Shown: one piece after another, positions 1-64,000 of the stretch
Layout: every line of letters begins with the position of its first letter
Position numbering within the stretch: the first letter of the stretch is position 1
Source of the DNA: an uncultured Myxococcales bacterium
GTDB lineage: Bacteria > Desulfobacterota > Binatia > UBA1149 > CAITLU01
Reading direction: 5' to 3'
Assembly: GCA_964476185.1 (NCBI GenBank)
Contig: CAYYZO010000006.1
Coordinates: forward strand, 16,529 to 80,528
DNA: 64,000 nt
Made by a program: the position numbers and the translations under genes
Notes under the pieces: generated by a model
The model's input: the letters and a program-made list of their open reading frames with translations, nothing else
The model's database searches: none
Told to the model about the DNA's origin: nothing

Positions 1-307
1 CGAGACGCTGACCGAGCTTTGCGACGTTTCCGACACCGGCACGGTCACGACGTGGACCTGGGTCGCCGAACCGCGCGCGAAGCACCCGATGCAGAAGGCG
101 TTCGCGTGGGCCCTGGTCCGGCTCGACGGCTCGTCCACGTCGATGCTGCACGCCGTGGACGCCGGTGACGAGGCGTCGATGCGGACTGGGATGCGCGTCA
201 AGGCGCGCTGGCGCGAAGAACGCGCCGGCATGATCACCGACATCGAGTGTTTCGTTCCGGTGAGCGGCGGGGCCGGCGCCGAATCGGCAGGGGGCGCGCA
301 AGCGTGA
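1..307 (+). CDS. DUF35/OB-fold protein (ChsH2 C-terminal-like), 3' fragment; the 5' end lies outside the window
   Basis: Frame 2 is open from nt 2. The translation ...GTVTTWTWVAEPRAKHPMQKAFAWALVRLDGSSTSMLHAVDAGDEASMRTGMRVKARWREE has the OB-fold signature of DUF35 thiolase-partner proteins. Stop is TGA at 305-307. Confidence 0.55.
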   Translation, partial: ETLTELCDVSDTGTVTTWTWVAEPRAKHPMQKAFAWALVRLDGSSTSMLHAVDAGDEASMRTGMRVKARWREERAGMITDIECFVPVSGGAGAESAGGAQA

Positions 308-822
308 CGGTGGACAAGGTGGACAAGAAGGAACTCCCGACTCCGCTCAAGATGATCACGACGCCGATCAGCCTGGACTTCACGATCACGCCGGGCGCGG
401 CGCCAGCGCGCTTCCTCAAGGGCATGATGGAGGGGCGCATCCTCGCCGAGCGCTGCCCGAAGTGCCGCAAGGTCTACATGCCGCCGCGAGGCTCGTGCGC
501 GACCTGCGGGATCCCGACCGAGGAACAGGTCGAGCTTTCGGCCAAGGGGACGGTCACGACGTTCTGCGTGGTGAACCTGCCGTTCTACGGACAGGCCGTC
601 GACATCCCGTACGTCTGCGCCTCCGTCGTCCTCGACGGAGCGGACCTGCCGTTCTTCTGCCTGCTCGCGGAATGCCCCGTCGAGGACGTCCGCATGGGCA
701 TGCGCGTCGAGGCGGTCTGGTGCGAGCCCGAGGAGCGCAAGCCCTCGCTCGAGAACATCAGGTACATGCGACCGACCGGAGAGCCGGACGCGCCGTACGA
801 GACCTACAAGGAGCACCTGTGA
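304..822 (+). CDS. DUF35 protein (rubredoxin-like Zn ribbon + OB-fold), SCP-x thiolase partner type
   Basis: Zn-ribbon CPKCRKVYMPPRGSCATCG is followed by an OB-fold (GTVTTFCVVN...MRVEAVW). GTG at 304 overlaps the upstream stop as GTGA; an alternative start is ATG 352. Stop 820-822 overlaps the next ATG. Confidence 0.7.
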   Translation: MTVDKVDKKELPTPLKMITTPISLDFTITPGAAPARFLKGMMEGRILAERCPKCRKVYMPPRGSCATCGIPTEEQVELSAKGTVTTFCVVNLPFYGQAVDIPYVCASVVLDGADLPFFCLLAECPVEDVRMGMRVEAVWCEPEERKPSLENIRYMRPTGEPDAPYETYKEHL

Positions 823-1889
823 TGCGCGAGATCGCGATCGTGTCGTTCGCGCAGGCCCGCAGCGTCCGCCGCGACATCCGCCACAACGAAGTCGAGATCC
901 TGATGCCGGTGGTCGCCGAGGCGGTCGCCTCCGCCGGCATCGAGCGCGACCGGATCGGCTTCACCATCTCGGGGAGCTGCGACTATCTCGCCGGGGCTCC
1001 GTTCTCGTTCGTGATGGCGCTCGACGGCGTCGGGGCGTGGCCGCCGATCGAGGAGTCCCACGTCGAGATGGACGGGGCCTGGGCGCTGGCGGAAGCCTGG
1101 ACCCGGCTTCAGCACGGGGACATCGACAGCGCCCTCGTGTACGGCTTCGGCAAGTCGTCGGTGGGTGAGTTGCCGGACGTGCTCACGTTGCAGCTCGATC
1201 CTTACCTGGTGGCTCCGCTTTGGCCCGACTCGATCAGCGTCGCGGCGCTGCAGGCGCGCGCGATGCTCGACGGGGGACTCGTGACGGAGCGGGCGATGGC
1301 CGAGGTGGCGGTGCGCAGCCGTCGCGACGCGAAGTCGAACCCGTACGCGCAACTCGCGGGCGATTTCGACGTCGACGCGCTCCTCGCCGAGCCGTGCATC
1401 TCATCCCCGTTGCGCCGTCACGACTGCGCGCCGATCTCCGACGGAGCCTCGGCCGTGGTGCTCGCGGCCGGGGATGTCGCCCGCGCCCTGTGCGAGAAGG
1501 CCGGTCGCACGCCCGCGTGGATCCGCGGCCTCGACCACCGCGTCGATGCGCAGAACCTCGGCCTTCGCGACCTCGCGACGTGTCCGTCGGCGCGTCTGGC
1601 GGGCGAGAAGGCCGGTGTCGGCAAGGGACCCGTGGACGTGGCCGAGATCTACGCTCCATTCTCGCACCAGGAGATCCTGCTGCGTCGCGAACTCGGGCTC
1701 GGCGAGAAGACGAAGATCAACCCGTCGGGCGGCGCGCTCGCCGCGAACCCGATGATGGCCGCCGGCTTGATCCGCATCGGCGAGGCCGCCTCGCACATCC
1801 ACCGCGGCGAGGCGCGTCGCGCCGTCGCCCATGCGACGTCCGGGCCGTGCCTGCAGCAGAACCTGGTTTGCGTCCTGGAGGGAGAGTGA
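822..1889 (+). CDS. SCP-x-type thiolase-like protein (lipid-transfer protein / Ltp-like)
   Basis: Translation MREIAIVSFAQARSVRR...CDYLAGAPF...DCAPISDGASAVVLAAGD...NPSGGALAANPMMAAGLIRIGEAASHI is the thiolase fold of the nsLTP/SCP-x subfamily. ATG 822 overlaps the preceding TGA. The N-terminal 120 aa of the track ORF are out-of-frame GC noise. Confidence 0.8.
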   Translation: MREIAIVSFAQARSVRRDIRHNEVEILMPVVAEAVASAGIERDRIGFTISGSCDYLAGAPFSFVMALDGVGAWPPIEESHVEMDGAWALAEAWTRLQHGDIDSALVYGFGKSSVGELPDVLTLQLDPYLVAPLWPDSISVAALQARAMLDGGLVTERAMAEVAVRSRRDAKSNPYAQLAGDFDVDALLAEPCISSPLRRHDCAPISDGASAVVLAAGDVARALCEKAGRTPAWIRGLDHRVDAQNLGLRDLATCPSARLAGEKAGVGKGPVDVAEIYAPFSHQEILLRRELGLGEKTKINPSGGALAANPMMAAGLIRIGEAASHIHRGEARRAVAHATSGPCLQQNLVCVLEGE

Positions 1890-3046
1890 TGGCCCGCTAT
1901 TGCGCCGTCGTCGGAATCGGCCAGACCCGTCATGCCGCCAAGCGCGGCGACCTCTCGATGGTCGGCCTCGTTCGCGAGGCGGCGCTCGCCGCCCTCGAGG
2001 ATTCGGGGCTCGACTGGAAGGACGTGGAGGCGCTCGTGATCGGCAAGGCGCCGGACATGTTCGAGGGCGTCATGCAGCCGGAGCTTTTCCTGGCCGACGC
2101 GCTCGGCGCGGCCGGCAAGCCGATGATCCGCGTGCACACCGCCGGCAGTGTCGGCGGCTCGACCGCGATCGTCGCGGCGCACCTCGTGCAGTCCGGGCAG
2201 TTCTCCCGCGTGCTGACCGTCGCGTTCGAGAAGCAATCCGAGAGCGAGGCGACCTGGGCGATCACGCCGAAGCTTCCGTTCCAGCCGCCGCTCGTCGCCG
2301 GCGCCGGCGGTTATTTCGCGCCGATCATCCGGGCGTACATCGACCGGTCGAAGGCGCCTGCCGACGTCGGCCTTCGCGTCGCCGTCAAGGACCGCCAGAA
2401 CGCGCTCCGCAACCCGTTCGCACACCTCCACCTTCCGGACATTGACATTGAGACGGTCGCGAACTCGCCGCTGCTCTGGGATCCGCTGCACTACCTTGAA
2501 TGCTGTCCGTCCTCGGACGGGGCCTGCGCGATGGTGCTGGCCGACGAAGCGTCCGCGCGCCGCGTCGAGAAGAAGCCGGCCTGGGTGCTCGGCACCGCGA
2601 TGCGCAGCGAGCCGACGATGTTTCCCGGTCGCAACCAGATCAATCCGCGCGCGGGACGCGAGTGCGCGGCCGCGGTGTACCGTCAGGCCGGGATCGACGA
2701 CCCGCGCAAGCAGATCGACTGCGCCGAGGTCTACGTCCCGTTCAGCTGGTACGAGCCGATGTGGATGGAGAACCTCGGCTTCGCCGAGCTGAACGAAGGC
2801 TGGAAGATGACGCTCGACGGCGTCACGGCGTTCGACGGCGCGCTGCCGATCAACCCGTCCGGCGGCGTGCTGTCGTCGAACCCGATCGGCGCGTCCGGGA
2901 TGCTTCGCTTCGCCGAGGCGGCGATGCAGGTTCGCGGCGCGGCCGGCGAGCACCAGGTCGACGGCGCGAGGATCGCGCTGGGCCACGCCTACGGCGGCGG
3001 ATCGCAGTTCTTCTCGATGTGGATGGTCGGCGCCGAGCGCCGCTGA
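1889..3046 (+). CDS. SCP-x-type thiolase-like protein (second paralog)
   Basis: Translation MARYCAVVGIGQTRHAAK...CCPSSDGACAMVLADE...NPSGGVLSSNPIGASGMLRFAEAAMQVRG. ATG 1889 overlaps the upstream TGA as TGATG. Confidence 0.8.
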   Translation: MARYCAVVGIGQTRHAAKRGDLSMVGLVREAALAALEDSGLDWKDVEALVIGKAPDMFEGVMQPELFLADALGAAGKPMIRVHTAGSVGGSTAIVAAHLVQSGQFSRVLTVAFEKQSESEATWAITPKLPFQPPLVAGAGGYFAPIIRAYIDRSKAPADVGLRVAVKDRQNALRNPFAHLHLPDIDIETVANSPLLWDPLHYLECCPSSDGACAMVLADEASARRVEKKPAWVLGTAMRSEPTMFPGRNQINPRAGRECAAAVYRQAGIDDPRKQIDCAEVYVPFSWYEPMWMENLGFAELNEGWKMTLDGVTAFDGALPINPSGGVLSSNPIGASGMLRFAEAAMQVRGAAGEHQVDGARIALGHAYGGGSQFFSMWMVGAERR

Positions 3047-3066
3047 ACGAGCGACGGAGACGGCCG

Positions 3067-4686
3067 GTGGAACTCAACCTGGCGGACCTGTTCGAACTGG
3101 TCGTGGATACGGCGCCGGAGCGCGAGGCGCTCGTCTGCGCCGAGCGGCGCTTCACGTACGAGGAACTCGACCGCGAGGCGAACCGGCTCGCGCACTTCCT
3201 CCGCGACCGGGGCGTGAAGCCCGGCGAGCACGTCGGCATGTACCTCTACAACTGCCACGAGTACCTCGTGGCGATGCTGGCCGCGTTCAAGATCCGCGCC
3301 GTGCCGGTCAACGTGAACTACCGGTACGTCGAGGAGGAACTCGCCTACCTGCTGAACGACAGCGACCTGGTCGCGCTGTTCTACCAGCGCGAGCTCGCCG
3401 ATCGTCTCGCCGCCGTGCGCGCGAACGCGCCGAAGATCCGGGTGCTCGTCGAGGTCGACGACGCGAGCCCGCGCGCAGGCGTGCAGGAGGGCGCGGTGCG
3501 CTACGACGACGCGCTGGCCTCGTCTAGCCCCGAGCGCGGCTTCGAGCCGAGGTCCGGCAAGGATCTCTACATCATCTACACGGGCGGGACGACGGGCATG
3601 CCGAAGGGCGTCCTGTGGCGCCACGAGGACGTGCTCTACGCCGGACTCCAGGGCGGCAACCCGGGCGGAACGCCGATCGAGCGCGGCGAGCAGATCGCCG
3701 ACGTCGTCCGGAACGGACTCGCGCTGACCTTCCTGCCCGCGGCCCCGCTCATCCACGGCGCGGCGGAATGGGCGTCGTTGATCGCGTTCTTCGGCGGCGG
3801 GAAGTGCGTCCTGCAGCGCGGGAAGAGCTTCGATCCGAGGACGGTGGCGCGCCTGATCCGTGACGAGAAGGTCAATACGTTGACGCTCGTCGGTGACGCG
3901 ATGGCGCGGCCGCTGGCCGAGGCCATCGCGGAGATGGGCGACGAGGCCGACACGTCGACGGTGTTCGTCATCGGCTCGGCCGGCGCCGTGCTTTCCGAAG
4001 CCGTCAAGGAGCAGCTGCGCGCCGCGATCCCGTCGACGATGATCGTCGACAGCTTCGGCGCGACCGAGACCGGCCACCAGGGGCAGATGGCGCCGGGAAC
4101 CGGGCACGGCGCCGGGCAGAGCCCGCTCTTCTACATGAACGACACGAACTGCGTCCTCGACGAGAATCGCGTGCCCGTGGCTCCCGGAAGCGGCGTGGTC
4201 GGCAAGCTCGCGCGCCGCGGCCACATCCCGGTCGGTTACTACAACGACCCGGAGAAGACCGCCGCGACGTTCTTCGAGATCGACGGGGTGCGCTGGGTGA
4301 TGCCCGGCGACCTCGCGACGGTCGAGGCCGACGGCAGCATTCGCGTGTTCGGTCGCGGCTCGGTCTGCATCAACAGCGGCGGCGAGAAGATCTTCCCGGA
4401 GGAAGTCGAAGCCGCCCTCAAGGCGCACCCGGACGTGCTCGACGCCGTCGTCGTCGGCATCCCCGACGAGCGCTGGGGACAGCGCGTCGCGGCGCTCGTG
4501 CAGCCTCGGCCCGGAGCGGCGCCGACGGTCGAAGAGCTGGACCGGCACTGCCGCACGAAAGTCGCCGGCTACAAGGTCCCGCGCTTCGTCAGCTTCGTCG
4601 ACCAGGTCGCGCGCCAGCCGAGCGGCAAGCCGGATTACCGCTGGGCCGCGAGCTGCGCCGCCGAGCGCGCCGCGTCCGGATCCTGA
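3067..4686 (+). CDS. AMP-dependent acyl-CoA synthetase/ligase (FadD3/FadD19-like)
   Basis: AMP-binding motif YIIYTGGTTGMPKGV is present, with C-terminal GYKVPRFVSFVDQVARQPSGKPDYR. GTG 3067 (VELNLADLFELV) is chosen over the GC-noise N-terminus of the 728-aa track ORF. Confidence 0.85.
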   Translation: MELNLADLFELVVDTAPEREALVCAERRFTYEELDREANRLAHFLRDRGVKPGEHVGMYLYNCHEYLVAMLAAFKIRAVPVNVNYRYVEEELAYLLNDSDLVALFYQRELADRLAAVRANAPKIRVLVEVDDASPRAGVQEGAVRYDDALASSSPERGFEPRSGKDLYIIYTGGTTGMPKGVLWRHEDVLYAGLQGGNPGGTPIERGEQIADVVRNGLALTFLPAAPLIHGAAEWASLIAFFGGGKCVLQRGKSFDPRTVARLIRDEKVNTLTLVGDAMARPLAEAIAEMGDEADTSTVFVIGSAGAVLSEAVKEQLRAAIPSTMIVDSFGATETGHQGQMAPGTGHGAGQSPLFYMNDTNCVLDENRVPVAPGSGVVGKLARRGHIPVGYYNDPEKTAATFFEIDGVRWVMPGDLATVEADGSIRVFGRGSVCINSGGEKIFPEEVEAALKAHPDVLDAVVVGIPDERWGQRVAALVQPRPGAAPTVEELDRHCRTKVAGYKVPRFVSFVDQVARQPSGKPDYRWAASCAAERAASGS

Positions 4687-4742
4687 ACCCGCGCGACGCG
4701 TTTCCCGCGTCGCGACGACCGAGCACCGGAGGAACGATCGCC

Positions 4743-5555
4743 GTGTCCGAACAGCCAGCCCTTCTCGTCGAACGCGACGGCCACGTCGTGACCGTCACGA
4801 TGAACCGCCCCGAAGCGCGCAACGCGCTGAACCCGGAGATGATCTGTCGGCTTGCCGATGCGTGGGACCTGATCGACGACGACGACGACGTTCGCGTCGC
4901 GATCCTCACCGGCTCCCACGGCCATTTCTGCGCCGGCGCCGACCTCGACAAGCTCGTCTCGCGCTCGCTCAAGGGCCTCCCGCCCGAGAACGTGTGGGAG
5001 GAGCGCATCCGCGACAACTACCAGGTGATCTTCCGGGGCCTGCTCCGCACCCGCCGCACGGTGAAGCCGCTGATCGCGGCCATCGAGGGCTCCTGCATCG
5101 CCGGCGGCGTCGAGATCCTGCAGGCCACCGACATCCGGGTGGCCGCCGAGGGCGCGAAGCTGGGCGTTTCCGAAGTCCGCTGGGGCCTGTTCCCGCAAGG
5201 CGGGAGCACGACGCGACTGCCACGCCAGATCCCGTTCACCCGCGCGATGGAAGTGCTGCTGACCGGAGACCACTACAGCGCCGGCGAAGCGCTCGAGATG
5301 GGCCTCATCGGCCGTGTCGTGCCCGACGGGCAGGCGCTCGCGAAGGCGCGCGAGATCGCCGGCCGCATCGCCGAGAACGGCCCGGTCGCCGTGCGGAACA
5401 TCAAGCGCGCGGTGCTCGAGGTCGAGGGCATGACCGAGGACGATGCCCGGGAGGTCGAGATGCGACTCGGCATGGAGGTGTTCTCGACCGAGGACGCGAA
5501 GGAAGGGCCGCGCGCCTTCAAGGAAAAGCGCAAGCCCGAGTTCAAGGGCCGCTGA
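4743..5555 (+). CDS. enoyl-CoA hydratase/isomerase (crotonase family)
   Basis: Translation VTVTMNRPEARNALNPEM...HFCAGADLDKL...AAIEGSCIAGGVEILQATDIRVAAEGAKLG carries the crotonase oxyanion-hole motifs. GTG start at 4743. Confidence 0.85.
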   Translation: MSEQPALLVERDGHVVTVTMNRPEARNALNPEMICRLADAWDLIDDDDDVRVAILTGSHGHFCAGADLDKLVSRSLKGLPPENVWEERIRDNYQVIFRGLLRTRRTVKPLIAAIEGSCIAGGVEILQATDIRVAAEGAKLGVSEVRWGLFPQGGSTTRLPRQIPFTRAMEVLLTGDHYSAGEALEMGLIGRVVPDGQALAKAREIAGRIAENGPVAVRNIKRAVLEVEGMTEDDAREVEMRLGMEVFSTEDAKEGPRAFKEKRKPEFKGR

Positions 5556-5616
5556 CGGACCGCCGCGCACGACCGGTCCGCGGCGTCGGTTCCGGGGGCA
5601 GGGGGGCAGTCGCGGC

Positions 5617-6765
5617 CTATCCGGGCGAGAGCGCCCGTCGCACGAGCGGCACGAGCCGGCGGACGCCGAGCGGCGAGGGGTGCGAGTGGTCGACGTAGAG
5701 CGCCAGCGCCGCGAACTGCGTGCCGCGCCGAGCCTGTTCCCGCGTGGTGATGTCGAGGAAATCGATCACGCCGAAATCCGCCTCGCGCGCGAGCCGCAGG
5801 AGCTCGTGCTTCTCGTCGCGGTACGTCGGGAACCCGTGGTGCTCGTGGCCGCGCACGCGCGTGAGCTCGGGAACCGTGTTGTAGATGTACGGGGCGTACA
5901 GCACGGTGACGCGCCGGGCGGATTCCCTGGTGCGAAAGTCGCGCAGCCAGGCGACGATCTCGGCGGGACGGCCGTACGGCTCGTCCGCCGACCAGTCGTT
6001 CTCGCAAAGCACGTACAGGATCTGGTCGATCCGTCCCCGGTACTGCCCTGCCGCCCGCTCGAGCGCGCAGACCACGTCGGCCGCCTTCGCGCCGGCGATG
6101 CCGAGGTTCACGTATCGGCGCCCGGGATCCCGCTGCTGCAGTCGTGAGGCGAGCGTCTCGCTGTCGTCGAGCATGGCGCCGTTGGCCACGCTGTCGCCGG
6201 CGACGAGCACGACGCGTTCGGCGTCGACCACGGGGAGCGTGAGGCGTTCCCCGCGGGCGTTCGTGGTGTGACGCACCCGGCGAAAGGCGTAACGCTGCAG
6301 GAACGCCTCGAGCTCCGCGGGAAGCTCGCGCGAACCGTCGTAGAAGAACGTCATCGGGTCGAACGGGTTGAACAGGTTCGTGCGCAGGAACCCGACGATC
6401 TTCGACAGGTTCGGCTTCTGCACGCGGCATGGGCCGTCGTCCGCGTTGATCGACATCTCCTCGGTCCGCAGTCGCGAGAACGGCGAGTTGCCGAGCCCCA
6501 TCCCGGATTCCTGCATGAGCGGCAGAAGGCGACGGATCCCGGCGACGCTCTCGAGCACGCGCGTCGATGCGTCGGACGGATCGGCGGGGCCGGGACCGTC
6601 GGTCGTCCTCACGCGCTCGCGCAGCGCCGACGCGAGGCTGGCCTCGGCACGAGATCCTCTCGCGAGCGCGGCGACTCCTTCGGCGAAGATCCACGCGATC
6701 GCCGCCGAGGCGACCGTGGCGGTGCACGCGAACAGCGCCCGCCGCAGGCCGGGCGGGGGCTTCAT
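5617..6765 (-). CDS. SGNH/GDSL-family hydrolase (esterase/acyl-esterase) with N-terminal transmembrane anchor
   Basis: Start MKPPPGLRRALFACTATVASAAIAWIF contains a TM helix. GDS(x) block VVLVAGDSVANGAML and a C-terminal DxxH-like region are present. ATG at 6765 overlaps the upstream GT4 stop as ATGA. The upstream 600 aa of the 981-aa track ORF are frame noise. Confidence 0.65.
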   Translation of the reverse strand: MKPPPGLRRALFACTATVASAAIAWIFAEGVAALARGSRAEASLASALRERVRTTDGPGPADPSDASTRVLESVAGIRRLLPLMQESGMGLGNSPFSRLRTEEMSINADDGPCRVQKPNLSKIVGFLRTNLFNPFDPMTFFYDGSRELPAELEAFLQRYAFRRVRHTTNARGERLTLPVVDAERVVLVAGDSVANGAMLDDSETLASRLQQRDPGRRYVNLGIAGAKAADVVCALERAAGQYRGRIDQILYVLCENDWSADEPYGRPAEIVAWLRDFRTRESARRVTVLYAPYIYNTVPELTRVRGHEHHGFPTYRDEKHELLRLAREADFGVIDFLDITTREQARRGTQFAALALYVDHSHPSPLGVRRLVPLVRRALSPG

Positions 6766-7994
6766 CGCGCGCCTCCCGTGGCGACGGCGGTCGGCGCGTC
6801 GGTCGCCTCGAGGGACGCGGTCGCGCCGGCGGCGCGGCGCAGCACTTCGAGGTAGCGGTCGACCGCGCGCGAGACGCCGAACTCGTCGGCGCGGGCGGCC
6901 AGCAGGCCCCTGGGAGGAGGTCGTTCGAGCACCGAGAGGATCGCGACGGCCAGCGCGTCGGCATCGCCGACCGGCACGAGAGGGCCGTACCGGCCGCCGT
7001 CGAGGATTTCCCGCGGGCCGCTCGGGCAGTCGGTGCTGGCGACGGGGCAACCGCAGGCCATCGCCTCGATCAGAACGCCGGGCAGGCCTTCCCACGCCGA
7101 CGACAACGCCAGGACCGCCGCCGCCGCGAAGTACGGCGCGGGCTCGCGGACGTATCCGGCGAAGTCCACGTCGGTTTCGATGCCGAGCTCGCGGGCGAGG
7201 GCCTTCAGCGCCGCGAGGCGCTTCGGTCGGTTCGCGCGGCCGAGGATCACCAGGCGCGTTTCGCGGACGGCGCGCACCTTCGCGAACGCTCGCAACAGGG
7301 TCGGGTAGTCTTTCTGGCGAACGAGTCGTCCGGCCGCGAGCACGACGGGCGGTTCTCCCGGCGCGAACCACGGATGCGCGAGCGGCTCGCACGCGCGTCG
7401 TCGCAGCGCGTCGGCAGGGATCGGGTTGTAGATCGTGACGATTCGCTCGCGGGGATAGCCGGTCGCGCGCGCGAGGTCGTCGCCGACTCCGGCGGAGACC
7501 GCGATGACGGCCCCGGCGTCGAAGTACAGCCGGCGAGCGAGCAGCCGGGCGAGGGGACGCTTCGCGGGCGGCGAGCCGTCGCCGCGATCGCGGGTGAGGT
7601 GGTTGCTGATGCGCAGCACGACGGGCACGTCGCTGCCTGCGAGCCGGCGCGCGAGCAGGGCCGGCGCGTGCACGTGGCTGGCCGCGGAGAGCAGCACGCG
7701 CGGCGGAGTCCGGCGCAATCGCCGCGCCAGCAGCGGCATGGCGAGCAGCAGCTGCACGCGACGCGGCAGGCGCGCGAGCGGATGGGCGCCGCGCCAGCGG
7801 GTGAGCTCGACGACGCGCACGCGCGCGTCGATCTCCCGTTCGAGCGGGCCTTCGGCGGTGACCATCCAGAGCTCGATCGCCAGCCCACGGCGCGCGAGCT
7901 CGTTGACCAGCGTGACGGTGCGCCGCTGCGCGCCGCCGCCGCTCGGGCTGTGAAGGAAAACGGCAGCATCGGCGGGCGATCCGCGCGAAGTCAT
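6762..7994 (-). CDS. GT4-family retaining glycosyltransferase (GT-B fold)
   Basis: N-terminal HSPSGGGAQRRTVTLVNELARRG, donor-binding GRLVRQKDYPTLLRAF and the EX7E region SSAWEGLPGVLIEAMACGCPVASTD. ATG 7994 overlaps the upstream GT4 stop (ATGA); stop 6762-6764 overlaps the SGNH ATG. Confidence 0.8.
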   Translation of the reverse strand: MTSRGSPADAAVFLHSPSGGGAQRRTVTLVNELARRGLAIELWMVTAEGPLEREIDARVRVVELTRWRGAHPLARLPRRVQLLLAMPLLARRLRRTPPRVLLSAASHVHAPALLARRLAGSDVPVVLRISNHLTRDRGDGSPPAKRPLARLLARRLYFDAGAVIAVSAGVGDDLARATGYPRERIVTIYNPIPADALRRRACEPLAHPWFAPGEPPVVLAAGRLVRQKDYPTLLRAFAKVRAVRETRLVILGRANRPKRLAALKALARELGIETDVDFAGYVREPAPYFAAAAVLALSSAWEGLPGVLIEAMACGCPVASTDCPSGPREILDGGRYGPLVPVGDADALAVAILSVLERPPPRGLLAARADEFGVSRAVDRYLEVLRRAAGATASLEATDAPTAVATGGAR

Positions 7995-9148
7995 GCGACG
8001 GCCCTCTGCAGGACGGCGAGATAGGCCTCGGCGACGCGGGCGACGTCGAACTCCGCTGCGCGGCGGCGCAGTCCGCCACGGTCGGGTCGCTGGTCGAGGG
8101 CGTCGTCGATCGCGGCCGCCAGCGCGCGAGGATCGCCGACCGGGACGAGCCGACCGTATCGTCCGTCGTCGAGGAACTCGCGCACGCCGCCCGGGCAGTC
8201 CGTCGCGACGACGGGGCAGCCGCACGCGAGCGCCTCGGCGATCGCGTTGCTGAATCCCTCCCAGCGCGAGGCGGATACGAACAGGTCCGCGCGCGCCATG
8301 CTCGCGAAGGGGTTGTCGTCGAAGCCGGCGAAGCGGACGGCCTCGGCGACGCCGAGATCGGCGGCGAGGGAGGTGAGGCGCGGCAACTGTTCGCCGGCGC
8401 CGAGCACGACCAGGCGGGCCGGGCGTCGCCGACGCAACTCCTGCAGCGCACGGAGCAGGGTTGGATAGTCTTTCTGGGACTTGAGCTTCCCGACGGCGAG
8501 CAGGACGGGTTCGCCGTCGTTTCTCGACCCGGCGGGCGAGGGGCCGCGGGAGAGCCACGCATGGGAGGGGGTTTCCCGCGCCAGCGCCGCGATGCGCGAG
8601 ACGGCGACCGGCGACGGGATCACGGTCACGAGGTCTCGAGACATTCCTGCGAACCCGATGGCGTCGTCCGCCACGGATCGGGCCAGCGCGATGGCCGCGT
8701 CGCATTGCGGGTACAGGCGGCGTACGAGTCGCGCGGCGGCGGGCCGGCCTTTCTCGGTCGTGGAGCGCGAGATCGGCATGTTGATCGAGATCACGATCGG
8801 CACGCGGGAAGCGGCGAGCTTGCGCGCCAGCAGTCCGGCGAGGTTCGCCGGCGTCGAGCTTCCGAGCAGGACGTCCGGTGGATCACGGCGCAGGACGCCG
8901 GCGAGCGCCGGCAGGCCGACGAGCATGCGCAGGCTCTTCCTGCGCTCGACGCCGGCGACGGCGCGCCGGGCGGCCCGCAGCGGGACGACGAGCGCTCCGT
9001 CCGGGACGAGACCCGCGAACCGACCGCGCGGGCTGCCGACGAGCAGCGAGACGCCATGCCCTCGACGTACGAACTCGCCGGCCAGCGTCAGCAGCCGCCG
9101 TTGTGCGCCGCCGCCGTCGAGTCCGGTCAGGAGGATCCCGATGCGCAT
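7991..9148 (-). CDS. GT4-family glycosyltransferase (tandem paralog of 6762-7994)
   Basis: Translation MRIGILLTGLDGGGAQRRLLTLAGEFVRRGHGV...GKLKSQKDYPTLLRAL...SRWEGFSNAIAEALACGCPVVATD. It is about 40% identical to the neighbouring GT4 by eye. Confidence 0.8.
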   Translation of the reverse strand: MRIGILLTGLDGGGAQRRLLTLAGEFVRRGHGVSLLVGSPRGRFAGLVPDGALVVPLRAARRAVAGVERRKSLRMLVGLPALAGVLRRDPPDVLLGSSTPANLAGLLARKLAASRVPIVISINMPISRSTTEKGRPAAARLVRRLYPQCDAAIALARSVADDAIGFAGMSRDLVTVIPSPVAVSRIAALARETPSHAWLSRGPSPAGSRNDGEPVLLAVGKLKSQKDYPTLLRALQELRRRRPARLVVLGAGEQLPRLTSLAADLGVAEAVRFAGFDDNPFASMARADLFVSASRWEGFSNAIAEALACGCPVVATDCPGGVREFLDDGRYGRLVPVGDPRALAAAIDDALDQRPDRGGLRRRAAEFDVARVAEAYLAVLQRAVA

Positions 9149-9158
9149 GGCACCGCGC

Positions 9159-9929
9159 TCACGACGAAAGCGACGGCGCGACGGCCGCCCTGCGCGACGG
9201 CCGCGCCCACTGCGAGGCAAGGGCGTGGGCTCGGGCGAGGTCCTCGGGGACGTCGATCTCCGCGTAGCCGAGTCCGTCCACCGGCACCGTGCGGACGAGC
9301 CCGCGCAACGCCAGCCGCTCGACTGCCGAGAGGTACCAGCGTCGTTCGGCGCCGGGTTCGCGCGAGACCTCGCGCAGCGCCTCGGCGAACAGGGTCGGAC
9401 CTTCGTCGCGCCAGATCGAGACGCCGATGGCTTCGCCGGAGACGCCATCGGTGGGCAGGTGCTTGCCGATGTGGTCGAGCCACCCGAGGCCGCTCGCCAC
9501 CTTCATGTCGTCCTCGTCGTAGGCCGGCTTGGCGGTCACCGCCACGCCGGCGATCACGCCACGCGCGGCGCAGAGCCACGCGAGGAGGGCCGGGTCGACG
9601 AGCGTGTCGCCGTTCAGGAGGAGGAAGTCCTCGTTCATCTCGGACGCGGCAGCGAGGCAGCTCACGAGGTTGTCGGCGCGCTCGAAGTCGGGGTTGAACA
9701 ACGTGCGCGTCCGAAGCCGTCCGGGCGCGCGGAGCGCGAGGTGCCGCACGACGCCCGCGGCGCCGAACCCCGTGACGACGACGGCCTCGGTGACGCCGCA
9801 CGCCTCGAGGGCGTCGAGCTGCCAGTCGAGCACGCTGCGGCCCGCGATCCGCAACAGGCACTTCGGGCGGTCGAGCGTGAACGGGAGCAACCTCTTCCCG
9901 CGCCCGGCACTGAGCACGATGGCTTTCAT
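9159..9929 (-). CDS. LicC/IPCT-family CTP:phospho-alcohol cytidylyltransferase (nucleotidyltransferase)
   Basis: MKAIVLSAGRGKRLLPFTLDRPKCLL is the G-x-G-x-R nucleotide loop. ...LFNPDFERADNLVS...LNGDTLVD...GVSIWRDEG...YAEIDVPEDLARA matches LicC (FNDKYADYNNFYSL / GVSFWD / IYEIDSVQDY). ATG 9929 overlaps the upstream stop (ATGA). Confidence 0.8.
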   Translation of the reverse strand: MKAIVLSAGRGKRLLPFTLDRPKCLLRIAGRSVLDWQLDALEACGVTEAVVVTGFGAAGVVRHLALRAPGRLRTRTLFNPDFERADNLVSCLAAASEMNEDFLLLNGDTLVDPALLAWLCAARGVIAGVAVTAKPAYDEDDMKVASGLGWLDHIGKHLPTDGVSGEAIGVSIWRDEGPTLFAEALREVSREPGAERRWYLSAVERLALRGLVRTVPVDGLGYAEIDVPEDLARAHALASQWARPSRRAAVAPSLSS

Positions 9930-11149
9930 GTCTGTCCCCTCGCTTCTTCCAGTGTCCCGAGCACCGGAGCAGGTCGTGCGGCGAACGGTCGGGCATGGAC
10001 CGGCAGGTGGCGAGCATCGCACGGCAGCGCGGCCAGCCACGGTTCGAGTCGATGTCGGCGAAAGCGCAGCCAGCCGGCTTGCGACACGCGCAGGACGAGA
10101 AGCACGGAGCAGGCCGCGGTCCATGCCGCGACGGCGACGAGGCCGTGATCGGGCCGGCCGGCGATCGCGAACGCGCTCAGCAGCAGCAGGTTCGGGTTCC
10201 GGCGCGCCAGGACGAGGCGGAAGTAGGAGTCGGCCGGGCGCCATGCGAACAGGGAGAATCCCGCCAGGAGTCCTTCGAAGCACCCCTCGGCGAGCCGGCC
10301 CGCCACGTAGCCGGCGAGGATGACGGAGAACGCGGGCGCGGGATCGAAGCCTTCGATCACTCCGGCGGCGCCCCAGCCCCAGGCGAGATACCACAGCGGC
10401 GGGTGCAGCAGGTCGAGCACGTGATCGAACAGGTGCCCGAGCCGTGACGACGTGACGGTGACGCGCGCGAGCTTGCCGTCGACGGTGTCCAGGAACGTCA
10501 TCGCCCACGCCATCGCGAGGCCACCGGCGAAGTCGCCGACCGCGAAACGCCAGGTCGCGGCGATCGCCAGAACCCAACTCGCCGTCGTGACGGTGTTCGG
10601 CGACAGACCCAGCCGCGCGCAGATGCCGGTGACCAGCCGGGCCGGGGCGGGCCAGACCCATTTCGTGACGAGATCGGTCACCCCTTTGTACGCGCCGTCG
10701 AACAGGTAGCGGGCCAGCGTCCGGGCCTGGTCGCGCCGGATCGGGATGGCGGCGGCGGCCGAAGCCTTGAGCATGGGCCCGGTCCAGGCGTTGGAGAGGG
10801 ACGCCGGCGTTTCGAGATGGATCCGGCCGAGCGATTGGAGAAGTGCCCGACCTTCGATGACCTCGCGCGCCGTGGCCGCGGCCTCGCAGGACACGTGCGC
10901 GGCGACGGGAACGGAGTACGCTTGCGCGCCCGTGGCAAGCAGCACGCTCCCCGGTCGCGCGAGCATCGACCGGAGCAGGCGGTCGTCGAACAACCAGTCG
11001 CCGCGGACGAGGAGCGTGCTGGCGGCCTCGCCGTCGGCCGCGCCGACGACGGCTCCCGCCGCGCGCAACTGACGCTCGAGGCGGGTGGCGCCGTCGAGTC
11101 CCCACAGTCGCACGGTGGAATTGCCCACGATCGTGGCGTTCGTCTTCAC
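9926..11149 (-). CDS. CDP-alcohol phosphatidyltransferase with about 130-aa cytoplasmic N-terminal extension
   Basis: The family motif D-x2-DG-x2-AR...G-x3-D-x3-D is present as FLDTVDGKLARVTVTSSRLGHLFDHVLDLL, within at least 5 predicted TM helices. GTG 11149 (VKTNATIVGNST...) overlaps the gpmA stop as GTGA. An alternative internal start MLKASAAAAIP would remove the extension. Confidence 0.7.
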   Translation of the reverse strand: MKTNATIVGNSTVRLWGLDGATRLERQLRAAGAVVGAADGEAASTLLVRGDWLFDDRLLRSMLARPGSVLLATGAQAYSVPVAAHVSCEAAATAREVIEGRALLQSLGRIHLETPASLSNAWTGPMLKASAAAAIPIRRDQARTLARYLFDGAYKGVTDLVTKWVWPAPARLVTGICARLGLSPNTVTTASWVLAIAATWRFAVGDFAGGLAMAWAMTFLDTVDGKLARVTVTSSRLGHLFDHVLDLLHPPLWYLAWGWGAAGVIEGFDPAPAFSVILAGYVAGRLAEGCFEGLLAGFSLFAWRPADSYFRLVLARRNPNLLLLSAFAIAGRPDHGLVAVAAWTAACSVLLVLRVSQAGWLRFRRHRLEPWLAALPCDARHLPVHARPFAARPAPVLGTLEEARGQT

Positions 11150-11913
11150 GGGCGTCCTTCGGCTCGGGGGCGGGCCTCGGTCAACGGGGTCGTCGGCCGG
11201 AGCCTCGCATCGTCGCGGTCGAACCGGAGGATGCGGGGGCGCCCGCGGCCGAACCCGAGAAACGGCGGCTCCTCTTCGAGCAGCCAGAGCAGCACCTGCA
11301 GCAGGTTCCTGTGCGACACCACGAGCACGTGGCGGCCGTCGGCCAGTTCCGGGACGATGTGCTCGCGCCAGCACGGCAGAACGCGCATGGCGACGTCGCG
11401 CAGGCTCTCGGCGTGGGGCAGCAGGTGCCGGTCGATGCCCGCATACCGTGCATCGCGGTGGGGAGAGCGCGGATCGGATTCCGACAGCGACGGCGGACGC
11501 TCGCGGGCGCGGCGACGACAGCGCAGCACGCGACGCGGGCCGTAGCGCATCGCCGCTGCCCACGGGGTGAGTCCCTGCAGTGCACCGTAGTGGCGTTCGT
11601 TCAGTCGCCAGCAAGGGCGGATCGGTACGCCGGGTTGTCCGCGCGCGGCCAGCGCGATCTCCGCGGTGTCGATCGTGCGGCCGAGCATCGACGTGAAGCA
11701 GACGTCGACGGGCGGGACGTCCCCGCGCAGCGCCCGCCCGGCGTCGGCGGCTTCGAGCCGGCCGCGCGCGCTCAGTCCGATGTCTTCCCAGCCCGTGAAG
11801 CGAAGAGAACGGTTCCAGCGACTCTGGCCGTGTCGCAGGAGCGTAAGGACGGCCGGCGGAGCGACGGTCCGCGATTCCGACGGGATCGTGGGGAGGACAG
11901 GGAGTGCGCGCAC
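11146..11913 (-). CDS. gpmA: 2,3-bisphosphoglycerate-dependent phosphoglycerate mutase
   Basis: LTLLRHGQSRWNRSLRFTGWEDIGLSARG, WRLNERHYGALQGL, DPRSPHRDARYA and VVSHRNLLQVL are near-identical to E. coli GpmA blocks (LVRHGESQWN..., WKLNERHYGALQGL, AAHGNSLRAL). GTG start at 11913; the true start may be a few codons downstream. Confidence 0.85.
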   Translation of the reverse strand: MRALPVLPTIPSESRTVAPPAVLTLLRHGQSRWNRSLRFTGWEDIGLSARGRLEAADAGRALRGDVPPVDVCFTSMLGRTIDTAEIALAARGQPGVPIRPCWRLNERHYGALQGLTPWAAAMRYGPRRVLRCRRRARERPPSLSESDPRSPHRDARYAGIDRHLLPHAESLRDVAMRVLPCWREHIVPELADGRHVLVVSHRNLLQVLLWLLEEEPPFLGFGRGRPRILRFDRDDARLRPTTPLTEARPRAEGRP

Positions 11914-12198
11914 TACGCTCTCCGCTCAGGACCCCGCGCGTCGCGTGAACGACCCGCCGTCCTGACGTCTCCGCCTTCGCCGCGGAACCCCGTGCAACCA
12001 CCGCACCATCGCGGGAGATGCTAGGCCGCCGCCGCGCGAGCGCCCATGACGGATGTCATGGTGACGCTCCGCGTCGTGGCGCGCAAACCGGCGGCACGGC
12101 GGGATGTAGCGCACCTGTCAGCGCTGATTAGCGATCCTGTGCTCCTGCGCGGCGGCGACGGCCCGTGCGTGCCGCGCGCCCGGCCCCGGCCGGTCGTC

Positions 12199-13815
12199 TC
12201 AGGGGCATCCGCCGACTCCCGGCGTGTACGTCGTCTGGGGATCGCTCGCGCAGTACAGCGTGACGGCGGATTGCAGCTGGAGCCGGCCCGGGCCGGGCAG
12301 GCCGACGACGGTGTTGACCGAGGCCGAAGAGGTCGGCGGCGAGCAGAACGTTCCGCCGACGTACGGCACGTAGGGGTTGGGCATGCCCTGGGTCACGATC
12401 GGATCCAGGAAACAATCGCGTCGCTCCACCAGCGTGCAGGTCCCCGCGTCGATCCCCAGCGTCGCCGGCTCGCAGTCGACGTTGCTCCCGCATCCGATCA
12501 GTCCGGTGCCTTCGGCGCGCAGTACCATGTCGCAGTACAGGTCGTCGGGACCGACGGCGCACAAGCCTTCCTCGCCGCCGACGTCGTCGCACTGGCCGGT
12601 GTCGCACGCGTTCGGCAGTGTCAGCGAGCCGCTGCCGTTGCTCGCACAGGCGCCGGCGGACAGGGCCTCGCACTCGGCGTGGCTGTTGCATGCGATCGTC
12701 GGATCGCCCGTGCAGAGCCGGCACGGGCACAACAGGTCACTGCCGGGGCCGTCGGTCGCGCACGGAACGTTCGCATGGAGTTCGTCCCGGCCGGTCGCCA
12801 GGCGCGTCTCGATGCGCAGGCCGGGGCCCGTGATGTTCGCACCGGCGAGCGGGTAGCAATCGAGGCTGTAGAGCGCGCCGGTCGGCGGCACGAACGTCGC
12901 GTTGTACGCCTGCGCGTCGCAGGTCTGTCCGGCGTTGGCGCCGCCGACGCAGGTCCCTCCGCGCTGCCCGTCGGCCGGCGTCGGGTCGTCAACGCAGAGT
13001 GGGCAGGGCTGCAGCAGGGAGATGCCGAGGTAGATCTTCTCTGCGAGATGAAGGTTGATGAACCCCGAACCCTCGTCGACGTTCACGTCGCCGTCGGGCT
13101 GGGAGGCCAGCGTGTTCAGCACGCAGACGGGCGTGTTGCCGGAAGACAGCGGCAGGGGCGGCCCGAAGTGGCAGATGCACTCGGCGCCGCCGCAGAACTG
13201 CTCGTCGGGCCCGGCGACCGTGAAGCACGGCTGGCGGTTGTCGTTCTCGCACCGGCAGTTCCCGAGCGAGGGGTCGTGGCCGGTCACCTCGCATTGTCCG
13301 CACGGAGCCGGCCCTTCGCAGCCGAGGAACACGCGCGCCGGAACCGGGTCGTCGGTGTCGTAGTCGTGCGAGAGGCCGGTCCATCCGACGTCGGCCTCGG
13401 TCCCGGTGCGGCAGCGTCCGAGGGTCGTGTCGCACACGGAAAAGGGCGCGCAGTCGGAGTTCGAGGCGCAGGCGCCACGGATCTTGGAGAACAATGCGAA
13501 CTGGGCGACGGACGGGCACCCGCTGTCGTCCGGCTCGCAGGCAGGGCAGTCGAGGGTGACGTCGAGGCCGACGGCGAGGCGGAGAACGGTCAGTGCGTCG
13601 GTGCTGGTCGTCTCGCCGGAATCGTTCACGTCGCAGACGCAGAGGTCGCACGACTCCAGATCGACGGACGTACGCAGCACGAAGAGTGCATCGGAGGCGT
13701 CGGCCGGATCGTGGAGCGGCATGCCGCAGTCGCCCACGTCGGCGCCGGCGCGGCCAGCGACGGCGAACAGCAGGAGCGAGGCGAGCAAGAGCTTCATCCG
13801 CTTCTCGAGACCCAT
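12199..13815 (-). CDS. secreted cysteine-rich protein with N-terminal two-repeat dockerin-like (EF-hand-like Ca-binding) segment; function unknown
   Basis: Signal peptide MGLEKRMKLLLASLLLFAVAGRAGA with a GGAGG RBS 7 nt upstream of ATG 13815. Dockerin-like repeats HDPADASDALFVLRTSVDLES and CDVNDSGETTSTDALTVLRLAVGLD span about 13561-13713. The remainder has about 50 Cys in a CxxC/CxC-rich module ending ...TLYCASDPQTTYTPGVGGCP. It is a paralog of 26883-29291. Confidence 0.7.
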   Translation of the reverse strand: MGLEKRMKLLLASLLLFAVAGRAGADVGDCGMPLHDPADASDALFVLRTSVDLESCDLCVCDVNDSGETTSTDALTVLRLAVGLDVTLDCPACEPDDSGCPSVAQFALFSKIRGACASNSDCAPFSVCDTTLGRCRTGTEADVGWTGLSHDYDTDDPVPARVFLGCEGPAPCGQCEVTGHDPSLGNCRCENDNRQPCFTVAGPDEQFCGGAECICHFGPPLPLSSGNTPVCVLNTLASQPDGDVNVDEGSGFINLHLAEKIYLGISLLQPCPLCVDDPTPADGQRGGTCVGGANAGQTCDAQAYNATFVPPTGALYSLDCYPLAGANITGPGLRIETRLATGRDELHANVPCATDGPGSDLLCPCRLCTGDPTIACNSHAECEALSAGACASNGSGSLTLPNACDTGQCDDVGGEEGLCAVGPDDLYCDMVLRAEGTGLIGCGSNVDCEPATLGIDAGTCTLVERRDCFLDPIVTQGMPNPYVPYVGGTFCSPPTSSASVNTVVGLPGPGRLQLQSAVTLYCASDPQTTYTPGVGGCP

Positions 13816-14083
13816 TCCGGCACCTCCGTGTGTGGTTGTTTGCCAGCAACAGTGTGACGTCCTCGATCGGGTATTGGCAACGGAGAACACGGAGAAAGCC
13901 GGTACGCAGTGTCCGGCAGTAAGTGGATAGTCTCACTTGGCGTCAGGTCGTACGGGGTCGACGGTGGCGGAAGGACGCTGGCTCGCCCGATCGAGCGTCG
14001 AGCGCGCAGGACGCGTGAGGGCGTGGCCTCTCGCGCTTGCGCGGCGTGGATCTACCCGCCGCGCTTCGATGCGCAGCGTCCGG

Positions 14084-15670
14084 TCAGAACCCGTGCGCCG
14101 CGAGCGCTGTCGAGATGCGATCGCGCACGGAAGGGTCGGGGAAGGGGAACGACGCGAGAAAGTCGACGAGACCCAACGTGGGAGCGCGCCGGCGCACTTC
14201 GGCGGCCCATGCGTCGGCGCGTCGGGAGTCGCCTCGCATTGAGTGCGCCGCGACCGCGATCATGGCGATCATCACGTGGGCACCAGGCGAGCGGGCGGCG
14301 AGCTCCGCCCAGGTGGCGCCGTCGTCATGCTGCGAGCGAACGATGTGGGAGAGCGCACGGGTCGCGGTCATCGCGTAGTGCAGGGGATCGAGCGGGCTCA
14401 GCGCCATGGCGGCGTCGGCGTCCCGCTGCCCCTCGCGGCCCCGGCCGGACAGCGTGTGCGTCCAGGCACGCGCGTAGACGCCCTGCGCGTAGTTCGGGCA
14501 CAGCGCGACCGAACGTTCGATCCAGATCAGCGCCGAGTCGAGGTCGCGCTCGAGCCAATGGGCCCGACCCATCGAGAAGTTCGCGAACGGGTCGAGGGAG
14601 TCGAGCTCCACCGCGCGCTCCGCCGCGCTGCGTGCGAGCGCGGCCGAAGCGGCGTCGTGCGGCACGAAGTGCAGGAACGCATTCTGGAAATGCACGAAGG
14701 AGCGACCCGCGTGGGCGCGGGCGAAGGAGGGGTCGAGGTCGATCGCCCGGTCGAAGCATTCTCCGGCAAACGCGTTGTCGCTGCGGTTGAAGCGGAACAT
14801 GTGGTGGCGGCCGAGGTGGTAAGCAGTCCACGCATCGAGATGCCCGGGGCTCGCTTTGGCTACGGTGGCCTCGTGCTCCGGGATACGCAGTTCCAGCGCG
14901 GAGACGACGCTGGATGCGATCCGTGCCGGCGTCTCCTGCACGTCGTCGAGCGAGATGCCGTACCGCTCGGCCCAGAGTACGTTGGCGTCGTGCGTTTGCG
15001 TGAGTCGTACCGAGACGACGAGTCGACGACCGCTCGTCTCGACGCTGCCGGTCACCACGTAGCGGACGCCGAGCAGGCGCCCGACATCCGCCGGATCGAC
15101 GGCGTCCGGCCGCAGCCGAAACGACGACCCGCGTGCGACGACGAACAGCCAGCGCAGTCGCGCGAGCTCGGTGATCAACTCGTCGGCCAGCGCCTCGGCC
15201 ACGGCGCCGTCCGGGGTCGGGTCGCCGACCCGCCCGAGCGCGAGCACCGCGATCGAAGGCCGTCCCGACTGCGCCGGCGCCTCGGCGTCTCGCGGTTCGT
15301 CGCCGCCTCGCGCGACCCGGGGCACCGCGCGTACGTCGGCCACGAAGCGGAACCCGCGCCCGTGCACGGTCCGGATCAGCCGCTGCGAGCGGCCGTCGTC
15401 GCCGATCGCGCGGCGGGCCGACTTGACGCGGCTGGAGATCGCGGCGTCCGAAACGACGCGGCCGTCCCAGACCTTCTCGACGATCTCGTCGCGCGAGACG
15501 AGTCGGTCGGCGTTCTCGACGAGCAGGAGAAGCAGCGCGAAGACCTGCGGCTCGACAGGGACGGGGCTGTCTTCCCGGCGCAGCTCGGCCCGCGCCGGGT
15601 CCAGCTCGAAGGTTTCGAAGCGGTGGATCACGGGCGGGACGATACCCGGAACCGCGCGGCCCGTCTCCAC
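14084..15670 (-). CDS. CadC/OmpR-type winged-helix transcriptional regulator with TolB-like and TPR C-terminal domains
   Basis: FELDPARAELRREDSPVPVEPQVFALLLLLVENADRLVSRDEIVEKVWDGRVVSDAAISSRVKSARRAIGD is a trans_reg_C DNA-binding domain. Downstream is a TolB-N-like region (IAVLALGRVGDPT...VRYVVTGSVE) and TPR-like helices. GTG start at 15670. Confidence 0.75.
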   Translation of the reverse strand: METGRAVPGIVPPVIHRFETFELDPARAELRREDSPVPVEPQVFALLLLLVENADRLVSRDEIVEKVWDGRVVSDAAISSRVKSARRAIGDDGRSQRLIRTVHGRGFRFVADVRAVPRVARGGDEPRDAEAPAQSGRPSIAVLALGRVGDPTPDGAVAEALADELITELARLRWLFVVARGSSFRLRPDAVDPADVGRLLGVRYVVTGSVETSGRRLVVSVRLTQTHDANVLWAERYGISLDDVQETPARIASSVVSALELRIPEHEATVAKASPGHLDAWTAYHLGRHHMFRFNRSDNAFAGECFDRAIDLDPSFARAHAGRSFVHFQNAFLHFVPHDAASAALARSAAERAVELDSLDPFANFSMGRAHWLERDLDSALIWIERSVALCPNYAQGVYARAWTHTLSGRGREGQRDADAAMALSPLDPLHYAMTATRALSHIVRSQHDDGATWAELAARSPGAHVMIAMIAVAAHSMRGDSRRADAWAAEVRRRAPTLGLVDFLASFPFPDPSVRDRISTALAAHGF

Positions 15671-15772
15671 GTCGTCTCCACGAGATCTTCAAGCCTTCCG
15701 GTCGGGCTGCGGTTACACAGGGAGCACGGCCGCCGGAATCGGTCCGGGGGCTGAAGCCGAGGAGAAGATCCC

Positions 15773-15997
15773 ATGCCGATGGTGACGATCGACGTGATCA
15801 AGGACGTGTTCAGCCCGGAGCAGAAGCAGGCCCTGATGGAACGGGTGACCGAAGCGGTGGTCAGCGTGGAGGGGGAGAACCTGCGCCCCGTGACCTGGGT
15901 GCGCGTGCAGGAGTTCGAACAGGGGGACTGGGCGATCGGGGGCCGCCGCCTGCTCGCGGCCGACGTCCACGCCATGAAGGCCGGCAAGGCAGCCTGA
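15773..15997 (+). CDS. tautomerase family protein (4-oxalocrotonate tautomerase-like, Pro1)
   Basis: [34 protein letters not shown] is the canonical N-terminal Pro beta-alpha-beta fold. The product is 74 aa. Confidence 0.7.
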
Positions 15998-16001
15998 ACG
16001 T

Positions 16002-16039
16002 CGCCAGGCCGGCCGCCCGCTGGAGCGGCCGGCCTGGCG
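16002..16039. terminator. perfect 15-bp GC-rich inverted repeat (bidirectional terminator-like hairpin) between convergent genes
   Basis: CGCCAGGCCGGCCGC - 8 nt loop - GCGGCCGGCCTGGCG lies between the tautomerase stop (15997) and the ferredoxin stop (16042). No U-tract is present. Confidence 0.45.
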
Positions 16040-16041
16040 AA

Positions 16042-16236
16042 TCAGTCTTCCGCGATCGAGATGGCCTGCCGCGGGCAGAGCCGCACGGCCTCCTTCAGCT
16101 TGTCGCGCATCGACTCGGGAGGGTTCTCGACGAGGACGTTCAGGCTGTCCTGGTCGTCCACCTGGAACACTTCGGGCAGGATGCGCATGCAGACCGCGTT
16201 GGCTTCGCACAGATCGTAGTCGACGACGACTTTCAT
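16042..16236 (-). CDS. 3Fe-4S/4Fe-4S single-cluster ferredoxin (P450 redox partner type)
   Basis: MKVVVDYDLCEANAVCMRILPEVFQVDDQD...RLCPRQAISI has the CxxxxxC...CP spacing of FdxD/Fdx-type ferredoxins. It lies immediately downstream of the P450. Confidence 0.8.
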   Translation of the reverse strand: MKVVVDYDLCEANAVCMRILPEVFQVDDQDSLNVLVENPPESMRDKLKEAVRLCPRQAISIAED

Positions 16237-16270
16237 GATTCCCGGACCTTAGCGGTTGCGGAAGTCGCAG

Positions 16271-17584
16271 TTAAGCGGAGGCCGCACCGGCCTGTTCCTG
16301 GTGGAACGGGCAGCCGCCGGAGGTCGTCGCCGATGCCTCGGAGCGCTTCGCCGGAGTGTACCGTACCGGCATCTCCTTGACGCCGTGGATGAAGTTGGAG
16401 CGGAGGAAGCGGATCGGGCCGGCCGCCTCGATGTCCGGGACCCGCGTCAGCAGTTCGGTGAAGATCGAGCGCAACTGGCAGCGCGCGAAGCTCGCGCCGA
16501 GGCAGTAGTGCTCGCCGATGCCGAGGCCAAGGTGCTCGGGGATGCGGCGCGTGACGTCGAAGCGGTCGGGGTCCTCGAACACATCCTCGTCGCGGTTGGC
16601 CGACGGATACCACATCACGACCTTGTCGCCTTTCTTCAGCGTCTTGCCGCGCAGCTCGAAGTCCTCGGTCAGGGTGCGCCGGAAGTGCATCACGGCCGGG
16701 TTGTAGCGAAGGAACTCCTCGACGGCGTTCGGGATCAGCGACGGGTTCTCGACCAGCTTCCTGCGCTCCTCGGGGTGCTCCATCAGGAGGCGCATGCCGT
16801 GCGCGGTCAGCGTGCGGGTGGTCTCGTTTCCCGCGATCATCAGCATCAGGAAGAAGTAATTGTACTGGAACGCGTCCATCGACTCGCCGTCGACCTTGCC
16901 GTGGTAGAGCGCGCTCGCGAGGTTGTCCTTCGGGCACTCGGCGACGAGGTCGCGCAGTTTCTGCCCGTACATGCAGACTTCGGCCGCCGCGATCCGTCCC
17001 TCGTCGAAGGAACCGATCAGTTCCGGATCGTCGAAGCCCACGAGCCGGTTGCTGAGGTCGAACAGCCGCGCCTGGTCTTCTTCCGGCACGCCGACGATCT
17101 CCATGATCGTCTTCATCGGCAGCTGGGCGGCCACGTCCATGACGAAGTCGCAGCTGCCCCGCTCGACGATGTCGTCGACGATCTCGCGCGCGAGGTCGCG
17201 GATGTGCGGCTCCAGGCGCTCGATCATCCGGGGAGTGAAGTTGTGGGCGACCAGGCGCCGGTACTTCACGTGCGTCGGCGGGTCCATGTTGAGCATCATG
17301 GACCGCGTTCCGTCGAGGTCCTCGCCGTGCAGGTCGAAGATGTTCGTGCCGCCCTCCCACGACGAGAACAGCATCGGGTTGCGCGACATCATCTTGATGT
17401 CCTCGTACTTCGTGATCGACCAGAAGCCGCGCCCGTTGCGCTCGACCTCGTGGCGCGTGTCGTTCCAGTGCACCGGATCCTCCCGGCGCAACCGGCGGAA
17501 GTAGTCGTGCGGGAATCCGTCGGCGAACGAGTCGGGGTTCGCCAGGTCGAGGTCGGGAAGGCTGGAAGCATCGGTTCGGGTCAT
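16271..17584 (-). CDS. cytochrome P450 (CYP125/CYP142/CYP124-like)
   Basis: Heme-binding loop LGLGIGEHYCLGASFAR, the EXXR block EEFLRYNPAV and the I-helix MLMIAGNETT. N-terminal MTRTDASSLPDLDLANPDSFADGFPHDYF. Confidence 0.9.
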   Translation of the reverse strand: MTRTDASSLPDLDLANPDSFADGFPHDYFRRLRREDPVHWNDTRHEVERNGRGFWSITKYEDIKMMSRNPMLFSSWEGGTNIFDLHGEDLDGTRSMMLNMDPPTHVKYRRLVAHNFTPRMIERLEPHIRDLAREIVDDIVERGSCDFVMDVAAQLPMKTIMEIVGVPEEDQARLFDLSNRLVGFDDPELIGSFDEGRIAAAEVCMYGQKLRDLVAECPKDNLASALYHGKVDGESMDAFQYNYFFLMLMIAGNETTRTLTAHGMRLLMEHPEERRKLVENPSLIPNAVEEFLRYNPAVMHFRRTLTEDFELRGKTLKKGDKVVMWYPSANRDEDVFEDPDRFDVTRRIPEHLGLGIGEHYCLGASFARCQLRSIFTELLTRVPDIEAAGPIRFLRSNFIHGVKEMPVRYTPAKRSEASATTSGGCPFHQEQAGAASA

Positions 17585-17710
17585 CGCTGCAACTCCCTGT
17601 GTGGTCTTGGGCGCCGGGCCGTCCTAGACTCCGGGTTCGCTCGAGCGCGCGGTCCGGCACGGAGCCGGGCCGCTGCGCGAGGATCGAGCGTGAACGAACG
17701 TTTGTTGGGT

Positions 17711-17718
17711 AACAGGTT
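17711..17718. promoter_or_regulatory. AACAGGTT core (KstR-like AACnnGTT half-palindrome) in divergent P450/tetR intergenic region
   Basis: ...TTGGGTAACAGGTTTGCC... at 17705-17722. The same AACAGGTT core recurs upstream of the second TetR gene at 41302-41311. It is short and unsupported by other evidence. Confidence 0.2.
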
Positions 17719-17835
17719 TGCCGAGGTGCGGCAAGACCTGAATTGTCCCCGGTGCGGGCGGCTCGCCGCTTCGAGAGCGGCCGAATCCCCGGTTGATCTC
17801 GCGGCTCCGCCCCGGCGGGCCGCACAGGAGACGCC

Positions 17836-18474
17836 ATGACGACCGGAACCATCGATCCCGCGGCCGGGGACGTCCGGACGACCCGGGAACGCATCCTCGA
17901 TGCCGCCGAGCAGGTGTTCGCCGAAAAGGGCCTCGGGGCGGCGCCGGTCCGGGACATCGCGGCGCGGGTCGGGCTCAATCCGGCGAGCCTCTACAACCAC
18001 TTCGCCGGCAAGGAAGAACTCTACGAGGCCGTGCTCGAACGGGGGCTGACCCCCGTGCTCGAGATGCTCTCGGACCTCATGAGCGGCCAGCGCACCCGGG
18101 ACCGCGAGGAGAAGGCGATCGACCGCGTGGTGCTCCACTTCGCGGCCAGCCCGAACCTGGCCAAGCTGATCCACTACGAGACCCTGTCCGGCGGGGAGCG
18201 GCTCGCGAAGATCGCCGGGCGCTGGTTCGAGCCGGTCTACCAGCGCGGCTTCGAGGTGCTGAACGCGAGCCGGGCCGCCGAGCTCTGGAGCGAGCAGGAG
18301 ATCCCGCTGCTGCTGCTGGCCTTCCAGAACCTGATCGTCGGCTATTTCGCGATGGTCCCGCTCGTGCAGCAGGTGTTCGGGTTCGATCCTGTCTCCCCCG
18401 AAGGAATCGAGCGCCAGACCGCCTTCCTGCACAAAGTCGCCTACCTGCTGGTCCCGCCCCGCGACGGAGAGTGA
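17836..18474 (+). CDS. TetR/AcrR-family transcriptional regulator (divergent from P450)
   Basis: RERILDAAEQVFAEKGLGAAPVRDIAARVGLNPASLYNHFAGKEELYEAV is the TetR HTH. The product is 212 aa. Confidence 0.85.
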   Translation: MTTGTIDPAAGDVRTTRERILDAAEQVFAEKGLGAAPVRDIAARVGLNPASLYNHFAGKEELYEAVLERGLTPVLEMLSDLMSGQRTRDREEKAIDRVVLHFAASPNLAKLIHYETLSGGERLAKIAGRWFEPVYQRGFEVLNASRAAELWSEQEIPLLLLAFQNLIVGYFAMVPLVQQVFGFDPVSPEGIERQTAFLHKVAYLLVPPRDGE

Positions 18475-20474
18475 GCGAGGCTCGCGAACGCGGCCGCGGC
18501 AAACGGACCCGCCGCCGGGGACGCCTGCTGGTCGTCCTCGCGTTCGTCGTCGCGCTGGCCGCGCTGGTCCGGGCGCTGCTCGGCCTCTATTCCGCGGACC
18601 TCTTCCTCGTCGTCGCCCGCGAGGCCGCGCGCGGCGGCGGACTCCAGATTCTTCTCGAGGAAGAGCCGACGGTGAACCTCGCCGGTTTCGAGGCTCGAAG
18701 CGTCACGGTGCGGGACGCCTCGGGCGAGGAGCTGCTCCGGGCAGGTGGCATCTCCGGGCAGGTCCAATGGTTCCTGCACGACCCCTGGATCGGCCTGTCG
18801 CTCACGCTTCGTGACACCCTCGTTCCGTGGCGCGAGAGTTCCGGCGCCAGCCGGGCGGAGCGACCGCAGGGGCCGCTCGTTCCGTCGGTCCCGGCGCAAC
18901 TGGCGGGCGTCGTGCTGGAGCGCGCGCGTGTCGAACTCGGCGAGGGACGCGCGGTGCAGCTCGACGCCGAGTTTCGGTTCGACGGCGGAATCGCGGCCGA
19001 AGTCCGGCGGCTCGACTACGAGGAGCTGACCGGCGAGATCGTCGCCGAGAAGCTGGCGGGCTCGCTTCGCCTCGATCGCGCAGCGGCGCCGGCCGAGTCG
19101 TGGAACGTGGATGTCGCGGTGCGCTCCGGTAGCGCGCTGGTCGGGCCGGTGCTGCTCGATCTCGAGACCCACGCATTCACCGTCTCGGCGAACATCGCCC
19201 GCGATGCGGGCGCATCGCTGCTGGTTTCCGGCGCGACCGCGACGTTCGGACGCCTCCTGCGCGGCTCGGGCCAGCTGCGGTGGTCCGCGGACGGGGGCGT
19301 CGAGGGCGCGGACGTCCAACTCGCCACGAGCACGCTTGGCGACGCGTTCGTCACGCTCGTGCGCGAGCCGTTCTCCGGCGTGGCGCCGCCGCTGGCGGGG
19401 ACGTCGGTGGAGGGCCGCGCCGAGTTCGCGCTGCGTTTCGACCGACCGTCGGCCGGGGCTGCGGTCGCCACGCTCTCTGTTTCCCTGCCGACGCTGCGCG
19501 CCCCCGCCGTCGAGGCCGAGCGGCTCGAGGCGGTCCTGCCGTGGAGCGGCGTCGCGGTTCCCGGCCGCGCTGCGCGCGAGGGCCGTCTGCGCGCCGAAAG
19601 GTTGTCGCTGATGGGACTCGGCTGGACCGGCGTCGCCGCGCCGCTCGTTGCGATACCCGGGCGGCTTCGCACCACCGCCGCCCAGGATTGGAAGAGCGAC
19701 GCCGGGACGATTCACCTGGCTGAGCTTGCGGTCGTCGAGGACTCGTCCGGCTTCCGGTTGGAAGCCGTCGTGGACCGGCTCGAACTCGACGTCGCGCGGC
19801 TCGGTGCTGCCCTCGGCGTCCAAGGCCTGGACGGGCGTTTGACCTCCGGTCGCAGCCGCCTTCGTCTGGACGCCGAGACGCTGCGCAGTGACGCCACGCT
19901 GACGGTCTCCGCATTCGGCGGCACGATCGAGCTGTCGAACCTGTTCGCCGACCATCCGTTCCGGCGCGTTCCCGAGTTCGGTTTGGACGCGAGGCTCGCG
20001 GAGGTCGATCTCGGGTCGCTGACGTCGTGGCTCGGCGCCGGCCGCGTGACCGGCGTGCTCGAAGGAACCGTTCGCGGTCTGGTCATCGCGGACGGCCAGC
20101 CGCAGGCGCTCGACGCGGACCTGCACACGGTCGAGCGACGCGGGGTCTCGCAGCACGTGGACGTTCGCGCGATCGTCCAGCTCGGGGTCCTCGGCGGCGG
20201 CGACAGCGGGTCGCTGACGGGGACGCTCCTCCGGTTCGTGGACCGTTACCGCTATGCAAAGCTCGGCGTGCGCTGCCGGTTGCGGAACGACGTGTTCGAA
20301 CTGCGCGGGGTCGAGACGCAGGGCGGCAAGGACTACATCGTCAAGGGCAGCCTGCTGCCGCCGTCGGTCAGCGTGGTCAGTCATTCGCAAGTCGTGTCGT
20401 TCTCGGAGATGCTTCGACGCATCGAGAGGATCACGGCGATGGACGAAGGAGGAACCCCCGATGCGGAGCCATGA
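18471..20474 (+). CDS. YdbH-like AsmA-family protein (large periplasm-spanning, N-terminal TM anchor)
   Basis: GTG 18471 overlaps the tetR stop (GTGA). TM helix LLVVLAFVVALAALVRALLGL; long beta-rich repeats; C-terminal ...GVRCRLRNDVFELRGVETQGGKDYIVKGSLLPPSVSVV. The domain assignment rests on the gene order YdbH then YnbE/YdbL. Confidence 0.65.
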   Translation: MSEARERGRGKRTRRRGRLLVVLAFVVALAALVRALLGLYSADLFLVVAREAARGGGLQILLEEEPTVNLAGFEARSVTVRDASGEELLRAGGISGQVQWFLHDPWIGLSLTLRDTLVPWRESSGASRAERPQGPLVPSVPAQLAGVVLERARVELGEGRAVQLDAEFRFDGGIAAEVRRLDYEELTGEIVAEKLAGSLRLDRAAAPAESWNVDVAVRSGSALVGPVLLDLETHAFTVSANIARDAGASLLVSGATATFGRLLRGSGQLRWSADGGVEGADVQLATSTLGDAFVTLVREPFSGVAPPLAGTSVEGRAEFALRFDRPSAGAAVATLSVSLPTLRAPAVEAERLEAVLPWSGVAVPGRAAREGRLRAERLSLMGLGWTGVAAPLVAIPGRLRTTAAQDWKSDAGTIHLAELAVVEDSSGFRLEAVVDRLELDVARLGAALGVQGLDGRLTSGRSRLRLDAETLRSDATLTVSAFGGTIELSNLFADHPFRRVPEFGLDARLAEVDLGSLTSWLGAGRVTGVLEGTVRGLVIADGQPQALDADLHTVERRGVSQHVDVRAIVQLGVLGGGDSGSLTGTLLRFVDRYRYAKLGVRCRLRNDVFELRGVETQGGKDYIVKGSLLPPSVSVVSHSQVVSFSEMLRRIERITAMDEGGTPDAEP

Positions 20475-21087
20475 CGACGTTTCTTCCGGATGGACCCGAT
20501 GGCGCTCGCGCCTGCTGCTGCCCGTGCTCGCCGCCGCCGCGTTTTCGGCCTGCGTGACGGTCAACATCTACTTCCCGGCTCCGGAGGTCCGGCAGGCCGC
20601 CGAACAGATCGTCGAGGAAACCTGGGGATCGGCCGAGGCGCCGGCCGCGCCTGGGCCGCAGTCGCGCGTGCTGCGCAGCCTGTTCTTGGCGGCCTCGGCG
20701 TTGCTGTCGCCGGCCGAGGCCCACGCAGCCGACGTGGACGTGAACGTCTCGACAGCCTCGATCCGCGCGCTGAAGGAGAGCATGCGCACGCGGGCAGCCG
20801 AACTGAAGCCGCACCTGGCGAGCGGCCTCGTCGGCATCGGCCGCGACGGCATGCTCGTGGAGCGCGACGGCTCCGGCGCGGACCTGGCGACCAAGGCCAA
20901 GGTGAGGCGGCTCGTCGATGCCGAGAACCGCGATCGCGAGGCCCTCTACCGCGAGATCGCGACCGCGAACAACTACGGCAGCGAGCGCGTCGACGACATC
21001 CGGCGCATTTTCGCGCAGACCTGGAAGGACAAGGCCGAGCCCGGCTGGTGGATCCAGGACGCGAGCGGCGCCTGGAAACGCAAGTAG
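20461..21087 (+). CDS. YnbE-like lipoprotein fused to YdbL (DUF1318)-like domain
   Basis: Signal peptide plus lipobox ...LLLPVLAAAAFSAC followed by VTVNIYFPAPEV (YnbE-like). The C-terminus ASGLVGIGRDGMLVER...KAKVRRLVDAENRDREALYREIATANNYGSERVDDIRRIFAQTWKDKAEPGWWIQDASGAWKRK matches the YdbL/DUF1318 consensus. The start overlaps the ydbH-like 3' end by 14 nt. Confidence 0.7.
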   Translation: MRSHDDVSSGWTRWRSRLLLPVLAAAAFSACVTVNIYFPAPEVRQAAEQIVEETWGSAEAPAAPGPQSRVLRSLFLAASALLSPAEAHAADVDVNVSTASIRALKESMRTRAAELKPHLASGLVGIGRDGMLVERDGSGADLATKAKVRRLVDAENRDREALYREIATANNYGSERVDDIRRIFAQTWKDKAEPGWWIQDASGAWKRK

Positions 21088-21097
21088 GGCCGCCGGA

Positions 21098-22642
21098 TCA
21101 CGGCGGGGTCTGGTTTCGCCAGGACCGCTGCAGGCCGAACAGCACCGTGAGCGCCGCGAGCAGCCCGGCGATGCTGGGCACGAGTCCGGGTGCCGTCGCC
21201 GCCAGAGTCATGCGCGAAGGCGGCGACGGGATCTCGAAGAGGCCGACGGCCTTGCGGCGCTGGATCGGGATGCCGATGTCGGCGCCGTCCGGGGCGATCG
21301 CGCCGGAGATACCGCCGTTGGCCGCGCGAACCATCGGGCGCCGCAGTTCGACCGTGCGCAAGGCGCTCATCGCGTAGTGCTGTTCGGGGCCCGCGCCGCC
21401 GGAGAACCAGGCGTCGTTCGAGAGGTTGACGAGCAGGTCCGCTCCGCCGAGCACGGCTTTTCGGGCGTACTCGGGATAGACCGCCTCGAAGCAGATGAGC
21501 GGGGAGACCTTCCAGCCCTTCACCTCGAACCACGCTGCCCGGTCGCCGGCGCGATAGTGCGCCGCGTCCACGATCTCCGAAGACCCGGCCGGTGAGCTCT
21601 CCACGTACGGAAGCAGGCGCTGCTTGTCGTACGTGCGAGGCTCGGACGCATCGGGCGGGAAGAACCATGCGCTGTTGTAGACGGCAGCACGGCCGTCGCC
21701 GGTCGATTCGCTCCGCGGCGCTCCGAGCAGGATCGCGGCGCGCAGCGACGAAGCCAGTCCGGACAGGCGCGAGCGGGCCGAGGAGTCGGAATCGAGCAGG
21801 AACGGAACCGAGCTCTCCGGCCACACGACGAGGTCGACCGTGCCCGGCTCGAGGTTCCGCGTCGCGTTCATGTAGGCGTTCCAGTGCTCGATGCGACGGG
21901 CGGGATCCCAGACCTCGCGGCTGGGGATCTCGGCCTGGACCACGGCGACGCGAAGCGGCTTGTGCGGCGAGATGCGCTGCTCGCGGGTCTGCTCGGCGAG
22001 GCCGAGTCCCGTCAGCACCAGCAGCGACAGGAGCGTCAGCTTCATGCAGTTCGACGCGCTTCGCGAGTCCGCGTCGGGCTGCACGCCGACCCCGATGGCG
22101 CTGCCGCAGACGGCGGCTGCCCATCCGAGGAAGGCCTCGCCGCCGAACGAGGCCGCTTCGCGCAGGACCGGCAGGCCGGCGAAGGCCTGGCCGAGCGTTG
22201 CCCACGTGTTGCCGAACGGATCCATTCCGCGGATCGCCTCGACCGTCGTCCAGACCGACGCGATCCCGAGGACGCGCAGGACCGGCGGCACGAACGCGAG
22301 AAGGCGGATGCCGATGAAGGCCGGCACATAGAACGTCGCGACGTACGCCGCGTTGACCACCAGCGTGAACCCGAGCGACCACAGGATGCCGCGATCGAAG
22401 TAGTCGGCCGCCGCGCTGAACATCCAAGGCCCGACGATCGCCAGCGAAGCGAGCCAGCCGAACGCGAAGCCCCAGAGTCCCGCGCGCGGGATCGAGCAGC
22501 GCATCGTCGGGTTCGCGAACACGAGCGTGATCGGCGTCAGGGCCAGGAACACGAGCGGCGCGACGTGGAACGGATGGTACAGCAGCGCGAACACGATCGT
22601 CGCTACGGCGACGCTGGCGGCCTGGACGATCAGCGGCGACAT
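21098..22642 (-). CDS. lnt: apolipoprotein N-acyltransferase
   Basis: A multi-TM N-terminus is followed by a CN-hydrolase domain (RVAVVQAEIPSREVWD...VDLVVWPESSVPF...LICFEAVYPEY). ATG 22642 (MSPLIVQAAS). It is convergent with the YnbE::YdbL gene with a 10-nt gap. Confidence 0.85.
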   Translation of the reverse strand: MSPLIVQAASVAVATIVFALLYHPFHVAPLVFLALTPITLVFANPTMRCSIPRAGLWGFAFGWLASLAIVGPWMFSAAADYFDRGILWSLGFTLVVNAAYVATFYVPAFIGIRLLAFVPPVLRVLGIASVWTTVEAIRGMDPFGNTWATLGQAFAGLPVLREAASFGGEAFLGWAAAVCGSAIGVGVQPDADSRSASNCMKLTLLSLLVLTGLGLAEQTREQRISPHKPLRVAVVQAEIPSREVWDPARRIEHWNAYMNATRNLEPGTVDLVVWPESSVPFLLDSDSSARSRLSGLASSLRAAILLGAPRSESTGDGRAAVYNSAWFFPPDASEPRTYDKQRLLPYVESSPAGSSEIVDAAHYRAGDRAAWFEVKGWKVSPLICFEAVYPEYARKAVLGGADLLVNLSNDAWFSGGAGPEQHYAMSALRTVELRRPMVRAANGGISGAIAPDGADIGIPIQRRKAVGLFEIPSPPSRMTLAATAPGLVPSIAGLLAALTVLFGLQRSWRNQTPP

Positions 22643-22737
22643 CGGGTCGGGCTCCCGGGGGCCGGGCAGGGGCCGCGCTGCGCCGCTTCCGCGCGTCCGT
22701 GTTGCGAACACGGGGAGAGTGCGGCATCGGGGTGGGC

Positions 22738-23325
22738 ATGGGCGAAGAACGGGGCCAGCGGTTCGCGGGCGTGCATGTCGCGCCCAGTGCTTCCATCTAC
22801 GGCGAGGTCGACATCGGGGCGGGCTCGTCGGTCTGGCCGAACGCCGTCGTGCGGGCCGAGTGCCAGCACGTCCGCGTCGGCCGGGTGACGAACCTGCAGG
22901 ACTTCGCGATGGTCCACGTCGGGTACGACCACCCGACCTTGATCGGCGACTTCTGTTCGATCACGCACCACGCGACCATCCACGGCGCGACGGTGGGCGA
23001 CGCCTGCCTCGTCGGCATCGGCGCCGTGCTGATGGACGGCGTCGTGCTGGGCGCCGGATCGATCGTGGCCGGCGGGGCCGTCCTGACCGAAGGGTCGGTG
23101 TTCGAGCCGGGCTCCATCGTGGCGGGAGTGCCGGCCCGGACGATCAAGCGGCGAGACGCGACGCGCGAGAATCGGTTGAACGCCTGGCTCTACCACCGCA
23201 ACGCGCTCGCGTACGCGCGCGGCGAGCATCGCGCCTGGCACGGCGAGGAGTTCGATCGCTGGAAGGCCGAACTGCTGCGCGAACTCGAGACCGACGCGGA
23301 TCTCGAGCGCCTGCGGCGAACGTGA
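22738..23325 (+). CDS. gamma-class carbonic anhydrase / hexapeptide-repeat (LbH) family protein (PaaY/YrdA-like)
   Basis: MGEERGQRFAGVHVAPSASIYGEVDIGAGSSVWPNAVVRAE...GRVTNLQDFAMVHVG...IGDFCSITHHATIHGATVGDACLVGIGAVLMDGVVLG are hexapeptide repeats. Confidence 0.8.
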   Translation: MGEERGQRFAGVHVAPSASIYGEVDIGAGSSVWPNAVVRAECQHVRVGRVTNLQDFAMVHVGYDHPTLIGDFCSITHHATIHGATVGDACLVGIGAVLMDGVVLGAGSIVAGGAVLTEGSVFEPGSIVAGVPARTIKRRDATRENRLNAWLYHRNALAYARGEHRAWHGEEFDRWKAELLRELETDADLERLRRT

Positions 23326-23378
23326 TTGCGCGGCCCGCGTTCGCGCGGCGCCGTCTTCCCCTGGATCCCGAACGAGGG

Positions 23379-23792
23379 TCACGCGAACACGACGATCGCC
23401 GAGCCCGGCGTCGTTTTCTTCCCCTCCGCGTTCTCGGTCCAGATGTCGAGCTCGACGACCTTTTCCCCCGCGTCGTTCGACTTCTTCTTCACGGTTCCCT
23501 TGCAGACGAATTCCTTGTTCGGCAGGTCCATGCCGCGGTACTGGCAGGAGATCTTGCGGATTCGGCCGGCATGCCCGAGCCAGTTCGACACGTACTCTCC
23601 GAGCGAGGCGTACTTGAACCGGCCGTGCACGATGATCGACCCGATCTGCTTGGCCTGCGGGAAGGCGTAGTCGTGGTGCAGCGGGTTGAAGTCGCCGCTC
23701 CCGGCCGAGTACTTGACGAGCGTCTGCAGCGTCGGCGTCTTGCGCATCTCGGGGAGCGCGTCCCCTTCGCGGATGTCTTCGAATCGAGCCAT
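23379..23792 (-). CDS. MaoC-like (R)-specific enoyl-CoA hydratase, hotdog fold (C-terminal-type subunit)
   Basis: MARFEDIREGDALPEMRKTPTLQTLVKYSAGSGDFNPLHHDYAFPQAKQIGSIIVHGRF has the NPLH motif. Confidence 0.8.
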   Translation of the reverse strand: MARFEDIREGDALPEMRKTPTLQTLVKYSAGSGDFNPLHHDYAFPQAKQIGSIIVHGRFKYASLGEYVSNWLGHAGRIRKISCQYRGMDLPNKEFVCKGTVKKKSNDAGEKVVELDIWTENAEGKKTTPGSAIVVFA

Positions 23793-23803
23793 GTCCCCGT
23801 GCC

Positions 23804-24291
23804 TCAGTAATAGATGACCTGGGAGGTCTGCCTGGCGGCGATCCTGCCCGTGGCCTTGTTGGTGTACGTGGTGACCATCGTGACGAGCAGCATCCTGCCG
23901 CCGAGGGCGGGGCTCGGCGCGACCTTGAGGTCGACGAGCTTCTGCACCGCGACGAGCGTGTCGCCGGCGCAGATGTCGTCGAAGGTCTCGGTCTCGGTGC
24001 CGCCGTCGAGCAGTCCCTTGAGGCCGTGGTTCACGTTCGGAATGCCTTCGGTCGGGCCGCTGAACGTGTCGCTGCAGCGTCCGGGCAGGAACACGGCCGT
24101 CCCGAGGTAGGTGGGCGGCGCGGGGAGACTCCGGTAGCCGGCCTGCCGGGCCGCCTCGACGTCGAAGTAGACGGGGTCGGTGTATCCGACCCCGCGCGCG
24201 AACATCCGCACGCTGGTGGTCGTGACCTCGAAGTCCCAGGGCGGCGATTCCTTGCCGATCTGGGCCTTCATGTCGTCGGTGAGATCGATGG
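23804..24291 (-). CDS. MaoC N-terminal-like hotdog protein (non-catalytic partner subunit of heterodimeric hydratase, ChsH1/ChsH2-N-like)
   Basis: [68 protein letters not shown] start at 24291 (alternative ATG 24261). It is adjacent to and co-oriented with the MaoC gene. Confidence 0.7.
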
Positions 24292-24690
24292 TTTCGGCCA
24301 CGGGGTGCTCCTCGGCGGGGCCGTCGCGCGTTCGGTCGGATGGGGGGCGGTCGAAAACGGACGGCGGGTTTCGGCAGTCGCGATTCAAGCAGCCCGCCTG
24401 GGGTAGAGCAACGCAGCGAAGGTGCCGAAAACGCTGGACGGGCGCGCGGGGTAGGGCCGACGGGGGCGGGCGTGGGGTCGACGCCCGACCGAGGGCGCGG
24501 TCGCCGGTTGGGCGTAGCGCGTCCGGCGCGGCGAGCGGAGTGCTCCTGGCCGGACCGGGGCGCCGCCGGATCGGTCGTGGCTCGCTTTCGGCGCGGCGTT
24601 CGGTTAACTGCAAGGTCGTGCACCGCGGCGGGCGGGCGCCAAATCCAGCAGTCCGGCCCGACCGGCCGGCCGATCGAACAGGAGAGCAGC

Positions 24691-25881
24691 ATGGGCAGGA
24701 AAGTATTCGTCGTCGGTGTCGGCATGACCAAGTTCGAGAAGCCCGGAGCGAAGGCCTGGGACTACCCGGACATGGCGAAGGAGGCCGGCACGCGCGCGCT
24801 CGAGGACGCCGGGGTGTCGTTCGACAAGATCGAGCAGATCGCGGTCGGTTACTGCTACGGCGACTCGACCGCCGGACAGCGCGCCGTCTACGAGCTCGGG
24901 ATCACCGGCGTGCCGATCTACAACGTGAACAACAACTGCTCGACCGGTTCGACGGCGCTCTTCATGGCCAAGCAGTTCATCGAGGGCGGCCTCGCCGACT
25001 GCACCCTCGCGCTCGGCTTCGAGAAGATGGAGAAAGGCTCCCTCGGGATGAAGTTCCAGGACCGCACGAACCCGATGGACAAGCACTTCGGCGAGATGGT
25101 CGCGCTGCGCGGCTTCGCGAGCGCCCCGGGCGCGCCGCAGTTCTTCGGCAACGCCGGCATCGAGCACATGGAGAAGTACGGGACGACGGCCGAGTCGTTC
25201 GCGCGCATCGGCCAGAAGAACCACAAGCACTCGGTCAACAACCCGTACTCGCAGTTCCGCGACGAGTACTCGCTCGAGGACATCCTGAACGCGCCGACCG
25301 TCTACGGGCCGCTGACGAAGCTGCAGTGCTGCCCGACCTCCGACGGCGCGGGCGCCGCGATCCTCGCCAGCGAGGACTTCGTGAAGAAGCACGGCCTCGA
25401 GAAGACCGCGGTCGAGATCGTCGGCATGGCGATGGCCACGGACTTCCCGTCCACGTTCGAGGAGCACTCGTGCATCAAGCTCGTCGGCGCGGACATGACG
25501 CGCAAGGCGGCCGAGAAGGTCTACGAGCAGTCCGGCCTCGGACCCGACGACGTGCAGGTCGTCGAACTGCACGACTGCTTCTCGTGCAACGAGCTGATCA
25601 CCTACGAGGGCCTGAAGCTGTGCCCGGAGGGCAAGGGCGGGGAGCTGATCGATTCCGGCGCCGTCACCTACGGCGGCAAGTGGGTCGTGAACCCGTCCGG
25701 CGGCCTGATCTCGAAGGGCCACCCGCTCGGCGCCACGGGCCTCGCGCAGTGCGCGGAGCTGAACTGGCAGCTGCGCGGCCAGGCCGACAAGCGCCAGGTC
25801 GAAGGCGCGCGGGTGGGGTTGCAGCACAACCTCGGTCTCGGCGGCGCGGCCGTCGTGACGATGTACCGTCGCGAGGCTTGA
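24691..25881 (+). CDS. SCP-x-type thiolase (Ltp3/Ltp4-like propanoyl-CoA C-acyltransferase family)
   Basis: [19 protein letters not shown]...[14 protein letters not shown]...[18 protein letters not shown]...[34 protein letters not shown] lies upstream of ATG 24691. Confidence 0.85.
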
Positions 25882-26100
25882 AGCGGCGCTGCTCGACGCC
25901 GGCGCCGGTCGTCCCTCGGGTCGGCCGGCTGCCGGCGGCGCCGCGACCTGGACAGGGCGGTTCGGGGCGTTCGGGCAACCGTTGCGACATTTCACCATCG
26001 ACTTCACGGCGGAGCCGCCGATCGCAAGGAGGCGCTCCTTCATTCGCCGGCACGGGCGCGCATCCGCGCCGGGCTACCGCGACGGGAGAACGAGGGACCC

Positions 26101-26787
26101 ATGGCCGATCTCGACCTGAGCCGCGACGGGGACGTGTTCGTCCTTCGCATGAAGAGCGGTGAGAACCGCTTCAACCCCGATTTCATCGCCGCGATGAACA
26201 CCGCGCTCGACGAGGTGGAGGCGGCGCGCGGCGCGGCCGCGCTCGTCACGACCGGCGACGGCAAGTTCTACTCGAACGGCCTCGACCTCGACTGGCTCTC
26301 CCAGCAGGAGCACGCGGTCGCGATGAAGTTCCTCGCGACCGTCCTGCAGTTGTTCGCGCGCGTCGTCGCGTTCCCGATGGCGACCGCCGCGGCGTGCAAC
26401 GGCCACGTCTTCGCCGGAGGAGCGATGCTCGCGCTCGCGCACGACTGGCGCGTCATGCGCCGCGACCGCGGCTTCTTCTGCCTGCCGGAACTGGACCTCG
26501 GCATGCCGCTGCCGATCGGCATGCGCACGCTGATCAAGGAACGCATGAGTCCGGCGGCCTTTCGCGACACCGTGCTGACGGCAGGACGCTTCGGGGCCGA
26601 CGACTGCGTGCGCCTCGGCTTCGTCGATCAGGCGGCCGACGAGGCCGACGTGCTTTCCGCCGCGATCGAGCGCGTGCGGCCGCATGCCGGCAAGAGCCGC
26701 GACGCGTACCGCGCGCTGAAGCGCGGCATGTATGCGGAGATGATCGAGGACCTCACGGGACCGCGCGCGGTCGCGATTCCGCAATAA
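26101..26787 (+). CDS. enoyl-CoA hydratase/isomerase family protein
   Basis: VFVLRMKSGENRFNPDFIAAMNTALDEVEAA...CNGHVFAGGAMLALAHDWRVM is a crotonase fold. The product is 228 aa. Confidence 0.8.
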   Translation: MADLDLSRDGDVFVLRMKSGENRFNPDFIAAMNTALDEVEAARGAAALVTTGDGKFYSNGLDLDWLSQQEHAVAMKFLATVLQLFARVVAFPMATAAACNGHVFAGGAMLALAHDWRVMRRDRGFFCLPELDLGMPLPIGMRTLIKERMSPAAFRDTVLTAGRFGADDCVRLGFVDQAADEADVLSAAIERVRPHAGKSRDAYRALKRGMYAEMIEDLTGPRAVAIPQ

Positions 26788-26823
26788 CCAAACCAGGCGG
26801 CCGGCAGCGGCGCAGCGGCGCTG

Positions 26824-26862
26824 GGCGAAGCCCCGGCGCGGTTCACGCGCCGGGGCTTCGCC
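26824..26862. terminator. perfect 17-bp inverted repeat hairpin (bidirectional terminator-like) between convergent genes
   Basis: GGCGAAGCCCCGGCGCG - GTTCA - CGCGCCGGGGCTTCGCC lies between the crotonase stop (26787) and the Cys-rich gene stop (26883). Confidence 0.5.
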
Positions 26863-26882
26863 GTTCGCGGCGACGATTCGGG

Positions 26883-29291
26883 CTACGGGCAGCCGCCCAC
26901 GCCTGGCGTGTACGCCACCATCGGGTCCCCGGCGCATCGCAGGCTCAGCGTGGTCTGCTGGACCTGGCGGACCAGCCCCGGGAGGCCGGCCACCGCGTTG
27001 ATGCCCAGGTTCGAGGTAGGCGGAACGCAATGGCTGCCGGCGAGTAGCGGCGCGGTGGCGCTGGACGCTCCCGTAGCGACGACAGGGTCGAGGAAGCACG
27101 CGCGTCGCTCGACGATGGTGCAGTCGCCGGCATCGATGCCGACCGTGGCGGGGGTGCAGTCGTCGTTCGTCGAGCACGCGAGAATCCCGCGGCCGTCAGC
27201 TCTTGTGACGCCGTCGCAGAAACGGTCGTCGGGCCCGGTCGTGCACTGGCCCTCGCCGCCGCCGAGATCCGTACAGAGAAGGTCCTCGCAGTCGTTGGGA
27301 AGCGGATCGACGCCGAAGCCTCTGCTGCTGCAGGTGGCGGGCTCGCAGGAACCGAGATTCGCGTCCTGGCAGTCCGCGTCCACGCTGCACGGCAGGGACA
27401 GCAAGCCCGTGCAGCGATGCAAGGCCGGGTGGCAGGTGCCGACGTCGACGGTAGCGCAGTCGGCGTTCTCGTCGCATTGATGGAGGGGGGCCGCGGCGCA
27501 GCCGCCTCGCAGCGCGGCGCAGTCGGTGTCACCGGCGCAAGCGACCGAGGGGTCGGAACTGCAGAGCAGGCACGGACAGTCCAGGCCGGCTCCGGTTCCG
27601 GGACAGGACAGGCCGGAGGCGTGCGAACTCGCCCCCGTCTTCTGCGACAGGTTCAGCTTCAGCCCGGATCCGCTGACGTTGAGGCCGGCGGACGGCAGGC
27701 AGTCGAGGCTGTACCCGCTTCCGCCTCCACCTCCGGCAAAGGCGGGCAGCGAGGCATTCGCGCCCAGGACATCGCAGGACAGGCCGTTGGACTGGCCGCC
27801 CACGCATGTCCCGCCGCGAAGTCCGTCGCCCGCGACCGGGTCGAGGTCGCAGGAGCCGCCGGGGCAGTCGAAGTCGCGCTGGCACGTGGCGGCGGGATTG
27901 TTCGAGCAGGTTCCGCCGCAGGTCGGACAGGGCGCTACCGTGGTCGAGCCGAGGTAGATCCTCGAACTCAGGCTTGCCTCGAGCACGACGTCTCCGGTGT
28001 CCACGTCGATCGAACCGTCGGGGTGCTCCGTGATCCGGTCGACGACGCAAAGGGGAGTGCCTCCGAAGCTGAGCGGCGCCGGCGGGCCGGCGTAACACTG
28101 GCAGGCGCCGCTGCCCGGGCAGTCGTCCGAGTGCGGAGCGAACGGGTCGTCGCAGACGATCCGCGGATCGTCGATGCAGCGGCAGTTGCCGGGGGCCGGG
28201 TCGAGCGCGACGATGTCGCACGAACCGCACGTCGGCCCGGCCGGTCCTTCGCAATACAGCCTCAACCCGAGGCGAACGCCGTCGTTGGAGTCGGATTCGT
28301 GGCCGAGTCCGGTCCAGCCGAGGTCCACGTCGGTGACAGAGGTGCAGTGGCCCAGCGTCTGGTCGCAGGTGCGTGGGGCGGCGCAGTCGCCGTTGTCCGA
28401 GCACGGCACCTTCGTGTCGCGGGAGAGCAGGACCAACTCTGCGCTCCCGGGGCAAGCCGGATCGCCGACCGGGATCGTGGTCGGCGTCGGCAGCTGGAGC
28501 AGCTCTTCGACGAAGACCTTGCCGCCGTCGTCCAGTGTCGACACTACGCAACTCGCCAGCAGGGAAGGATCGGTCGCTCCGCCGCAAGAGTCGAGGTCAC
28601 CGTCGGGCAGGACCTCCGCGCACGGACCGTTCAGGATGCTCTCTTCGACCTTGGCGCTCGCCTCGCTGAGAAGAGCCGGATACTCGGCGTCCGTGCATTC
28701 CGTCACGGTCACGGCGCCGGCCTTCTCGGCGTCGGACTGGCACTTCGAGACGCTCCTGAGGATCGCGTCGAAGAAGCGCGAGCTGCTCTTGGTGACCGAG
28801 CGGTGGCACTTTCTCGAAGGGGTCGCGAGTGGCACGGCGGGATCTCCGTACGCGGCGTCCGCCAGTTCCTCGATGCGCGACCGGTTCAGGCATACGAGGC
28901 ATTCTGCCACCTCGTCGAATCCGGTCAGCGCGGGGACGGTTACGTCGCATGGCGCCGGACACTGCTGGAACAGGACCGTCGATGGGAGGATCCCCTCGCA
29001 TCGGGCCGTGACGTTCTGCACGAACTTCGCTTCGGCCTGCGGGAGCTTGTCCTTCAAGTCGGCGGTCGCGGGGGAGTTGCAGTCGAGCGCGCCGGCGCCG
29101 GTGTTGCGGTAGTGGTGGCAGTCGGCGATGGCGCGCATCGTCGCCTTGGCGAGTTTCGCTCCAGCCTTGGCCACGGTCGACCGGCAACGAAGCTGCTCGG
29201 GACTGAACTGGCCGAAGGCGGTTCCGGGGGATCCGGGCAGGATCGTCGTGAGGACGATCATGGTAGTGAACAACAAGGCGGAACGACGCAT
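26883..29291 (-). CDS. secreted cysteine-rich protein, paralog of 12199-13815 with different N-terminal module; function unknown
   Basis: Signal peptide MRRSALLFTTMIVLTTILPGSPGTAFG, with an AGGAG RBS before ATG 29291. About 70 Cys. The C-terminal 350 aa align with the 12199-13815 protein (DLGWTGLGHESDSNDG... / DVGWTGLSHDYDTDDP...; ...CTIVERRACFLDPVVATG... / ...CTLVERRDCFLDPIVTQG...) and both end in YTPGVGGCP. Confidence 0.75.
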   Translation of the reverse strand: MRRSALLFTTMIVLTTILPGSPGTAFGQFSPEQLRCRSTVAKAGAKLAKATMRAIADCHHYRNTGAGALDCNSPATADLKDKLPQAEAKFVQNVTARCEGILPSTVLFQQCPAPCDVTVPALTGFDEVAECLVCLNRSRIEELADAAYGDPAVPLATPSRKCHRSVTKSSSRFFDAILRSVSKCQSDAEKAGAVTVTECTDAEYPALLSEASAKVEESILNGPCAEVLPDGDLDSCGGATDPSLLASCVVSTLDDGGKVFVEELLQLPTPTTIPVGDPACPGSAELVLLSRDTKVPCSDNGDCAAPRTCDQTLGHCTSVTDVDLGWTGLGHESDSNDGVRLGLRLYCEGPAGPTCGSCDIVALDPAPGNCRCIDDPRIVCDDPFAPHSDDCPGSGACQCYAGPPAPLSFGGTPLCVVDRITEHPDGSIDVDTGDVVLEASLSSRIYLGSTTVAPCPTCGGTCSNNPAATCQRDFDCPGGSCDLDPVAGDGLRGGTCVGGQSNGLSCDVLGANASLPAFAGGGGGSGYSLDCLPSAGLNVSGSGLKLNLSQKTGASSHASGLSCPGTGAGLDCPCLLCSSDPSVACAGDTDCAALRGGCAAAPLHQCDENADCATVDVGTCHPALHRCTGLLSLPCSVDADCQDANLGSCEPATCSSRGFGVDPLPNDCEDLLCTDLGGGEGQCTTGPDDRFCDGVTRADGRGILACSTNDDCTPATVGIDAGDCTIVERRACFLDPVVATGASSATAPLLAGSHCVPPTSNLGINAVAGLPGLVRQVQQTTLSLRCAGDPMVAYTPGVGGCP

Positions 29292-29504
29292 GGGCTGCTC
29301 CTTTTCACGGCGGTTTCAGGGCGGTTGCCGGACGAACCGACCACGCGAGCCCCCGTTGCCTCGCGAGAGTGCTCCCCCTGTAGCGCTGCGGTCGTCGCAA
29401 TGACAAGGCATTTCCCGCACTTCCGTGAAAATATTCACTCGATGCAGGAATGAACGTTCCGTCGTCGTTCGCGATTCGTCCCGCGTTGGCAGCGGCCTGC
29501 GCGG

Positions 29505-30440
29505 TCAGCGCTGATGGACGAGGGCGAGTCCGGGCACCGGGCTGCGAGCGTGCAGCACGTAGTCGACCGCGATGCTGCCGATGTAGAGGTCACGCAGGTC
29601 CGCGCCTCCCCAGCTGACGTTGGTCGGGTGGTTCAGCACCGCGCCGTCGGGATCCTCGAGGATCGTGACGACTTCTCCGTCCGGACGGATCGCGACGACC
29701 TTGTTCGCCGTGACGAGCGTGACCCACAGGTTGCCGTCGGCATCGAAGCCGCAGCCGTCGGTCAGCCCGAGCGTGCGCAGCACTTCGACCGGAGGAAGGC
29801 CCTCCGCGAGCGCCCCTTCGGGAATGCGCGCGCCGAGCAGGGGGCCGTACGGTTGGGCGGGTCCGACCGAGCCGTCCTGGTGGATGGCATAGCGCAGGAC
29901 GTTACAGCCGGTGGTCTGGCAGACGTAGACGTGCGACTCGTCGGCGTCGAGTGCGATGCCGTTGGCGAACTGGATCCCCTTGGCGACGATCCGCGCGGAG
30001 CCGTCCGGCGCGACCCGGTACAGGAACCCGTCGCTGCGACCGTCGAGCGCGGCTTCCCACGGCTCGGCATCCGTCGAGTTCGTGCACCAGATGTTGCCGC
30101 GGCTGTCGACGATCGGGTAGTTCGAGTGCCGGAGCCGGACGCCGTCGACCTCGGCGACGACGGTCGTCACTTCGCCGGTCGCCGGGTCGAGCCGCTGCAA
30201 CGGCCCGTCGAAGAAGTTCGCGATCAGGATCGTGCCGTCGGTGTCCATGTTGATCCCGTTCGGCGCCCCGCCGGCGCTGCCGACGCGTCGCAGGCTGCCG
30301 TCGGGCAGGATCTCGGCGCAGGCGCTCAGCTGGTCGGACGCCCAGACGCGACCGTCGCGCGAGACGACGACGTCTTCCGGCCGCGCGAGTCCGAGGCCGA
30401 TCTTGCGGACCGAGGAAAGGGGAATGGGCTGCAGTCGCAT
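29505..30440 (-). CDS. SMP-30/gluconolactonase/LRE-like (SGL) six-bladed beta-propeller protein
   Basis: Repeated ...DG.I..A.. blades (PNGINMDTDGTILIAN; ANGIALDADESHVYV; GCGFDADGNLWV). AGGTGA RBS before ATG 30440 (MRLQPIPLSS). The upstream 38 codons of the track ORF are discarded. Confidence 0.7.
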   Translation of the reverse strand: MRLQPIPLSSVRKIGLGLARPEDVVVSRDGRVWASDQLSACAEILPDGSLRRVGSAGGAPNGINMDTDGTILIANFFDGPLQRLDPATGEVTTVVAEVDGVRLRHSNYPIVDSRGNIWCTNSTDAEPWEAALDGRSDGFLYRVAPDGSARIVAKGIQFANGIALDADESHVYVCQTTGCNVLRYAIHQDGSVGPAQPYGPLLGARIPEGALAEGLPPVEVLRTLGLTDGCGFDADGNLWVTLVTANKVVAIRPDGEVVTILEDPDGAVLNHPTNVSWGGADLRDLYIGSIAVDYVLHARSPVPGLALVHQR

Positions 30441-30628
30441 CGGGTCACCTCGCTGGAGGGCCATTGTTGCAGATGGCCCGGCTCTACGGGAAAAGGCGGC
30501 GTGTCGCCGTTCGATCACGAAGGCATTGCCGGGGACAGCGCCCCCCGGGACCAAACGAGCCGTTTCGGACGGCGGCGACGGTCCCCGGGCCGGCCCGCGC
30601 GTCCGGCCGCGCGCCGAGGAACTCCACG

Positions 30629-30991
30629 ATGAAGGACGAGGACGCCACGACGAGGCCGCCGAAAACCTACGATGCGTTCGTGCGCGAGTTTCCGCACCTC
30701 GGCGAAGCCTGGGAGTCCATGCGCAAGGCGGAGGAAGAGGGGCCGTTCGATGCGCGTGAGCTTCGCCTTCTCAAGCTGGCCGTAGCGATCGGCAGCGGGA
30801 AGGAAGGGCCGGTCCATTCGGCCGTGCGCAAGGCACGGTCGGCCGGCTGCACCGACGGGGAGATCCGGCACGTGGTCGCGCTCGCGGCCAGCACCATCGG
30901 GCTTCCGCCGGCGGTGGCGGCCTATTCGTGGGTCGTCGAGGAACTCGGCAAACCCGCCGCGCGTGCTGGGAAAGGCACGCGCGAAGCTTGA
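30629..30991 (+). CDS. carboxymuconolactone decarboxylase (CMD/AhpD-like) family protein
   Basis: MKDEDATTRPPKTYDAFVREFPHLGEAWESMRKAEEEGPFDARELRLLKLAVAIGSGKEGPVHSAVRKARSAGCTDGEIRHVVALAAST. GAGGA RBS upstream. Confidence 0.7.
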   Translation: MKDEDATTRPPKTYDAFVREFPHLGEAWESMRKAEEEGPFDARELRLLKLAVAIGSGKEGPVHSAVRKARSAGCTDGEIRHVVALAASTIGLPPAVAAYSWVVEELGKPAARAGKGTREA

Positions 30992-31221
30992 CGGTCGGCG
31001 GTGCGCCGCGTACAACCGCCGCTCGCCATGTTCACCGCCCTTACGAACTTCGCAGTCTCGCCCAAGCGCATGCCCTGGCATGTCGCCACGGCGTTGCGGT
31101 TCGTTTGAAGCGCTGAGCTCCAGGAACCGCAACCCTTCGCCGAAGCCGGCTGAAGGTCGAAGCGGTTCTGCTCCTCCCCCCGCTTTCTCTCTTCGGTCCG
31201 GCTCCGGCGCGGAGAGAGACC

Positions 31222-32430
31222 ATGCGACCGATGACCACCGCAGCCGCGGCCCCGATTCCCCTGACCACGGGCGACGCCCGCGTTCGCCTGTGGACGCCTG
31301 CGTTCGTGCGCCTGCTCGTCGCCGGCAGCGCGTACGGCTTCGCGTTCTCGAGCTTCCACTTGATGCCGAAGTTCCTGGCGACCGAGTTCGCCGCGTCTCC
31401 GTCCGCGATCGGCTGGGCGGCGGGCGTGTTCGGGATCGCGTCGGTGCTCGCGAGCGTCGTCGTCGGCGCGTGGATCGATCGCGTGTCGCGCCGCCGCATG
31501 TTCGCCGCGTCGGCGTTCCTGCTCGCCGCGACTGCGATCGGCTTTGCCTTCGTCGACCGCATGGGGCCGTTCGTCCTCGCGCTGCGGGCGCTGCAGGGCA
31601 TCGCCTTCACGATGCAGATGGCGTCGTTCTCGACGCTCGTGGCGGAACTCGCCCCCGCGTCGCGCCTCGGGGAGGCCGTCGGCCTGGCCGGCAGCAGCAT
31701 GCTGATCATGAACGCGGTGGCCCCGGCCGTCGACGAACCGCTGGCGCGCGCCGCCGGCTGGTCGTCGGCGTTCGTGCTGGCCGCGGTGGGCGCCTTCGCC
31801 TCGGCGGTCCTCGTTCTCGAGAACGGTGCGAGTCGTCGCGAACTGCGCAGCGGGGGAGGGTCCCTCGCTGCCGTGCTGCGACGCCCGGCGACCCGCGTGT
31901 ATTGCGCCGTCACGCTGCTGACGGCGATCGCGTTCGCGACGATGTTCACGTTCCTGCAGCCCGCGGCGCTCGAGGCGGGCTATCGCGACGTCGGGTCGTT
32001 CTTCGTGTCCTACGCGGTGGCGGCCTGCGCGGTGCGGCTGCTGGCGGGCTGGCTTCCGGATCGCTACGGCCGGCGGCGTGTCGCCACCGGCGCCCTCGTT
32101 CCGTACGCCCTGGTCGTCGCGTACGTGGCGGCCTGCGGCCCGACATCGCTCGTCGCGATCGGAGCCGTGTTCGGTCTCGCGCACGGCGTGCTGTTCCCGG
32201 CGCTGAACGCGCTCGCGATCGAGACGACGCTGGTGGCGGAGCGCGGACGACTGCTGACGGTGTTCGCGGGCACCTTCAACCTCGGCGCGTGGGGCGGCGC
32301 GGCCGCGCTCGGGCCGGTGGTGGAAGCGTTCGGATACTCGTCCGTGTTCGGGATCGGGGCCGCGTCCGCAGCGGGAGCGCTCTTCGTGATCGCCCGCAGT
32401 CGCGGGTTCCGTTTGCCGGATCCGGAGTGA
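31222..32430 (+). CDS. MFS transporter
   Basis: 12 predicted TM helices; MFS motif region GAWIDRVSRRRMFAASAF; a second half repeat GWLPDRYGRRRV. Confidence 0.85.
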   Translation: MRPMTTAAAAPIPLTTGDARVRLWTPAFVRLLVAGSAYGFAFSSFHLMPKFLATEFAASPSAIGWAAGVFGIASVLASVVVGAWIDRVSRRRMFAASAFLLAATAIGFAFVDRMGPFVLALRALQGIAFTMQMASFSTLVAELAPASRLGEAVGLAGSSMLIMNAVAPAVDEPLARAAGWSSAFVLAAVGAFASAVLVLENGASRRELRSGGGSLAAVLRRPATRVYCAVTLLTAIAFATMFTFLQPAALEAGYRDVGSFFVSYAVAACAVRLLAGWLPDRYGRRRVATGALVPYALVVAYVAACGPTSLVAIGAVFGLAHGVLFPALNALAIETTLVAERGRLLTVFAGTFNLGAWGGAAALGPVVEAFGYSSVFGIGAASAAGALFVIARSRGFRLPDPE

Positions 32431-32458
32431 CGGGGAGCGCGGCCGGGCTCAGCCGGGC

Positions 32459-33286
32459 TCAGCCGGGCTCGGCCGCGCTCTCGGCGCTGCGCGCGAACAC
32501 CTCGCGCGCGGCGTCGAGAGCGGCCGCGTCGACGGTGAAGCGCAGCGAGCCGCAGGTCTCGGAGCAGCGGGCGGCGTAGCGAACGTCGTGGAAGTACGAC
32601 GTCACTTCGGCGGACAGCGGCATGACTTGCAGGCCGGGGTCCCACCGAACCGGGGCGCCGCTCGCGTCCCGCACCGCGCCGCCGGCCAGCGCCAGCGTCG
32701 CGTCGGCCAGCGACAGCGCGCCGAGGTCGCGCAGCAGAGCCTCGAAGCGACCCTGCTCGACGGGATCGAGGAACAGGAACAGGCGCGAGCGCCAGAAGAT
32801 CGCCGCGTCGTGGAAGAACTTCGGAAGCGCCGCGACGCCGTTCTTGCCGAGCTGCCGCGCGATGCGAACCGCCACGCGGAACGCGAGCCGTAGCACGCCG
32901 AGTCCGGGGTGTTCCTGGAGCGGGAGCCGCTCGTGGCCGGCGTCGAAGCTCCTCGCCGGGTCCTGCTCCCGCAGCCAGTAGACGACGACGAGGTCGAGGT
33001 CGGGGAGCACGGGGATGTCCTCGCGCGCCGCTGCCGGGCGCGGCTGCGCGCCGGCCGGAACACGAACCTCGCTCAGGCAGGCGTCGAGAAGCAGCAGGCG
33101 CGCGTCGCCCTTGCACGCGAACAGGCGCGCGTGGGTCAAGGGGCCTTCCGACGCGTCCAGTTCGAATGCCGGATCGCGATAGCCCCGCCGCGCGATGGCG
33201 GCGAGCACACCGGCTTCGTCGAACAGCCGAAGAAGATCGTTCGCGCCGAGGCTTCCGAGCAGCAGCGGCTCGCCGGTCGCCGTCAC
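32459..33286 (-). CDS. hypothetical protein (conserved-looking, no recognisable domain)
   Basis: GTG 33286 overlaps the HDAC-like gene stop as GTGA, suggesting translational coupling. The upstream part of the 490-aa track ORF is Arg-rich frame noise. Confidence 0.45.
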   Translation of the reverse strand: MTATGEPLLLGSLGANDLLRLFDEAGVLAAIARRGYRDPAFELDASEGPLTHARLFACKGDARLLLLDACLSEVRVPAGAQPRPAAAREDIPVLPDLDLVVVYWLREQDPARSFDAGHERLPLQEHPGLGVLRLAFRVAVRIARQLGKNGVAALPKFFHDAAIFWRSRLFLFLDPVEQGRFEALLRDLGALSLADATLALAGGAVRDASGAPVRWDPGLQVMPLSAEVTSYFHDVRYAARCSETCGSLRFTVDAAALDAAREVFARSAESAAEPG

Positions 33287-34197
33287 GACGGCGCACCGAG
33301 CAGCCAGGAGAAATAGTTGCGGTAGATCCGCCAGCTCGACGGCCCGTAGCCGCCGGCCATCACGACCGCCGTCGGGATGCCGCGGCTTCGAAGCTGCCGC
33401 GTCACGAAGCGGTCGCGGGCGAGCATCCCTTCCTCGCTGACGAGCGCGTCGCCGAGGGTGTCCTCGACGAAGGGGTCGCTTCCGGCGAGATAGAACGCGA
33501 GGTCCGGCTGGAAGCGCCCGAGCACGCGGGGCAGCGTCGACTCGAGGGCGTCGAGGTACTCCCGGTCGCCGGCGCGGGGCGGGAGAAGGACGTCCTCGTT
33601 GTTCGTCTTCTCGACGAAGCACCAGGGCACGTTGTGCAGCGAATACGTGAAGACGCTCTCGTCGTTCGCGAAGATCAGCGCGTTGCCGTTGCCGTGGTGG
33701 TAGTCGAGATCGACGATCAATGCGCGCTCGAGCCGCTGCTCCTGCTTCAGGACGCGGATCGCGATCGCGACGTCGGCGATCGCGCAGAAGCCCTCGGCCT
33801 TGTCCGGCTGCGCATGGTGGAACCCGCCGCCGAAGTTGATCGACGTCCCGCCGGTCTCGAGCGCCGATCGTGCGGCCGCCAGAGTCCCGCCGGACGCGAA
33901 CAGGAAGGGCTGGAGCAACCGGTCGTCCCACGGGTGCTGCGGGTCGAGAAGGAGGTAGCCCGCGAGCGTCCCGGGATCCTGGATCGCGGCGACGTACCCG
34001 GGCGTGTGCACCAGCTCGAGCTGCTCGTTCGTCAGGGCGTCGGCGGCGAGGAAGTCCTCGCCGACCGCGGCGCCCGCGCTGACGAGCGCATCGCGGACGC
34101 GGCGCGGGCGCAGCACGTCGAACGTGTGCCGCAGCCCTGCCTCGAGGACGTCGTAGATGTACTCGTCGCGGTAGAAGAGGGTGGGCTTCGCGTTCAT
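33283..34197 (-). CDS. histone deacetylase-family (arginase/deacetylase fold) protein, AcuC/HDAC class
   Basis: MNAKPTLFYRDEYIYD...HTPGYVAA...SINFGGGFHHAQPDKAEGFCAIADVAIAI...IVDLDYHHGNGN...YLAGSDPFVEDTLG contains the Zn/active-site blocks. Confidence 0.8.
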   Translation of the reverse strand: MNAKPTLFYRDEYIYDVLEAGLRHTFDVLRPRRVRDALVSAGAAVGEDFLAADALTNEQLELVHTPGYVAAIQDPGTLAGYLLLDPQHPWDDRLLQPFLFASGGTLAAARSALETGGTSINFGGGFHHAQPDKAEGFCAIADVAIAIRVLKQEQRLERALIVDLDYHHGNGNALIFANDESVFTYSLHNVPWCFVEKTNNEDVLLPPRAGDREYLDALESTLPRVLGRFQPDLAFYLAGSDPFVEDTLGDALVSEEGMLARDRFVTRQLRSRGIPTAVVMAGGYGPSSWRIYRNYFSWLLGAPS

Positions 34198-34291
34198 CGC
34201 CGTCCCCCGGGTCTCCCGGTGGCGGCGATCGGACCGCGGCGGGGCGGGGGATCGCTCGCGGGTGAGGCGAGCGCGGTGGTCGAAGCGGGGA

Positions 34292-35722
34292 TCAAGAGGT
34301 CTCGTAGCCGAGGACCCGGATGTAGTCGGCACGGATCGCCTCGATCCGGTCGTCGAGGTCGTCGTGGCTCCAGTCGGTCGTCGGGACGGGCGGCAGCACC
34401 GTCACCTCGACCGTCGCCGGACGGATCACGATCGCATGCTTCGGGAGCGCATCGATCGAGTTGTGGATCACGATCGGGACGATGGGCACGCCGCCCGCGA
34501 CGGCCATGTGGAACGCGCCTTTCTTGAAGCGGCCGAGGCGCGGCCCGATGCTGCGCGTTCCTTCCGGAGCGATGGCGATCGACTGGCCCTGGCGCAGCGC
34601 CTCGACGGCCGGTTCCAGCGCCTTCACCGCCTCGGCGTGGTTGAAGCGGTCGATGAAGATCGTGCCGGCCAGCTCGAACAACTGGCCCAGCAACGGGATG
34701 CCGCGGACCTCCTGCTTGCTGATCGCGACGAAGTCGCGCCGCAGCAGCTTGCAGATCAGCAGCGGGTCGATCCCGCTCTGGTGGTTGAACAGGAAGACGG
34801 CCGGCCGCTTCGACCAGAGGTGTTCCTCGCCGGAGACGGTGACGTGCACGCCGGCGAGCGCCGTCCCGAGTTCGCCCCAGGTCGTCGCCGCGAGGTTGAC
34901 CGCCTGGCGGAAGTCGCCGTCGAGGATCGCGGCCGGAAGGCCGAGCAGCAGCGACGGGATCGTGCTTCCGATCGAGAGGGACGTGCGCAGCACGTCGGTC
35001 GCGCTCGGGATGCCGCGGCTCGTGAACGTGCGCACCGGCCAGACGCGCTTGGCCGCGATCGCCTGGAGTCGCCGGCTCGGGTTGATGGGGCGAGGGCGCC
35101 CGACGATCAGGAGCAGGGGCAGGTCCTCGTCGCTGTCGGTGTAGAACCAGCTCTGCGCGAGGTCGATGCCCCGCTCGGCCGAGAAGCGCTGCGCAGCCTC
35201 CGCCTTCCCGGGGCCGTAGCAGGCCGGTTTCACGATCTGTCCGGTGAGCCGGCCGTCCTTCACCTCGAGCTCGGTGCAAAAGATGTGTTCGATGCCGAGC
35301 TCGCGCGCGACGGGCGCGATCTGGGACCGCGTCGCGGACGAGATGACGGCCAGCGTGTGCCCCTTGGCGCGATGCGCGTCCACGAGCGCGCGCGACTCGG
35401 GAAAGATGTCGGCCGCGATGCTGGTGCCGAACAGGCGCTCGCCGATCTCGTCGAACTCGGCCTCGGTCAGTCCCCGCACCATGCCGAGGCTCTCGGACAC
35501 GAAGGCCGAGAAGTTCTTGCGGCCGAGCTGGAACGCCGTGGCAGCCGCGATCATGGCGGCGACGTCTCCCGCCGCGGCCCGGCCGCTGGTGAGCCACTCG
35601 CGCGCGAAGGTCGTGCCGGAGAATCCGGCGATCAACGTGCGGTCGAGGTCGAAGAACGCGCCGACCTGCGGGCCTTCGGGACCCTCGTCGACCTCGCGTG
35701 TGAGAATTCCGCGATGAGGCAT
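34292..35722 (-). CDS. fusion protein: HAD-IB phosphatase domain + lysophospholipid (1-acyl-sn-glycerol-3-phosphate) acyltransferase PlsC/LPLAT domain
   Basis: HAD motif I FFDLDRTLIAG and motif III/IV ...WFYTDSDEDLPLL form the N-terminal domain. The LPLAT domain shows HX4D FLFNHQSGIDPLLI and IAPEGTRS. ATG 35722 (MPHRGILT) is chosen; an alternative ATG lies at 35746. Confidence 0.8.
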   Translation of the reverse strand: MPHRGILTREVDEGPEGPQVGAFFDLDRTLIAGFSGTTFAREWLTSGRAAAGDVAAMIAAATAFQLGRKNFSAFVSESLGMVRGLTEAEFDEIGERLFGTSIAADIFPESRALVDAHRAKGHTLAVISSATRSQIAPVARELGIEHIFCTELEVKDGRLTGQIVKPACYGPGKAEAAQRFSAERGIDLAQSWFYTDSDEDLPLLLIVGRPRPINPSRRLQAIAAKRVWPVRTFTSRGIPSATDVLRTSLSIGSTIPSLLLGLPAAILDGDFRQAVNLAATTWGELGTALAGVHVTVSGEEHLWSKRPAVFLFNHQSGIDPLLICKLLRRDFVAISKQEVRGIPLLGQLFELAGTIFIDRFNHAEAVKALEPAVEALRQGQSIAIAPEGTRSIGPRLGRFKKGAFHMAVAGGVPIVPIVIHNSIDALPKHAIVIRPATVEVTVLPPVPTTDWSHDDLDDRIEAIRADYIRVLGYETS

Positions 35723-35801
35723 TTCGTTTCCGGGGCCGCGGACCATAGCACAGGGTCGCCCGCGTTGCGTTGTCCCCATCGGCTGCTTTACAAGGCCCTT
35801 C

Positions 35802-38291
35802 GTGACAGCGCGACTCGCAGGATCCGGCCCGGCCGGCGAGGCCGGGGCACCGCCGGCCGGCGTCGCGCCGGAGCCGTCCGTCGAGGCGGCGTGGCCCGCC
35901 GGCGCCGGCCACGTGATCTTCCTGCTGGATGCGTCGAGCGCGCTCGAACGCCGAATGCTCGAGGATTGGATCCGCGGGTCGCGTCCTGCGTCCGTGCCCG
36001 AGAACGCGGTGGAGTCCGTCGCGATCCCGCCATCGAGGCGCCGTCGCCGGAAGTCCCCCGGCCTCGCGCGCCTCGAGACGGCGATCGCGGCCGGCGGCAA
36101 TCCCCTCATGGCGCCGCTTCGCGTCGCCTGGCTGCCCGCCAACGCCGACGGCTCGCCGCGACTCAGTCCCCTCGACATCGTGACGATGACCGACCCGCGC
36201 GACCCGGGGCCGCTGCGGCAGCGCTGGATCGCGAGCCGTCACCCGGAGCGGGTGCGGGTCGTCGCGGGCGAGCCGGCGCCGCTCGCCGAGCTTCGCCGCA
36301 CCTGGCGCGAGAGCGGGGGCCAGTTCGAGAGCGAGACCACCGGCCTGGCGGAGTTCATCGCGCGACGCGCGACGCTCGCGCTCGAGCGCTCGGAGCGTCG
36401 CCTTCGCGGAGCGCGCTACAAGGTGCCGCGGCTGGTCACCGAGGACATCCTGGCGCGGCCCGCGTTTCGCGGAGGCATCGCGCGGCTCGCGCGTGAGGTG
36501 GGCAAGGGCGAGGCGGCGGTCGCGGCCGAGGCCGCGGGCTACCTCGACGAGATCGCCGCGACGCACGACCCGTTCGTGATCGACGTCGTGGCCTGGTTGA
36601 TCGGCGTCCTGTACCGCCGCGGCTATGGGGAGAACATCCACTACGACCGCGGGCGGCTCGAGCGGATCTATGCAACGGCGCAGCGCCACCCTGTCGTGTT
36701 CCTGCCGACGCACAAGTCGAACCTCGATCACCTCGTGCTGACCTACGTCCTGCACGAGAACGGCCACCCGCCGAACCACACGGCCGGCGGCATCAACATG
36801 AACTTCTTCCCCGTCGGTCCGCTGATGCGGCGCGCCGGGGTGTTCTTCATCCGCCGCACGTTCAAGGACAACGAAACCTACAAGTTCGTGCTGCATCACT
36901 ACGTGGACTACCTGGTCGAGAAGAGGTTCACGCTCGAGTGGTATCTCGAAGGCGGGCGCTCGCGCTCCGGCAAGCTGCTCCCGCCGCGCTTCGGCATGCT
37001 CGCGTACGTCGTCGACGCGTGGCAGCGGGGCAAGAGCGAGGACGTCGTGCTCCTGCCGGTCTCCATCGCCTACGACCAGATCCAGGACGTCGGCGAGTAC
37101 GTCGCCGAGGAGCGCGGGGGCGGCAAGGAGAAGGAGAACTTCGGCTGGTTCCTGAAGGTCGTGCGGCGGCTCCGCCGGCGCTACGGCGACATCCACGTCC
37201 GCTTCGGCGAGCCGCTCTCCCTGCGGGAGTTCTACGGCGAGGCCGCGGCCGGCCCGGGAGCGCCGGGAGTCCCGGACGAGAACCATCTGGCGCTGCAGAA
37301 GCTCGCGTTCGAGCTCAGCGTCCGCATCAATCGCGCGACGCCGATCACGCCGACCTCGCTCGTGACGCTCGCGCTGCTCGGGGTCGGCGACCGCGCGCTG
37401 TCGGTCGAGGAGACCGCCGCGGCGCTGACCAACCTCGTCGCCTACGTCGAGGCCCGCCGGCTCCCGGTCACCGAGGACTTCGACCTGCGCCGGCCGGAGG
37501 AGGTGCAGCGCGTGCTGGATCACCTCGTCGAGAACGGCGTCGTCTCGGCGTTCACGGAGGGCCCCGAGGCCGTCTACGCGATCCGGCCGGAGCAGTTCCT
37601 GACGGCCGCGTACTATCGCAACACGGTGATCCACTTCTTCGTGACGGGATCGATCGCGGAGGTCGCTCTGGTCGCGGCCATGGAGGCGACGACGGGGGAC
37701 CGCCTCGAGATCTTCTGGACGAAGGCTCTCGCGCTGCGCGACCTCATGAAGTTCGAGTTCTTCTTCGCCGACCGTGCGGACTTCCACGAGGAGATGCGCG
37801 CGGAGATGTCGCTGCACGATCCCGGCTGGGAGGAGAAGCTGCGGACCGGGGGGAAGGAGATCGAGGCGCTGCTGCTCGCGGTCAAGCCGTTCAATTCGCA
37901 CCGGGTCCTGCGCCCGTTCCTGGAAGCCTATCGCGTGGTGGCGGACCAGCTCGCCCTCCTTCCGCCCGACACGAGGATCGACGAAGCACGATTCGTGTCG
38001 CAGTGCCTCGCGCTCGGCCGCCAGTACCTGCTGCAGAAGCGGGTCACGCGCGCGGAGTCGATCTCCAAAGTGCTGTTCCAGAACACGCTCCGGCTGGCGG
38101 CCAACCGCAACCTGCTGGATGGCGCCCCCGGCGAGGAACTCGCGGCTCGCCGCCTCGCGTTCTCGCGGGAGATCCAGCGCGCGATCCGCCGGGTGGACGC
38201 GATCGACGTACTCGCGGCAAGCCGGCGCACCGGGCTGCTCGGCCGCGGCGACTCGGACGACGCGCCGGGCGCGAGGAGGGCAGGGCGATGA
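35802..38291 (+). CDS. plsB: glycerol-3-phosphate 1-O-acyltransferase (PlsB-type GPAT)
   Basis: HX4D block VVFLPTHKSNLDHLVL, GVFFIRRTF and WYLEGGRSRSGKLLPPRFG match the PlsB catalytic motifs. The product is 829 aa. GTG start at 35802. Confidence 0.85.
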   Translation: MTARLAGSGPAGEAGAPPAGVAPEPSVEAAWPAGAGHVIFLLDASSALERRMLEDWIRGSRPASVPENAVESVAIPPSRRRRRKSPGLARLETAIAAGGNPLMAPLRVAWLPANADGSPRLSPLDIVTMTDPRDPGPLRQRWIASRHPERVRVVAGEPAPLAELRRTWRESGGQFESETTGLAEFIARRATLALERSERRLRGARYKVPRLVTEDILARPAFRGGIARLAREVGKGEAAVAAEAAGYLDEIAATHDPFVIDVVAWLIGVLYRRGYGENIHYDRGRLERIYATAQRHPVVFLPTHKSNLDHLVLTYVLHENGHPPNHTAGGINMNFFPVGPLMRRAGVFFIRRTFKDNETYKFVLHHYVDYLVEKRFTLEWYLEGGRSRSGKLLPPRFGMLAYVVDAWQRGKSEDVVLLPVSIAYDQIQDVGEYVAEERGGGKEKENFGWFLKVVRRLRRRYGDIHVRFGEPLSLREFYGEAAAGPGAPGVPDENHLALQKLAFELSVRINRATPITPTSLVTLALLGVGDRALSVEETAAALTNLVAYVEARRLPVTEDFDLRRPEEVQRVLDHLVENGVVSAFTEGPEAVYAIRPEQFLTAAYYRNTVIHFFVTGSIAEVALVAAMEATTGDRLEIFWTKALALRDLMKFEFFFADRADFHEEMRAEMSLHDPGWEEKLRTGGKEIEALLLAVKPFNSHRVLRPFLEAYRVVADQLALLPPDTRIDEARFVSQCLALGRQYLLQKRVTRAESISKVLFQNTLRLAANRNLLDGAPGEELAARRLAFSREIQRAIRRVDAIDVLAASRRTGLLGRGDSDDAPGARRAGR

Positions 38292-39724
38292 ACGGGTTCG
38301 CCTACGAGCCGCTGTCGGCCGCCGACAACGCGTTCCTCGAGCTCGAGGACAGCGGCGCCCACATGCACATCGGCGCGACGTCGATCTTCGAGGCGTCTTC
38401 GCTCGCGCGCGAGGACGGCGGGCTCGACATCGACCGCATCCGCGCCTACGTCGAATCGCGCCTGCACCTCATTCCGCGCTACCGGCAGCGTCTCGCCTAC
38501 GTGCCGCTCGGGCGCCTGCCGGTCTGGGTCGACGACGAGCACTTCAACCTCGAGTACCACGTCCGGCACACGAGCCTGCCGAGGCCGGGGTCGATGGACC
38601 AGCTGAAGGCGCTTGCAGCCCGCGTTCAGTCGCAGCGGATCGACCGCCTGAAGCCGCTCTGGGAGTTCTGGGTGGTGGAGGGGCTCGAGGGCGGACGTCG
38701 CTTCGCGGTTCTCCAGAAGGTCCACCACTGCATGATCGACGGGATCTCCGGCGTGGATCTCCTGGCCGTGCTGCTGAGCCCGATGGCGTCGACGACATTC
38801 GAGCACGGTCCGCAGTTCATCCCGCGGCCGGCGCCGGCTGCGCCGGCGCTCGCCGTCTCGGAGGCGTGGCGCAGCGTGCGGGAACCGCTCGGCGCGCTGG
38901 TTTCGGTCGGCTCGCGCCTGCGGGACCCGGCGTCACTCGCGCGCGACGTGCTCGATGGCGTCGAAGGAATCGCCGAGGCCCTGACGTCCAGCGCTCGGCC
39001 GGCGTCGTGGACGCCGTGGAACCAGCCGATCGGTCCTCACCGTCGCTTCGAATGGTTGCGGCTCGATCTCGCCTCGATCAAGGCCGTGAAGGACCGGCTC
39101 GGCGGGACGGTGAACGACGTCGTGCTGGCGACGGTTGCCGGCGCGGTGCGACGCTTCCTGCTCCAGCGCGGCGAGGATCCCGACGAACTGCGCATTCGCG
39201 CGAACGTCCCGGTCAGCGTGCGCGCGGCCGACGAGCGTGGCAACCTCGGCAACCGCATCGCGCTGTGGATGACGGACCTGCCCGTCGACGAAGCCGATCC
39301 CGTCGCGCGCCTGGAACGGGTGCGGATCACCACGCATCGGCTGAAGGAATCGAAGCAGGCCCTCGGCGCGCAGGTCCTCGCGAGCGTGAGCGACATGACC
39401 ACGTGGCGGCTGCTCGCGACGGCGATCCGCCTGTCGATGAGCTCGCGCCCGTACAACCTCGTGGTGACGAACGTCCCGGGACCGCAGCTCGAACTCTATC
39501 TGCTCGACGCGCCGCTGCGCGAGATCTATCCGATGGTGAACCTGCTCCAGGGGCAGGGGCTCGGCGTCGCGCTGTTCAGCTACGCCGGCGTCCTGCACTG
39601 GGGCGTCCTCGCCGACTGGGACCTCGTCCCCGACCTCGACCTGTTCGTCGCCGACCTGGCGCGGTCCTTCGAGGAACTCCGCGCCGCTGCCGGCGTCGGC
39701 AGGGCTCAGGCCGCTTCGCTGTAG
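38288..39724 (+). CDS. wax ester synthase/acyl-CoA:diacylglycerol acyltransferase (WS/DGAT)
   Basis: Active-site HHCMIDGISG is present. N-terminal MNGFAYEPLSAADNAFLELEDSGAHMHIGA; C-terminal ...NLVVTNVPGPQ. The ATG overlaps the plsB stop as ATGA. Confidence 0.85.
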   Translation: MNGFAYEPLSAADNAFLELEDSGAHMHIGATSIFEASSLAREDGGLDIDRIRAYVESRLHLIPRYRQRLAYVPLGRLPVWVDDEHFNLEYHVRHTSLPRPGSMDQLKALAARVQSQRIDRLKPLWEFWVVEGLEGGRRFAVLQKVHHCMIDGISGVDLLAVLLSPMASTTFEHGPQFIPRPAPAAPALAVSEAWRSVREPLGALVSVGSRLRDPASLARDVLDGVEGIAEALTSSARPASWTPWNQPIGPHRRFEWLRLDLASIKAVKDRLGGTVNDVVLATVAGAVRRFLLQRGEDPDELRIRANVPVSVRAADERGNLGNRIALWMTDLPVDEADPVARLERVRITTHRLKESKQALGAQVLASVSDMTTWRLLATAIRLSMSSRPYNLVVTNVPGPQLELYLLDAPLREIYPMVNLLQGQGLGVALFSYAGVLHWGVLADWDLVPDLDLFVADLARSFEELRAAAGVGRAQAASL

Positions 39725-40656
39725 AACTGCCGGCACCAGTTGCGGAAGATCCCGATCGGGCCGTCCCCGTCGCAGAGCACGGGCCGGTCGAGGAACGCCT
39801 TGTTCTCCCAGATCGGGATGTCCTCGCGCATCTGCTTCTCGATGTCCATGACGAGCGCCTTGCCGACGCCGCGCGTGGTGCGCTCGTCGCCGAGGCTCTT
39901 GACCATGAACGAGAAGCGCACGTCGACGTACTCGCCGTCGATCGGCGTCACCGACGTGACCAGGCACGTCTCGACGATGCCGCGGAACAGCACCTGGCCG
40001 AAGCCGAAGCCCCAGGACTTCGACTCGATGCTGCCGTCCACTTCGCCCATCGGCGTGCCCATCTTCATCTGCGACAGGACGTGCAGCAGCGGGCCGTCGG
40101 TCGTCGCCTGGCTCTGGGGAACGGTCAGGGTGCCGTGCACGTAGCGGAAGTGGGCCTGGTCGACCGAGTTCTCGGCCATGTCCTGGTTGTGCGTGCGGAT
40201 CTTCCAGCGCCGCTTCACGTACGGCGTCCAGTCCTGGAGGCCGTGCTGTTCGACGACCGGCACTTCCCAGTCCGGCGCGCTCCCGCCGGCATGGTGCCAG
40301 AGCATCACGAGGCCGTTGCGCTCCGTCACCGGGTGCCCGGCGAGTCTGGCCGAAGGCGGGATGCGCTTGCCGTAGGGGATCTCGTCGCACTTGCCGCTGC
40401 AGTCGTAGCGCCAGCCGTGGAAGGGGCAACGGATCGCGTTGCCCTCGACCTTGCCGCCGTAGCCGAGGTGCGCGCCGAGGTGCGGGCAGTGCGCGTCGAA
40501 GACGCGAGCCGTTCCGTCCTCGCCGCGGTACAGGACGTAGTCGCGTCCGAAGTAGTGCAGCGGCTCGACCTGGCCGGCCTCGAGCTCGTCGCTGTACGCG
40601 ACCTGGAACCAGCCGTTCGGGAAGGGCGTCATCGGGTAGCGCTGGGCAGTGGTCAT
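39706..40656 (-). CDS. Rieske [2Fe-2S] non-heme iron oxygenase (KshA/Neverland/VanA-like class)
   Basis: Rieske ligands CPHLGAHL...CPFHGW at the N-terminus, with a C-terminal catalytic domain (...NSVDQAHFRYVHG...). The 3' end overlaps the WS/DGAT 3' end convergently by 19 nt. Confidence 0.75.
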   Translation of the reverse strand: MTTAQRYPMTPFPNGWFQVAYSDELEAGQVEPLHYFGRDYVLYRGEDGTARVFDAHCPHLGAHLGYGGKVEGNAIRCPFHGWRYDCSGKCDEIPYGKRIPPSARLAGHPVTERNGLVMLWHHAGGSAPDWEVPVVEQHGLQDWTPYVKRRWKIRTHNQDMAENSVDQAHFRYVHGTLTVPQSQATTDGPLLHVLSQMKMGTPMGEVDGSIESKSWGFGFGQVLFRGIVETCLVTSVTPIDGEYVDVRFSFMVKSLGDERTTRGVGKALVMDIEKQMREDIPIWENKAFLDRPVLCDGDGPIGIFRNWCRQFYSEAA

Positions 40657-41291
40657 CGTCGGTCGTCTCCGTTCGTGGCGGCGTGTCCGCTGTTGGAGGT
40701 GGCGCGCGTGAGCAGCGCGGTCGCGGTGCTCATGCGCTCGATCACTTCGTTCTGTCCCATCAAGCCGCCTGCCCAGCCGATCAGGCAGGAGAACCAGATG
40801 TGCTGCAGCAGGGCGGCGACCGCGATCTCGTCCTCGCGCACCGGCGTGCCGGGGGCGTCGCCGTTCCCCGATGCCGGCGCGGCGACCGGCCCACCGTGCA
40901 TCGCGGCGAGGATCATCGCGCTCATTCGCGTGTGGAACGCGGCCACCTTCTCGGCCAGTTCGTGGTCACCGGACGCGGCGGCGCGAAGGATCGCGCGGGC
41001 GAGGCGCGGGCGGCGCATCAGGCCCTTGGTCGCGGTGCGAAAGAACGCGTCGACCCGGTCCAGGGGCGTGGCGCCGGCCATCGGGCGCGCGTGGATGCGG
41101 GCCTCGAGCGCCTCGACCTCCGAATTCAGCGCGGCGATCAGCATGTCCTCCTTGCTGCGGAAGTAGCGGTAGAGGGTGCCCAGCGCGACGTCGGCCTCGG
41201 CGGCCACGTCGCGCAGGCGAACGGCCTCGAAACCGCCCTTCTCGGCAAGATCGATGGCGGTGTCGACAATGCGGCGCGCGCGCGGGTTCAC
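40653..41291 (-). CDS. TetR-family transcriptional regulator
   Basis: ARRIVDTAIDLAEKGGFEAVRLRDVAAEADVALGTLYRYFRSKEDMLIAA is the TetR HTH. GTG 41291 (VNPRARRIV). The stop overlaps the Rieske ATG as ATGA. Confidence 0.75.
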   Translation of the reverse strand: MNPRARRIVDTAIDLAEKGGFEAVRLRDVAAEADVALGTLYRYFRSKEDMLIAALNSEVEALEARIHARPMAGATPLDRVDAFFRTATKGLMRRPRLARAILRAAASGDHELAEKVAAFHTRMSAMILAAMHGGPVAAPASGNGDAPGTPVREDEIAVAALLQHIWFSCLIGWAGGLMGQNEVIERMSTATALLTRATSNSGHAATNGDDRR

Positions 41292-41301
41292 GGGCAAATT
41301 A

Positions 41302-41311
41302 GAACAGGTTC
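41302..41311. promoter_or_regulatory. GAACAGGTTC short palindrome (AACnnGTT core) immediately upstream of the tetR start, in divergent region with the thioesterase gene
   Basis: It sits in a locally AT-richer stretch CAAATTAGAACAGGTTCCACC. The core is the same as at 17711. Candidate operator. Confidence 0.25.
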
Positions 41312-41457
41312 CACCAGCCCAAGCCAGCCCTCCGGCCGGGCGCGGCGCGGCCGGACCGCCCGGCGGTTCGCAACCGGCGGGGTTGACTGGCGCGCCGCCC
41401 GGATCGAGAAGCGCCGGGGGTGCGGGTTTGGGCAACGATCGCAAGACCAGTGCCGGA

Positions 41458-41895
41458 ATGGGCTGCTTCGGCTGCAGCGCCGAGAATCAGCGGGGGCTCG
41501 GGCTCGTGTTCGAGCGCCGGGACGGCCTCGTCGAGGCGCGGGCGACCCTCGGCGAGTCGTTCGCCGGCTACGACGGGCTGGTCCACGGCGGGATCGTCTC
41601 GACGCTGCTCGACGAGGCCATGGGCTGGGCGATCCTCGAACTGGCCGGGCGGTTCGCCGTCACGCGTTCGCTCGCCGTCGACTTTCGCCGTCCGGTCTTC
41701 GTCGACCGTCCGCTGCGCGTGCACGCGCGCATCGCCGGCGAGGAGCCGGACGGCGCCCTGCGCGTCGAGGCGGGCGTCGTCGACGCTCGCGACCGACTGC
41801 TCGCGAGCGCGGTGGGAATCTGGGTGCCGGTGCGCGACAGTCGCGTGCGCGGCGCCCGCGCGAAGCCGCTGTCCGCGGACCGGCCGGAGGGGTAG
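41458..41895 (+). CDS. PaaI/YbgC-like hotdog-fold acyl-CoA thioesterase
   Basis: MGCFGCSAENQRGLGLVFERRDGLVEARATLGESFAGYDGLVHGGIVSTLLDEAMGWAI has the HGG motif. Confidence 0.7.
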   Translation: MGCFGCSAENQRGLGLVFERRDGLVEARATLGESFAGYDGLVHGGIVSTLLDEAMGWAILELAGRFAVTRSLAVDFRRPVFVDRPLRVHARIAGEEPDGALRVEAGVVDARDRLLASAVGIWVPVRDSRVRGARAKPLSADRPEG

Positions 41896-41897
41896 CC

Positions 41898-42983
41898 GTG
41901 ACGAAGAAATCCCAGGCTGCTGTCCACGTGTTTCTCGGCGAGGCGAGCGTCGTCGATCCGCTCGTGCACGGGGTCATCGACGAACGGATGGGCCGCGAGT
42001 CGCAGTCGCTCGACCTCGAGACGTTCCGCTTCGGCGAGCGGCCCCTGTCGGAGATGGAAGGTGCGCTCCGTCAGGTCGGCATGTTCAGTCGCGATCGCTG
42101 CGTCTGGCTGCGCAGTTTCGTCGAGCCGAAGCGCAAGCCGCCTCCCGAGGACGGCGAGACGGACGAACCCGACGAAGAGGAAGAGGAGCAGAACGATGTC
42201 GTCGTTCTGCTGGCGCTGCTCGAGGCCGGGATCCCACAGGGCACGACGCTGATCGTGTCGGCGCCGACGCTCGACGCGCGAGGCAAGCTCTGGAAGTGGC
42301 TGGCGAAGAACGCTGCGATCGTGGACTGCCGGCTGCAGGAGCAGAAAGGAAAGCCGAACGAGGACGGGATGCGCGTGGCGATCCGCTCGCGTCTTGCGGA
42401 GCTCGGCGTTGCGAACGTGGGCGCCGGCGTGGTCGACGAGATCCTGAAGCGCAGCGGCGTTGTGCTCGGCGAGACGCTGCAGGAGATCGACCGTCTCGTG
42501 CTCGCCCAGGACGATCCGACGCGGCTCGACGTGGCCGCCGTCCGTTCGGGGATGCGCGACCTCGCCCTGGGCTGGGTGTTCGACTTCACGACCGCGATCG
42601 AGAAGCGGGACCTGGCCACGGCCGAGCGGCTGGTGGCCAGGCTGCTGGCGGACGGCGAGGCGCCGCTTCGACTGACCGCGCTGCTGGCGACCCTGTTCGG
42701 GGAACTCGTCGCGGCCCGGGCTCTCGTCGAACGCCTGCCGGCCGCGGCCCTGGGGATGAAGGGACACGAATTCCTGAAGGGGCCGGGGGCGTCGCTTCCC
42801 CCTCCGTTCAACCAATGGAAGGGATACTTTCGTATCGACGCCGCCAAGGGCTTCGCGCCGGGGGAACTCGAGCGCCTGCATGGAGAGGTGCTTCAGCTCG
42901 ACCTCGCGCTCAAGAGCTCGCCGACCTCGCCGCTGCTGCTGTTCTCCCGCCTCCTGCAGAGCGCCTGCCTTCCCGCCGGTTGA
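41898..42983 (+). CDS. holA: DNA polymerase III delta subunit
   Basis: The product is 362 aa. N-terminal AAVHVFLGEASVVDPLVHGVID matches the delta N-terminus, a middle acidic insert follows, and a C-terminal helical domain ends LLLFSRLLQSA. GGAGGGG RBS; GTG 41898 abuts the thioesterase stop. Confidence 0.55.
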   Translation: MTKKSQAAVHVFLGEASVVDPLVHGVIDERMGRESQSLDLETFRFGERPLSEMEGALRQVGMFSRDRCVWLRSFVEPKRKPPPEDGETDEPDEEEEEQNDVVVLLALLEAGIPQGTTLIVSAPTLDARGKLWKWLAKNAAIVDCRLQEQKGKPNEDGMRVAIRSRLAELGVANVGAGVVDEILKRSGVVLGETLQEIDRLVLAQDDPTRLDVAAVRSGMRDLALGWVFDFTTAIEKRDLATAERLVARLLADGEAPLRLTALLATLFGELVAARALVERLPAAALGMKGHEFLKGPGASLPPPFNQWKGYFRIDAAKGFAPGELERLHGEVLQLDLALKSSPTSPLLLFSRLLQSACLPAG

Positions 42984-43146
42984 CCGGCGGCTCGGCGGCC
43001 GACTTTCCCCGCGGGTCCGTTGAACGCCGCCCCCCGTGTTGGTAGCCTCGGAGCTTGGCGCCCGATGCCGGGGACGACGCTGGCGTCGTTCGAAGCCGGG
43101 TCGCCGTGGACGCGCGAACCGCGCGCGTGCGGTGGAGGTGAGGCGG

Positions 43147-44982
43147 ATGATGTGGACCACTCTGGGGCTTTCCCGCGATCCGTTCGATCGCTGTCCCGAG
43201 CTCGACGATTCGTGTCTGCCGAACACGATGGCGTCCGTGCTCTCGGAACTCCTGTCCGACCTGCGGACGTCGCACGGCGTCAGCCTCGTCACGGCTGAGG
43301 CCGGCAGCGGCAAGTCGATCCTGCTCGCCGCGCTTTCCCGCCGTCTCGCCGTGACGGCCCAGGTCGCCGTGGTCGACGAACCCGCGTCGTCGCTGGCTGC
43401 GATCGCACGCGCCGCACTCGAGCAGATGCGCGACGAGCAACCGCAGGGCGCCGCCGTCGACTGGGTCGCGGCGTTGCAGGAAGTGATCGCCGAGGAAGCC
43501 GGCGCAGGGCGTTCGACGGCGATCGTCGTCGACGACGCGCACCGGCTGTCCCCACAAACCCTGGAAGACCTCGCCCGGTTGTTCGGTGACGGCCGGTCGT
43601 CGCGCCTGCACCTGTTCCTGTTCGGACGTCGGCGGCTGGTCGAGCGGCTGAACGCGGCGTCGGGCCACGCGCTGGACGACCACCTTCTTCAGGTGGTCGA
43701 GCTGGATCCGCTGAGCGTGCGCGAGAGCGTGCGCTACCTCGAGCGGCGAATCGCGATCTGCGGCGGCGAACTGCTTCGCCTGTTCGACGAAGGCGCCGTC
43801 GACGAGGTCGTGCAGCGCTCGGGCGGTTTCCTCGCGCGGCTCGAGGAGATCGCGGTCGAGGCCCTGCGACGGGCAAGCGGACGCGGAGCGAAGCGAGCCC
43901 TGGTCAGCGACGTGGTCGCGAGCGCGCGCGTGGCGGAACGCGACGAGGAGGATGTCATGGCTGCGAAACAGCAACCGCTTCGGTTCGAACTCTCGGGCGC
44001 CGCGGCCGCGGAACCCGCCGACTGGCACGTCGGCGACGAAGACGGTGACGGCGAGGAAGCGTGGGAAGACGAAGAACCCGCGAGCGACGAGGATTGGCAC
44101 GCGGAGGACAGCGAAGAAGAGGAGGAGCTCTCCTGGGAAGCTTCCGGCGAGAGCGTCGACATCGAGGAGGACGACGGCGAGGAAGACTCGGCCGACGAAT
44201 ACGACGACGAAGACGGCCTGGAGGCAGAGGAAGAGGAGGACTCGCGATTCCTCGCGGCGACCAGGCGATCGCCGGCGCGCCGACGGCTCGTCGGACCGGC
44301 CGTCTTGAGCCTCGCCGCCGGACTGGCGCTGGTCTGGGCGGCGAATCAGATTCCGGGGCCGTCCGCGGATTCCCCGCGCGGCCGTGACGCCGTGCTGTTC
44401 GCCGAACCTCTGGCGTCGAAGCCCCAGGAGATCCTGCGCCTGGCGGCAACGGCGGAGGACGCCGACGCCGATGCGCAGGTCCAGGCCTGGCTCTCGCAGC
44501 CGAAGGAGAGGCCGGCGCCGGTCGAGGTGGCGAAGGCAGCGCCGGTGGAGGAACCCCCCGTGGCGAAGTCGGGTTCGGTCGCCGAGGCGAAGCCGTCCGA
44601 GGGGACGGCCAGTGTCCGGACGACGGAGCCTACGTCGGGGGACCCCGCGGCCGCCTCGGGGGCGGTCGCGCCGACGCCCGTGAAGGTCGCGGCGAAACCG
44701 GCGACTCCCAAGACCGCCGCGAAGGCTCCCGCCAAGCCGTCCGTGGCCAAGGCGGCCGCGCGGACGCCCGTCTACACGGTCCAACTCGGCGCGTTCAAGG
44801 CGCGCCGCAATGCCGAGGAACTCGCACTCAAACTGCGCGGGAACCCGACCCATATCCTCGAGGAGGGCGGGCTCTACCGCGTCGTCAGCGGGTCGTTCCG
44901 GAAGAAGAGCGACGCCGCCTCGCACGAAACCAGGCTGAAGCGGGCGGGCTACTCGACGTACGTGCGGACCGCGGTGTTCTGA
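43147..44982 (+). CDS. ExeA/MshM-like AAA+ ATPase fused via acidic linker and TM segment to C-terminal SPOR (peptidoglycan-binding) domain
   Basis: MMWTTLGLSRDPFDRCPELDDSCL...AEAGSGKSILL (Walker A) ...VVDDAH (Walker B). The acidic linker EDGDGEEAWEDEEPASDEDWHAEDSEEEEELSWEA... is followed by TM helix VGPAVLSLAAGLALVWAA and SPOR VYTVQLGAFKARRNAEELALKLRG...GLYRVVSGSF. Strong GGAGGTGAGG RBS. Confidence 0.75.
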   Translation: MMWTTLGLSRDPFDRCPELDDSCLPNTMASVLSELLSDLRTSHGVSLVTAEAGSGKSILLAALSRRLAVTAQVAVVDEPASSLAAIARAALEQMRDEQPQGAAVDWVAALQEVIAEEAGAGRSTAIVVDDAHRLSPQTLEDLARLFGDGRSSRLHLFLFGRRRLVERLNAASGHALDDHLLQVVELDPLSVRESVRYLERRIAICGGELLRLFDEGAVDEVVQRSGGFLARLEEIAVEALRRASGRGAKRALVSDVVASARVAERDEEDVMAAKQQPLRFELSGAAAAEPADWHVGDEDGDGEEAWEDEEPASDEDWHAEDSEEEEELSWEASGESVDIEEDDGEEDSADEYDDEDGLEAEEEEDSRFLAATRRSPARRRLVGPAVLSLAAGLALVWAANQIPGPSADSPRGRDAVLFAEPLASKPQEILRLAATAEDADADAQVQAWLSQPKERPAPVEVAKAAPVEEPPVAKSGSVAEAKPSEGTASVRTTEPTSGDPAAASGAVAPTPVKVAAKPATPKTAAKAPAKPSVAKAAARTPVYTVQLGAFKARRNAEELALKLRGNPTHILEEGGLYRVVSGSFRKKSDAASHETRLKRAGYSTYVRTAVF

Positions 44983-45098
44983 GCGTACGCTTTCGGACCG
45001 GGCGGTACGGTCTCGTGCGATCGGGATCGTCCTTCGGGCACGGCCCGAGGAGTCGCGGGAGCCGGTTCCGTCAGTAGGATCAGGGGTTTGCGTAGGAA

Positions 45099-45112
45099 CC
45101 GAAAAGTTTCGG
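45099..45112. promoter_or_regulatory. palindrome CCGAAAAGTTTCGG (extended AACCGAAAAGTTTCGGATT) in the intergenic region upstream of the small ORF
   Basis: 6-bp perfect arms with a 2-nt centre. This is too tight for a hairpin loop, so it looks like a dimeric protein-binding site. It is in the least GC-rich stretch of the 200-nt intergenic region. Confidence 0.25.
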
Positions 45113-45185
45113 ATTAGATGCGCCGCGGCAGGCCCGCGGCTTGCTCCGGTTCCCGGGCGCATCCAGCGCGCCAAGGGGAACCCCG

Positions 45186-45434
45186 ATGATCATCGACGAG
45201 AAGAGCTTCCTGGACCTGGCCGTTCACCTGCGTCACGCCTCCGACAACCTGGTGACCGCGGCCCAGCGCCTTTCGCGCCTGTGCGATCCCGCGTGCCAGG
45301 TCGGTGACGACCGCAGCGAACTCGTCTCGACGCTCGATGACCTCGTGTGCATGAACCGCGAGTTCACGAACGCCGAGCGGCTGATCCGGACGGTTTGGGA
45401 AGAGAACCGGCCCCGGGCGGCGCGGGCAAACTGA
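45186..45434 (+). CDS. small hypothetical protein (82 aa)
   Basis: AAGGGGA RBS 5 nt before ATG 45186 (MIIDEKSFLDLAVHLRHASDNLVTAAQRLSRLCDPACQ...). No recognisable domain. Confidence 0.45.
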   Translation: MIIDEKSFLDLAVHLRHASDNLVTAAQRLSRLCDPACQVGDDRSELVSTLDDLVCMNREFTNAERLIRTVWEENRPRAARAN

Positions 45435-45459
45435 ACGGCGAACGAACGGACCGCGAGGG

Positions 45460-46443
45460 TCAGAGCTCGCGGTCGACGAGCTGTTCGATCAGGGAGCGGA
45501 TCGCGCCCCGGAACTCGGATTCCGCCAGCGTGTCGACGACGGCCGCTGCGCGCGCGGCGTGCTCCACGGCGAGGTCCCGGACCCTGTCCAGGATGCCCTC
45601 CGCGCGGATCTCGGCGATTGCCCCGTCGATCACGGAGCGATCGCACCCCTCCTCGAGAAACGCCCGCCGAACCGACGGCAGGCCGAGCCCCCAGATCACC
45701 GGCAGCGAGGGATTGCCGTCGACGAGGTCGGTGCCGACCCTCTTGCCGATCTTGTTCGGGTCGCCTTCGACGTCCAGCACGTCGTCGATCATCTGGAACG
45801 CCATGCCGACGTCGCGACCGCAGCGTGCCATCTCCTCGACGCGATGCCCGGGAAAGCCGGCAAGGTGCCCGGCGATGCGCGTGCCGACCTCGAACAGGGA
45901 CGCGGTCTTGCGGGCGATGATCTCGAAGTAGTCGGCTTCCGTCACCGTTTCGTTACGGCGGAAGCGGCCCTGCATGATCTCGCCCTGGCAGAGCTGCACG
46001 CAGGCTTCGGACGCCCAGTTCACCACCTTCTCCTCGAAACGGCCGCAGACCTGGAAAGCGCGCGAGAACAGGAAGTCGCCCGTCACGAGCGTGTCCGCCA
46101 GGCCGAACCGCACCGGCGCGGCGTCCTTGCCGCGCCGCACGTCGTTCGAGTCGATGATGTCGTCGTGCAGCAGCGTCGCCGTGTGGATCAGCTCGAGGGA
46201 AACCGACAGGTCCACCATGTCGGTCGCATCCATGCCTCCACAGGCCCGGAAGAGGAGCAGGGCGACGGCCGGGCGCACCCGCTTGCCGCCTGCGTTGATC
46301 AGGTAGTCGGCGATCTCGGTGAGCCGCGGCTCGGTGGCCGAGATCATCTCCGCGACCCGGCGCTCGACGCCAGCGAGGTCGGCGTCGATCAGCCGAAGAG
46401 GAGCGCTCGAAGCGGCGTTCGGGACGGCGGACGGAGACGACAC
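45460..46443 (-). CDS. polyprenyl diphosphate synthase (trans-isoprenyl diphosphate synthase, IspB/GGPPS-like)
   Basis: FARM LLHDDIIDSNDVRRG, SARM FQMIDDVLD and GGKRVRP. GTG 46443 gives 328 aa. The in-frame ATG 46539 would add a low-complexity 32-aa extension. Confidence 0.8.
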   Translation of the reverse strand: MSSPSAVPNAASSAPLRLIDADLAGVERRVAEMISATEPRLTEIADYLINAGGKRVRPAVALLLFRACGGMDATDMVDLSVSLELIHTATLLHDDIIDSNDVRRGKDAAPVRFGLADTLVTGDFLFSRAFQVCGRFEEKVVNWASEACVQLCQGEIMQGRFRRNETVTEADYFEIIARKTASLFEVGTRIAGHLAGFPGHRVEEMARCGRDVGMAFQMIDDVLDVEGDPNKIGKRVGTDLVDGNPSLPVIWGLGLPSVRRAFLEEGCDRSVIDGAIAEIRAEGILDRVRDLAVEHAARAAAVVDTLAESEFRGAIRSLIEQLVDREL

Positions 46444-46637
46444 GGTGCCGGGGCTTGGACCACAACCGGGATGGAAAGCGAAACGCCGGCCGGAGCTCGA
46501 AAAGCGCCCGCCCAAGGGGGCCGCTGCGGTGCTCTCCAAGCTTTACTACGCCGCAGCCCCGTGCCACGATTCGCGAACTTTGCTTGCGGGCGTGCCACTG
46601 GGGCGTCCGTCGTCAGGAGTAGCGTGCAGTGGCCACG

Positions 46638-46964
46638 ATGATCACAGAAGAGTGCATCAACTGCGGAGCCTGCGAGCCCGAGTGCCCGAACACCGCCATC
46701 TACGAGGGCGGCGTGCAGTGGGAGGCTCCCGACGGCTCGATGCATGACGCGATCACGGAGGACATCTACTACATCGTCCCCCAGAAGTGCACGGAGTGCG
46801 TCGGGTTCTTCGACCAGGAGCAGTGCGCGGCAGTCTGCCCCGTGGACTGCTGCGTGCCGAATCCCGACATCGCCGAGACGGAGGACGTGTTGCTCGCCCG
46901 CGCGAAGGAACTCCACCCGGACACGCAGATCCCGGAGCCGCCCCCGTCGCGCTTCCGGCGCTGA
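46638..46964 (+). CDS. 2x[4Fe-4S] ferredoxin-family protein (YfhL-like)
   Basis: [12 protein letters not shown] and [22 protein letters not shown] are the cluster motifs. ATG 46638 (alternative GTG 46629). Confidence 0.8.
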
Positions 46965-46988
46965 CGCGCCGGCCGGATTCTCGGCCAG

Positions 46989-48002
46989 ATGCCGTCCCAG
47001 GGTCGCCGGGCGCTGCAGTTCGCAGTCGGCCTCGGTCTTTCCGGCCTCTTTCTCTGGCTCGCCCTGCGCGGCGAGGATTGGGGTCAGATTCGCGAGGGGC
47101 TCGCGAGCGCTGACTACCGCTACGTCGCCCTCATGGTACCGACGGGCATCTACACTCTTTACGTCCGGAGCCAGCGCTGGCGGATCCTGCTCGAGAAGAG
47201 CCACGGCCGCAGCGTCGCGATGATGCCGATCTTCTCGGCGTCCGCGATCGGCTTCATGGCCAACATGGTCCTGCCGTTCCGCGTCGGGGAGGTCGCGAGG
47301 CCGCTGATTCTCGCGCGCGACGCCGGGCTTCCGCCGGCGACCACGATGGCGACCGTCGTCGTCGAGCGCATCCTCGACCTGGTCGCGCTGGCGGCCTTCG
47401 GGCTGGCCATCGTGACGATCGCGGACGTGCCGCCCGAGATCGAACGCGTCGCCCAGGCGGCCGCGTTCGCCGCGGCCGTCGGCTTCGTCGGAGTCTACGT
47501 CGTGGTCGTCCGCAGGCAGACGCTGTTGCCGCTGCTGGACCGGCTCTGGAAGCGCATCCCGAAGCTGGGTCCGGTGATCCTTCGCGTCGAGCACGAGGTC
47601 GTCGACGGCATGTCGGCGATCGCCGATCCGATGACGATGCTGCGAACCGTGGCCCTGTCGTTCTACGTCTGGTTCATCGTCGCGATCAGCTTCGCGCTAG
47701 GCTTCGACGCGGTCGGGCTCGACGTCCCGTTCTTCGGCGGAGGGGTGACCGTCGCGACGATCGTCGCGCTGGCCGTTTCCGTGCCGTCGGCGCCGGGCTT
47801 CGTCGGGCAGTTCGAGTGGGGCTGCAAGGTCGCGCTCGAGCAGATTTACGATGTCGAGGCGGGAGCCGCCGTCTACTCGATCCTCGTGCACACGCAGCAG
47901 TTCCTGACGACCGTCGCGCTCGGCGTCGTCTTCCTCGCGCGGGAGGGGCTGAGCCTGCGGGACCTGAGCAGCATGAAGGACAAGGCCGGGGAGACCGTCT
48001 GA
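46989..48002 (+). CDS. UPF0104/flippase-like membrane protein (MprF transmembrane-domain family)
   Basis: 8 TM helices; ...YVRSQRWRILL...PIFSASAIGFMANMVLPFRVGEVARPLIL... matches the lysyl-PG synthase TM-domain family. Confidence 0.75.
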   Translation: MPSQGRRALQFAVGLGLSGLFLWLALRGEDWGQIREGLASADYRYVALMVPTGIYTLYVRSQRWRILLEKSHGRSVAMMPIFSASAIGFMANMVLPFRVGEVARPLILARDAGLPPATTMATVVVERILDLVALAAFGLAIVTIADVPPEIERVAQAAAFAAAVGFVGVYVVVVRRQTLLPLLDRLWKRIPKLGPVILRVEHEVVDGMSAIADPMTMLRTVALSFYVWFIVAISFALGFDAVGLDVPFFGGGVTVATIVALAVSVPSAPGFVGQFEWGCKVALEQIYDVEAGAAVYSILVHTQQFLTTVALGVVFLAREGLSLRDLSSMKDKAGETV

Positions 48003-49201
48003 TGGGCCTTCTGGTCGGCAGGAGGGTGCTGCTCGCGGTCGGCGGCGGGATCGCGGCGTACAAGTCGCCCGAGATCGTCCGGCGCCTCGTTGCCGAAGGC
48101 GCGGAGGTGCAGGTCGCGATGACGCGTTCGGCGCGCGAGTTCGTGACGCCGCTCGTCCTCCAGACGTTGTCGAAACGGCCGGTCGCGCTCGACCTGCTCG
48201 ATCCCCGCGAGGACGCCGCGATCGGCCACATCCGCATCGCCGAGGAAGCGGACGCCGTGCTTGTCGCGCCGGCGACGGCGAACCTCGTCGCGCGCCTGGC
48301 GCTCGGCATCGCGGACGACATCGTGACGACGGCGCTGCTGGTCGCGCGCTGTCCCGTGGTCGTCGCCCCGTCGATGAACTCGAACATGCTCGCGCACCCG
48401 ACCGTGGAGACGAATCTCCGAACGCTCGCCGGGCGGGGCTGCCGCATCGTGGAGAGTGACCGCGGCGAACTCGCGTGCGGGTACGAAGGAGCGGGACGGC
48501 TTCCGGACGCGGACGCCCTCGTCGCCGAGGTCGCCGCCGCGATCGCGCCGAAGGATTTTGCCGGCCGGCGCGTGCTCGTCTCGGCCGGACCGACGCGCGA
48601 GGCTCTCGATCCCGTGCGCTATCTCACGAACCGCTCGAGCGGGCGCATGGGGTACGCAGTCGCCGCGGCCGCTTGGCGCCGAGGGGCGTCGGTCACGCTG
48701 GTGTCCGGCCCGACCGCCCTCGCGTGCCCGCGCGGCGTCGAGCGGGTCGACGTCTCGAGCGCAGCGGAGATGCACGACGCGATGCTTTCCAGGGCCGCCA
48801 CCAGCGACGTCGTCGTCATGGTGGCCGCCGTCGCGGACTACCGTCCCGCCGAAGCGGCGACGGAGAAGATCAAGAAGAAGCGGGGAGAGCCGCTCGAACT
48901 GCGGCTGGCCGAGAACCCGGACATCCTGGCGACGCTCGGCACGTTGCCGGGGCGCCGCGTGCTGGTCGGATTCGCGGCCGAGACGAACGACGTCGTGCGG
49001 CACGCGCGCGAGAAGCTCGAGCGCAAGCGCGCGCACCTGATCGTCGGCAACGACGTCACGCTTCCGGGCGCCGGCTTCGAGACCGAGACGAACGCCGCGG
49101 TGCTGGTCGACGCTTCGGGCGAGCGGGCGACCGGGATGGTGCGAAAAGACGAACTGGCCGATCTCATCCTCGACCGCGTACGCGCGCTGTCGGGCTCCTG
49201 A
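48002..49201 (+). CDS. coaBC: bifunctional phosphopantothenoylcysteine decarboxylase / phosphopantothenate-cysteine ligase
   Basis: VLLAVGGGIAAYKSPEIVRRL is the flavoprotein N-terminal domain. The CoaB domain shows ...VSAGPTREALDPVRYLTNRSSGRMGY...VGFAAET. The ATG overlaps the upstream TGA. Confidence 0.9.
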   Translation: MGLLVGRRVLLAVGGGIAAYKSPEIVRRLVAEGAEVQVAMTRSAREFVTPLVLQTLSKRPVALDLLDPREDAAIGHIRIAEEADAVLVAPATANLVARLALGIADDIVTTALLVARCPVVVAPSMNSNMLAHPTVETNLRTLAGRGCRIVESDRGELACGYEGAGRLPDADALVAEVAAAIAPKDFAGRRVLVSAGPTREALDPVRYLTNRSSGRMGYAVAAAAWRRGASVTLVSGPTALACPRGVERVDVSSAAEMHDAMLSRAATSDVVVMVAAVADYRPAEAATEKIKKKRGEPLELRLAENPDILATLGTLPGRRVLVGFAAETNDVVRHAREKLERKRAHLIVGNDVTLPGAGFETETNAAVLVDASGERATGMVRKDELADLILDRVRALSGS

Positions 49202-49242
49202 GCCGGTCGCGTTCGGGGCGCACGGCAGGTGGGCGGAGCACG

Positions 49243-49995
49243 ATGGAACAGGTGACTCGCAAGGAGGTCCGGGCGTGGCTCGAACGCGAGGTGGCGCTCG
49301 GGCTGGACGTGCTGCCCCACGCCGCCCCGCCGCCTCCCGGGGCCAGCGCGCTGTCCGAGGTGCTGGTCGAACCCGGTATCCGCGCGGCCGCGACCCTCGA
49401 CGAGCTTCGCGTGGTGCTCGGCGACTGCGAGCGATGCAAGCTCTGCCGCGGGCGCACCAACATCGTGTTCGGCGTCGGGCACCCGAACGCCCGCCTGATG
49501 TTCGTCGGCGAGGGGCCCGGGGAAGACGAGGACCTGCAAGGGGAGCCGTTCGTCGGAAACGCCGGCGCCCTGCTGACCGACATCATCACGAAGGGCATGG
49601 GGCTTTCGCGTGCCGACGTCTACATCGCCAACGTCGTCAAGTGCCGTCCGCCGAACAATCGCAATCCGGAACCGGACGAGATCGTGGCCTGTGAACCGTT
49701 CCTCAAGCGCCAGATCGAGATCGTGCGGCCCGAAGTGATCGTCACCCTCGGCAATTTCGCGACCCAGGCCCTGCTCGGAGACCGCACCTCGATCACGCGC
49801 CGGCGGGGACGCTGGCACGACTTCCACGGCATCGCCCTGATGCCGACTTTCCATCCGTCGTACCTGCTGCGAACCCCCTCGGACAAGCGGCTCGTCTGGC
49901 AGGACATCCAGCTGGTCATGGAGAGGCTCGGGATCCCGTTGCCGTCGAAAGCGTCGAAGGGCCCGTCACCAGCCGGAAGGGGCGGTCCGGCGTGA
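49243..49995 (+). CDS. uracil-DNA glycosylase family 4 (4Fe-4S type)
   Basis: Family 4 motif GEGPGEDED; CERCKLCRGRTNIVFGVG...HPSYLLR. Confidence 0.85.
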   Translation: MEQVTRKEVRAWLEREVALGLDVLPHAAPPPPGASALSEVLVEPGIRAAATLDELRVVLGDCERCKLCRGRTNIVFGVGHPNARLMFVGEGPGEDEDLQGEPFVGNAGALLTDIITKGMGLSRADVYIANVVKCRPPNNRNPEPDEIVACEPFLKRQIEIVRPEVIVTLGNFATQALLGDRTSITRRRGRWHDFHGIALMPTFHPSYLLRTPSDKRLVWQDIQLVMERLGIPLPSKASKGPSPAGRGGPA

Positions 49996-51059
49996 AACCA
50001 GCCCCGTTGTCCGACGACGCCGACGGTCCCTTCTGGAGCGGGGATCTCGACTATCGCTTGCCGGCCGACCGCATCGCACAGTCGCCGGCCGAGCGGCGCG
50101 AGGGATCGCGACTGATGGTCCTCGACCGCCCGAGCGGCGCGATCGAGCACGCGACGTTCGCGGACATCGCGAGGTTCCTCCCGGCGTCGGCGCTGCTCGT
50201 CGCGAACGACTCGCGGGTGATCCCGGCCAGGCTGCGCGGTCGCAAGGCCGGGAGCGGCGGCGCGGTCGAGGCGCTGTTGCTCGGCGTCGGATCCGGTTCG
50301 GTCGTCCCGGCGATGGTGCGCGTCGCCAAGCCGCTGCGCGAAGGCCAGGTCGTCGAATTCGCCGGCGGCGTGACCGCGCGCGTCGTTTCGCCGCCCGAGC
50401 ACGGCCGGGCCGAGCTCGATTTCGGTCCGGTCCCGGTCGAGGAGGCGCTCGCCCGCGCCGGGGAGCTTCCGCTTCCGCCGTACATCGAACGCAGCGCCGG
50501 CCCGACCGAAGAGGACCTCGAACGCTACCAGACCGTCTACGCGCGGCGCCCGGGATCGGTCGCCGCGCCGACCGCCGGGCTGCACTTCACCCCCGGGCTG
50601 CTGGGCGAGCTCGGCGAGCGCGGCTTCGAGTTCGCGACCGTGACGTTGCACGTCGGTCCGGGCACCTTCACGCCGGTGCGCGGTGATCTCGGGACGCACC
50701 AGATGGAGGAAGAGGCGTACGAAATCGGCGGCGACACGGCTTCGCGCATCGCGCTCGCGCGCCGGCAGGGGCGGCCGGTGGTCGCGATCGGCACCACGAC
50801 GGTGCGCACGCTCGAGAGCGCCGCGCAGCGCGACGGGACGGTCGCGACCGGACCCGGCCGCAGCCGGCTCTTCATCCGTCCCGGCCACCGGTTCGCGGTC
50901 GTCGACGCGCTGGTGACGAACTTCCACCTTCCCGGTTCGACCCTGCTCGCGCTCGTGATGGCGCTGGCCGGACGCGACCTCGTCCGCCGCGCCTACCAGG
51001 TCGCGGTCGAGGACGGCTACCGCTTCTACAGCTACGGCGACGCGATGCTGATTCGATGA
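49992..51059 (+). CDS. queA: S-adenosylmethionine:tRNA ribosyltransferase-isomerase
   Basis: LDYRLPADRIAQSPAERREGSRLMVL...PLPPYIER...TAGLHFT...VAIGTTTVRTLES. GTG 49992 overlaps the udg stop (GTGA). Confidence 0.9.
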   Translation: MKPAPLSDDADGPFWSGDLDYRLPADRIAQSPAERREGSRLMVLDRPSGAIEHATFADIARFLPASALLVANDSRVIPARLRGRKAGSGGAVEALLLGVGSGSVVPAMVRVAKPLREGQVVEFAGGVTARVVSPPEHGRAELDFGPVPVEEALARAGELPLPPYIERSAGPTEEDLERYQTVYARRPGSVAAPTAGLHFTPGLLGELGERGFEFATVTLHVGPGTFTPVRGDLGTHQMEEEAYEIGGDTASRIALARRQGRPVVAIGTTTVRTLESAAQRDGTVATGPGRSRLFIRPGHRFAVVDALVTNFHLPGSTLLALVMALAGRDLVRRAYQVAVEDGYRFYSYGDAMLIR

Positions 51060-52180
51060 GTACCCTGCGATTCGAAGTCCTCGCGACGGCGCGCGGCGGC
51101 GGCCGCCGGGGCCGTCTCACGCTGCCCCACGGAACGGTCGAGACGCCGGCGTTCATGCCCGTCGGGACCTACGGGAGCGTTCGCGGCCTGACGCCGCGGC
51201 AGCTGCGCACCGCCGGCGTGCAGATGGTGCTCTCCAACGCCTACCACCTCGCGCTCCGGCCCGGAGCCGAGCGCATCCGCGCGCTCGGCGGCATCCAGCG
51301 TTTCATGGGGTGGGACGGTCCCGTGCTCACCGACAGCGGCGGCTTCCAGGTGTTCAGCCTCGCCGACACGGTGAAGATGGACGAGCAGGGGGCCGTGTTC
51401 CGGTCGCACCTGGACGGCTCGAAGCTGCGCCTGACGCCGGAGAGCGTCGTCGAGCTCGAGCGGGCCCTCGGGGTCGACATCGGCATGGCGTTCGACGTCT
51501 GCGTCGCGCGGCCGGGCGATCGCGAGGCCGCCGCGGCCGGCGCGGCCCGCACGCTGCGCTGGGCGGTGCGGACGCGGGAGGTCCTCGAGGACACGTCGCC
51601 GACCTCGATCTTCGCGATCCAGCAGGGCGGCCTGTTCGAGGACCTGAGGCGCGAGAACTCCGAGGGGCTCGTGGAACTGGACTTTCCGGGCTACGCGGTG
51701 GGAGGCCTTTCGGTCGGCGAGGCTCGCGACGAGACGATGCGCACGGCCGAGTTCTCGGTCGCGATGCTGCCCGTTCACAAGCCCCGCTACATGATGGGGA
51801 TGGGGACCCCCCTCGATCTCGTGGACCTGTGCGGATGGGGCTACGACCTGTTCGACTGCGTGCTCCCGACCCGCAACGGGCGCAACGGCAGCGCGTTCAC
51901 GGCGGAGGGCCCCCTGACGATCCGCAATGCCCGTCACGCGAGCGACGACCGGCCGCTCGAGGACGGTTGCGATTGTGAAGCTTGTCTAGACTTTTCGCGC
52001 GGTTACTTGCATCATCTGGCGCGGCGCGGAGAGATGCTCGGAGCCATTCTCACGAGCCTTCACAACGTACGATTCTACCAGCGGCTCATGGCGGACATCC
52101 GCTCTGCGCTCTCGTCCGACACGTACGAAGCGTTCCGGACCGCGTTTCGCGCCCGCTACGAAGGAGAACCCCATGGCTAG
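51056..52180 (+). CDS. tgt: queuine tRNA-ribosyltransferase
   Basis: TPAFMPVGTYGSVRG...VLTDSGGFQVFSL...DCVLPTRNGRNG...CDCEAC. ATGA overlap with queA. Confidence 0.9.
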   Translation: MSTLRFEVLATARGGGRRGRLTLPHGTVETPAFMPVGTYGSVRGLTPRQLRTAGVQMVLSNAYHLALRPGAERIRALGGIQRFMGWDGPVLTDSGGFQVFSLADTVKMDEQGAVFRSHLDGSKLRLTPESVVELERALGVDIGMAFDVCVARPGDREAAAAGAARTLRWAVRTREVLEDTSPTSIFAIQQGGLFEDLRRENSEGLVELDFPGYAVGGLSVGEARDETMRTAEFSVAMLPVHKPRYMMGMGTPLDLVDLCGWGYDLFDCVLPTRNGRNGSAFTAEGPLTIRNARHASDDRPLEDGCDCEACLDFSRGYLHHLARRGEMLGAILTSLHNVRFYQRLMADIRSALSSDTYEAFRTAFRARYEGEPHG

Positions 52181-52499
52181 CGCCCCCACCGAGTTGATCC
52201 TCGCGCAGGCCGCGCCCGACGCGCTGATGCAGATGCTGCCGCTGGCGATGATCCTGGCGGTTTTCTATTTTCTGCTGATCCGCCCGCAGCAGCAGAAGGC
52301 GAAAGAGCACGAAGACTTCGTGAAGGCGCTCAAGCGCGGCGAGATGGTCCTCACGACGAGCGGCCTGTTCGGCCGGATCGTCGAACTGAAGGACCAGGAA
52401 GTGTTGCTCGAAATCGCCCCGAACGTGCGCGTGCGGTACGAGCGTTCGAAGATCGCTTCCGCCGTCAAGTCGACGGCCGCGGCGGCCAAGGCAGACTGA
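52173..52499 (+). CDS. yajC: preprotein translocase subunit YajC
   Basis: MLPLAMILAVFYFLLIRPQQQKAKEHEDFVKALKRGEMVLTTSGLFGRIVEL. Confidence 0.85.
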   Translation: MASAPTELILAQAAPDALMQMLPLAMILAVFYFLLIRPQQQKAKEHEDFVKALKRGEMVLTTSGLFGRIVELKDQEVLLEIAPNVRVRYERSKIASAVKSTAAAAKAD

Positions 52500-52542
52500 A
52501 CCTGAACGCTCGCGACTCGAGCGGCCCCAAGGAGGGAAGAAC

Positions 52543-54105
52543 GTGGAACGCGGTTTGAAGTGGCGGCTCGTCACCGTGCTGGCCAGCCTGGCGATCGGCC
52601 TGGTGGCGCTGGTGCCCAATTTCACGGCGGATCTGCCGGATTGGTGGAAAGTCGTGCTGCCGAGCCAGCCGATTTCCCTCGGCCTGGACCTTCGCGGCGG
52701 CATCCATCTGGTGCTCGAGGTGCAGGCGGACAAGGCGGTCGAGAATCACGTTGACGCGCTGATCGAGCAGCTTCGCCGGGACGCGCGCGAGGACGAGATC
52801 GCCACGCGGGACTGGAAGCGCGACGGCATGGACACGCTCTCCTTCACCGTCGTCGGCGACGGGAAGGCGGCCGCGATGCAGAAGCTCGTTGCCGACCGGT
52901 ACCCGGTTCTCGTCCCGGCCTCCGGGGCGGAAGGCGGGCTGCGCTATCGCATGGCCGAGGACGAGGTGAAGGGCATCAAGGACCTCGCCGTCGACCAGGC
53001 GCTCGAGACGATCCGGAATCGCGTCGACGAGTTCGGGGTCGCCGAGCCGACGATCCAGCGCAGCGGGAGCGACGGCATCCTGATCCAGCTTCCGGGCGTC
53101 CAGGACCCGGCGCGCGCGAAGGCCCTGATCGGCAAGACCGCGCAGCTCGAGTTCATCATGCTGGCCGACGATCCCAAGGCGCCGGGAGTACGACAGCTCA
53201 TCGGGTTCGAGACGGATCCGGTCACGCACACCGTTCGCGAGGTGCCGTACAGCGTCGAGCCGACGGTGCTGATGACGGGGGAAGTTATCTCCGACGCCAG
53301 GCATCGCCCGGGCCAGCTCGGGGAGGCGCCCTACGTGCAGGTGACGCTGACCTCCCAGGGCGCGTCCACGTTCGAGCGCATCACCGGCGAGAACGTCGGC
53401 AGGCGCATGGCCATCGTGCTCGACGGGAAGGTCCAGAGCGCGCCGGTCATCCAGGACCGGATCGGCGGGGGGCGCGCGGTGATCACCGGAAGCTTCACGC
53501 TCGACGAGGCCCGCGACCTCGCCCTGGTTTTGCGAGCCGGCGCCCTCCCGGCGCCGGTCGTCATCGCCGAGGAGCGAAGCGTCGGTCCGTCGCTCGGGCG
53601 CGACTCGATCGAGGCCGGCACGCGTTCGTTCCTGATCGGCGGCCTCGCCGTCATCGTGTTCATGGCGGCCTACTACCGCTTCGCCGGGGTCGTGGCCGAC
53701 CTCTCGCTCGTGCTCAACGTCGTGCTGCTGCTGGCCTGCCTCTCGGCGTTCCGCGGAACGCTGACGCTTCCCGGCATCGCCGGCGTGGTGCTCACGATCG
53801 GCATGGCCGTCGACGCGAACGTCCTCATCAACGAACGCGTCCGCGAGGAGATGCGGCGCGGCCACACGTCCCACGCGGCGCTCGAGGCCGGTTACCGTGA
53901 AGCGCTGCCGGCGATCCTGGACTCCAACATCACGACGTTCCTCGCCGGCCTCATCATGTTCCAGTTCGGGTCGGGTCCGGTGAAGGGCTTCGCGCTGACG
54001 TTGTGCATCGGCATCCTGACGACGGTGTACTCCGCGGTGTTCTGCTCGAAAACGCTCCACGAATTCATGGTCTGGCGAAATCCCAAGTCGCCGATCAGCA
54101 TCTGA
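52543..54105 (+). CDS. secD: protein translocase subunit SecD
   Basis: LGLDLRGGIHLVLEV..., a periplasmic domain and a C-terminal 6-TM bundle. Conserved yajC-secD-secF order. Confidence 0.9.
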   Translation: MERGLKWRLVTVLASLAIGLVALVPNFTADLPDWWKVVLPSQPISLGLDLRGGIHLVLEVQADKAVENHVDALIEQLRRDAREDEIATRDWKRDGMDTLSFTVVGDGKAAAMQKLVADRYPVLVPASGAEGGLRYRMAEDEVKGIKDLAVDQALETIRNRVDEFGVAEPTIQRSGSDGILIQLPGVQDPARAKALIGKTAQLEFIMLADDPKAPGVRQLIGFETDPVTHTVREVPYSVEPTVLMTGEVISDARHRPGQLGEAPYVQVTLTSQGASTFERITGENVGRRMAIVLDGKVQSAPVIQDRIGGGRAVITGSFTLDEARDLALVLRAGALPAPVVIAEERSVGPSLGRDSIEAGTRSFLIGGLAVIVFMAAYYRFAGVVADLSLVLNVVLLLACLSAFRGTLTLPGIAGVVLTIGMAVDANVLINERVREEMRRGHTSHAALEAGYREALPAILDSNITTFLAGLIMFQFGSGPVKGFALTLCIGILTTVYSAVFCSKTLHEFMVWRNPKSPISI

Positions 54106-54119
54106 GGCCGGGGTTCGAG

Positions 54120-55052
54120 ATGTTCGAGCTGATCAAGCCCAATACCAACATCGATTTCATGCGACTGCGGCCGTATGCGTTCGCGTTCTCGGCCCTCCTG
54201 ACGATTCTCGGGGTCGTCGCGCTCGTTGCTCGCGGCGGACCGAACTACGGCGTCGACTTCACCGGCGGCGTGATGCTCCACATCGCGGTCGACCCGGCCG
54301 TCGGGATCTCCGAGCTGCGCTCGGCGGTCGACGAGCTCGGTCCGGAGGCCGCGGGCGCTTCCGTGCAGGACTTCGGCAACGCGAAGGGCGAGTACCTCGT
54401 GCGCCTCCCGACCGCCGAGGAGAACTTCGAGCAGAAGTCGGTCGCGCATCTGCATGACGCCCTGGCGAATCGCTTCGCGGCCAAAGGCTACCGGGAACTC
54501 CGGACCGAGATCGTCGGGCCGCGCGTCGGCAGCGACCTTCGTCGGCGCGGCGTGCTGTCGGTGATCTTGTCGGCGCTGGTGATGGGCGCCTTCATCGCGT
54601 TCCGCTTTGACGCCCGCTTCGGGCTCGGCGCGGCTCTGGCGCTGCTCCACGACGTGCTCGTCGTGGTGGGGGCGCTGGCGCTGACGAACACCGAGGTGGA
54701 CCTGACGGTCGTCGCCGGTCTTCTGACGGTCGTGGGCTACTCCGTGAACGACACCGTGGTCGTCTCGGACCGCATCCGCGAGAACATGCACCACAGCCAG
54801 AAGGAAGAGATCGGCCACCTGATCAATCGCAGCCTCAACGAGACGCTGTCGCGCACGGTCCTTACCGGCGGCACGACGCTGCTGGTGCTGGTCGTGCTGT
54901 TCTTCCTCGGGGGCGGCGTCATCCACGGTTTCGCGTTCACGCTGATCGTCGGGATCCTGATCGGCACGTACTCGTCGATCTTCATCGCGAGCCCGATCGT
55001 CGAGATGTGGAAGGGCGGCGCCTCGTCGTCCCTGAGCAAGTCCAAGGCCTGA
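54120..55052 (+). CDS. secF: protein translocase subunit SecF
   Basis: MFELIKPNTNIDFMRLRPYAFAFSALL...GVDFTGG...YSVNDTVVVSDRIREN. Confidence 0.9.
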   Translation: MFELIKPNTNIDFMRLRPYAFAFSALLTILGVVALVARGGPNYGVDFTGGVMLHIAVDPAVGISELRSAVDELGPEAAGASVQDFGNAKGEYLVRLPTAEENFEQKSVAHLHDALANRFAAKGYRELRTEIVGPRVGSDLRRRGVLSVILSALVMGAFIAFRFDARFGLGAALALLHDVLVVVGALALTNTEVDLTVVAGLLTVVGYSVNDTVVVSDRIRENMHHSQKEEIGHLINRSLNETLSRTVLTGGTTLLVLVVLFFLGGGVIHGFAFTLIVGILIGTYSSIFIASPIVEMWKGGASSSLSKSKA

Positions 55053-55068
55053 CGGGAAGGGCGGCCTC

Positions 55069-55800
55069 ATGCGAACCAAGCCTGGTCGAACGCCCGGTGG
55101 GGCGAGGAAAGGGGATGGGCGCGGCCGGCGCGAGCGCGTGAACACGCGCAAGACGCGCGTCGAGTTGCCGCACCACAGTCGCATCTATTCGGACCTGGCG
55201 GGCCTGTACGACCACGTGTTCACCCGCGTCTTTCGCCGGCGCATCGACCAGGTCGTCAAGGGCCTGCGGATCCCGGATGGCGCCAAGGTGCTCGAGGTCG
55301 GCATCGGCACGGGCCTCTCGGTCGACGCCTACCCGCCGCACGCCGACGTGATCGGGATCGACCTGTCGCAGGACATGCTCGACCACGCGGCCCAGAAAAT
55401 GGACCCGCTGCGGCACGGGCACATCCGCCTCCAGCAGGGCGATGCGCTGAATCTCGACTTTCCGGACGAGACCTTCGACTTCGTGACGGCGTTCCACGTG
55501 ATCACCGTGGTTCCCGACCCGAAGCGGATGCTCGAGGAGATGGTGCGCGTCTGCCGTCCGGGCGGGAAGATCGTGATCATCAACCACTTCTCGAGCGAGC
55601 GGGCACTGATCCGTTTCGTCGTGGACCGTGTCGACGCGATCACTCGCCACCTGGGCTGGAGCACGAAGCTGAGGCTGCAGGACGTGCTGGATCCGGGCGT
55701 CCTCGTGCTCGAGAAGCGCTACAAGACCAAGCCGTGGTCGCTGTTCACGATCGTCGAGGCCCGCAAGCTCGAAGACGAGCTTCCCGGCCGCACGCGCTGA
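55069..55800 (+). CDS. class I SAM-dependent methyltransferase (UbiE/PmtA-like)
   Basis: Motif I VLEVGIGTGL and post-I DVIGIDLSQDML. The N-terminal 30 aa are basic and low-complexity; the true start may be TTG 55165. Confidence 0.7.
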   Translation: MRTKPGRTPGGARKGDGRGRRERVNTRKTRVELPHHSRIYSDLAGLYDHVFTRVFRRRIDQVVKGLRIPDGAKVLEVGIGTGLSVDAYPPHADVIGIDLSQDMLDHAAQKMDPLRHGHIRLQQGDALNLDFPDETFDFVTAFHVITVVPDPKRMLEEMVRVCRPGGKIVIINHFSSERALIRFVVDRVDAITRHLGWSTKLRLQDVLDPGVLVLEKRYKTKPWSLFTIVEARKLEDELPGRTR

Positions 55801-55839
55801 GCAGGCGGGTCGCGGCGGCGCGGCCCGCGCGAGGCCCGG

Positions 55840-56859
<1,020 letters not shown>

Positions 56860-56949
56860 TCGCGCAGCGTGAGTTGCGACGCGCGCGGGGTCAAGCTGGC
56901 ATTCTGCCGGCCGCGAAAGGTCGCGGTCGATGCGCGAGCGGGCGTCTCG

Positions 56950-58050
56950 TCACTCGCGAGCAGCAGCGGCCGTGGCGATCGCATCCGCGAGTTCGCGCTG
57001 AACCGGCGGCACGGCTTCGCGTCGCAGCGCCGCGTCGAGCGCGAGCCGTGCTTCGGAGCCCGCGACGGTGGCAAGACGGCCCAGCGCCCACGCCGCATGG
57101 GCGCGCACGAGCGGCTCGTCGTGGCCCAGCGCACGGGCGAGGGGAGCCACTGCGTCCGGGTTGCCGGTGTTGCCGAGCACGACCGCGGCGTTGCGGGCGA
57201 GGCCGCGGCGCTTGGGTCGCAGGAGGGCGGTGCCCGCGAAACGCTCGCGGAACTCCGCATCGCTCATCTCGAGCCACGCCGGAAGCCACGGATCCTGCTG
57301 CGGGTGCGGTTCGCGCTCGGGCTCGTTCCAGGGGCAGACATCCTGGCACGCGTCGCAGCCGAACACCCAGTTCCCGACACGCTCGCGCAGCGCGCGAGGA
57401 ATCGGGCCGCGATGTTCGATGGTCAGGTACGAGATGCAGAGCCGCGCGTCGATCGTCGGCCCGTCGTCGAGCGCGCCGGTCGGGCAGGCCGGGATGCAGG
57501 CGCGACAGGTGCCGCAGTGCGACGCCTCGAACGGCGGATCCGGCTCGAGTTGCGCGGTGGTGACGAGCGCGCCGAGCACGAACCCGGACCCGAGTCCCGG
57601 CCGCAGCAGGTTCGTGTTGCGGCCATACCAGCCGATTCCGGCTCTTCGGGCGAGTTCCTTCTCGACGAGCGGGCCGCCGTCGACGTGGACGACCGCCTCG
57701 GCGCCGGTCGCCTCGCGCAGCCATTCGGCCAGTTGCTCGAGGCGCCCGGCCACGTGCGCGTGGTAGTCGCCGCCGAGCGCATACGCCGCGACGCGGCCCC
57801 GCAGTTCCTCGCGCCATCGCGCCGGAGCCGGCAGCGCGACGGCGTACGCCGACGCCACGACGACCGCGGAGCGGGCCCCTTCGAGAGCGAGCGAGGGGCG
57901 AAGCCGACGCTCGTGCTTCTCCGCGAGGTACTGCATGTCCCCGTGACGGCCGGCGGCGAGCCACTCGGACAGCAGGGGGCCGCAGGCCAGGTCCTCGGCG
58001 GTCGTGATCCCGCAGGCGGCGAAGCCGAGAGCCGCGGCCCGACGCCGCAC
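56950..58050 (-). CDS. queG: tRNA epoxyqueuosine(34) reductase
   Basis: Cobalamin/4Fe-4S region HCGTCRACIPACPTGAL...CISYLTIEHRG...GCDACQDVCPWN plus C-terminal HEAT-like repeats. GTG 58050 is chosen because the longer track ORF would overlap the divergent iscA-like start. Confidence 0.75.
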   Translation of the reverse strand: MRRRAAALGFAACGITTAEDLACGPLLSEWLAAGRHGDMQYLAEKHERRLRPSLALEGARSAVVVASAYAVALPAPARWREELRGRVAAYALGGDYHAHVAGRLEQLAEWLREATGAEAVVHVDGGPLVEKELARRAGIGWYGRNTNLLRPGLGSGFVLGALVTTAQLEPDPPFEASHCGTCRACIPACPTGALDDGPTIDARLCISYLTIEHRGPIPRALRERVGNWVFGCDACQDVCPWNEPEREPHPQQDPWLPAWLEMSDAEFRERFAGTALLRPKRRGLARNAAVVLGNTGNPDAVAPLARALGHDEPLVRAHAAWALGRLATVAGSEARLALDAALRREAVPPVQRELADAIATAAAARE

Positions 58051-58158
58051 CTCGGCTTCGAAGGGCCGGTGGTCGTCGGGCGCGCCGTCGTTCCGATCGA
58101 CTGCGTTGCGCGCGCCGGCTCCAGTGTTAGAGTCGTCGTCTCTCAACGGAGAGCCGCA

Positions 58159-58506
58159 ATGACAGATCGCATCGTCGAACTCACACCACTGGCCGTCGAG
58201 CGGGTTCTGGCCGCACGCTCCGAGGAAGGACACCCGGCCGACGCCGGCCTGAGGCTGGCCGTCGTGAAGGGCGGCTGTTCAGGCTACGAGTATTCCGTGA
58301 AGTTCGTGCCTGAACCGGACCGAAACGACTACGTTTTCGAGGTCGGCGGGCTTCGCGTGTTCGTCGATCGCGACAGCGAGCGCCTGCTGCGCGGCACGGT
58401 CCTCGACTACGTCGACGGTCTGCACGGCGCCGGCCTCCGGTTCGTGAACCCGAACGCGGGGCACGACTGCGGTTGCGGCGCATCGTTCGCTGCCGCCGAA
58501 GGCTGA
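58159..58506 (+). CDS. iron-sulfur cluster insertion protein (IscA/SufA/ErpA HesB family)
   Basis: GLRLAVVKGGCSGYEYSVKF...VNPNAGHDCGCGASFAAAEG carries the conserved Cys triad. Confidence 0.85.
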   Translation: MTDRIVELTPLAVERVLAARSEEGHPADAGLRLAVVKGGCSGYEYSVKFVPEPDRNDYVFEVGGLRVFVDRDSERLLRGTVLDYVDGLHGAGLRFVNPNAGHDCGCGASFAAAEG

Positions 58507-59609
58507 GCAGCACCATCTCCCCCTCGCGCCGGCACCAGCGGATCGCGGTCTACGTCTCCGCCCACGGGATGGGGCACGCGGTTCGCGCCGCGGCAGTGAT
58601 CGAACGACTCCGTCTTCTCGCTCCCTTGAAGGTCACCGTCCTGGCCGACCGCGAGCGCGGCGTGTGGCCCCTGCGACTCCAGGATGCGATAGCGGCCTGG
58701 CACCGGCTGCCTTGCGATGTCGGGGTCATCCAGAGCGACGACGTCACGGTCGACCGGGTCGCGACCGGGGCGGCGCTGGATCGCTGGCTCGCCGACCTTC
58801 CCGCCATCGTCGAACGAGAGCGACGGCGCCTCGAAGGGCACTTCGACCTGGTGATCGGGGATGTGCCGTCTCCCGCGTTCGAGGCGGCGGAACTTGCGAA
58901 AATTCCAGCATTTGCGGTCGCAAACTTCAGCTGGGACTGGATTTATTCCGAGCTCGGATTCCCGGACGCGGCCCGTGCCGCGGGGGAGGGCTACCGCCAC
59001 GCGACCCTGCTGCTCGAGGCGAGCCCGAGCGCGCCGATGCCTTCGTTTCCCAGACGAAAGCCGGTCGGTCTGGTCGCGCGCGAGCCGTCGACCGGTCGGG
59101 ACGCGGCCCGTTCCCGCCTCGGCCTGAAGACTGGGGAGTCGCTGGTCCTGCTCGCGTTCCAGCCTGTGTCCGCGCCACAGGTACGGTTGCCGACGCCGCG
59201 GCCCGGGCGACTTTTCCTCGTGCCGGCGGGCTGGATCGGCGAGACCCGCGGCGATCTTCGCGAACTGCCCGAAGAACTTGGCTTCCTCGAGGCCATTGCC
59301 GCCGCCGATGTCGTCGTCGGCAAGCCCGGCTACGGACTGATCGGGGACATCGAGGCCGCCGGGGCGCGGTTCCTGTACGTGCCGCGCCCGGGGTTTCCCG
59401 AGAACGAGGTTCTCGAGCGGCACCTCGCCGCGCGCGGTGGCACCGCGTCCCTGGCGGCGGCGCGACTTGCGGAGGGGCACTGGGGAGACGAACTCGGTGA
59501 ACTCGAGGCCTACGAGTCTCCGCGTCCGGCGGACGCCGGCGGCGCTGCGGTCGTCGCCGGGGAGATCGCGTCCGCGCTGGGAATCGACTCCGGTGGCGCG
59601 ACGGACTAG
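58473..59609 (+). CDS. putative GT-B fold glycosyltransferase-like protein (MurG/GT28-like N-terminus, HGxGH motif)
   Basis: IAVYVSAHGMGHAVRAAAVIERL. TTG start at 58473 overlaps the iscA-like 3' end by 34 nt. No ATG or GTG exists before the conserved region. Confidence 0.4.
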   Translation: MRRIVRCRRRLSSTISPSRRHQRIAVYVSAHGMGHAVRAAAVIERLRLLAPLKVTVLADRERGVWPLRLQDAIAAWHRLPCDVGVIQSDDVTVDRVATGAALDRWLADLPAIVERERRRLEGHFDLVIGDVPSPAFEAAELAKIPAFAVANFSWDWIYSELGFPDAARAAGEGYRHATLLLEASPSAPMPSFPRRKPVGLVAREPSTGRDAARSRLGLKTGESLVLLAFQPVSAPQVRLPTPRPGRLFLVPAGWIGETRGDLRELPEELGFLEAIAAADVVVGKPGYGLIGDIEAAGARFLYVPRPGFPENEVLERHLAARGGTASLAAARLAEGHWGDELGELEAYESPRPADAGGAAVVAGEIASALGIDSGGATD

Positions 59610-59618
59610 CGTCGCGCC

Positions 59619-60152
59619 GTGTCCTCTCCTGTCGCGCCAACCTCGCTGAACGGGAACGCCGCCGACTCCGGCGCGACGTCCATGCCATCCGGTCGAGCCC
59701 CGGCCTGGTCGGTATCGGTGTTGATCACCAGCGTCGCACTCTGGATCGGCGCGGCCGTGTACCTGTCCGCCGGCGTGCTTCCGCTGCTGTTCATGAACCT
59801 CGAGCCGGCCGAAGCCGGCCGCATCGCGGCGCTCGTGTTTCCGCTCTATTTCCGTGCGGGGCTCGCGCTCGGCCTCGTCGCGACGCTGGCAGCCGCGGTC
59901 GTGGCCCGCGGCGGCGGGCGTCGATGGGCCGGGGTCATGGCGTTGCTGGCGGCGATGACGCTGGCGCAGGGATGGTCGGCCGTCGTGGTCCACCCGGAGA
60001 TGGCGGCGATCCGCGGAGTCGAGGCGGAACTCGCGCGCTTCCAGCAACTGCACGCCCTGTCCGTCCGCTTGAACTCGATCGTGCTGTTCGGCGGCGGGCT
60101 GCTGCTCGTCGGTTCCGGCTTCCTGTTCTCTCGCAACCGTGGCCGTTCCTGA
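59619..60152 (+). CDS. DUF4149-like small membrane protein (4 TM)
   Basis: TM helices WSVSVLITSVALWIGAAVYLSAGVLPLLF etc. GTG 59619; an alternative ATG at 59682 (MPSGRAPAW) is equally plausible. Confidence 0.5.
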   Translation: MSSPVAPTSLNGNAADSGATSMPSGRAPAWSVSVLITSVALWIGAAVYLSAGVLPLLFMNLEPAEAGRIAALVFPLYFRAGLALGLVATLAAAVVARGGGRRWAGVMALLAAMTLAQGWSAVVVHPEMAAIRGVEAELARFQQLHALSVRLNSIVLFGGGLLLVGSGFLFSRNRGRS

Positions 60153-60891
60153 AGCCCTCGTCTTCGACCTGTTCGGCACGCTCGTCTTCTTCGACGACAC
60201 GCGCGTGCCCTGGGTGGAAGTCGCAGGGCGACGCATGCCGGGCACGGTGGCGAGCCTGCCGCAGCTGCTGGCCGAGGCGCTGCCGGGCTGCGAGCCTCGG
60301 GCGTTCCTCCAGGGCCTCGCGCGCGTGAGCGCCGCGATCGCGGAGCAGAAGAGCCGCGAGGGCATCGAACTTCACAGTTCGGTGCGCTTCGAGCGCACGC
60401 TCGTCGAACTCGGCGCGGAGGCCGCCGTGGCGGCGTCGGTCGCGAAGAGGATGGCGGCGGAACACATGGACGCCCTCGCGCGAGCGATCGTCTGCCCTCC
60501 GGGTCGCGCCGACCTGCTGCGCGACCTTTCCCGCGCCCATCGTCTCGCGCTGCTCTCGAACTTCGACGACGGCGCGACGGGACGGCGCATCCTCGCGGAA
60601 GCGGGCTTGCTCGACGCGTTCGAAGTCGTGGTGATCTCGGAAGAAGAGGGGATCCGGAAACCCGCCGGAGAAATCTTCGCGCGAACCTGCGGGCGCCTCG
60701 GCGTGGCTCCCGGCGACTGCCTGTATCTCGGGGACACTCTCGTCGAGGACATCGAGGGCGCGACCGCGGCCGGCTTGCGCGCGCTGTGGGTCGGGTCGTC
60801 GGCCGGCAGCCGGGAATCGCCGGCCGTCGGCGTGCTCGCGGACGTTGCGGCGCTGCCCGGGTGGCTCGCGCACGAGCGACGCCGGGAATGA
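60139..60891 (+). CDS. HAD-superfamily hydrolase, subfamily IA
   Basis: Motif I LVFDLFGTLV, motif II LLSNFD, and motifs III/IV ...LYLGDTLVEDIEGA. Confidence 0.75.
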   Translation: MAVPEALVFDLFGTLVFFDDTRVPWVEVAGRRMPGTVASLPQLLAEALPGCEPRAFLQGLARVSAAIAEQKSREGIELHSSVRFERTLVELGAEAAVAASVAKRMAAEHMDALARAIVCPPGRADLLRDLSRAHRLALLSNFDDGATGRRILAEAGLLDAFEVVVISEEEGIRKPAGEIFARTCGRLGVAPGDCLYLGDTLVEDIEGATAAGLRALWVGSSAGSRESPAVGVLADVAALPGWLAHERRRE

Positions 60892-60894
60892 GGT

Positions 60895-61713
60895 TCAGGC
60901 CGGTCGTGGACGCGCGTTGCGACGCAGGACGGTGATGAACCCGGTGTGCGCGACCATGCGATGGTCGGGCCGCATGCTCACGGCGTCGACGTGCCATCGG
61001 CGCTCGAGCACCTCGAAGGTTTCCGCCTGGCCGAGGTCGTCGCGGTCGCGCACGGCGTCGTGGATCGCCTTGACCTGCAGCACCGTCGGCGCGAACGCGA
61101 CCAGGATGCCGCCGTCGCGAAGCGCAGCGGCCGCCGACGGCAGCACCGAGACCACGTCCGGGACGTCGATCACGATCCGATCGACGTCCTGTTCGTCGAG
61201 ACCGGAGGCGGCGTCGCGCACGCGGATCGTCCACCACGGCGTCTCGCCCTCGTAGCGCGCGACGTTTCGCCGCGCTTCCTCGGCGAAGTCCTCCCGGATC
61301 TCGTACGTGAAGAGCCGGCCGGTCGGCCCGACGCCGCGCAGCAGCGCCATCGACATCGCGCCGCAGCCCACGCCGATCTCGACGGCGGTCTGGCCCGGAC
61401 GGATGTCGCCGCGCATCAGGATCAGGCCCGCGTCCTTGGCGAAGATCGGCTCGGCCGGTCGTTCGAACAGCGGCACCACCTCGGCGTAGCCGGGCCGGAA
61501 CACCTGGAACTCCTCCTCCCGGGGGCCGCCGCCGCCGCGGATCCACGAACCCTCGGGGAGGCCGATCAGCCGGTCGCACGCGAGGATCGAGGAGCGGATG
61601 GTGAGGCGATGGCCCGCCCGCAGGCGCTTCAGGTGCCGGCGGCCGCGGCGATCGACGAGCAGCACCGGGTCTCCGTCGGCGAGGGCAGCGCGAACTGGGG
61701 TGGGGCTGGCCAT
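60895..61713 (-). CDS. trmI: tRNA (adenine-N1)-methyltransferase (TrmI/GCD14 family)
   Basis: N-terminal beta-domain LLVDRRGRRHLKRLRAGHRL; Rossmann VEIGVGCGAMSMALL...DVDRIVIDVPD. ATG 61713. The upstream 70 aa of the track ORF are discarded. Confidence 0.8.
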   Translation of the reverse strand: MASPTPVRAALADGDPVLLVDRRGRRHLKRLRAGHRLTIRSSILACDRLIGLPEGSWIRGGGGPREEEFQVFRPGYAEVVPLFERPAEPIFAKDAGLILMRGDIRPGQTAVEIGVGCGAMSMALLRGVGPTGRLFTYEIREDFAEEARRNVARYEGETPWWTIRVRDAASGLDEQDVDRIVIDVPDVVSVLPSAAAALRDGGILVAFAPTVLQVKAIHDAVRDRDDLGQAETFEVLERRWHVDAVSMRPDHRMVAHTGFITVLRRNARPRPA

Positions 61714-61882
61714 GGCGGCGCCCCTTCGCGCATACGGCGGAGCGTTGCAACGGGCGTCGGGCTGACGCACGTCGTGTTGACTGCAAGGCCCGACCCGGTA
61801 GGATCCCGCGTTCCGCCGCGCACCCGTCCCTCGAGAGGGAGACGGCCTGCCGGTCCAGCTTACCCGGTCGCACGAGAGAGCC

Positions 61883-62050
61883 ATGGGCGCGAAGAAAGCC
61901 AAAACCGCACAGAAGACCTCCACACAGCAGAAGCACGCCTGTCCCGATTGCGGGGCCGAGGCCCGGATCGTGATGTACGCCGGATTCGGGGACCGTGGTC
62001 TCTTCTGGGTCTGCGAGAAGGCCTGCGGCTACAAGCAGCGCACTCGCTGA
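61883..62050 (+). CDS. small basic Cys4 zinc-ribbon protein (55 aa), absent from the six-frame track because it is under 60 aa
   Basis: MGAKKAKTAQKTSTQQKHACPDCGAEARIVMYAGFGDRGLFWVCEKACGYKQRTR translated by hand. GAGAGAG RBS before ATG 61883. CxxC...CxxxC ligands. Confidence 0.45.
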   Translation: MGAKKAKTAQKTSTQQKHACPDCGAEARIVMYAGFGDRGLFWVCEKACGYKQRTR

Positions 62051-62060
62051 GGCGTCCACG

Positions 62061-62525
62061 GTGGGGCGAGCGAAGAAGAAGGGGGCGTCGGGCAACGGCG
62101 AATTCAGTCTCTTCGACGACGGCGATACCTCCGATTCGGACGCCGACGAGGATCTTCCACGCGACGAAGCCGGTCGCGCGAAGATCAAGCACCAGTACGT
62201 CGACCTGCTCGGGATCCGGGTGCAGAAGCTCGCGGGGCGGATTCTCAACCGCGAGCGCATCAACAAGACGCTCGAGGGCATCTACTTCGTCTGCGTGAGC
62301 TGCAAGACGGTCTGTCACAATCTCGACGAAGGCCTCGTCGAGGATGCCGAGAACAAGGCCAACATCTGCACGCCGTGCTCCAGGCAGCCCTCCGAACCGG
62401 CCAAGGCGCCGGCCAGGAAGCCGGCAGCCGCGCGCGCGGACGACGATGCCGAGCGCGCCCCGGCCCGCAAGAAGGCCACGAAGTCGAAGCCCGCGGCCAA
62501 GGCCGCTCCGAAGAAAAAACGCTGA
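62061..62525 (+). CDS. zinc-finger protein with acidic N-region and Lys/Ala/Pro-rich histone H1-like C-terminal tail (putative nucleoid-associated / DNA-binding)
   Basis: GTG 62061. CVSCKTVCHNL...CTPC is a C4 finger. The tail is PAKAPARKPAAARADDDAERAPARKKATKSKPAAKAAPKKKR. Confidence 0.5.
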   Translation: MGRAKKKGASGNGEFSLFDDGDTSDSDADEDLPRDEAGRAKIKHQYVDLLGIRVQKLAGRILNRERINKTLEGIYFVCVSCKTVCHNLDEGLVEDAENKANICTPCSRQPSEPAKAPARKPAAARADDDAERAPARKKATKSKPAAKAAPKKKR

Positions 62526-62526
62526 G

Positions 62527-63420
62527 CTAGCGCGGCGACCGCCGCAGCAGCGCGAGGGCCCTGAGGAAGTCGCCCGGAGGACTCGCCGTCACGTCGATTT
62601 CGCCGGCGATCTCGACGCGCAGCGCGTGCAGCAGTTGTCCCTGCCGCGCGCAGCCGGCCAGCGGCTCTCCCCCATAGCGCTCGTCACCGAGGATCGGATG
62701 GCCGATCAGGGCCAGGTGGGCTCTCACCTGGTGCGTGACCCCGGTGCGCATCGTTGCGAGCACGAGCGTCCAGTCCCGACCGCTTTCGAGGGGCTCGAAG
62801 AGGGTCTCGGCTTCCATCGCCTCCCCGGCGGTAGCGTCGGCCGGGGCCACGCCCGATGCCCGCCTGGCCAGGGGCTGGTCGACGCGAACGATGCGTCGGA
62901 GCCTGCCGGAGGCCAGCGCGAGGTAGCTTTTCCTGGTCGCGCCGGCGGAGAACGCACGCCGCAGTCGCAACCAGGTGGCGCGATCCATCGCCGCGACCAC
63001 GGCTCCGGAGGTGTCGCGGTCGAGCCGGTGCACGAGTCCGCCCTCCGCAGCCCGGTCGCCGATCGAACCACGTTCCCCGAAGCGCTCCTCGAGCAGTTCC
63101 GCAACCGAACCGGCCGAGCGACCCTGCTCACAGTGGAGGCCGGCGGGCTTGTCGACGACGACGAGGCGGGGGTCCTCGTATACGATGCGGATCGCAAGCC
63201 GGGGAGGGGCGGCCGGAAGGTCGGCAGGCGGTTCGACCACGACCGTGCTGCCGGCGGGCGGAACATCGGAGCCCCTGCCGGTCCGTCCGTCGACCCGGAC
63301 GCGTCCGGCCTGCAGCCACTCGCGGACGAGCCGGCGGCCGCGACCCGTCGCGTCGGCGACGAGGCGGTCGAGTCGCTCTCCGGTGGGCGGCACGACGAAT
63401 CGAATCGCGTCTTCGGTCAC
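62527..63420 (-). CDS. RluA-family pseudouridine synthase (RluD/RluC-like)
   Basis: S4-like N-terminus RLDRLVADATGRGRRLVREWLQAGRVRVDG; catalytic HRLDRDTSG; ...RTGVTHQVRAHLALIGHPILGD. Confidence 0.85.
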   Translation of the reverse strand: MTEDAIRFVVPPTGERLDRLVADATGRGRRLVREWLQAGRVRVDGRTGRGSDVPPAGSTVVVEPPADLPAAPPRLAIRIVYEDPRLVVVDKPAGLHCEQGRSAGSVAELLEERFGERGSIGDRAAEGGLVHRLDRDTSGAVVAAMDRATWLRLRRAFSAGATRKSYLALASGRLRRIVRVDQPLARRASGVAPADATAGEAMEAETLFEPLESGRDWTLVLATMRTGVTHQVRAHLALIGHPILGDERYGGEPLAGCARQGQLLHALRVEIAGEIDVTASPPGDFLRALALLRRSPR

Positions 63421-63626
63421 GGACGGTGACGCTATGCAGCACCGGCGTGACAGGCAACGTGGTGGAACTTGCTTTTCGGGGTTTGGACGTTGAGGATCGA
63501 GTCTCCGTGACCAGTCGGAAGAAACGAACGAGCGCGGCCAGGAGGCCGGCGCAGGGCGGCGGCGTCCCCGCCGCTCCGGCGCGAAGCCGCGGCGTGCCCG
63601 CCACGACGCGCGGTCGCGGCGTGCCC

Positions 63627-64000
63627 ATGTCCCGCCGCTTCGCGGTCGTGCTGGCCGGCGGCGTCGGCTCCCGCTTCTGGCCGTGGAGCCGGGAAGCGAA
63701 GCCGAAGCAGTTGCTGGCCCTGACGTCGGACCGCTCGATGCTCGCGGAAACGGTCGAGCGCCTGCGCGGGATCGTTCCGGAAGGCAACGTGTTCGTCGTG
63801 ACGGGCCGGCGGTATCGCCGCCCGGTGCTCGAGGAATGTCCCGGCCTCGACCCGGCGTGCGTGCTGGGCGAGCCCGTCGGCCGCAACACGGCAGCCGCGA
63901 TCGCGTGGGCGACGCTCGAGGTGCGACGCCGCACGCCCGACGCGGTCATCGCGGTGCTTTCCGCCGACCATCGCATCGACGACACGCGTTCGTTCGGGCG
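63627..64000 (+). CDS. mannose-1-phosphate guanylyltransferase-like sugar nucleotidyltransferase, 5' fragment (continues beyond window)
   Basis: MSRRFAVVLAGGVGSRFWPWSREAKPKQLLAL...GRNTAAAIAWA is the ManC/GMP N-terminus. An in-frame GTG 63507 would add a basic 40-aa extension. Hand-translated; no stop within the window. Confidence 0.7.
   Translation, partial: MSRRFAVVLAGGVGSRFWPWSREAKPKQLLALTSDRSMLAETVERLRGIVPEGNVFVVTGRRYRRPVLEECPGLDPACVLGEPVGRNTAAAIAWATLEVRRRTPDAVIAVLSADHRIDDTRSFG

Follow-up and report, generated by a model that had tools for sequence, protein, structure and literature searches.

Two genes on the minus strand of the window, i.e. the whole stretch of 64,000 nucleotides which was analysed, encode proteins that, judged from their sequences, are true, diverged paralogs. 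By the same reading they belong to a large family of secreted, disulfide-packed proteins of uncultured Binatia-like bacteria, for which neither Pfam nor NCBIfam contains an entry. The product of the longer gene (A) and that of the shorter one (B) have a C-terminal module in common, which is joined to a different N-terminal unit in each protein. About even weight is given to the reading that both are Sec-exported, heavily disulfide-bonded modular proteins acting as extracytoplasmic binding or adhesion scaffolds. Among the roles suggested in the original prediction, the evidence mildly favours such a binding or adhesion scaffold.

Paralogy and cysteine register of A and B

Both ORFs were confirmed on the minus strand at the positions originally given, each with the strong ribosome binding site which had been described (Table 1). 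A protein identical to A is contained in the NCBI-derived collection (P0001), and the public annotation likewise starts B at the ATG at 13815. At the Shine-Dalgarno sequence of A, the stretch CCGT.GAAAAGGAGCAGC.CATG is kept in the syntenic ortholog (L001). Exactly two copies of the family were found in the window using tblastn.

Table 1. Features of genes A and B and of the region upstream of A. In the signal peptide motifs, the slash marks the end of the peptide.
Feature	Position	Strand	Basis or remark
ORF A, 802-aa secreted Cys-rich protein, 64 Cys	26883..29291	minus	stop codon included
A signal peptide, residues 1-27: MRRS, hydrophobic core, AFG/Q (putative)	29211..29291	minus	sequence reading; pLDDT
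A N-terminal helical domain, residues 28-268, 14 conserved Cys	28488..29210	minus	AF2 model, relatives
A Thr/Pro linker, residues 269-279 (PTPTTIPVGDP)	28455..28487	minus	alignment
A C-terminal module, residues 280-802, 50 Cys, end YTPGVGGCP	26886..28454	minus	alignments, model
Insert 1 of A versus B, residues 460-482 (GTCSNNPAATCQRDFDCPGGSCD), 4 Cys	27846..27914	minus	alignment
Insert 2 of A versus B, residues 594-655, CDENADC and CSVDADC knots, 8 Cys	27327..27512	minus	alignment
A Shine-Dalgarno AAGGAG, 6 nt before ATG	29298..29303	minus	sequence
CCGTGAAAA, first copy	29302-29310	minus	sequence
CCGTGAAAA, second copy	29423-29431	plus	sequence
Imperfect palindrome GTGAA-N4-TTCAC (GTGAAAATATTCAC)	29425-29438		~135 nt upstream of A; overlaps the second CCGTGAAAA copy
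ORF B, 538-aa secreted paralog, 44 Cys	12199..13815	minus	stop codon included
B signal peptide, residues 1-25, end GRAGA/D (putative)	13741..13815	minus	sequence reading
B N-terminal dockerin-like / EF-hand-like segment, residues 26-96, DVNDSGETTSTDALTVLRLAVG	13528..13740	minus	motif
B C-terminal module, residues 97-538, 38 Cys, end YTPGVGGCP	12202..13527	minus	alignments
B Shine-Dalgarno GGAGG, 7 nt before ATG	13823..13827	minus	sequence

Using BLASTP, A277-802 was aligned collinearly with B97-538 (332 bits, E = 5e-109, 39% identity), and this alignment contains all peptide pairs quoted in the original prediction as well as the identical YTPGVGGCP end. The shared C-terminal module proposed there is real; its length of about 350 aa had to be corrected to ~440-525 aa (442 in B, 526 in A). 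The similarity goes beyond composition: in a 22-sequence alignment, all 38 module cysteines of B stand opposite a cysteine of A, and shuffled versions of the B module (n = 200) reached at most 26.6 bits compared to the 332 bits observed. The cysteine columns are invariant in alignments of 22, 15 and 77 sequences. The 12 additional cysteines of A are all opposite gaps and are found in two inserts with 4 and 8 Cys. The larger one, the extra Cys-rich insert (CDENADC...) noted before, covers A594-655, and the second was found at A460-482. Since the segment 594-655 is present in most relatives, B looks like a shortened form. Cysteine totals are even in both proteins, and so is the cysteine number of every insert (4, 8, 12 and 4). 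Collinear homology, the cysteine register and the terminal Y-x-P-G-x-G-G-C-P define the A/B family, and all are found in both proteins. Synonymous sites between A and B are saturated at this amino acid identity.

Architecture of the module and its N-terminal partners

Both proteins start with a stretch read as a Sec-type signal peptide, which agrees with the extracellular family of the original prediction. Residues 1-27 are the sole stretch with a pLDDT < 50 in the AF2 model of A, and a PAxA/xF pattern at the end of the signal peptide is kept across the A/B family in the alignment. The AF2 model (pLDDT 91, pTM 0.75) comprises a helical N-domain and the beta-rich module. For the latter, we infer a beta-barrel core with disulfide-rich loop excursions, whereby the barrel strand count, the buried face, the cysteine pairings and the putative Ca2+ site were read solely from secondary structure and conservation. 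In the long strands, conserved aliphatic positions alternate with variable charged ones (L345, L544, L557, I737 and F733 have 83-91% identity), which suits a buried core and an exposed surface.

For A and B, no match at all was obtained in Pfam and no relevant one in NCBIfam at E ≤ 1, the latter with one sub-threshold P2X match on A. The 77-sequence profile had no meaningful match among the PDB sequences, and Foldseek against the PDB with the model of A returned nothing at E ≤ 1e-3. The repeat HMM for DUF4215 / TIGR02232 (myxo_disulf_rpt) was likewise unmatched in both proteins. A lipid, isoprenoid or alkane could be bound in the interior of a soluble barrel, in the manner of lipocalins or of YceI and DynF, which are soluble and eight-stranded; A and B would then be hydrophobic-ligand carriers capturing substrates in a lineage with extensive lipid and hydrocarbon metabolism. 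We consider such a carrier function unlikely.

The N-terminal units differ within the family. In A, helices at residues 31-265 with 14 Cys (pLDDT ~90) agree with the helical, Cys-containing N-terminus proposed originally, and a local HMM search found this type of domain in 76 of 176 relatives. At the position of the A linker, relatives have a poly-Thr tract. DUF4215/myxo_disulf_rpt occurs as the N-terminal partner in 22-27 of 48 diverse relatives; DUF4215 repeats are contained in a diatom adhesive-trail protein as well (bioRxiv 10.1101/2023.03.06.531300). One relative, P0070, carries the Pfam dockerin PF00404. The dockerin which had been assigned to the N-terminus of B was not retained: PF00404 was absent there at E ≤ 1, and the resemblance is confined to the motif DVNDSGETTSTDALTVLRLAVG. 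The B-type N-terminus is also found in P0023 and in relatives with GDCxQP..., and no Pfam dockerin was detected in nine relatives possessing it (P0030, P0044, P0046, P0050, P0063, P0065, P0079, P0088 and P0023).

Outside the cysteines, conservation is complete or at least 90% for H331, D334, S528, D530, D489, D507, R371 and R775. This would fit a secreted enzyme, e.g. a hydrolase or lyase for an extracellular polymer, having H331, D334, S528 and D530 as active site and the N-terminal units for targeting. The succession of variable targeting domain, Thr-rich linker and large conserved domain is similar to that of secreted glycoside hydrolases, and the dockerin of P0070 and the dockerin-like segment of B point in the same direction. 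However, the conserved non-Cys residues are for the most part Gly, Pro, Asp or Asn, as is usual in turns and Ca2+ loops, and no enzyme family was matched either by sequence or by fold in the PDB. An enzymatic function is regarded as quite unlikely.

Family distribution, genomic context and upstream DNA

A profile search with the C-terminal module yielded 1,053 cluster representatives at 50% clustering. Those named by their source are all "hypothetical", "DUF4215 domain-containing" or "cysteine-rich repeat protein"; the last two names are those under which DUF4215 fusions of the relatives appear in databases. Genomes were scanned for module loci using a 6-sequence alignment, which gave 85 hits, of which 80 loci were kept, all on contigs of uncultured MAGs or metagenome bins. 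The labels of these contigs are nearly all Binatia/Binatota, Deltaproteobacteria or Myxococcales/Polyangiaceae, and one contig was binned as Nitrosopumilus. Often, 3-5 or more family loci are present in one genome, and tandem arrays with 2-4 family ORFs within 13 kb occur, whereby the ORF cluster used may include sequences which share the N-terminal domain only. An expanding, lineage-specific family, as proposed originally, is borne out by the number of representatives, the multiple loci per MAG, the tandem arrays and the taxonomic labels.

Gene A lies alone amid housekeeping and lipid-metabolism genes. The synteny around it is kept in L001 and absent in L003 and L084. When a conserved neighbour was sought across 83 loci, the best candidate was present in only 11 of them and had no Pfam match; thus, no operon partner is conserved. 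A and its syntenic ortholog are 49% identical, while six flanking genes have 61-93% identity, i.e. A diverges faster than the genes in synteny with it. This may be due to relaxed constraint instead of diversifying selection.

Both the fast divergence of A and the multi-copy family with its tandem arrays would be expected of a secreted toxin or antagonistic effector, the activity of which would reside in the stable, disulfide-knotted module, with an arms race behind duplication and fast evolution. Stability conferred by Cys knots is common in secreted toxins. Against this stand the lack of a consistently adjacent, immunity-like small gene (no neighbour is kept in more than 11 of 83 loci) and the order of the domains, since polymorphic toxins have a variable C-terminus and a conserved N-terminus and the reverse applies to the A/B family. 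In addition, neither A nor B was matched by the PADLOC and PHROGs models, which cover anti-phage defence and phage families. A toxin is considered improbable.

Upstream of A, the inverted CCGTGAAAA copies and the palindrome of the original prediction are present; the coordinates of the first element had been off by 1-3 nt (Table 1). The CCGTGAAAA pair and GTGAAAATATTCAC are the sole such matches in the window. When the window was shuffled, at least one GTGAA-N4-TTCAC site was obtained in 2 of 100 cases, and at least two CCGTGAAAA sites likewise in 2 of 100. A regulatory RNA formed by the inverted CCGTGAAAA pair was rejected as unsupported, because the copies are unpaired in the minimum-free-energy fold (z-score -0.34), Rfam had no match in the upstream region of A and the distal repeat is absent from the syntenic ortholog. 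None of these results speaks for a function of the upstream motifs; the palindrome might conceivably be a protein operator.

Proposed role and comparison with known systems

For A and B as binding or adhesion scaffolds, the following mechanism is proposed. In the C-terminal module (~440-525 aa), conserved aliphatic residues would form the core of a soluble beta-barrel, which would be a rigid, protease-resistant frame. The connecting loops of the barrel would have expanded into stacked small hairpins, knotted by disulfides and repeating C-x2-[ND]-x-[DE]-C, and an acidic Ca2+-type loop H-[DE]-x-D-x-[ND]-D is probably present in the module. Whole cassettes with even cysteine numbers may be inserted into or deleted from the loop excursions, creating a variable outer surface. 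The module would be tethered or targeted by interchangeable N-terminal units on a Thr-rich spacer, which are helical and disulfide-braced in A, dockerin-like in B and DUF4215/myxo_disulf repeats in others. The site of action would be extracytoplasmic, either the cell surface or the extracellular matrix, and the family would diversify by duplication and fast surface evolution. What we infer for A and B from these features is that they are exported past the periplasm, form disulfides, bind Ca2+ and have the binding or adhesion role.

More speculatively, and as a tentative reading only, the C-terminal module may represent a new architecture: a soluble barrel of OmpW/NspA shape, the loops of which carry ~25 disulfides in nested knots. 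With > 1,000 sequence clusters and absent from the databases, it would be an extracellular domain characteristic of Binatia-like bacteria, perhaps used for a lineage-specific task, e.g. capturing hydrophobic substrates or building extracellular matrix with interchangeable N-terminal tethers.

An integral outer-membrane protein, i.e. a transmembrane barrel with eight strands as in OmpW/NspA, giant extracellular loops rich in disulfides and the N-terminal domain in the periplasm, is highly improbable, since the GGCP terminus of A and B lies 16 residues past the last strand, conserved cysteines inside the strands and ~32 presumed disulfides fit poorly to passage to BAM as an unfolded chain, the hydrophobic strand positions are aliphatic and identity-conserved with few aromatic 'girdle' residues and variable polar positions, the alternating runs are just ~7-9 residues long, excursions of 96 and ~185 aa seem to leave both barrel ends, and the N-terminal partners dockerin and DUF4215 are typically extracellular.

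Soils and sediments abound in Binatia/Binatota and related 'delta'-type lineages; these are uncultured, and their surface and secreted proteins are almost undescribed. A large, multi-copy, fast-evolving and uncatalogued family with a confident model is, therefore, a candidate both for a domain entry of its own and for study by structural and biochemical methods. Should the barrel bind hydrophobic substrates, or the proteins make up a matrix, the family would bear on substrate acquisition or attachment; as a structural scaffold and no more, it would still provide a lineage marker and a naturally occurring case of extreme disulfide stabilisation among bacteria.

Among proteins of known structure, the A module was compared with the eight-stranded antiparallel barrels NspA (1p4t) and OmpW (2f1t) and, more weakly, YceI (1y0g, 1wub) and DynF (6ubl), with an identity of 4-9% over approximately a quarter of the module. 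These barrels have no counterpart to the ~350 aa of Cys-rich excursions or the ~25 presumed module disulfides of A. Unlike NspA and OmpW, the A/B module has no C-terminal beta-signal, and its conservation pattern fits a soluble core. Of the sequence features of OmpW/NspA/OmpA-like proteins, the aromatic C-terminal beta-signal and the lipid-facing belt pattern are both absent, and the module contains 38-50 Cys. Cellulosome-type dockerin proteins (PF00404) are modular and have a Thr-rich linker as the A/B family does, and DVNDSGETTSTDALTVLRLAVG of B resembles the dockerin Ca2+-binding repeat; in contrast to them, no cohesin partner was found, and the module attached in B is not a known enzyme. 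The myxobacterial-type 'cysteine-rich acidic repeat' proteins (DUF4215 / TIGR02232; DUF4215 as such has no known function) are like A and B secreted, acidic and disulfide-rich and occur in the same kinds of organisms. They differ in being strings of 40-aa repeats, whereas the A/B module is predicted to be a single barrel-based domain of ~440-525 aa.

ORFs A and B and the DNA upstream of A

ORF A and its Cys-rich paralog ORF B were both found where the original prediction had placed them, each on the minus strand and each preceded by a good ribosome-binding site, the strong Shine-Dalgarno sequences claimed being present. A tblastn search of the window returned these two copies and no others, as predicted. 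The start codon of B is the same in the public annotation, and Sec-type signal peptides are predicted from the sequences of both proteins.

Using BLASTP with compositional adjustment, A and B were aligned with 332 bits (E=5e-109, 39% identity). The proposed collinear C-terminal homology holds, but the alignment spans residues 277-802 of A and 97-538 of B; therefore, the shared module comprises ~442 aa in B and 526 aa in A, instead of the ~350 aa first estimated. Each of the 38 Cys of the B module is opposite a Cys of A in the family alignment, and the 12 additional Cys of A are all opposite gaps. When the B module was shuffled 200 times, the best score was ≤ 26.6 bits. Given the conserved Cys register and this difference in score, the similarity is true homology and not mere composition.

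The inverted CCGTGAAAA copies and the palindrome reported upstream of A are real, unique in the window and more numerous than expected by chance. Of the two copies, the one beside the ribosome-binding site is within a stretch kept in L001, the metagenome locus carrying the syntenic ortholog of A; conservation in L001 extends neither to the distal copy nor to the palindrome. The 5' region of A folds no better than shuffled sequence (z = -0.34), the two CCGTGAAAA copies do not pair with each other in its minimum-free-energy structure, and no Rfam match was obtained for this region. The palindrome might be a protein operator, but this idea is unsupported.

Features of ORFs A and B, their relatives and their surroundings (nucleotide positions refer to the window)
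Feature	Position	Strand	Remarks
ORF A	26883-29291	minus	802 aa, 64 Cys
ORF B	12199-13815	minus	538 aa, 44 Cys
Shine-Dalgarno of A	6 nt 5' of ATG		AAGGAG
Shine-Dalgarno of B	7 nt 5' of ATG		GGAGG
CCGTGAAAA, copy 1	29302-29310	minus	beside ribosome-binding site
CCGTGAAAA, copy 2 (distal)	29423-29431	plus	
Palindrome	29425-29438		GTGAA-N4-TTCAC
N-terminus of A	residues 1-27		disordered in model, consistent with signal peptide
Helical domain of A	residues 31-265		all-helical in model, 14 conserved Cys
Thr/Pro linker of A	after helical domain		short; long poly-Thr tract in relatives
Beta-rich part of A	residues 280-802		beta-rich in model
Variable segment of A	residues 460-482		4 Cys
Variable segment of A	residues 594-655		8 Cys
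Extra insert of P0003, P0008, P0011, P0016, P0023			12 Cys
Extra insert of P0021			4 Cys
Regulator gene	14084-15670	minus	528 aa, directly upstream of B, same strand; OmpR-type winged-helix DNA-binding domain (Trans_reg_C) and TPR repeats
Lipid-related gene cluster	21098-26787 and 16271-17584		apolipoprotein N-acyltransferase (Lnt), FAS1-type dehydratase region, thiolase, enoyl-CoA hydratase, cytochrome P450

Predicted structure of the module

An initial AlphaFold run on A with an alignment of 15 sequences was poor (pLDDT 57). The alignment was widened to 77 sequences through a representative search, and the second full-length model reached a pLDDT of 91 and a pTM of 0.75. In this model, the long strands of the module are few and scattered (residues 281-288, 339-346, 357-363, 412-420, 435-447, 544-551, 749-756 and 772-786), with Cys-rich excursions of ~10 to 185 aa between them. 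Highly conserved aliphatic positions alternate in these strands with variable, often charged ones, which we read as a probable hydrophobic core buried inside a barrel whose outer face is exposed to solvent.

A small knot motif, C-x2-[ND]-x-[DE]-C, recurs six times in the excursions of A, and its relaxed form C-x2-[NDSH]-x-[DE]-C is present three times in B. Segments varying between family members always contain an even number of Cys, a pattern which would be expected from self-contained disulfide cassettes. Motifs of the DxDxDG type are Ca2+ loops, and a similar acidic loop is conserved in the module, H-[DE]-x-D-x-[ND]-D, which reads HESDSNDG in A and HDYDTDDP in B; it is a putative Ca2+ loop.

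Distribution, gene context and divergence of the family

A word-indexed homology search gave just 29 relatives; when the module was used in an exhaustive profile search, 1,053 representatives were obtained at E ≤ 1e-3 (50% clustering), of which 656 reached E ≤ 1e-10 and 324 reached E ≤ 1e-30. The scan of GTDB species representatives yielded 85 loci, all on contigs of uncultured MAGs or metagenome bins and nearly all labeled Candidatus Binatia/Binatota, Deltaproteobacteria, Myxococcales/Polyangiaceae or Thermodesulfobacteriota. Genomes often carry 3-5 or more loci. Together with the number of representatives, this supports the main original interpretation, i.e., diverged copies of an expanding lineage-specific extracellular family. 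In many MAGs (L032, L033, L038, L066 and ~30 other loci), 2-4 family-cluster ORFs are located within 13 kb, which suggests local tandem duplication; some proteins in the cluster may share only an N-terminal domain. One member with 33% identity (L022, 6001-7344, CAXQPB010000119.1) comes from a 70-kb contig assigned to an archaeal bin, Nitrosopumilus sp.; the contig is most likely bacterial and mis-binned, and the gene not an archaeal copy.

The module is C-terminal in nearly all members and usually ends with Y-x-P-G-x-G-G-C-P. A distant branch without this tail (P0124, P0127, P0136-P0142, P0149, P0151, P0154, P0157 and P0158) stops directly after the last barrel strand (e.g. ...LQIQRNY, ...TEKLF); its terminal Tyr or Phe is reminiscent of the outer-membrane beta-signal. 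P0022 has an extension of ~110 aa beyond the GGCP end (residues ~744-853, alignment columns 1027-1136), which contains CGSSGCH, a CxxCH haem-binding-type motif, and has no Pfam match at E ≤ 1.

The N-terminal partner varies. According to a local HMM, 76 of 176 collected sequences contain the helical domain of A. A word-indexed search with this domain alone (window 28464-29210, minus strand, 249 aa) returned zero matches, missing even the parent P0001; this apparently reflects insufficient sensitivity of the method, not biology. B and P0023 carry a dockerin-like 'GDCxQP...' segment, and a Pfam dockerin was found in one relative (P0070). Among 48 diverse members, 22-27 have DUF4215/myxo_disulf_rpt repeats and four have DUF7450; some proteins contain two tandem modules. 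Source names are exclusively 'hypothetical protein', 'DUF4215 domain-containing protein' or 'cysteine-rich repeat protein'.

A is flanked by a same-strand SGL-type lactonase gene and a convergent enoyl-CoA hydratase gene, with thiolase and dehydratase genes adjoining; B is flanked by the winged-helix/TPR regulator gene and a histidine-phosphatase gene. The JGI metagenome contig in L001 is syntenic with the neighborhood of A, and the genes running from Lnt to the enoyl-CoA hydratase gene are in the same order in both. Since homologs on L003 and L084 have unrelated contexts and no neighbor recurs in more than 11 of 83 loci, the family genes appear to stand alone. The most recurrent neighbor (11 loci) is an unannotated protein of ~340-400 aa (L052, 4519-5844, and homologs), and an unannotated Thr/Ser-rich putative lipoprotein (L022, 8748-10406) is near members in seven loci; neither has a Pfam match.

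A shares 49% identity with its L001 ortholog, compared to 61-93% for the six flanking genes of the syntenic pair. The Cys, Gly and Pro residues of the scaffold are fixed; the remainder of A is fast-evolving.

Proposed role and relation to known proteins

We give about even chances to A and B being exported, disulfide-stabilized and probably Ca2+-stabilized modular proteins, predicted to serve in the envelope or matrix as a scaffold for binding or adhesion. The barrel would be the rigid frame, and the disulfide-knotted loops would present a surface that evolves fast and allows cassettes to be swapped; on its Thr-rich spacer, the N-terminal unit may target or tether the module. Weak external support for this role comes from the frequent fusion partner DUF4215, repeats of which are present in a diatom adhesive-trail protein (bioRxiv 10.1101/2023.03.06.531300).

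Solved analogues were obtained for the barrel core only, and the N-terminal domain gave generic helical-bundle matches. A carrier of hydrophobic ligands, by analogy to YceI, DynF or lipocalins, is an unlikely alternative to the scaffold. Slightly less probable is a secreted enzyme, whose active site would be made up of the invariant His, Ser and Asp residues, and a toxin or antagonistic effector ranks a little lower still. An integral outer-membrane barrel with giant loops is very improbable because of the very high Cys load, the missing terminal aromatic beta-signal in A and B, and a strand conservation pattern which suits a soluble core.

For A and B, no model matched in Pfam, NCBIfam, PADLOC or PHROGs, and PDB sequences gave no match to the 77-sequence profile. 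The family merits a domain-family description and structural follow-up; no new mechanism has been demonstrated so far. The module represents a domain family absent from the catalogues, for which there is a confident model and no close solved relative. Its kind is already familiar, secreted modular proteins rich in disulfides being known from myxobacteria-like lineages.

Follow-up and report, generated by a model that had tools for sequence, protein, structure and literature searches.

The 64,000-nucleotide stretch of DNA analysed here (the window) carries three adjacent lipid genes spanning 5.4 kb, which we read, on balance and with modest confidence, as an acyl-CoA-dependent Kennedy-type neutral-lipid module of an uncultured Binatia bacterium, in which a HAD-IB domain would act as the phosphatidate (PA) phosphatase. 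The genes encode a HAD-IB::LPLAT fusion protein (34292..35722, minus strand, 476 aa), a PlsB2-type GPAT/lysophosphatidate sn-1 acyltransferase (35802..38291, plus strand, 829 aa), and a WS/DGAT wax-ester synthase/diacylglycerol acyltransferase (38288..39724, plus strand, 478 aa). All three are present at these coordinates with domain assignments far beyond chance, and the Pfam and NCBIfam matches and motif positions bear out the gene identities, motifs and divergent layout given in the initial annotation. That the three genes constitute one neutral-lipid module, as was also proposed there, receives strong support from their repeated linkage in different phyla and from natural fusions. The best-named relatives are Candidatus Binatia MAGs.

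The fusion protein contains HAD and Acyltransferase domains in Pfam and scores above the cut-offs of both TIGR01490 (HAD-IB; 160.6 bits versus 98.3) and TIGR00530 (AGPAT domain; 113 bits versus 102.95); its AF2 model has a pLDDT of 83.5. The phosphatase domain occupies residues 22-204 (35111..35659, minus strand; PF12710, E 7e-37, score 128.2 versus a cut-off of 27), and all four HAD catalytic motifs are intact and invariant across homologues: FFDLDRTL (motif I, aa 23-30, 35633-35656), ISSATRS (motif II, 35324-35344), YGPGKA (motif III, 35201-35218) and YTDSDEDLPLL (motif IV, 35111-35143), all on the minus strand. The DxDxT sequence in motif I is present and intact, as first described, and residues D25, D27, T29, K173 and D200 are 100% conserved in each of two sets of 120 sequences, one of close Binatia-like homologues and one of actinobacterial three-domain proteins, and 86-93% conserved across 69 diverse representatives; this conservation suggests that the domain is maintained as an active phosphatase. 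In the AF2 model the strand at residues 21-24 is followed by helices at 35-105, in line with the Rossmann-like core and the helical cap after motif I expected of a HAD-IB protein. The best solved match in Foldseek is 3fvv (TM 0.88), an uncharacterised HAD-IB protein, followed by SerB.

A helical linker, hydrophobic in part, connects the two catalytic domains (aa 241-289, 34856..35002, minus strand, including SIGSTIPSLLLGLPAAIL; AF2 helices 241-252, 254-268 and 271-289). Judged by its position ahead of a PlsC-like core matching 5kym, it probably forms membrane-interface helices. The LPLAT/AGPAT (PlsC-type) domain itself (aa 293-419, 34466..34846, minus strand; PF01553, E 8e-33) contains the motifs NHQSGID (HX4D, 34766-34786), FIDR (FxxR-like, 34646-34657), APEGTRS (EGTR, 34550-34570) and the proline-containing VPIVPIV (34469-34489), all on the minus strand, and its closest solved structure is Thermotoga maritima PlsC (5kym, E 3.5e-20, TM 0.77). 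With both the profile and the motifs of LPLAT/AGPAT enzymes in place, the predicted activity is sn-2 acylation of 1-acyl-glycerol-3-phosphate.

The PA phosphatase assignment was originally argued from lipin/Pah1, with which the fusion shares membership of the HAD superfamily and a DxDxT nucleophile motif. The motif is a hallmark of the HAD phosphatase superfamily as a whole, so the analogy is not specific. Unlike lipin/Pah1, the HAD domain here belongs to another branch of the superfamily, being PSP-like HAD-IB with a helical cap; the Pfam matches to the fusion at E <= 0.001 are PF12710, PF00702 and PF01553 alone, with no lipin-type domain, and the 50 listed Foldseek matches include neither a lipin nor a Pah structure.

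The PlsB protein scores 864 bits with NF002886, the mycobacterial PlsB2 equivalog (cut-off 721), and contains an Acyltransferase domain (36681-37067) with an HKSNLD motif (HX4D, 36711-36728) and a GPAT_C domain (37098-38120), all on the plus strand; related GPATs have been solved as 9vuq and 8e4y. The WS/DGAT scores 421.7 bits with TIGR02946 (cut-off 309.95), has both the catalytic and C-terminal domains (PF03007 and PF06974) and an active-site HHCMIDG (aa 146-152, 38723-38743, plus strand), and is related to the solved structures 6chj and 7nxg (E about 1e-48).

The plsB and wsd genes overlap by an ATGA at 38288-38291 that combines the plsB stop and wsd start codons, with GGAGGG 8 nt 5' of the ATG. 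The coupling reported initially is thus real in this genome, but neither it nor the presence of WS/DGAT is conserved among the closest relatives. For the fusion gene, homologue N-termini favor the start at 35722 (MPHRG) over the upstream ATG at 35746. The plsB start is the GTG at 35802, the first start codon past an in-frame upstream stop, and alignments with close relatives begin at PlsB residues 5-7. With these starts the divergent gap is 35723..35801, 79 bp, at the positions first reported. Blocks ACCATAGCAC, CGTTGCGTTG and CTTTACAAG within it are kept in related Binatia loci, and it may serve as a promoter or operator region; a simple consensus scan of 35723-35801 found no sigma-70-like promoter. 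It is plausible that this single region of ~80 bp drives all three genes and that they are co-regulated.

Beyond wsd lie genes for a KshA-like Rieske oxygenase (39706-40656, minus strand) and a TetR-family regulator (40653-41297, minus strand). The pair (39706..41297) converges on wsd, the gene ends overlapping by 19 bp. Two related loci (L002 and L006) carry the same TetR/Rieske neighbors, and in two others that lack WS/DGAT (L004 and L007) TetR stays beside plsB; the pair may be regulatorily tied to the trio. Genes for Lnt, SecDF and CoaBC are also present in the window, a core-chromosome context.

Relatives of the fusion are encoded in at least 575 GTDB species genomes. Among 50 loci flanked on both sides by 5 kb or more, a PlsB-like gene adjoins the fusion in 39, a WS/DGAT lies within 7 kb of it in 32, and both are present in 31; in ten the fusion is alone. 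Nine different gene arrangements occur among the fusion loci, indicating conservation of the association itself and not of one operon. The close relatives L004, L007 and L010 have the fusion and plsB without WS/DGAT, and in L001, L008 and many Myxococcota the fusion stands alone. The distribution of the arrangement, put forward as a check on the module, therefore shows wide recurrence of the fusion and its partners, but in varied order and without WS/DGAT in some Binatia relatives; the conserved Binatia core is thus the fusion plus plsB, which is also compatible with membrane-lipid synthesis.

The same activities are also found joined in natural single-chain proteins. HAD::LPLAT::WS/DGAT proteins are abundant: the best 120 hits of P0138 are all 949-992 aa long with every domain present, and their hosts include cultured Pseudonocardia, Geodermatophilus and Blastococcus. 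The reverse order, WS/DGAT::HAD::LPLAT, is rare and forms four sequence clusters. In 13 genomes a single ORF of 1008-1099 aa encodes GPAT::HAD::LPLAT, with Saprospiraceae among the carriers. The sole chemical gap between a PA-making LPLAT and a diacylglycerol (DAG)-using WS/DGAT is PA dephosphorylation.

Neither the module nor the LPAAT/PAP hypothesis is new, and the locus described here is a Binatia member of an arrangement that the initial annotation took to be uncharacterised. Amara et al. 2016 proposed the fusion of Rhodococcus jostii atf9-plsB-plsC and Mycobacterium tuberculosis Rv2483c as the PAP supplier, giving four Kennedy activities per locus (PMC4850399), and Rv2483c and Rv2484c are listed among the proteins common to actinobacterial lipid-inclusion proteomes (PMC10699116). 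The Binatia trio resembles R. jostii RHA1 atf9-plsB-plsC and Rv2484c-Rv2483c (plsC)-Rv2482c (plsB2) in the adjacency of a WS/DGAT, a PlsB2-type GPAT and an AGPAT/HAD PlsC. Full-length homology extends to the HAD-IB::LPLAT proteins of Mycobacterium paragordonae (40.9% identity, residues 10-471) and Nocardia farcinica (37% identity, residues 11-471), and for PlsB the identity is 37-38%. The Binatia trio differs from the R. jostii and M. tuberculosis loci in gene order, in sequence (~40% identical) and in its host, which belongs to the Binatia and is not a mycolic-acid actinobacterium. Unlike the co-directional, co-transcribed RHA1 genes (PMC4850399), the minus-strand fusion gene is divergent from plsB-wsd, and the trio does not form a single three-gene operon of the Amara 2016 type.

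According to Galvan et al. 2023 (PMC10351704), AGPAT-HAD (PF12710) fusions occur in WS/DGAT clusters of marine sediment metagenomes, the groups named being Actinomycetota, Alphaproteobacteria and Gammaproteobacteria; near Bacteroidota WS/DGAT homologues the survey describes a comparable acyltransferase/hydrolase gene. These clusters share the domain architecture seen here and the clustering with WS/DGAT and GPAT, and many of our related loci come from the groups it names. The word Binatia does not occur in the survey, and its accessible passages make no mention of three-domain single-chain forms. The Binatota genome paper makes no mention of wax esters, storage or acyltransferases.

PAP2 phosphatases are integral membrane proteins that work independently of Mg2+. 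They carry out the same step in bacterial TAG synthesis as is proposed for the HAD domain, and are unrelated to it in fold and chemistry; no PAP2-family match was found among the 33 window genes scanned with Pfam. The sediment survey cites demonstrations of PA phosphatase activity for PAP2 enzymes of Streptomyces (Lpp) and Rhodococcus, reports no PAP2 genes beside the WS/DGAT clusters, and states that the function of the fusion 'remains to be elucidated' (PMC10351704). In R. jostii, where the atf9-plsB-plsC operon has the same AGPAT-HAD fusion, the PAP2 genes are barely expressed (PMC4850399).

In the pathway that we favor, the PlsB2-type enzyme would acylate sn-1 of glycerol-3-phosphate, the LPLAT domain of the fusion would add the second acyl chain to yield PA at the membrane surface, and the HAD-IB domain at the N-terminus of that fusion would dephosphorylate PA to DAG. 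The WS/DGAT would then make triacylglycerol from DAG, or wax esters from fatty alcohols. Mycobacterial PlsB2-type enzymes acylate sn-1 of both glycerol-3-phosphate and lysophosphatidate (LPA) (PMC10593935), which makes it an assumption that PlsB acts before PlsC. No enzyme assay of any member of the fusion family was found in the searchable literature. Several points count against this reading: the HAD sequence does not point to a lipid substrate, its nearest relatives by sequence and fold being 3fvv and soluble-substrate enzymes (SerB and histidinol-phosphatase models); some close relatives lack WS/DGAT at the locus; PAP2 enzymes of Streptomyces and Rhodococcus are proven PA phosphatases; and the fusion evidence fits LPA dephosphorylation equally.

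A neutral-lipid module in which the HAD domain instead dephosphorylates LPA to monoacylglycerol, with LPLAT and/or WS/DGAT then forming DAG and TAG, is unlikely, although neither neighborhood nor fusion evidence can tell LPA from PA as the substrate. Some WS/DGAT enzymes acylate monoacylglycerol as well, which is in keeping with such a route. The only fusion of this kind that we found with experimental support is plant GPAT4/6/8, in which an active phosphatase domain beside the acyltransferase yields monoacylglycerol and not LPA; in GPAT5/7 the phosphatase is inactive and LPA is the product (PMC11127019). By the description of their architecture the GPAT4/6/8 enzymes resemble the Binatia protein in having a phosphatase, here a predicted one, and a glycerolipid acyltransferase in one chain, and by analogy they offer a mechanistic model for LPLAT followed by HAD giving DAG. 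They differ in that they acylate sn-2 of glycerol-3-phosphate and make monoacylglycerol for cutin and suberin, whereas the acyltransferase here is AGPAT-like and its expected product is DAG. Against LPA, the acyltransferase half matches the LPA-using family TIGR00530 and T. maritima PlsC, such that hydrolysis of LPA would use up what this half of the protein acts on; likewise, if the phosphatase of GPAT::HAD::LPLAT proteins attacked what the GPAT makes, the LPLAT after it would be left without substrate.

We regard it as quite unlikely that the fusion and PlsB serve mainly in membrane-phospholipid synthesis with WS/DGAT a common yet secondary neighbor, the HAD domain then being another lipid-phosphate phosphatase (e.g. 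for phosphatidylglycerophosphate, PGP) or making DAG for phosphorus-free membrane lipids. The loci with fusion and plsB alone (L004, L007 and L010), the ten of 50 full-flank loci with a solitary fusion and the core-chromosome surroundings (Lnt, SecDF, CoaBC) would all suit such a role, and HAD-family PGP phosphatases are known in Escherichia coli (PgpC) and Bacillus subtilis (PgpP) (PMC11804483). However, no PGP-phosphatase family is among the NCBIfam matches at E <= 0.001, and the covalent fusion to WS/DGAT, which arose in both orders with one form abundant, is hard to square with a phospholipid role. Moreover, transposon mutagenesis does not predict Rv2483c to be needed for growth of M. tuberculosis (PMC10593935), so that Rv2483c does not act as the housekeeping PlsC of that organism.

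It is decidedly improbable that the substrate of the HAD domain is a soluble phosphoester (phosphoserine, histidinol phosphate or glycerol-3-phosphate) or that the domain has a regulatory role, the fusion then being unrelated to PA. The JGI name for the family, 'putative phosphoserine phosphatase/1-acylglycerol-3-phosphate O-acyltransferase', points in that direction, as do the SerB enzymes among the nearest solved relatives besides 3fvv and the 125.8 bits obtained with NF052360, but with the equivalog models the scores stay far short of the cut-offs (SerB TIGR00338, 35.1 versus 144.15 bits; histidinol-phosphatase NF052360, 125.8 versus 280, and NF052359, 104.6 versus 400). The domain also stays attached across phyla to a membrane-lipid acyltransferase linked to PlsB and WS/DGAT, and there are no serine or histidine synthesis genes in the neighborhood. 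That the domain has lost catalysis and serves only structure or membrane targeting, for which the inactive phosphatase domains retained by plant GPAT5 and GPAT7 provide a precedent (PMC11127019), is very improbable, since none of the HAD catalytic residues varies among 240 sequences drawn from two distant lineages.

Returning to the PA phosphatase reading, its wider form is that HAD-IB domains fused to LPLAT are the main cytoplasmic Mg2+-dependent PA phosphatase of bacterial storage-lipid synthesis in many phyla, the three-domain proteins of Pseudonocardia, Geodermatophilus and Blastococcus, and of Saprospiraceae, being single-chain assembly lines. We put this forward tentatively, as a generalization about which we are slightly more doubtful than confident. 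If true, such a role would account for the scant PAP2 expression in TAG-accumulating R. jostii, and the assembly lines would take LPA, or even glycerol-3-phosphate, to DAG or TAG with no PA released into the phospholipid pool.

The trio lies between 34292 and 39724 in a window that has a G+C content of ~70% along its whole length, and a codon-position model placed 58 genes in this window, three of which are those of the trio. The positions and identities proposed for them in the initial annotation are confirmed by Pfam, by the curated NCBIfam cut-offs and by catalytic motifs. The leftmost gene (34292-35722, minus strand) codes for the 476-residue HAD-IB::LPLAT fusion, with an N-terminal PF12710 HAD domain (residues 22-204, E 7e-37) followed by a PF01553 Acyltransferase domain (residues 293-419, E 8e-33), an architecture resembling that of M. 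tuberculosis Rv2483c. The fusion scores 160.6 bits with the HAD-IB model TIGR01490 (cut-off 98.3) and 113 with the AGPAT domain model TIGR00530 (cut-off 102.95), and its HAD motifs (FFDLDRTL, ISSATRS, YGPGKA and YTDSDEDLPLL) and acyltransferase motifs (NHQSGID, FIDR, APEGTRS and VPIVPIV) are all present. The PlsB-like gene (35802-38291, plus strand) codes for 829 residues with Acyltransferase and GPAT_C domains and scores 864 bits with equivalog NF002886 (cut-off 721); scores with the E. coli-type PlsB models are well under this and below those models' own cut-offs. The WS/DGAT gene wsd (38288-39724, plus strand) codes for 478 residues, scoring 421.7 with TIGR02946 against a cut-off of 309.95, and contains the HHCMIDG active site.

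The plsB TGA and the wsd ATG share the sequence ATGA, as the initial annotation had observed, with GGAGGG located 8 nt upstream of the wsd ATG. This coupling is particular to this genome, the plsB and wsd alignments in relatives being separated by 12-194 bp. The start codons on either side of the divergent gap are also well placed: the equivalent of MPHRG is used as the fusion start by most homologues, rather than the upstream ATG at 35746, GTG 35802 is the first plsB start codon past an upstream in-frame stop, and alignments of close relatives begin at PlsB residues 5-7. The gap, originally described as 80 bp, is thus 79 bp (35723-35801).

Three blocks of the intergenic region, ACCATAGCAC, CGTTGCGTTG and CTnTACAAG, are retained in Binatia relatives at only 71-83% protein identity to the window (L006 6915-7030, L002 7919-8012 and L004 7870-8030, all from a scan of related genome loci). 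A sigma-70 consensus scan of 34100-39900 gave no promoter-like site, the 79-bp gap included, and the single terminator-like site in this segment lies inside the fusion gene, a count below shuffle expectation. Because CGTTGCGTTG shows no enrichment in the rest of the window (four matches with no more than one mismatch, versus six expected) and the gap contains no meaningful repeat or palindrome, no operator can be proposed. A TTGCGT-N18-TACAAG sequence spotted by eye upstream of plsB ends ~7 nt before the GTG; that it acts as a promoter is speculative, and would imply a nearly leaderless plsB transcript.

The closest named relatives of the fusion are from Candidatus Binatia MAGs (75-84% identity in the homologue search), and the top species-level genome locus is that of a Candidatus Binatia bacterium (L006, 83%). 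An actinobacterial source, which the 70% G+C and the Rv2483c-like architecture had suggested, is rejected on these homologue names. Elsewhere the window carries ordinary core-chromosome genes, for Lnt, SecD/SecF, Tgt, QueA, QueG, NadA, CoaBC, uracil-DNA glycosylase, thiolase, enoyl-CoA hydratase and acyl-CoA synthetase, and the trio is not located on any obvious mobile element. Adjoining wsd (39706-41297) are genes for a KshA-like Rieske oxygenase and a TetR-family regulator, the ends of the KshA-like gene and wsd overlapping convergently by 19 bp, and counterparts of both are present at L002 2336-3914 and L006 1393-2909. The TetR gene is retained next to plsB in relatives without WS/DGAT, as in L004 (4797-5429), and its product is therefore a candidate for regulating the lipid genes. 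Next come genes for a 4HBT thioesterase, a holA-like product and an AAA+SPOR product, an order shared with L002 and L004. The window contains more lipid-related genes without linkage to the trio, namely a cytochrome P450 gene divergent from a TetR regulator (16271-18474) and a polyprenyl synthetase gene adjoining one with an LPG_synthase_TM domain (45460-48002). Pfam gave no match at E ≤ 1e-5 for four sizeable predicted genes: 26883-29276 (minus, 797 residues), 12199-13815 (minus, 538 residues), 18471-20474 (plus, 667 residues) and 32459-33286 (minus, 275 residues).

Fusion homologues are numerous, with 425 representatives at E < 1e-30 among the 1.84 billion cluster representatives searched. 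A scan using one genome per GTDB species, seeded by a 13-sequence alignment, found a relative in at least 575 species genomes, the best 80 of which are from Binatia, Myxococcota, 'Deltaproteobacteria' MAGs, Spirochaete-labelled MAGs, one Chloroflexota-labelled MAG, Bacteroidota (Saprospiraceae, Cryomorphaceae and Chitinophagales), Gammaproteobacteria (Woeseiaceae, Arenicella, Halieaceae and Kineobactrum) and Alphaproteobacteria (Sphingomonadaceae, Parasphingorhabdus and Marinicaulis). The window PlsB and WS/DGAT were compared by tblastn with these 80 loci, and linkage was counted on the 50 flanked on each side by 5 kb or more. A PlsB-like gene adjoins the fusion in 39 of the 50 and a WS/DGAT gene lies within 7 kb in 32; both are present in 31, and the fusion is without either partner in ten. 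The HAD::PlsC-plsB-wsd association described in the initial annotation thus recurs at many loci, with variable gene order.

Nine arrangements are seen among loci with a neighbor found (F, fusion; B, plsB; W, wsd). The most common are F>B>W> (11 loci, Sphingomonadaceae and Parasphingorhabdus among them), W<F>B> (seven, including Arenicella), B>F>W< (six Bacteroidota, mostly Saprospiraceae) and F>B> (six Gammaproteobacteria and Pseudomonadota, e.g. Kineobactrum and Halieaceae). The window layout, W<B<F>, is found at three loci from Binatia and 'Deltaproteobacteria' MAGs (L006, L009 and L032), B>W>F> at three from Myxococcota and Spirochaetaceae-labelled MAGs, B<F> at two (L007 and L010), and F>W> (L015, a 'Deltaproteobacteria' MAG) and W>B>F>, the RHA1 order, at one each. 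For a genome of several Mb holding few WS/DGAT genes, the chance of finding one within 7 kb is roughly estimated at ~1% or less, and we therefore conclude that the association of fusion and WS/DGAT is selected and has been retained across repeated rearrangement.

Some fusion representatives are double the length of the window protein, and Pfam resolves their additional domains. GPAT::HAD::LPLAT proteins (P0130, P0133, P0148, P0149 and P0158) are seen repeatedly on independent contigs, and as a single open reading frame of 1008-1099 codons in 13 genome loci (L033, L034, L038 and ten others) of Saprospiraceae and other Bacteroidota. The HAD::LPLAT::WS/DGAT order is represented by P0138, a search with which recovered all domains in 120 of the 120 best matches (P0138 and P0280-P0398; 66-100% identity, 949-992 residues). 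Such proteins are abundant in the genera Pseudonocardia, Geodermatophilus and Blastococcus, with examples in cultured Pseudonocardia xinjiangensis and several other Pseudonocardia strains, Blastococcus deserti, B. jejuensis and Geodermatophilus amargosae. The WS/DGAT::HAD::LPLAT order is rare, its four sequence clusters coming from different data sets (P0131, P0274, which belongs to the P0134 cluster, P0399 and P0400). Since WS/DGAT is joined at either end, this fusion has had at least two origins. All three domains have intact catalytic motifs, and the three-domain proteins are real rather than assembly artefacts. NCBI labels them either 'HAD-IB family hydrolase' or 'wax ester/triacylglycerol synthase family O-acyltransferase'. 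Several other architectures were seen. P0127, P0128 and P0143 have Lys/Ala/Thr-rich C-terminal tails of 110-190 residues past the acyltransferase domain, with KKxAKK-like repeats that might bind lipid droplets or nucleic acid; P0409, P0411 and P0417 join WS/DGAT to an alpha/beta-hydrolase domain (about 760 residues); and P0404 and P0427 join it to a PF12710 HAD domain with no detectable acyltransferase domain.

The HAD residues D25, D27, T29, K173 and D200 are invariant in 120 of 120 Binatia-like sequences and in 120 of 120 actinobacterial three-domain proteins, and are 86-93% conserved in 69 diverse representatives, fragments among them; position 196 is D or N. A catalytically dead HAD domain is rejected on this invariance. 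An AlphaFold2 model of the fusion (51 sequences; mean pLDDT 83.5, pTM 0.72) was compared with the PDB using Foldseek. For the N-terminal half, the first match is 3fvv, a Bordetella HAD-IB protein that is uncharacterised (TM 0.88 on target), ahead of phosphoserine phosphatases of the SerB type. The C-terminal half resembles PlsC of Thermotoga maritima (5kym, TM 0.77), and PDB sequence searches concur for both halves. In the model, residues 241-289 form three helices bridging the halves, one of them hydrophobic, which are predicted membrane-interface helices preceding the PlsC-like core. A likeness to lipin/Pah1 had been suggested on the strength of the DxDxT motif, but the 50 Foldseek matches listed contain no lipin or Pah structure, and the Pfam scan of the fusion gives PF12710, PF00702 and PF01553 and nothing else.

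The four domains are thus catalytically intact by motif, linked under selection and repeatedly fused, and the trio probably cooperates in glycerolipid and neutral-lipid synthesis. With moderate confidence we predict the full path, in which PlsB would convert glycerol-3-phosphate (G3P) to LPA, the LPLAT domain would convert LPA to PA, the HAD domain would dephosphorylate PA to DAG, and WS/DGAT would form TAG from DAG, or wax ester. A PA phosphatase role is favored for the HAD domain because phosphate removal is the sole reaction missing between a PA-maker and a DAG-user, and because a conserved phosphatase sits between or beside both enzymes in one chain. Plant GPAT4/6/8, in which an active phosphatase domain beside an acyltransferase domain yields monoacylglycerol, where GPATs whose phosphatase domain is inactive yield LPA (PMC11127019), are a precedent for the two activities in one protein, as proposed for the window fusion. 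The linkage data fit a plant-like LPA phosphatase as well, but both the AGPAT-type partner domain and the GPAT::HAD::LPLAT domain order fit it poorly, and we regard it as unlikely. Also unlikely is that the fusion and PlsB serve membrane lipid, with the HAD domain acting for example as a PGP phosphatase. PGP phosphatases of the HAD family exist (PMC11804483), the fusion and plsB are the conserved core shared by the closest relatives, three of which (L004, L007 and L010) lack WS/DGAT at the locus, and at L001, on a 7.0-Mb contig, the fusion has neither plsB nor WS/DGAT beside it. HAD-domain relatives of known function use soluble substrates, but scores far below cut-off with the phosphoserine phosphatase (SerB) and histidinol-phosphatase equivalog models reject both of these.

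The PA phosphatase reading was proposed earlier for other bacteria. For the PA to DAG step in bacteria, experimental support is confined to PAP2 enzymes (references cited in Galvan et al. 2023, PMC10351704), and Amara et al. 2016 (PMC4850399) found PAP2 transcripts to be very low in Rhodococcus jostii accumulating fat. Galvan et al. 2023 describe clusters of WS/DGAT with a PF12710-bearing AGPAT in Actinomycetota, Alphaproteobacteria and Gammaproteobacteria, an acyltransferase/hydrolase gene close to Bacteroidota WS/DGAT homologues, and the absence of a PAP2 gene nearby; they restate the PAP hypothesis and regard the function as one that 'remain[s] to be elucidated'. Angala et al. 2023 (PMC10593935) showed that mycobacterial PlsB2 acylates sn-1 of G3P and of LPA, the sn-2 enzyme in mycobacteria being PlsM, and Rv2483c and Rv2484c are common to the actinobacterial data sets in a lipid-inclusion proteome comparison (PMC10699116). 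Wax esters, storage and acyltransferases go unmentioned in the Binatota genome paper.

Two actinobacterial loci extend the comparison. A Mycobacterium paragordonae plasmid (L086; NZ_CP025547.1, 306 kb) has its own copy of the module at 121916-129233, with a 505-residue HAD-IB::LPLAT protein 41% identical to the window fusion over residues 10-471, a short PlsB-like gene after it, and a WS/DGAT gene 2.5 kb upstream on the other strand. In Nocardia farcinica NCTC11134 'plasmid 2' (L087, a 2.66-Mb record with almost no annotation) plsB is directly followed by a fusion 37% identical to that of the window. A 454-codon open reading frame between the acyl-CoA synthetase gene and plsB (1811-3175) occupies the position of R. 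jostii atf9 and has no Pfam match at E 1e-5; its frame or strand may be wrong, or it may encode a very divergent WS/DGAT.

The initial interpretation is partly supported: its reading of the trio as a lipid module agrees with the linkage and the natural fusions, but its lipin argument fails and the concept is not novel. The module and the LPAAT/PAP idea were published about ten years ago, so that 'uncharacterised' holds biochemically, with no enzymatic test of any fusion-family member found in the searchable literature, but the module had not gone unnoticed (Amara et al. 2016; Galvan et al. 2023). The locus is a further case of a known, already hypothesised module, here divergently laid out and from an uncultured lineage of phylum rank; it and its relatives contribute comparative evidence and better test objects rather than a new concept, and the three-domain single-chain proteins of cultured actinomycetes are convenient for assay and possibly useful to specialists. 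In bacterial triacylglycerol synthesis, the enzyme for PA to DAG is the least settled, and a fused LPAAT/PAP, if correct, would mark the point at which storage lipid branches from membrane lipid. It would also provide a compact three-gene cassette for engineering oil production, in some actinomycetes a single three-domain protein, and would extend predicted storage-lipid capacity to uncultured Binatia.
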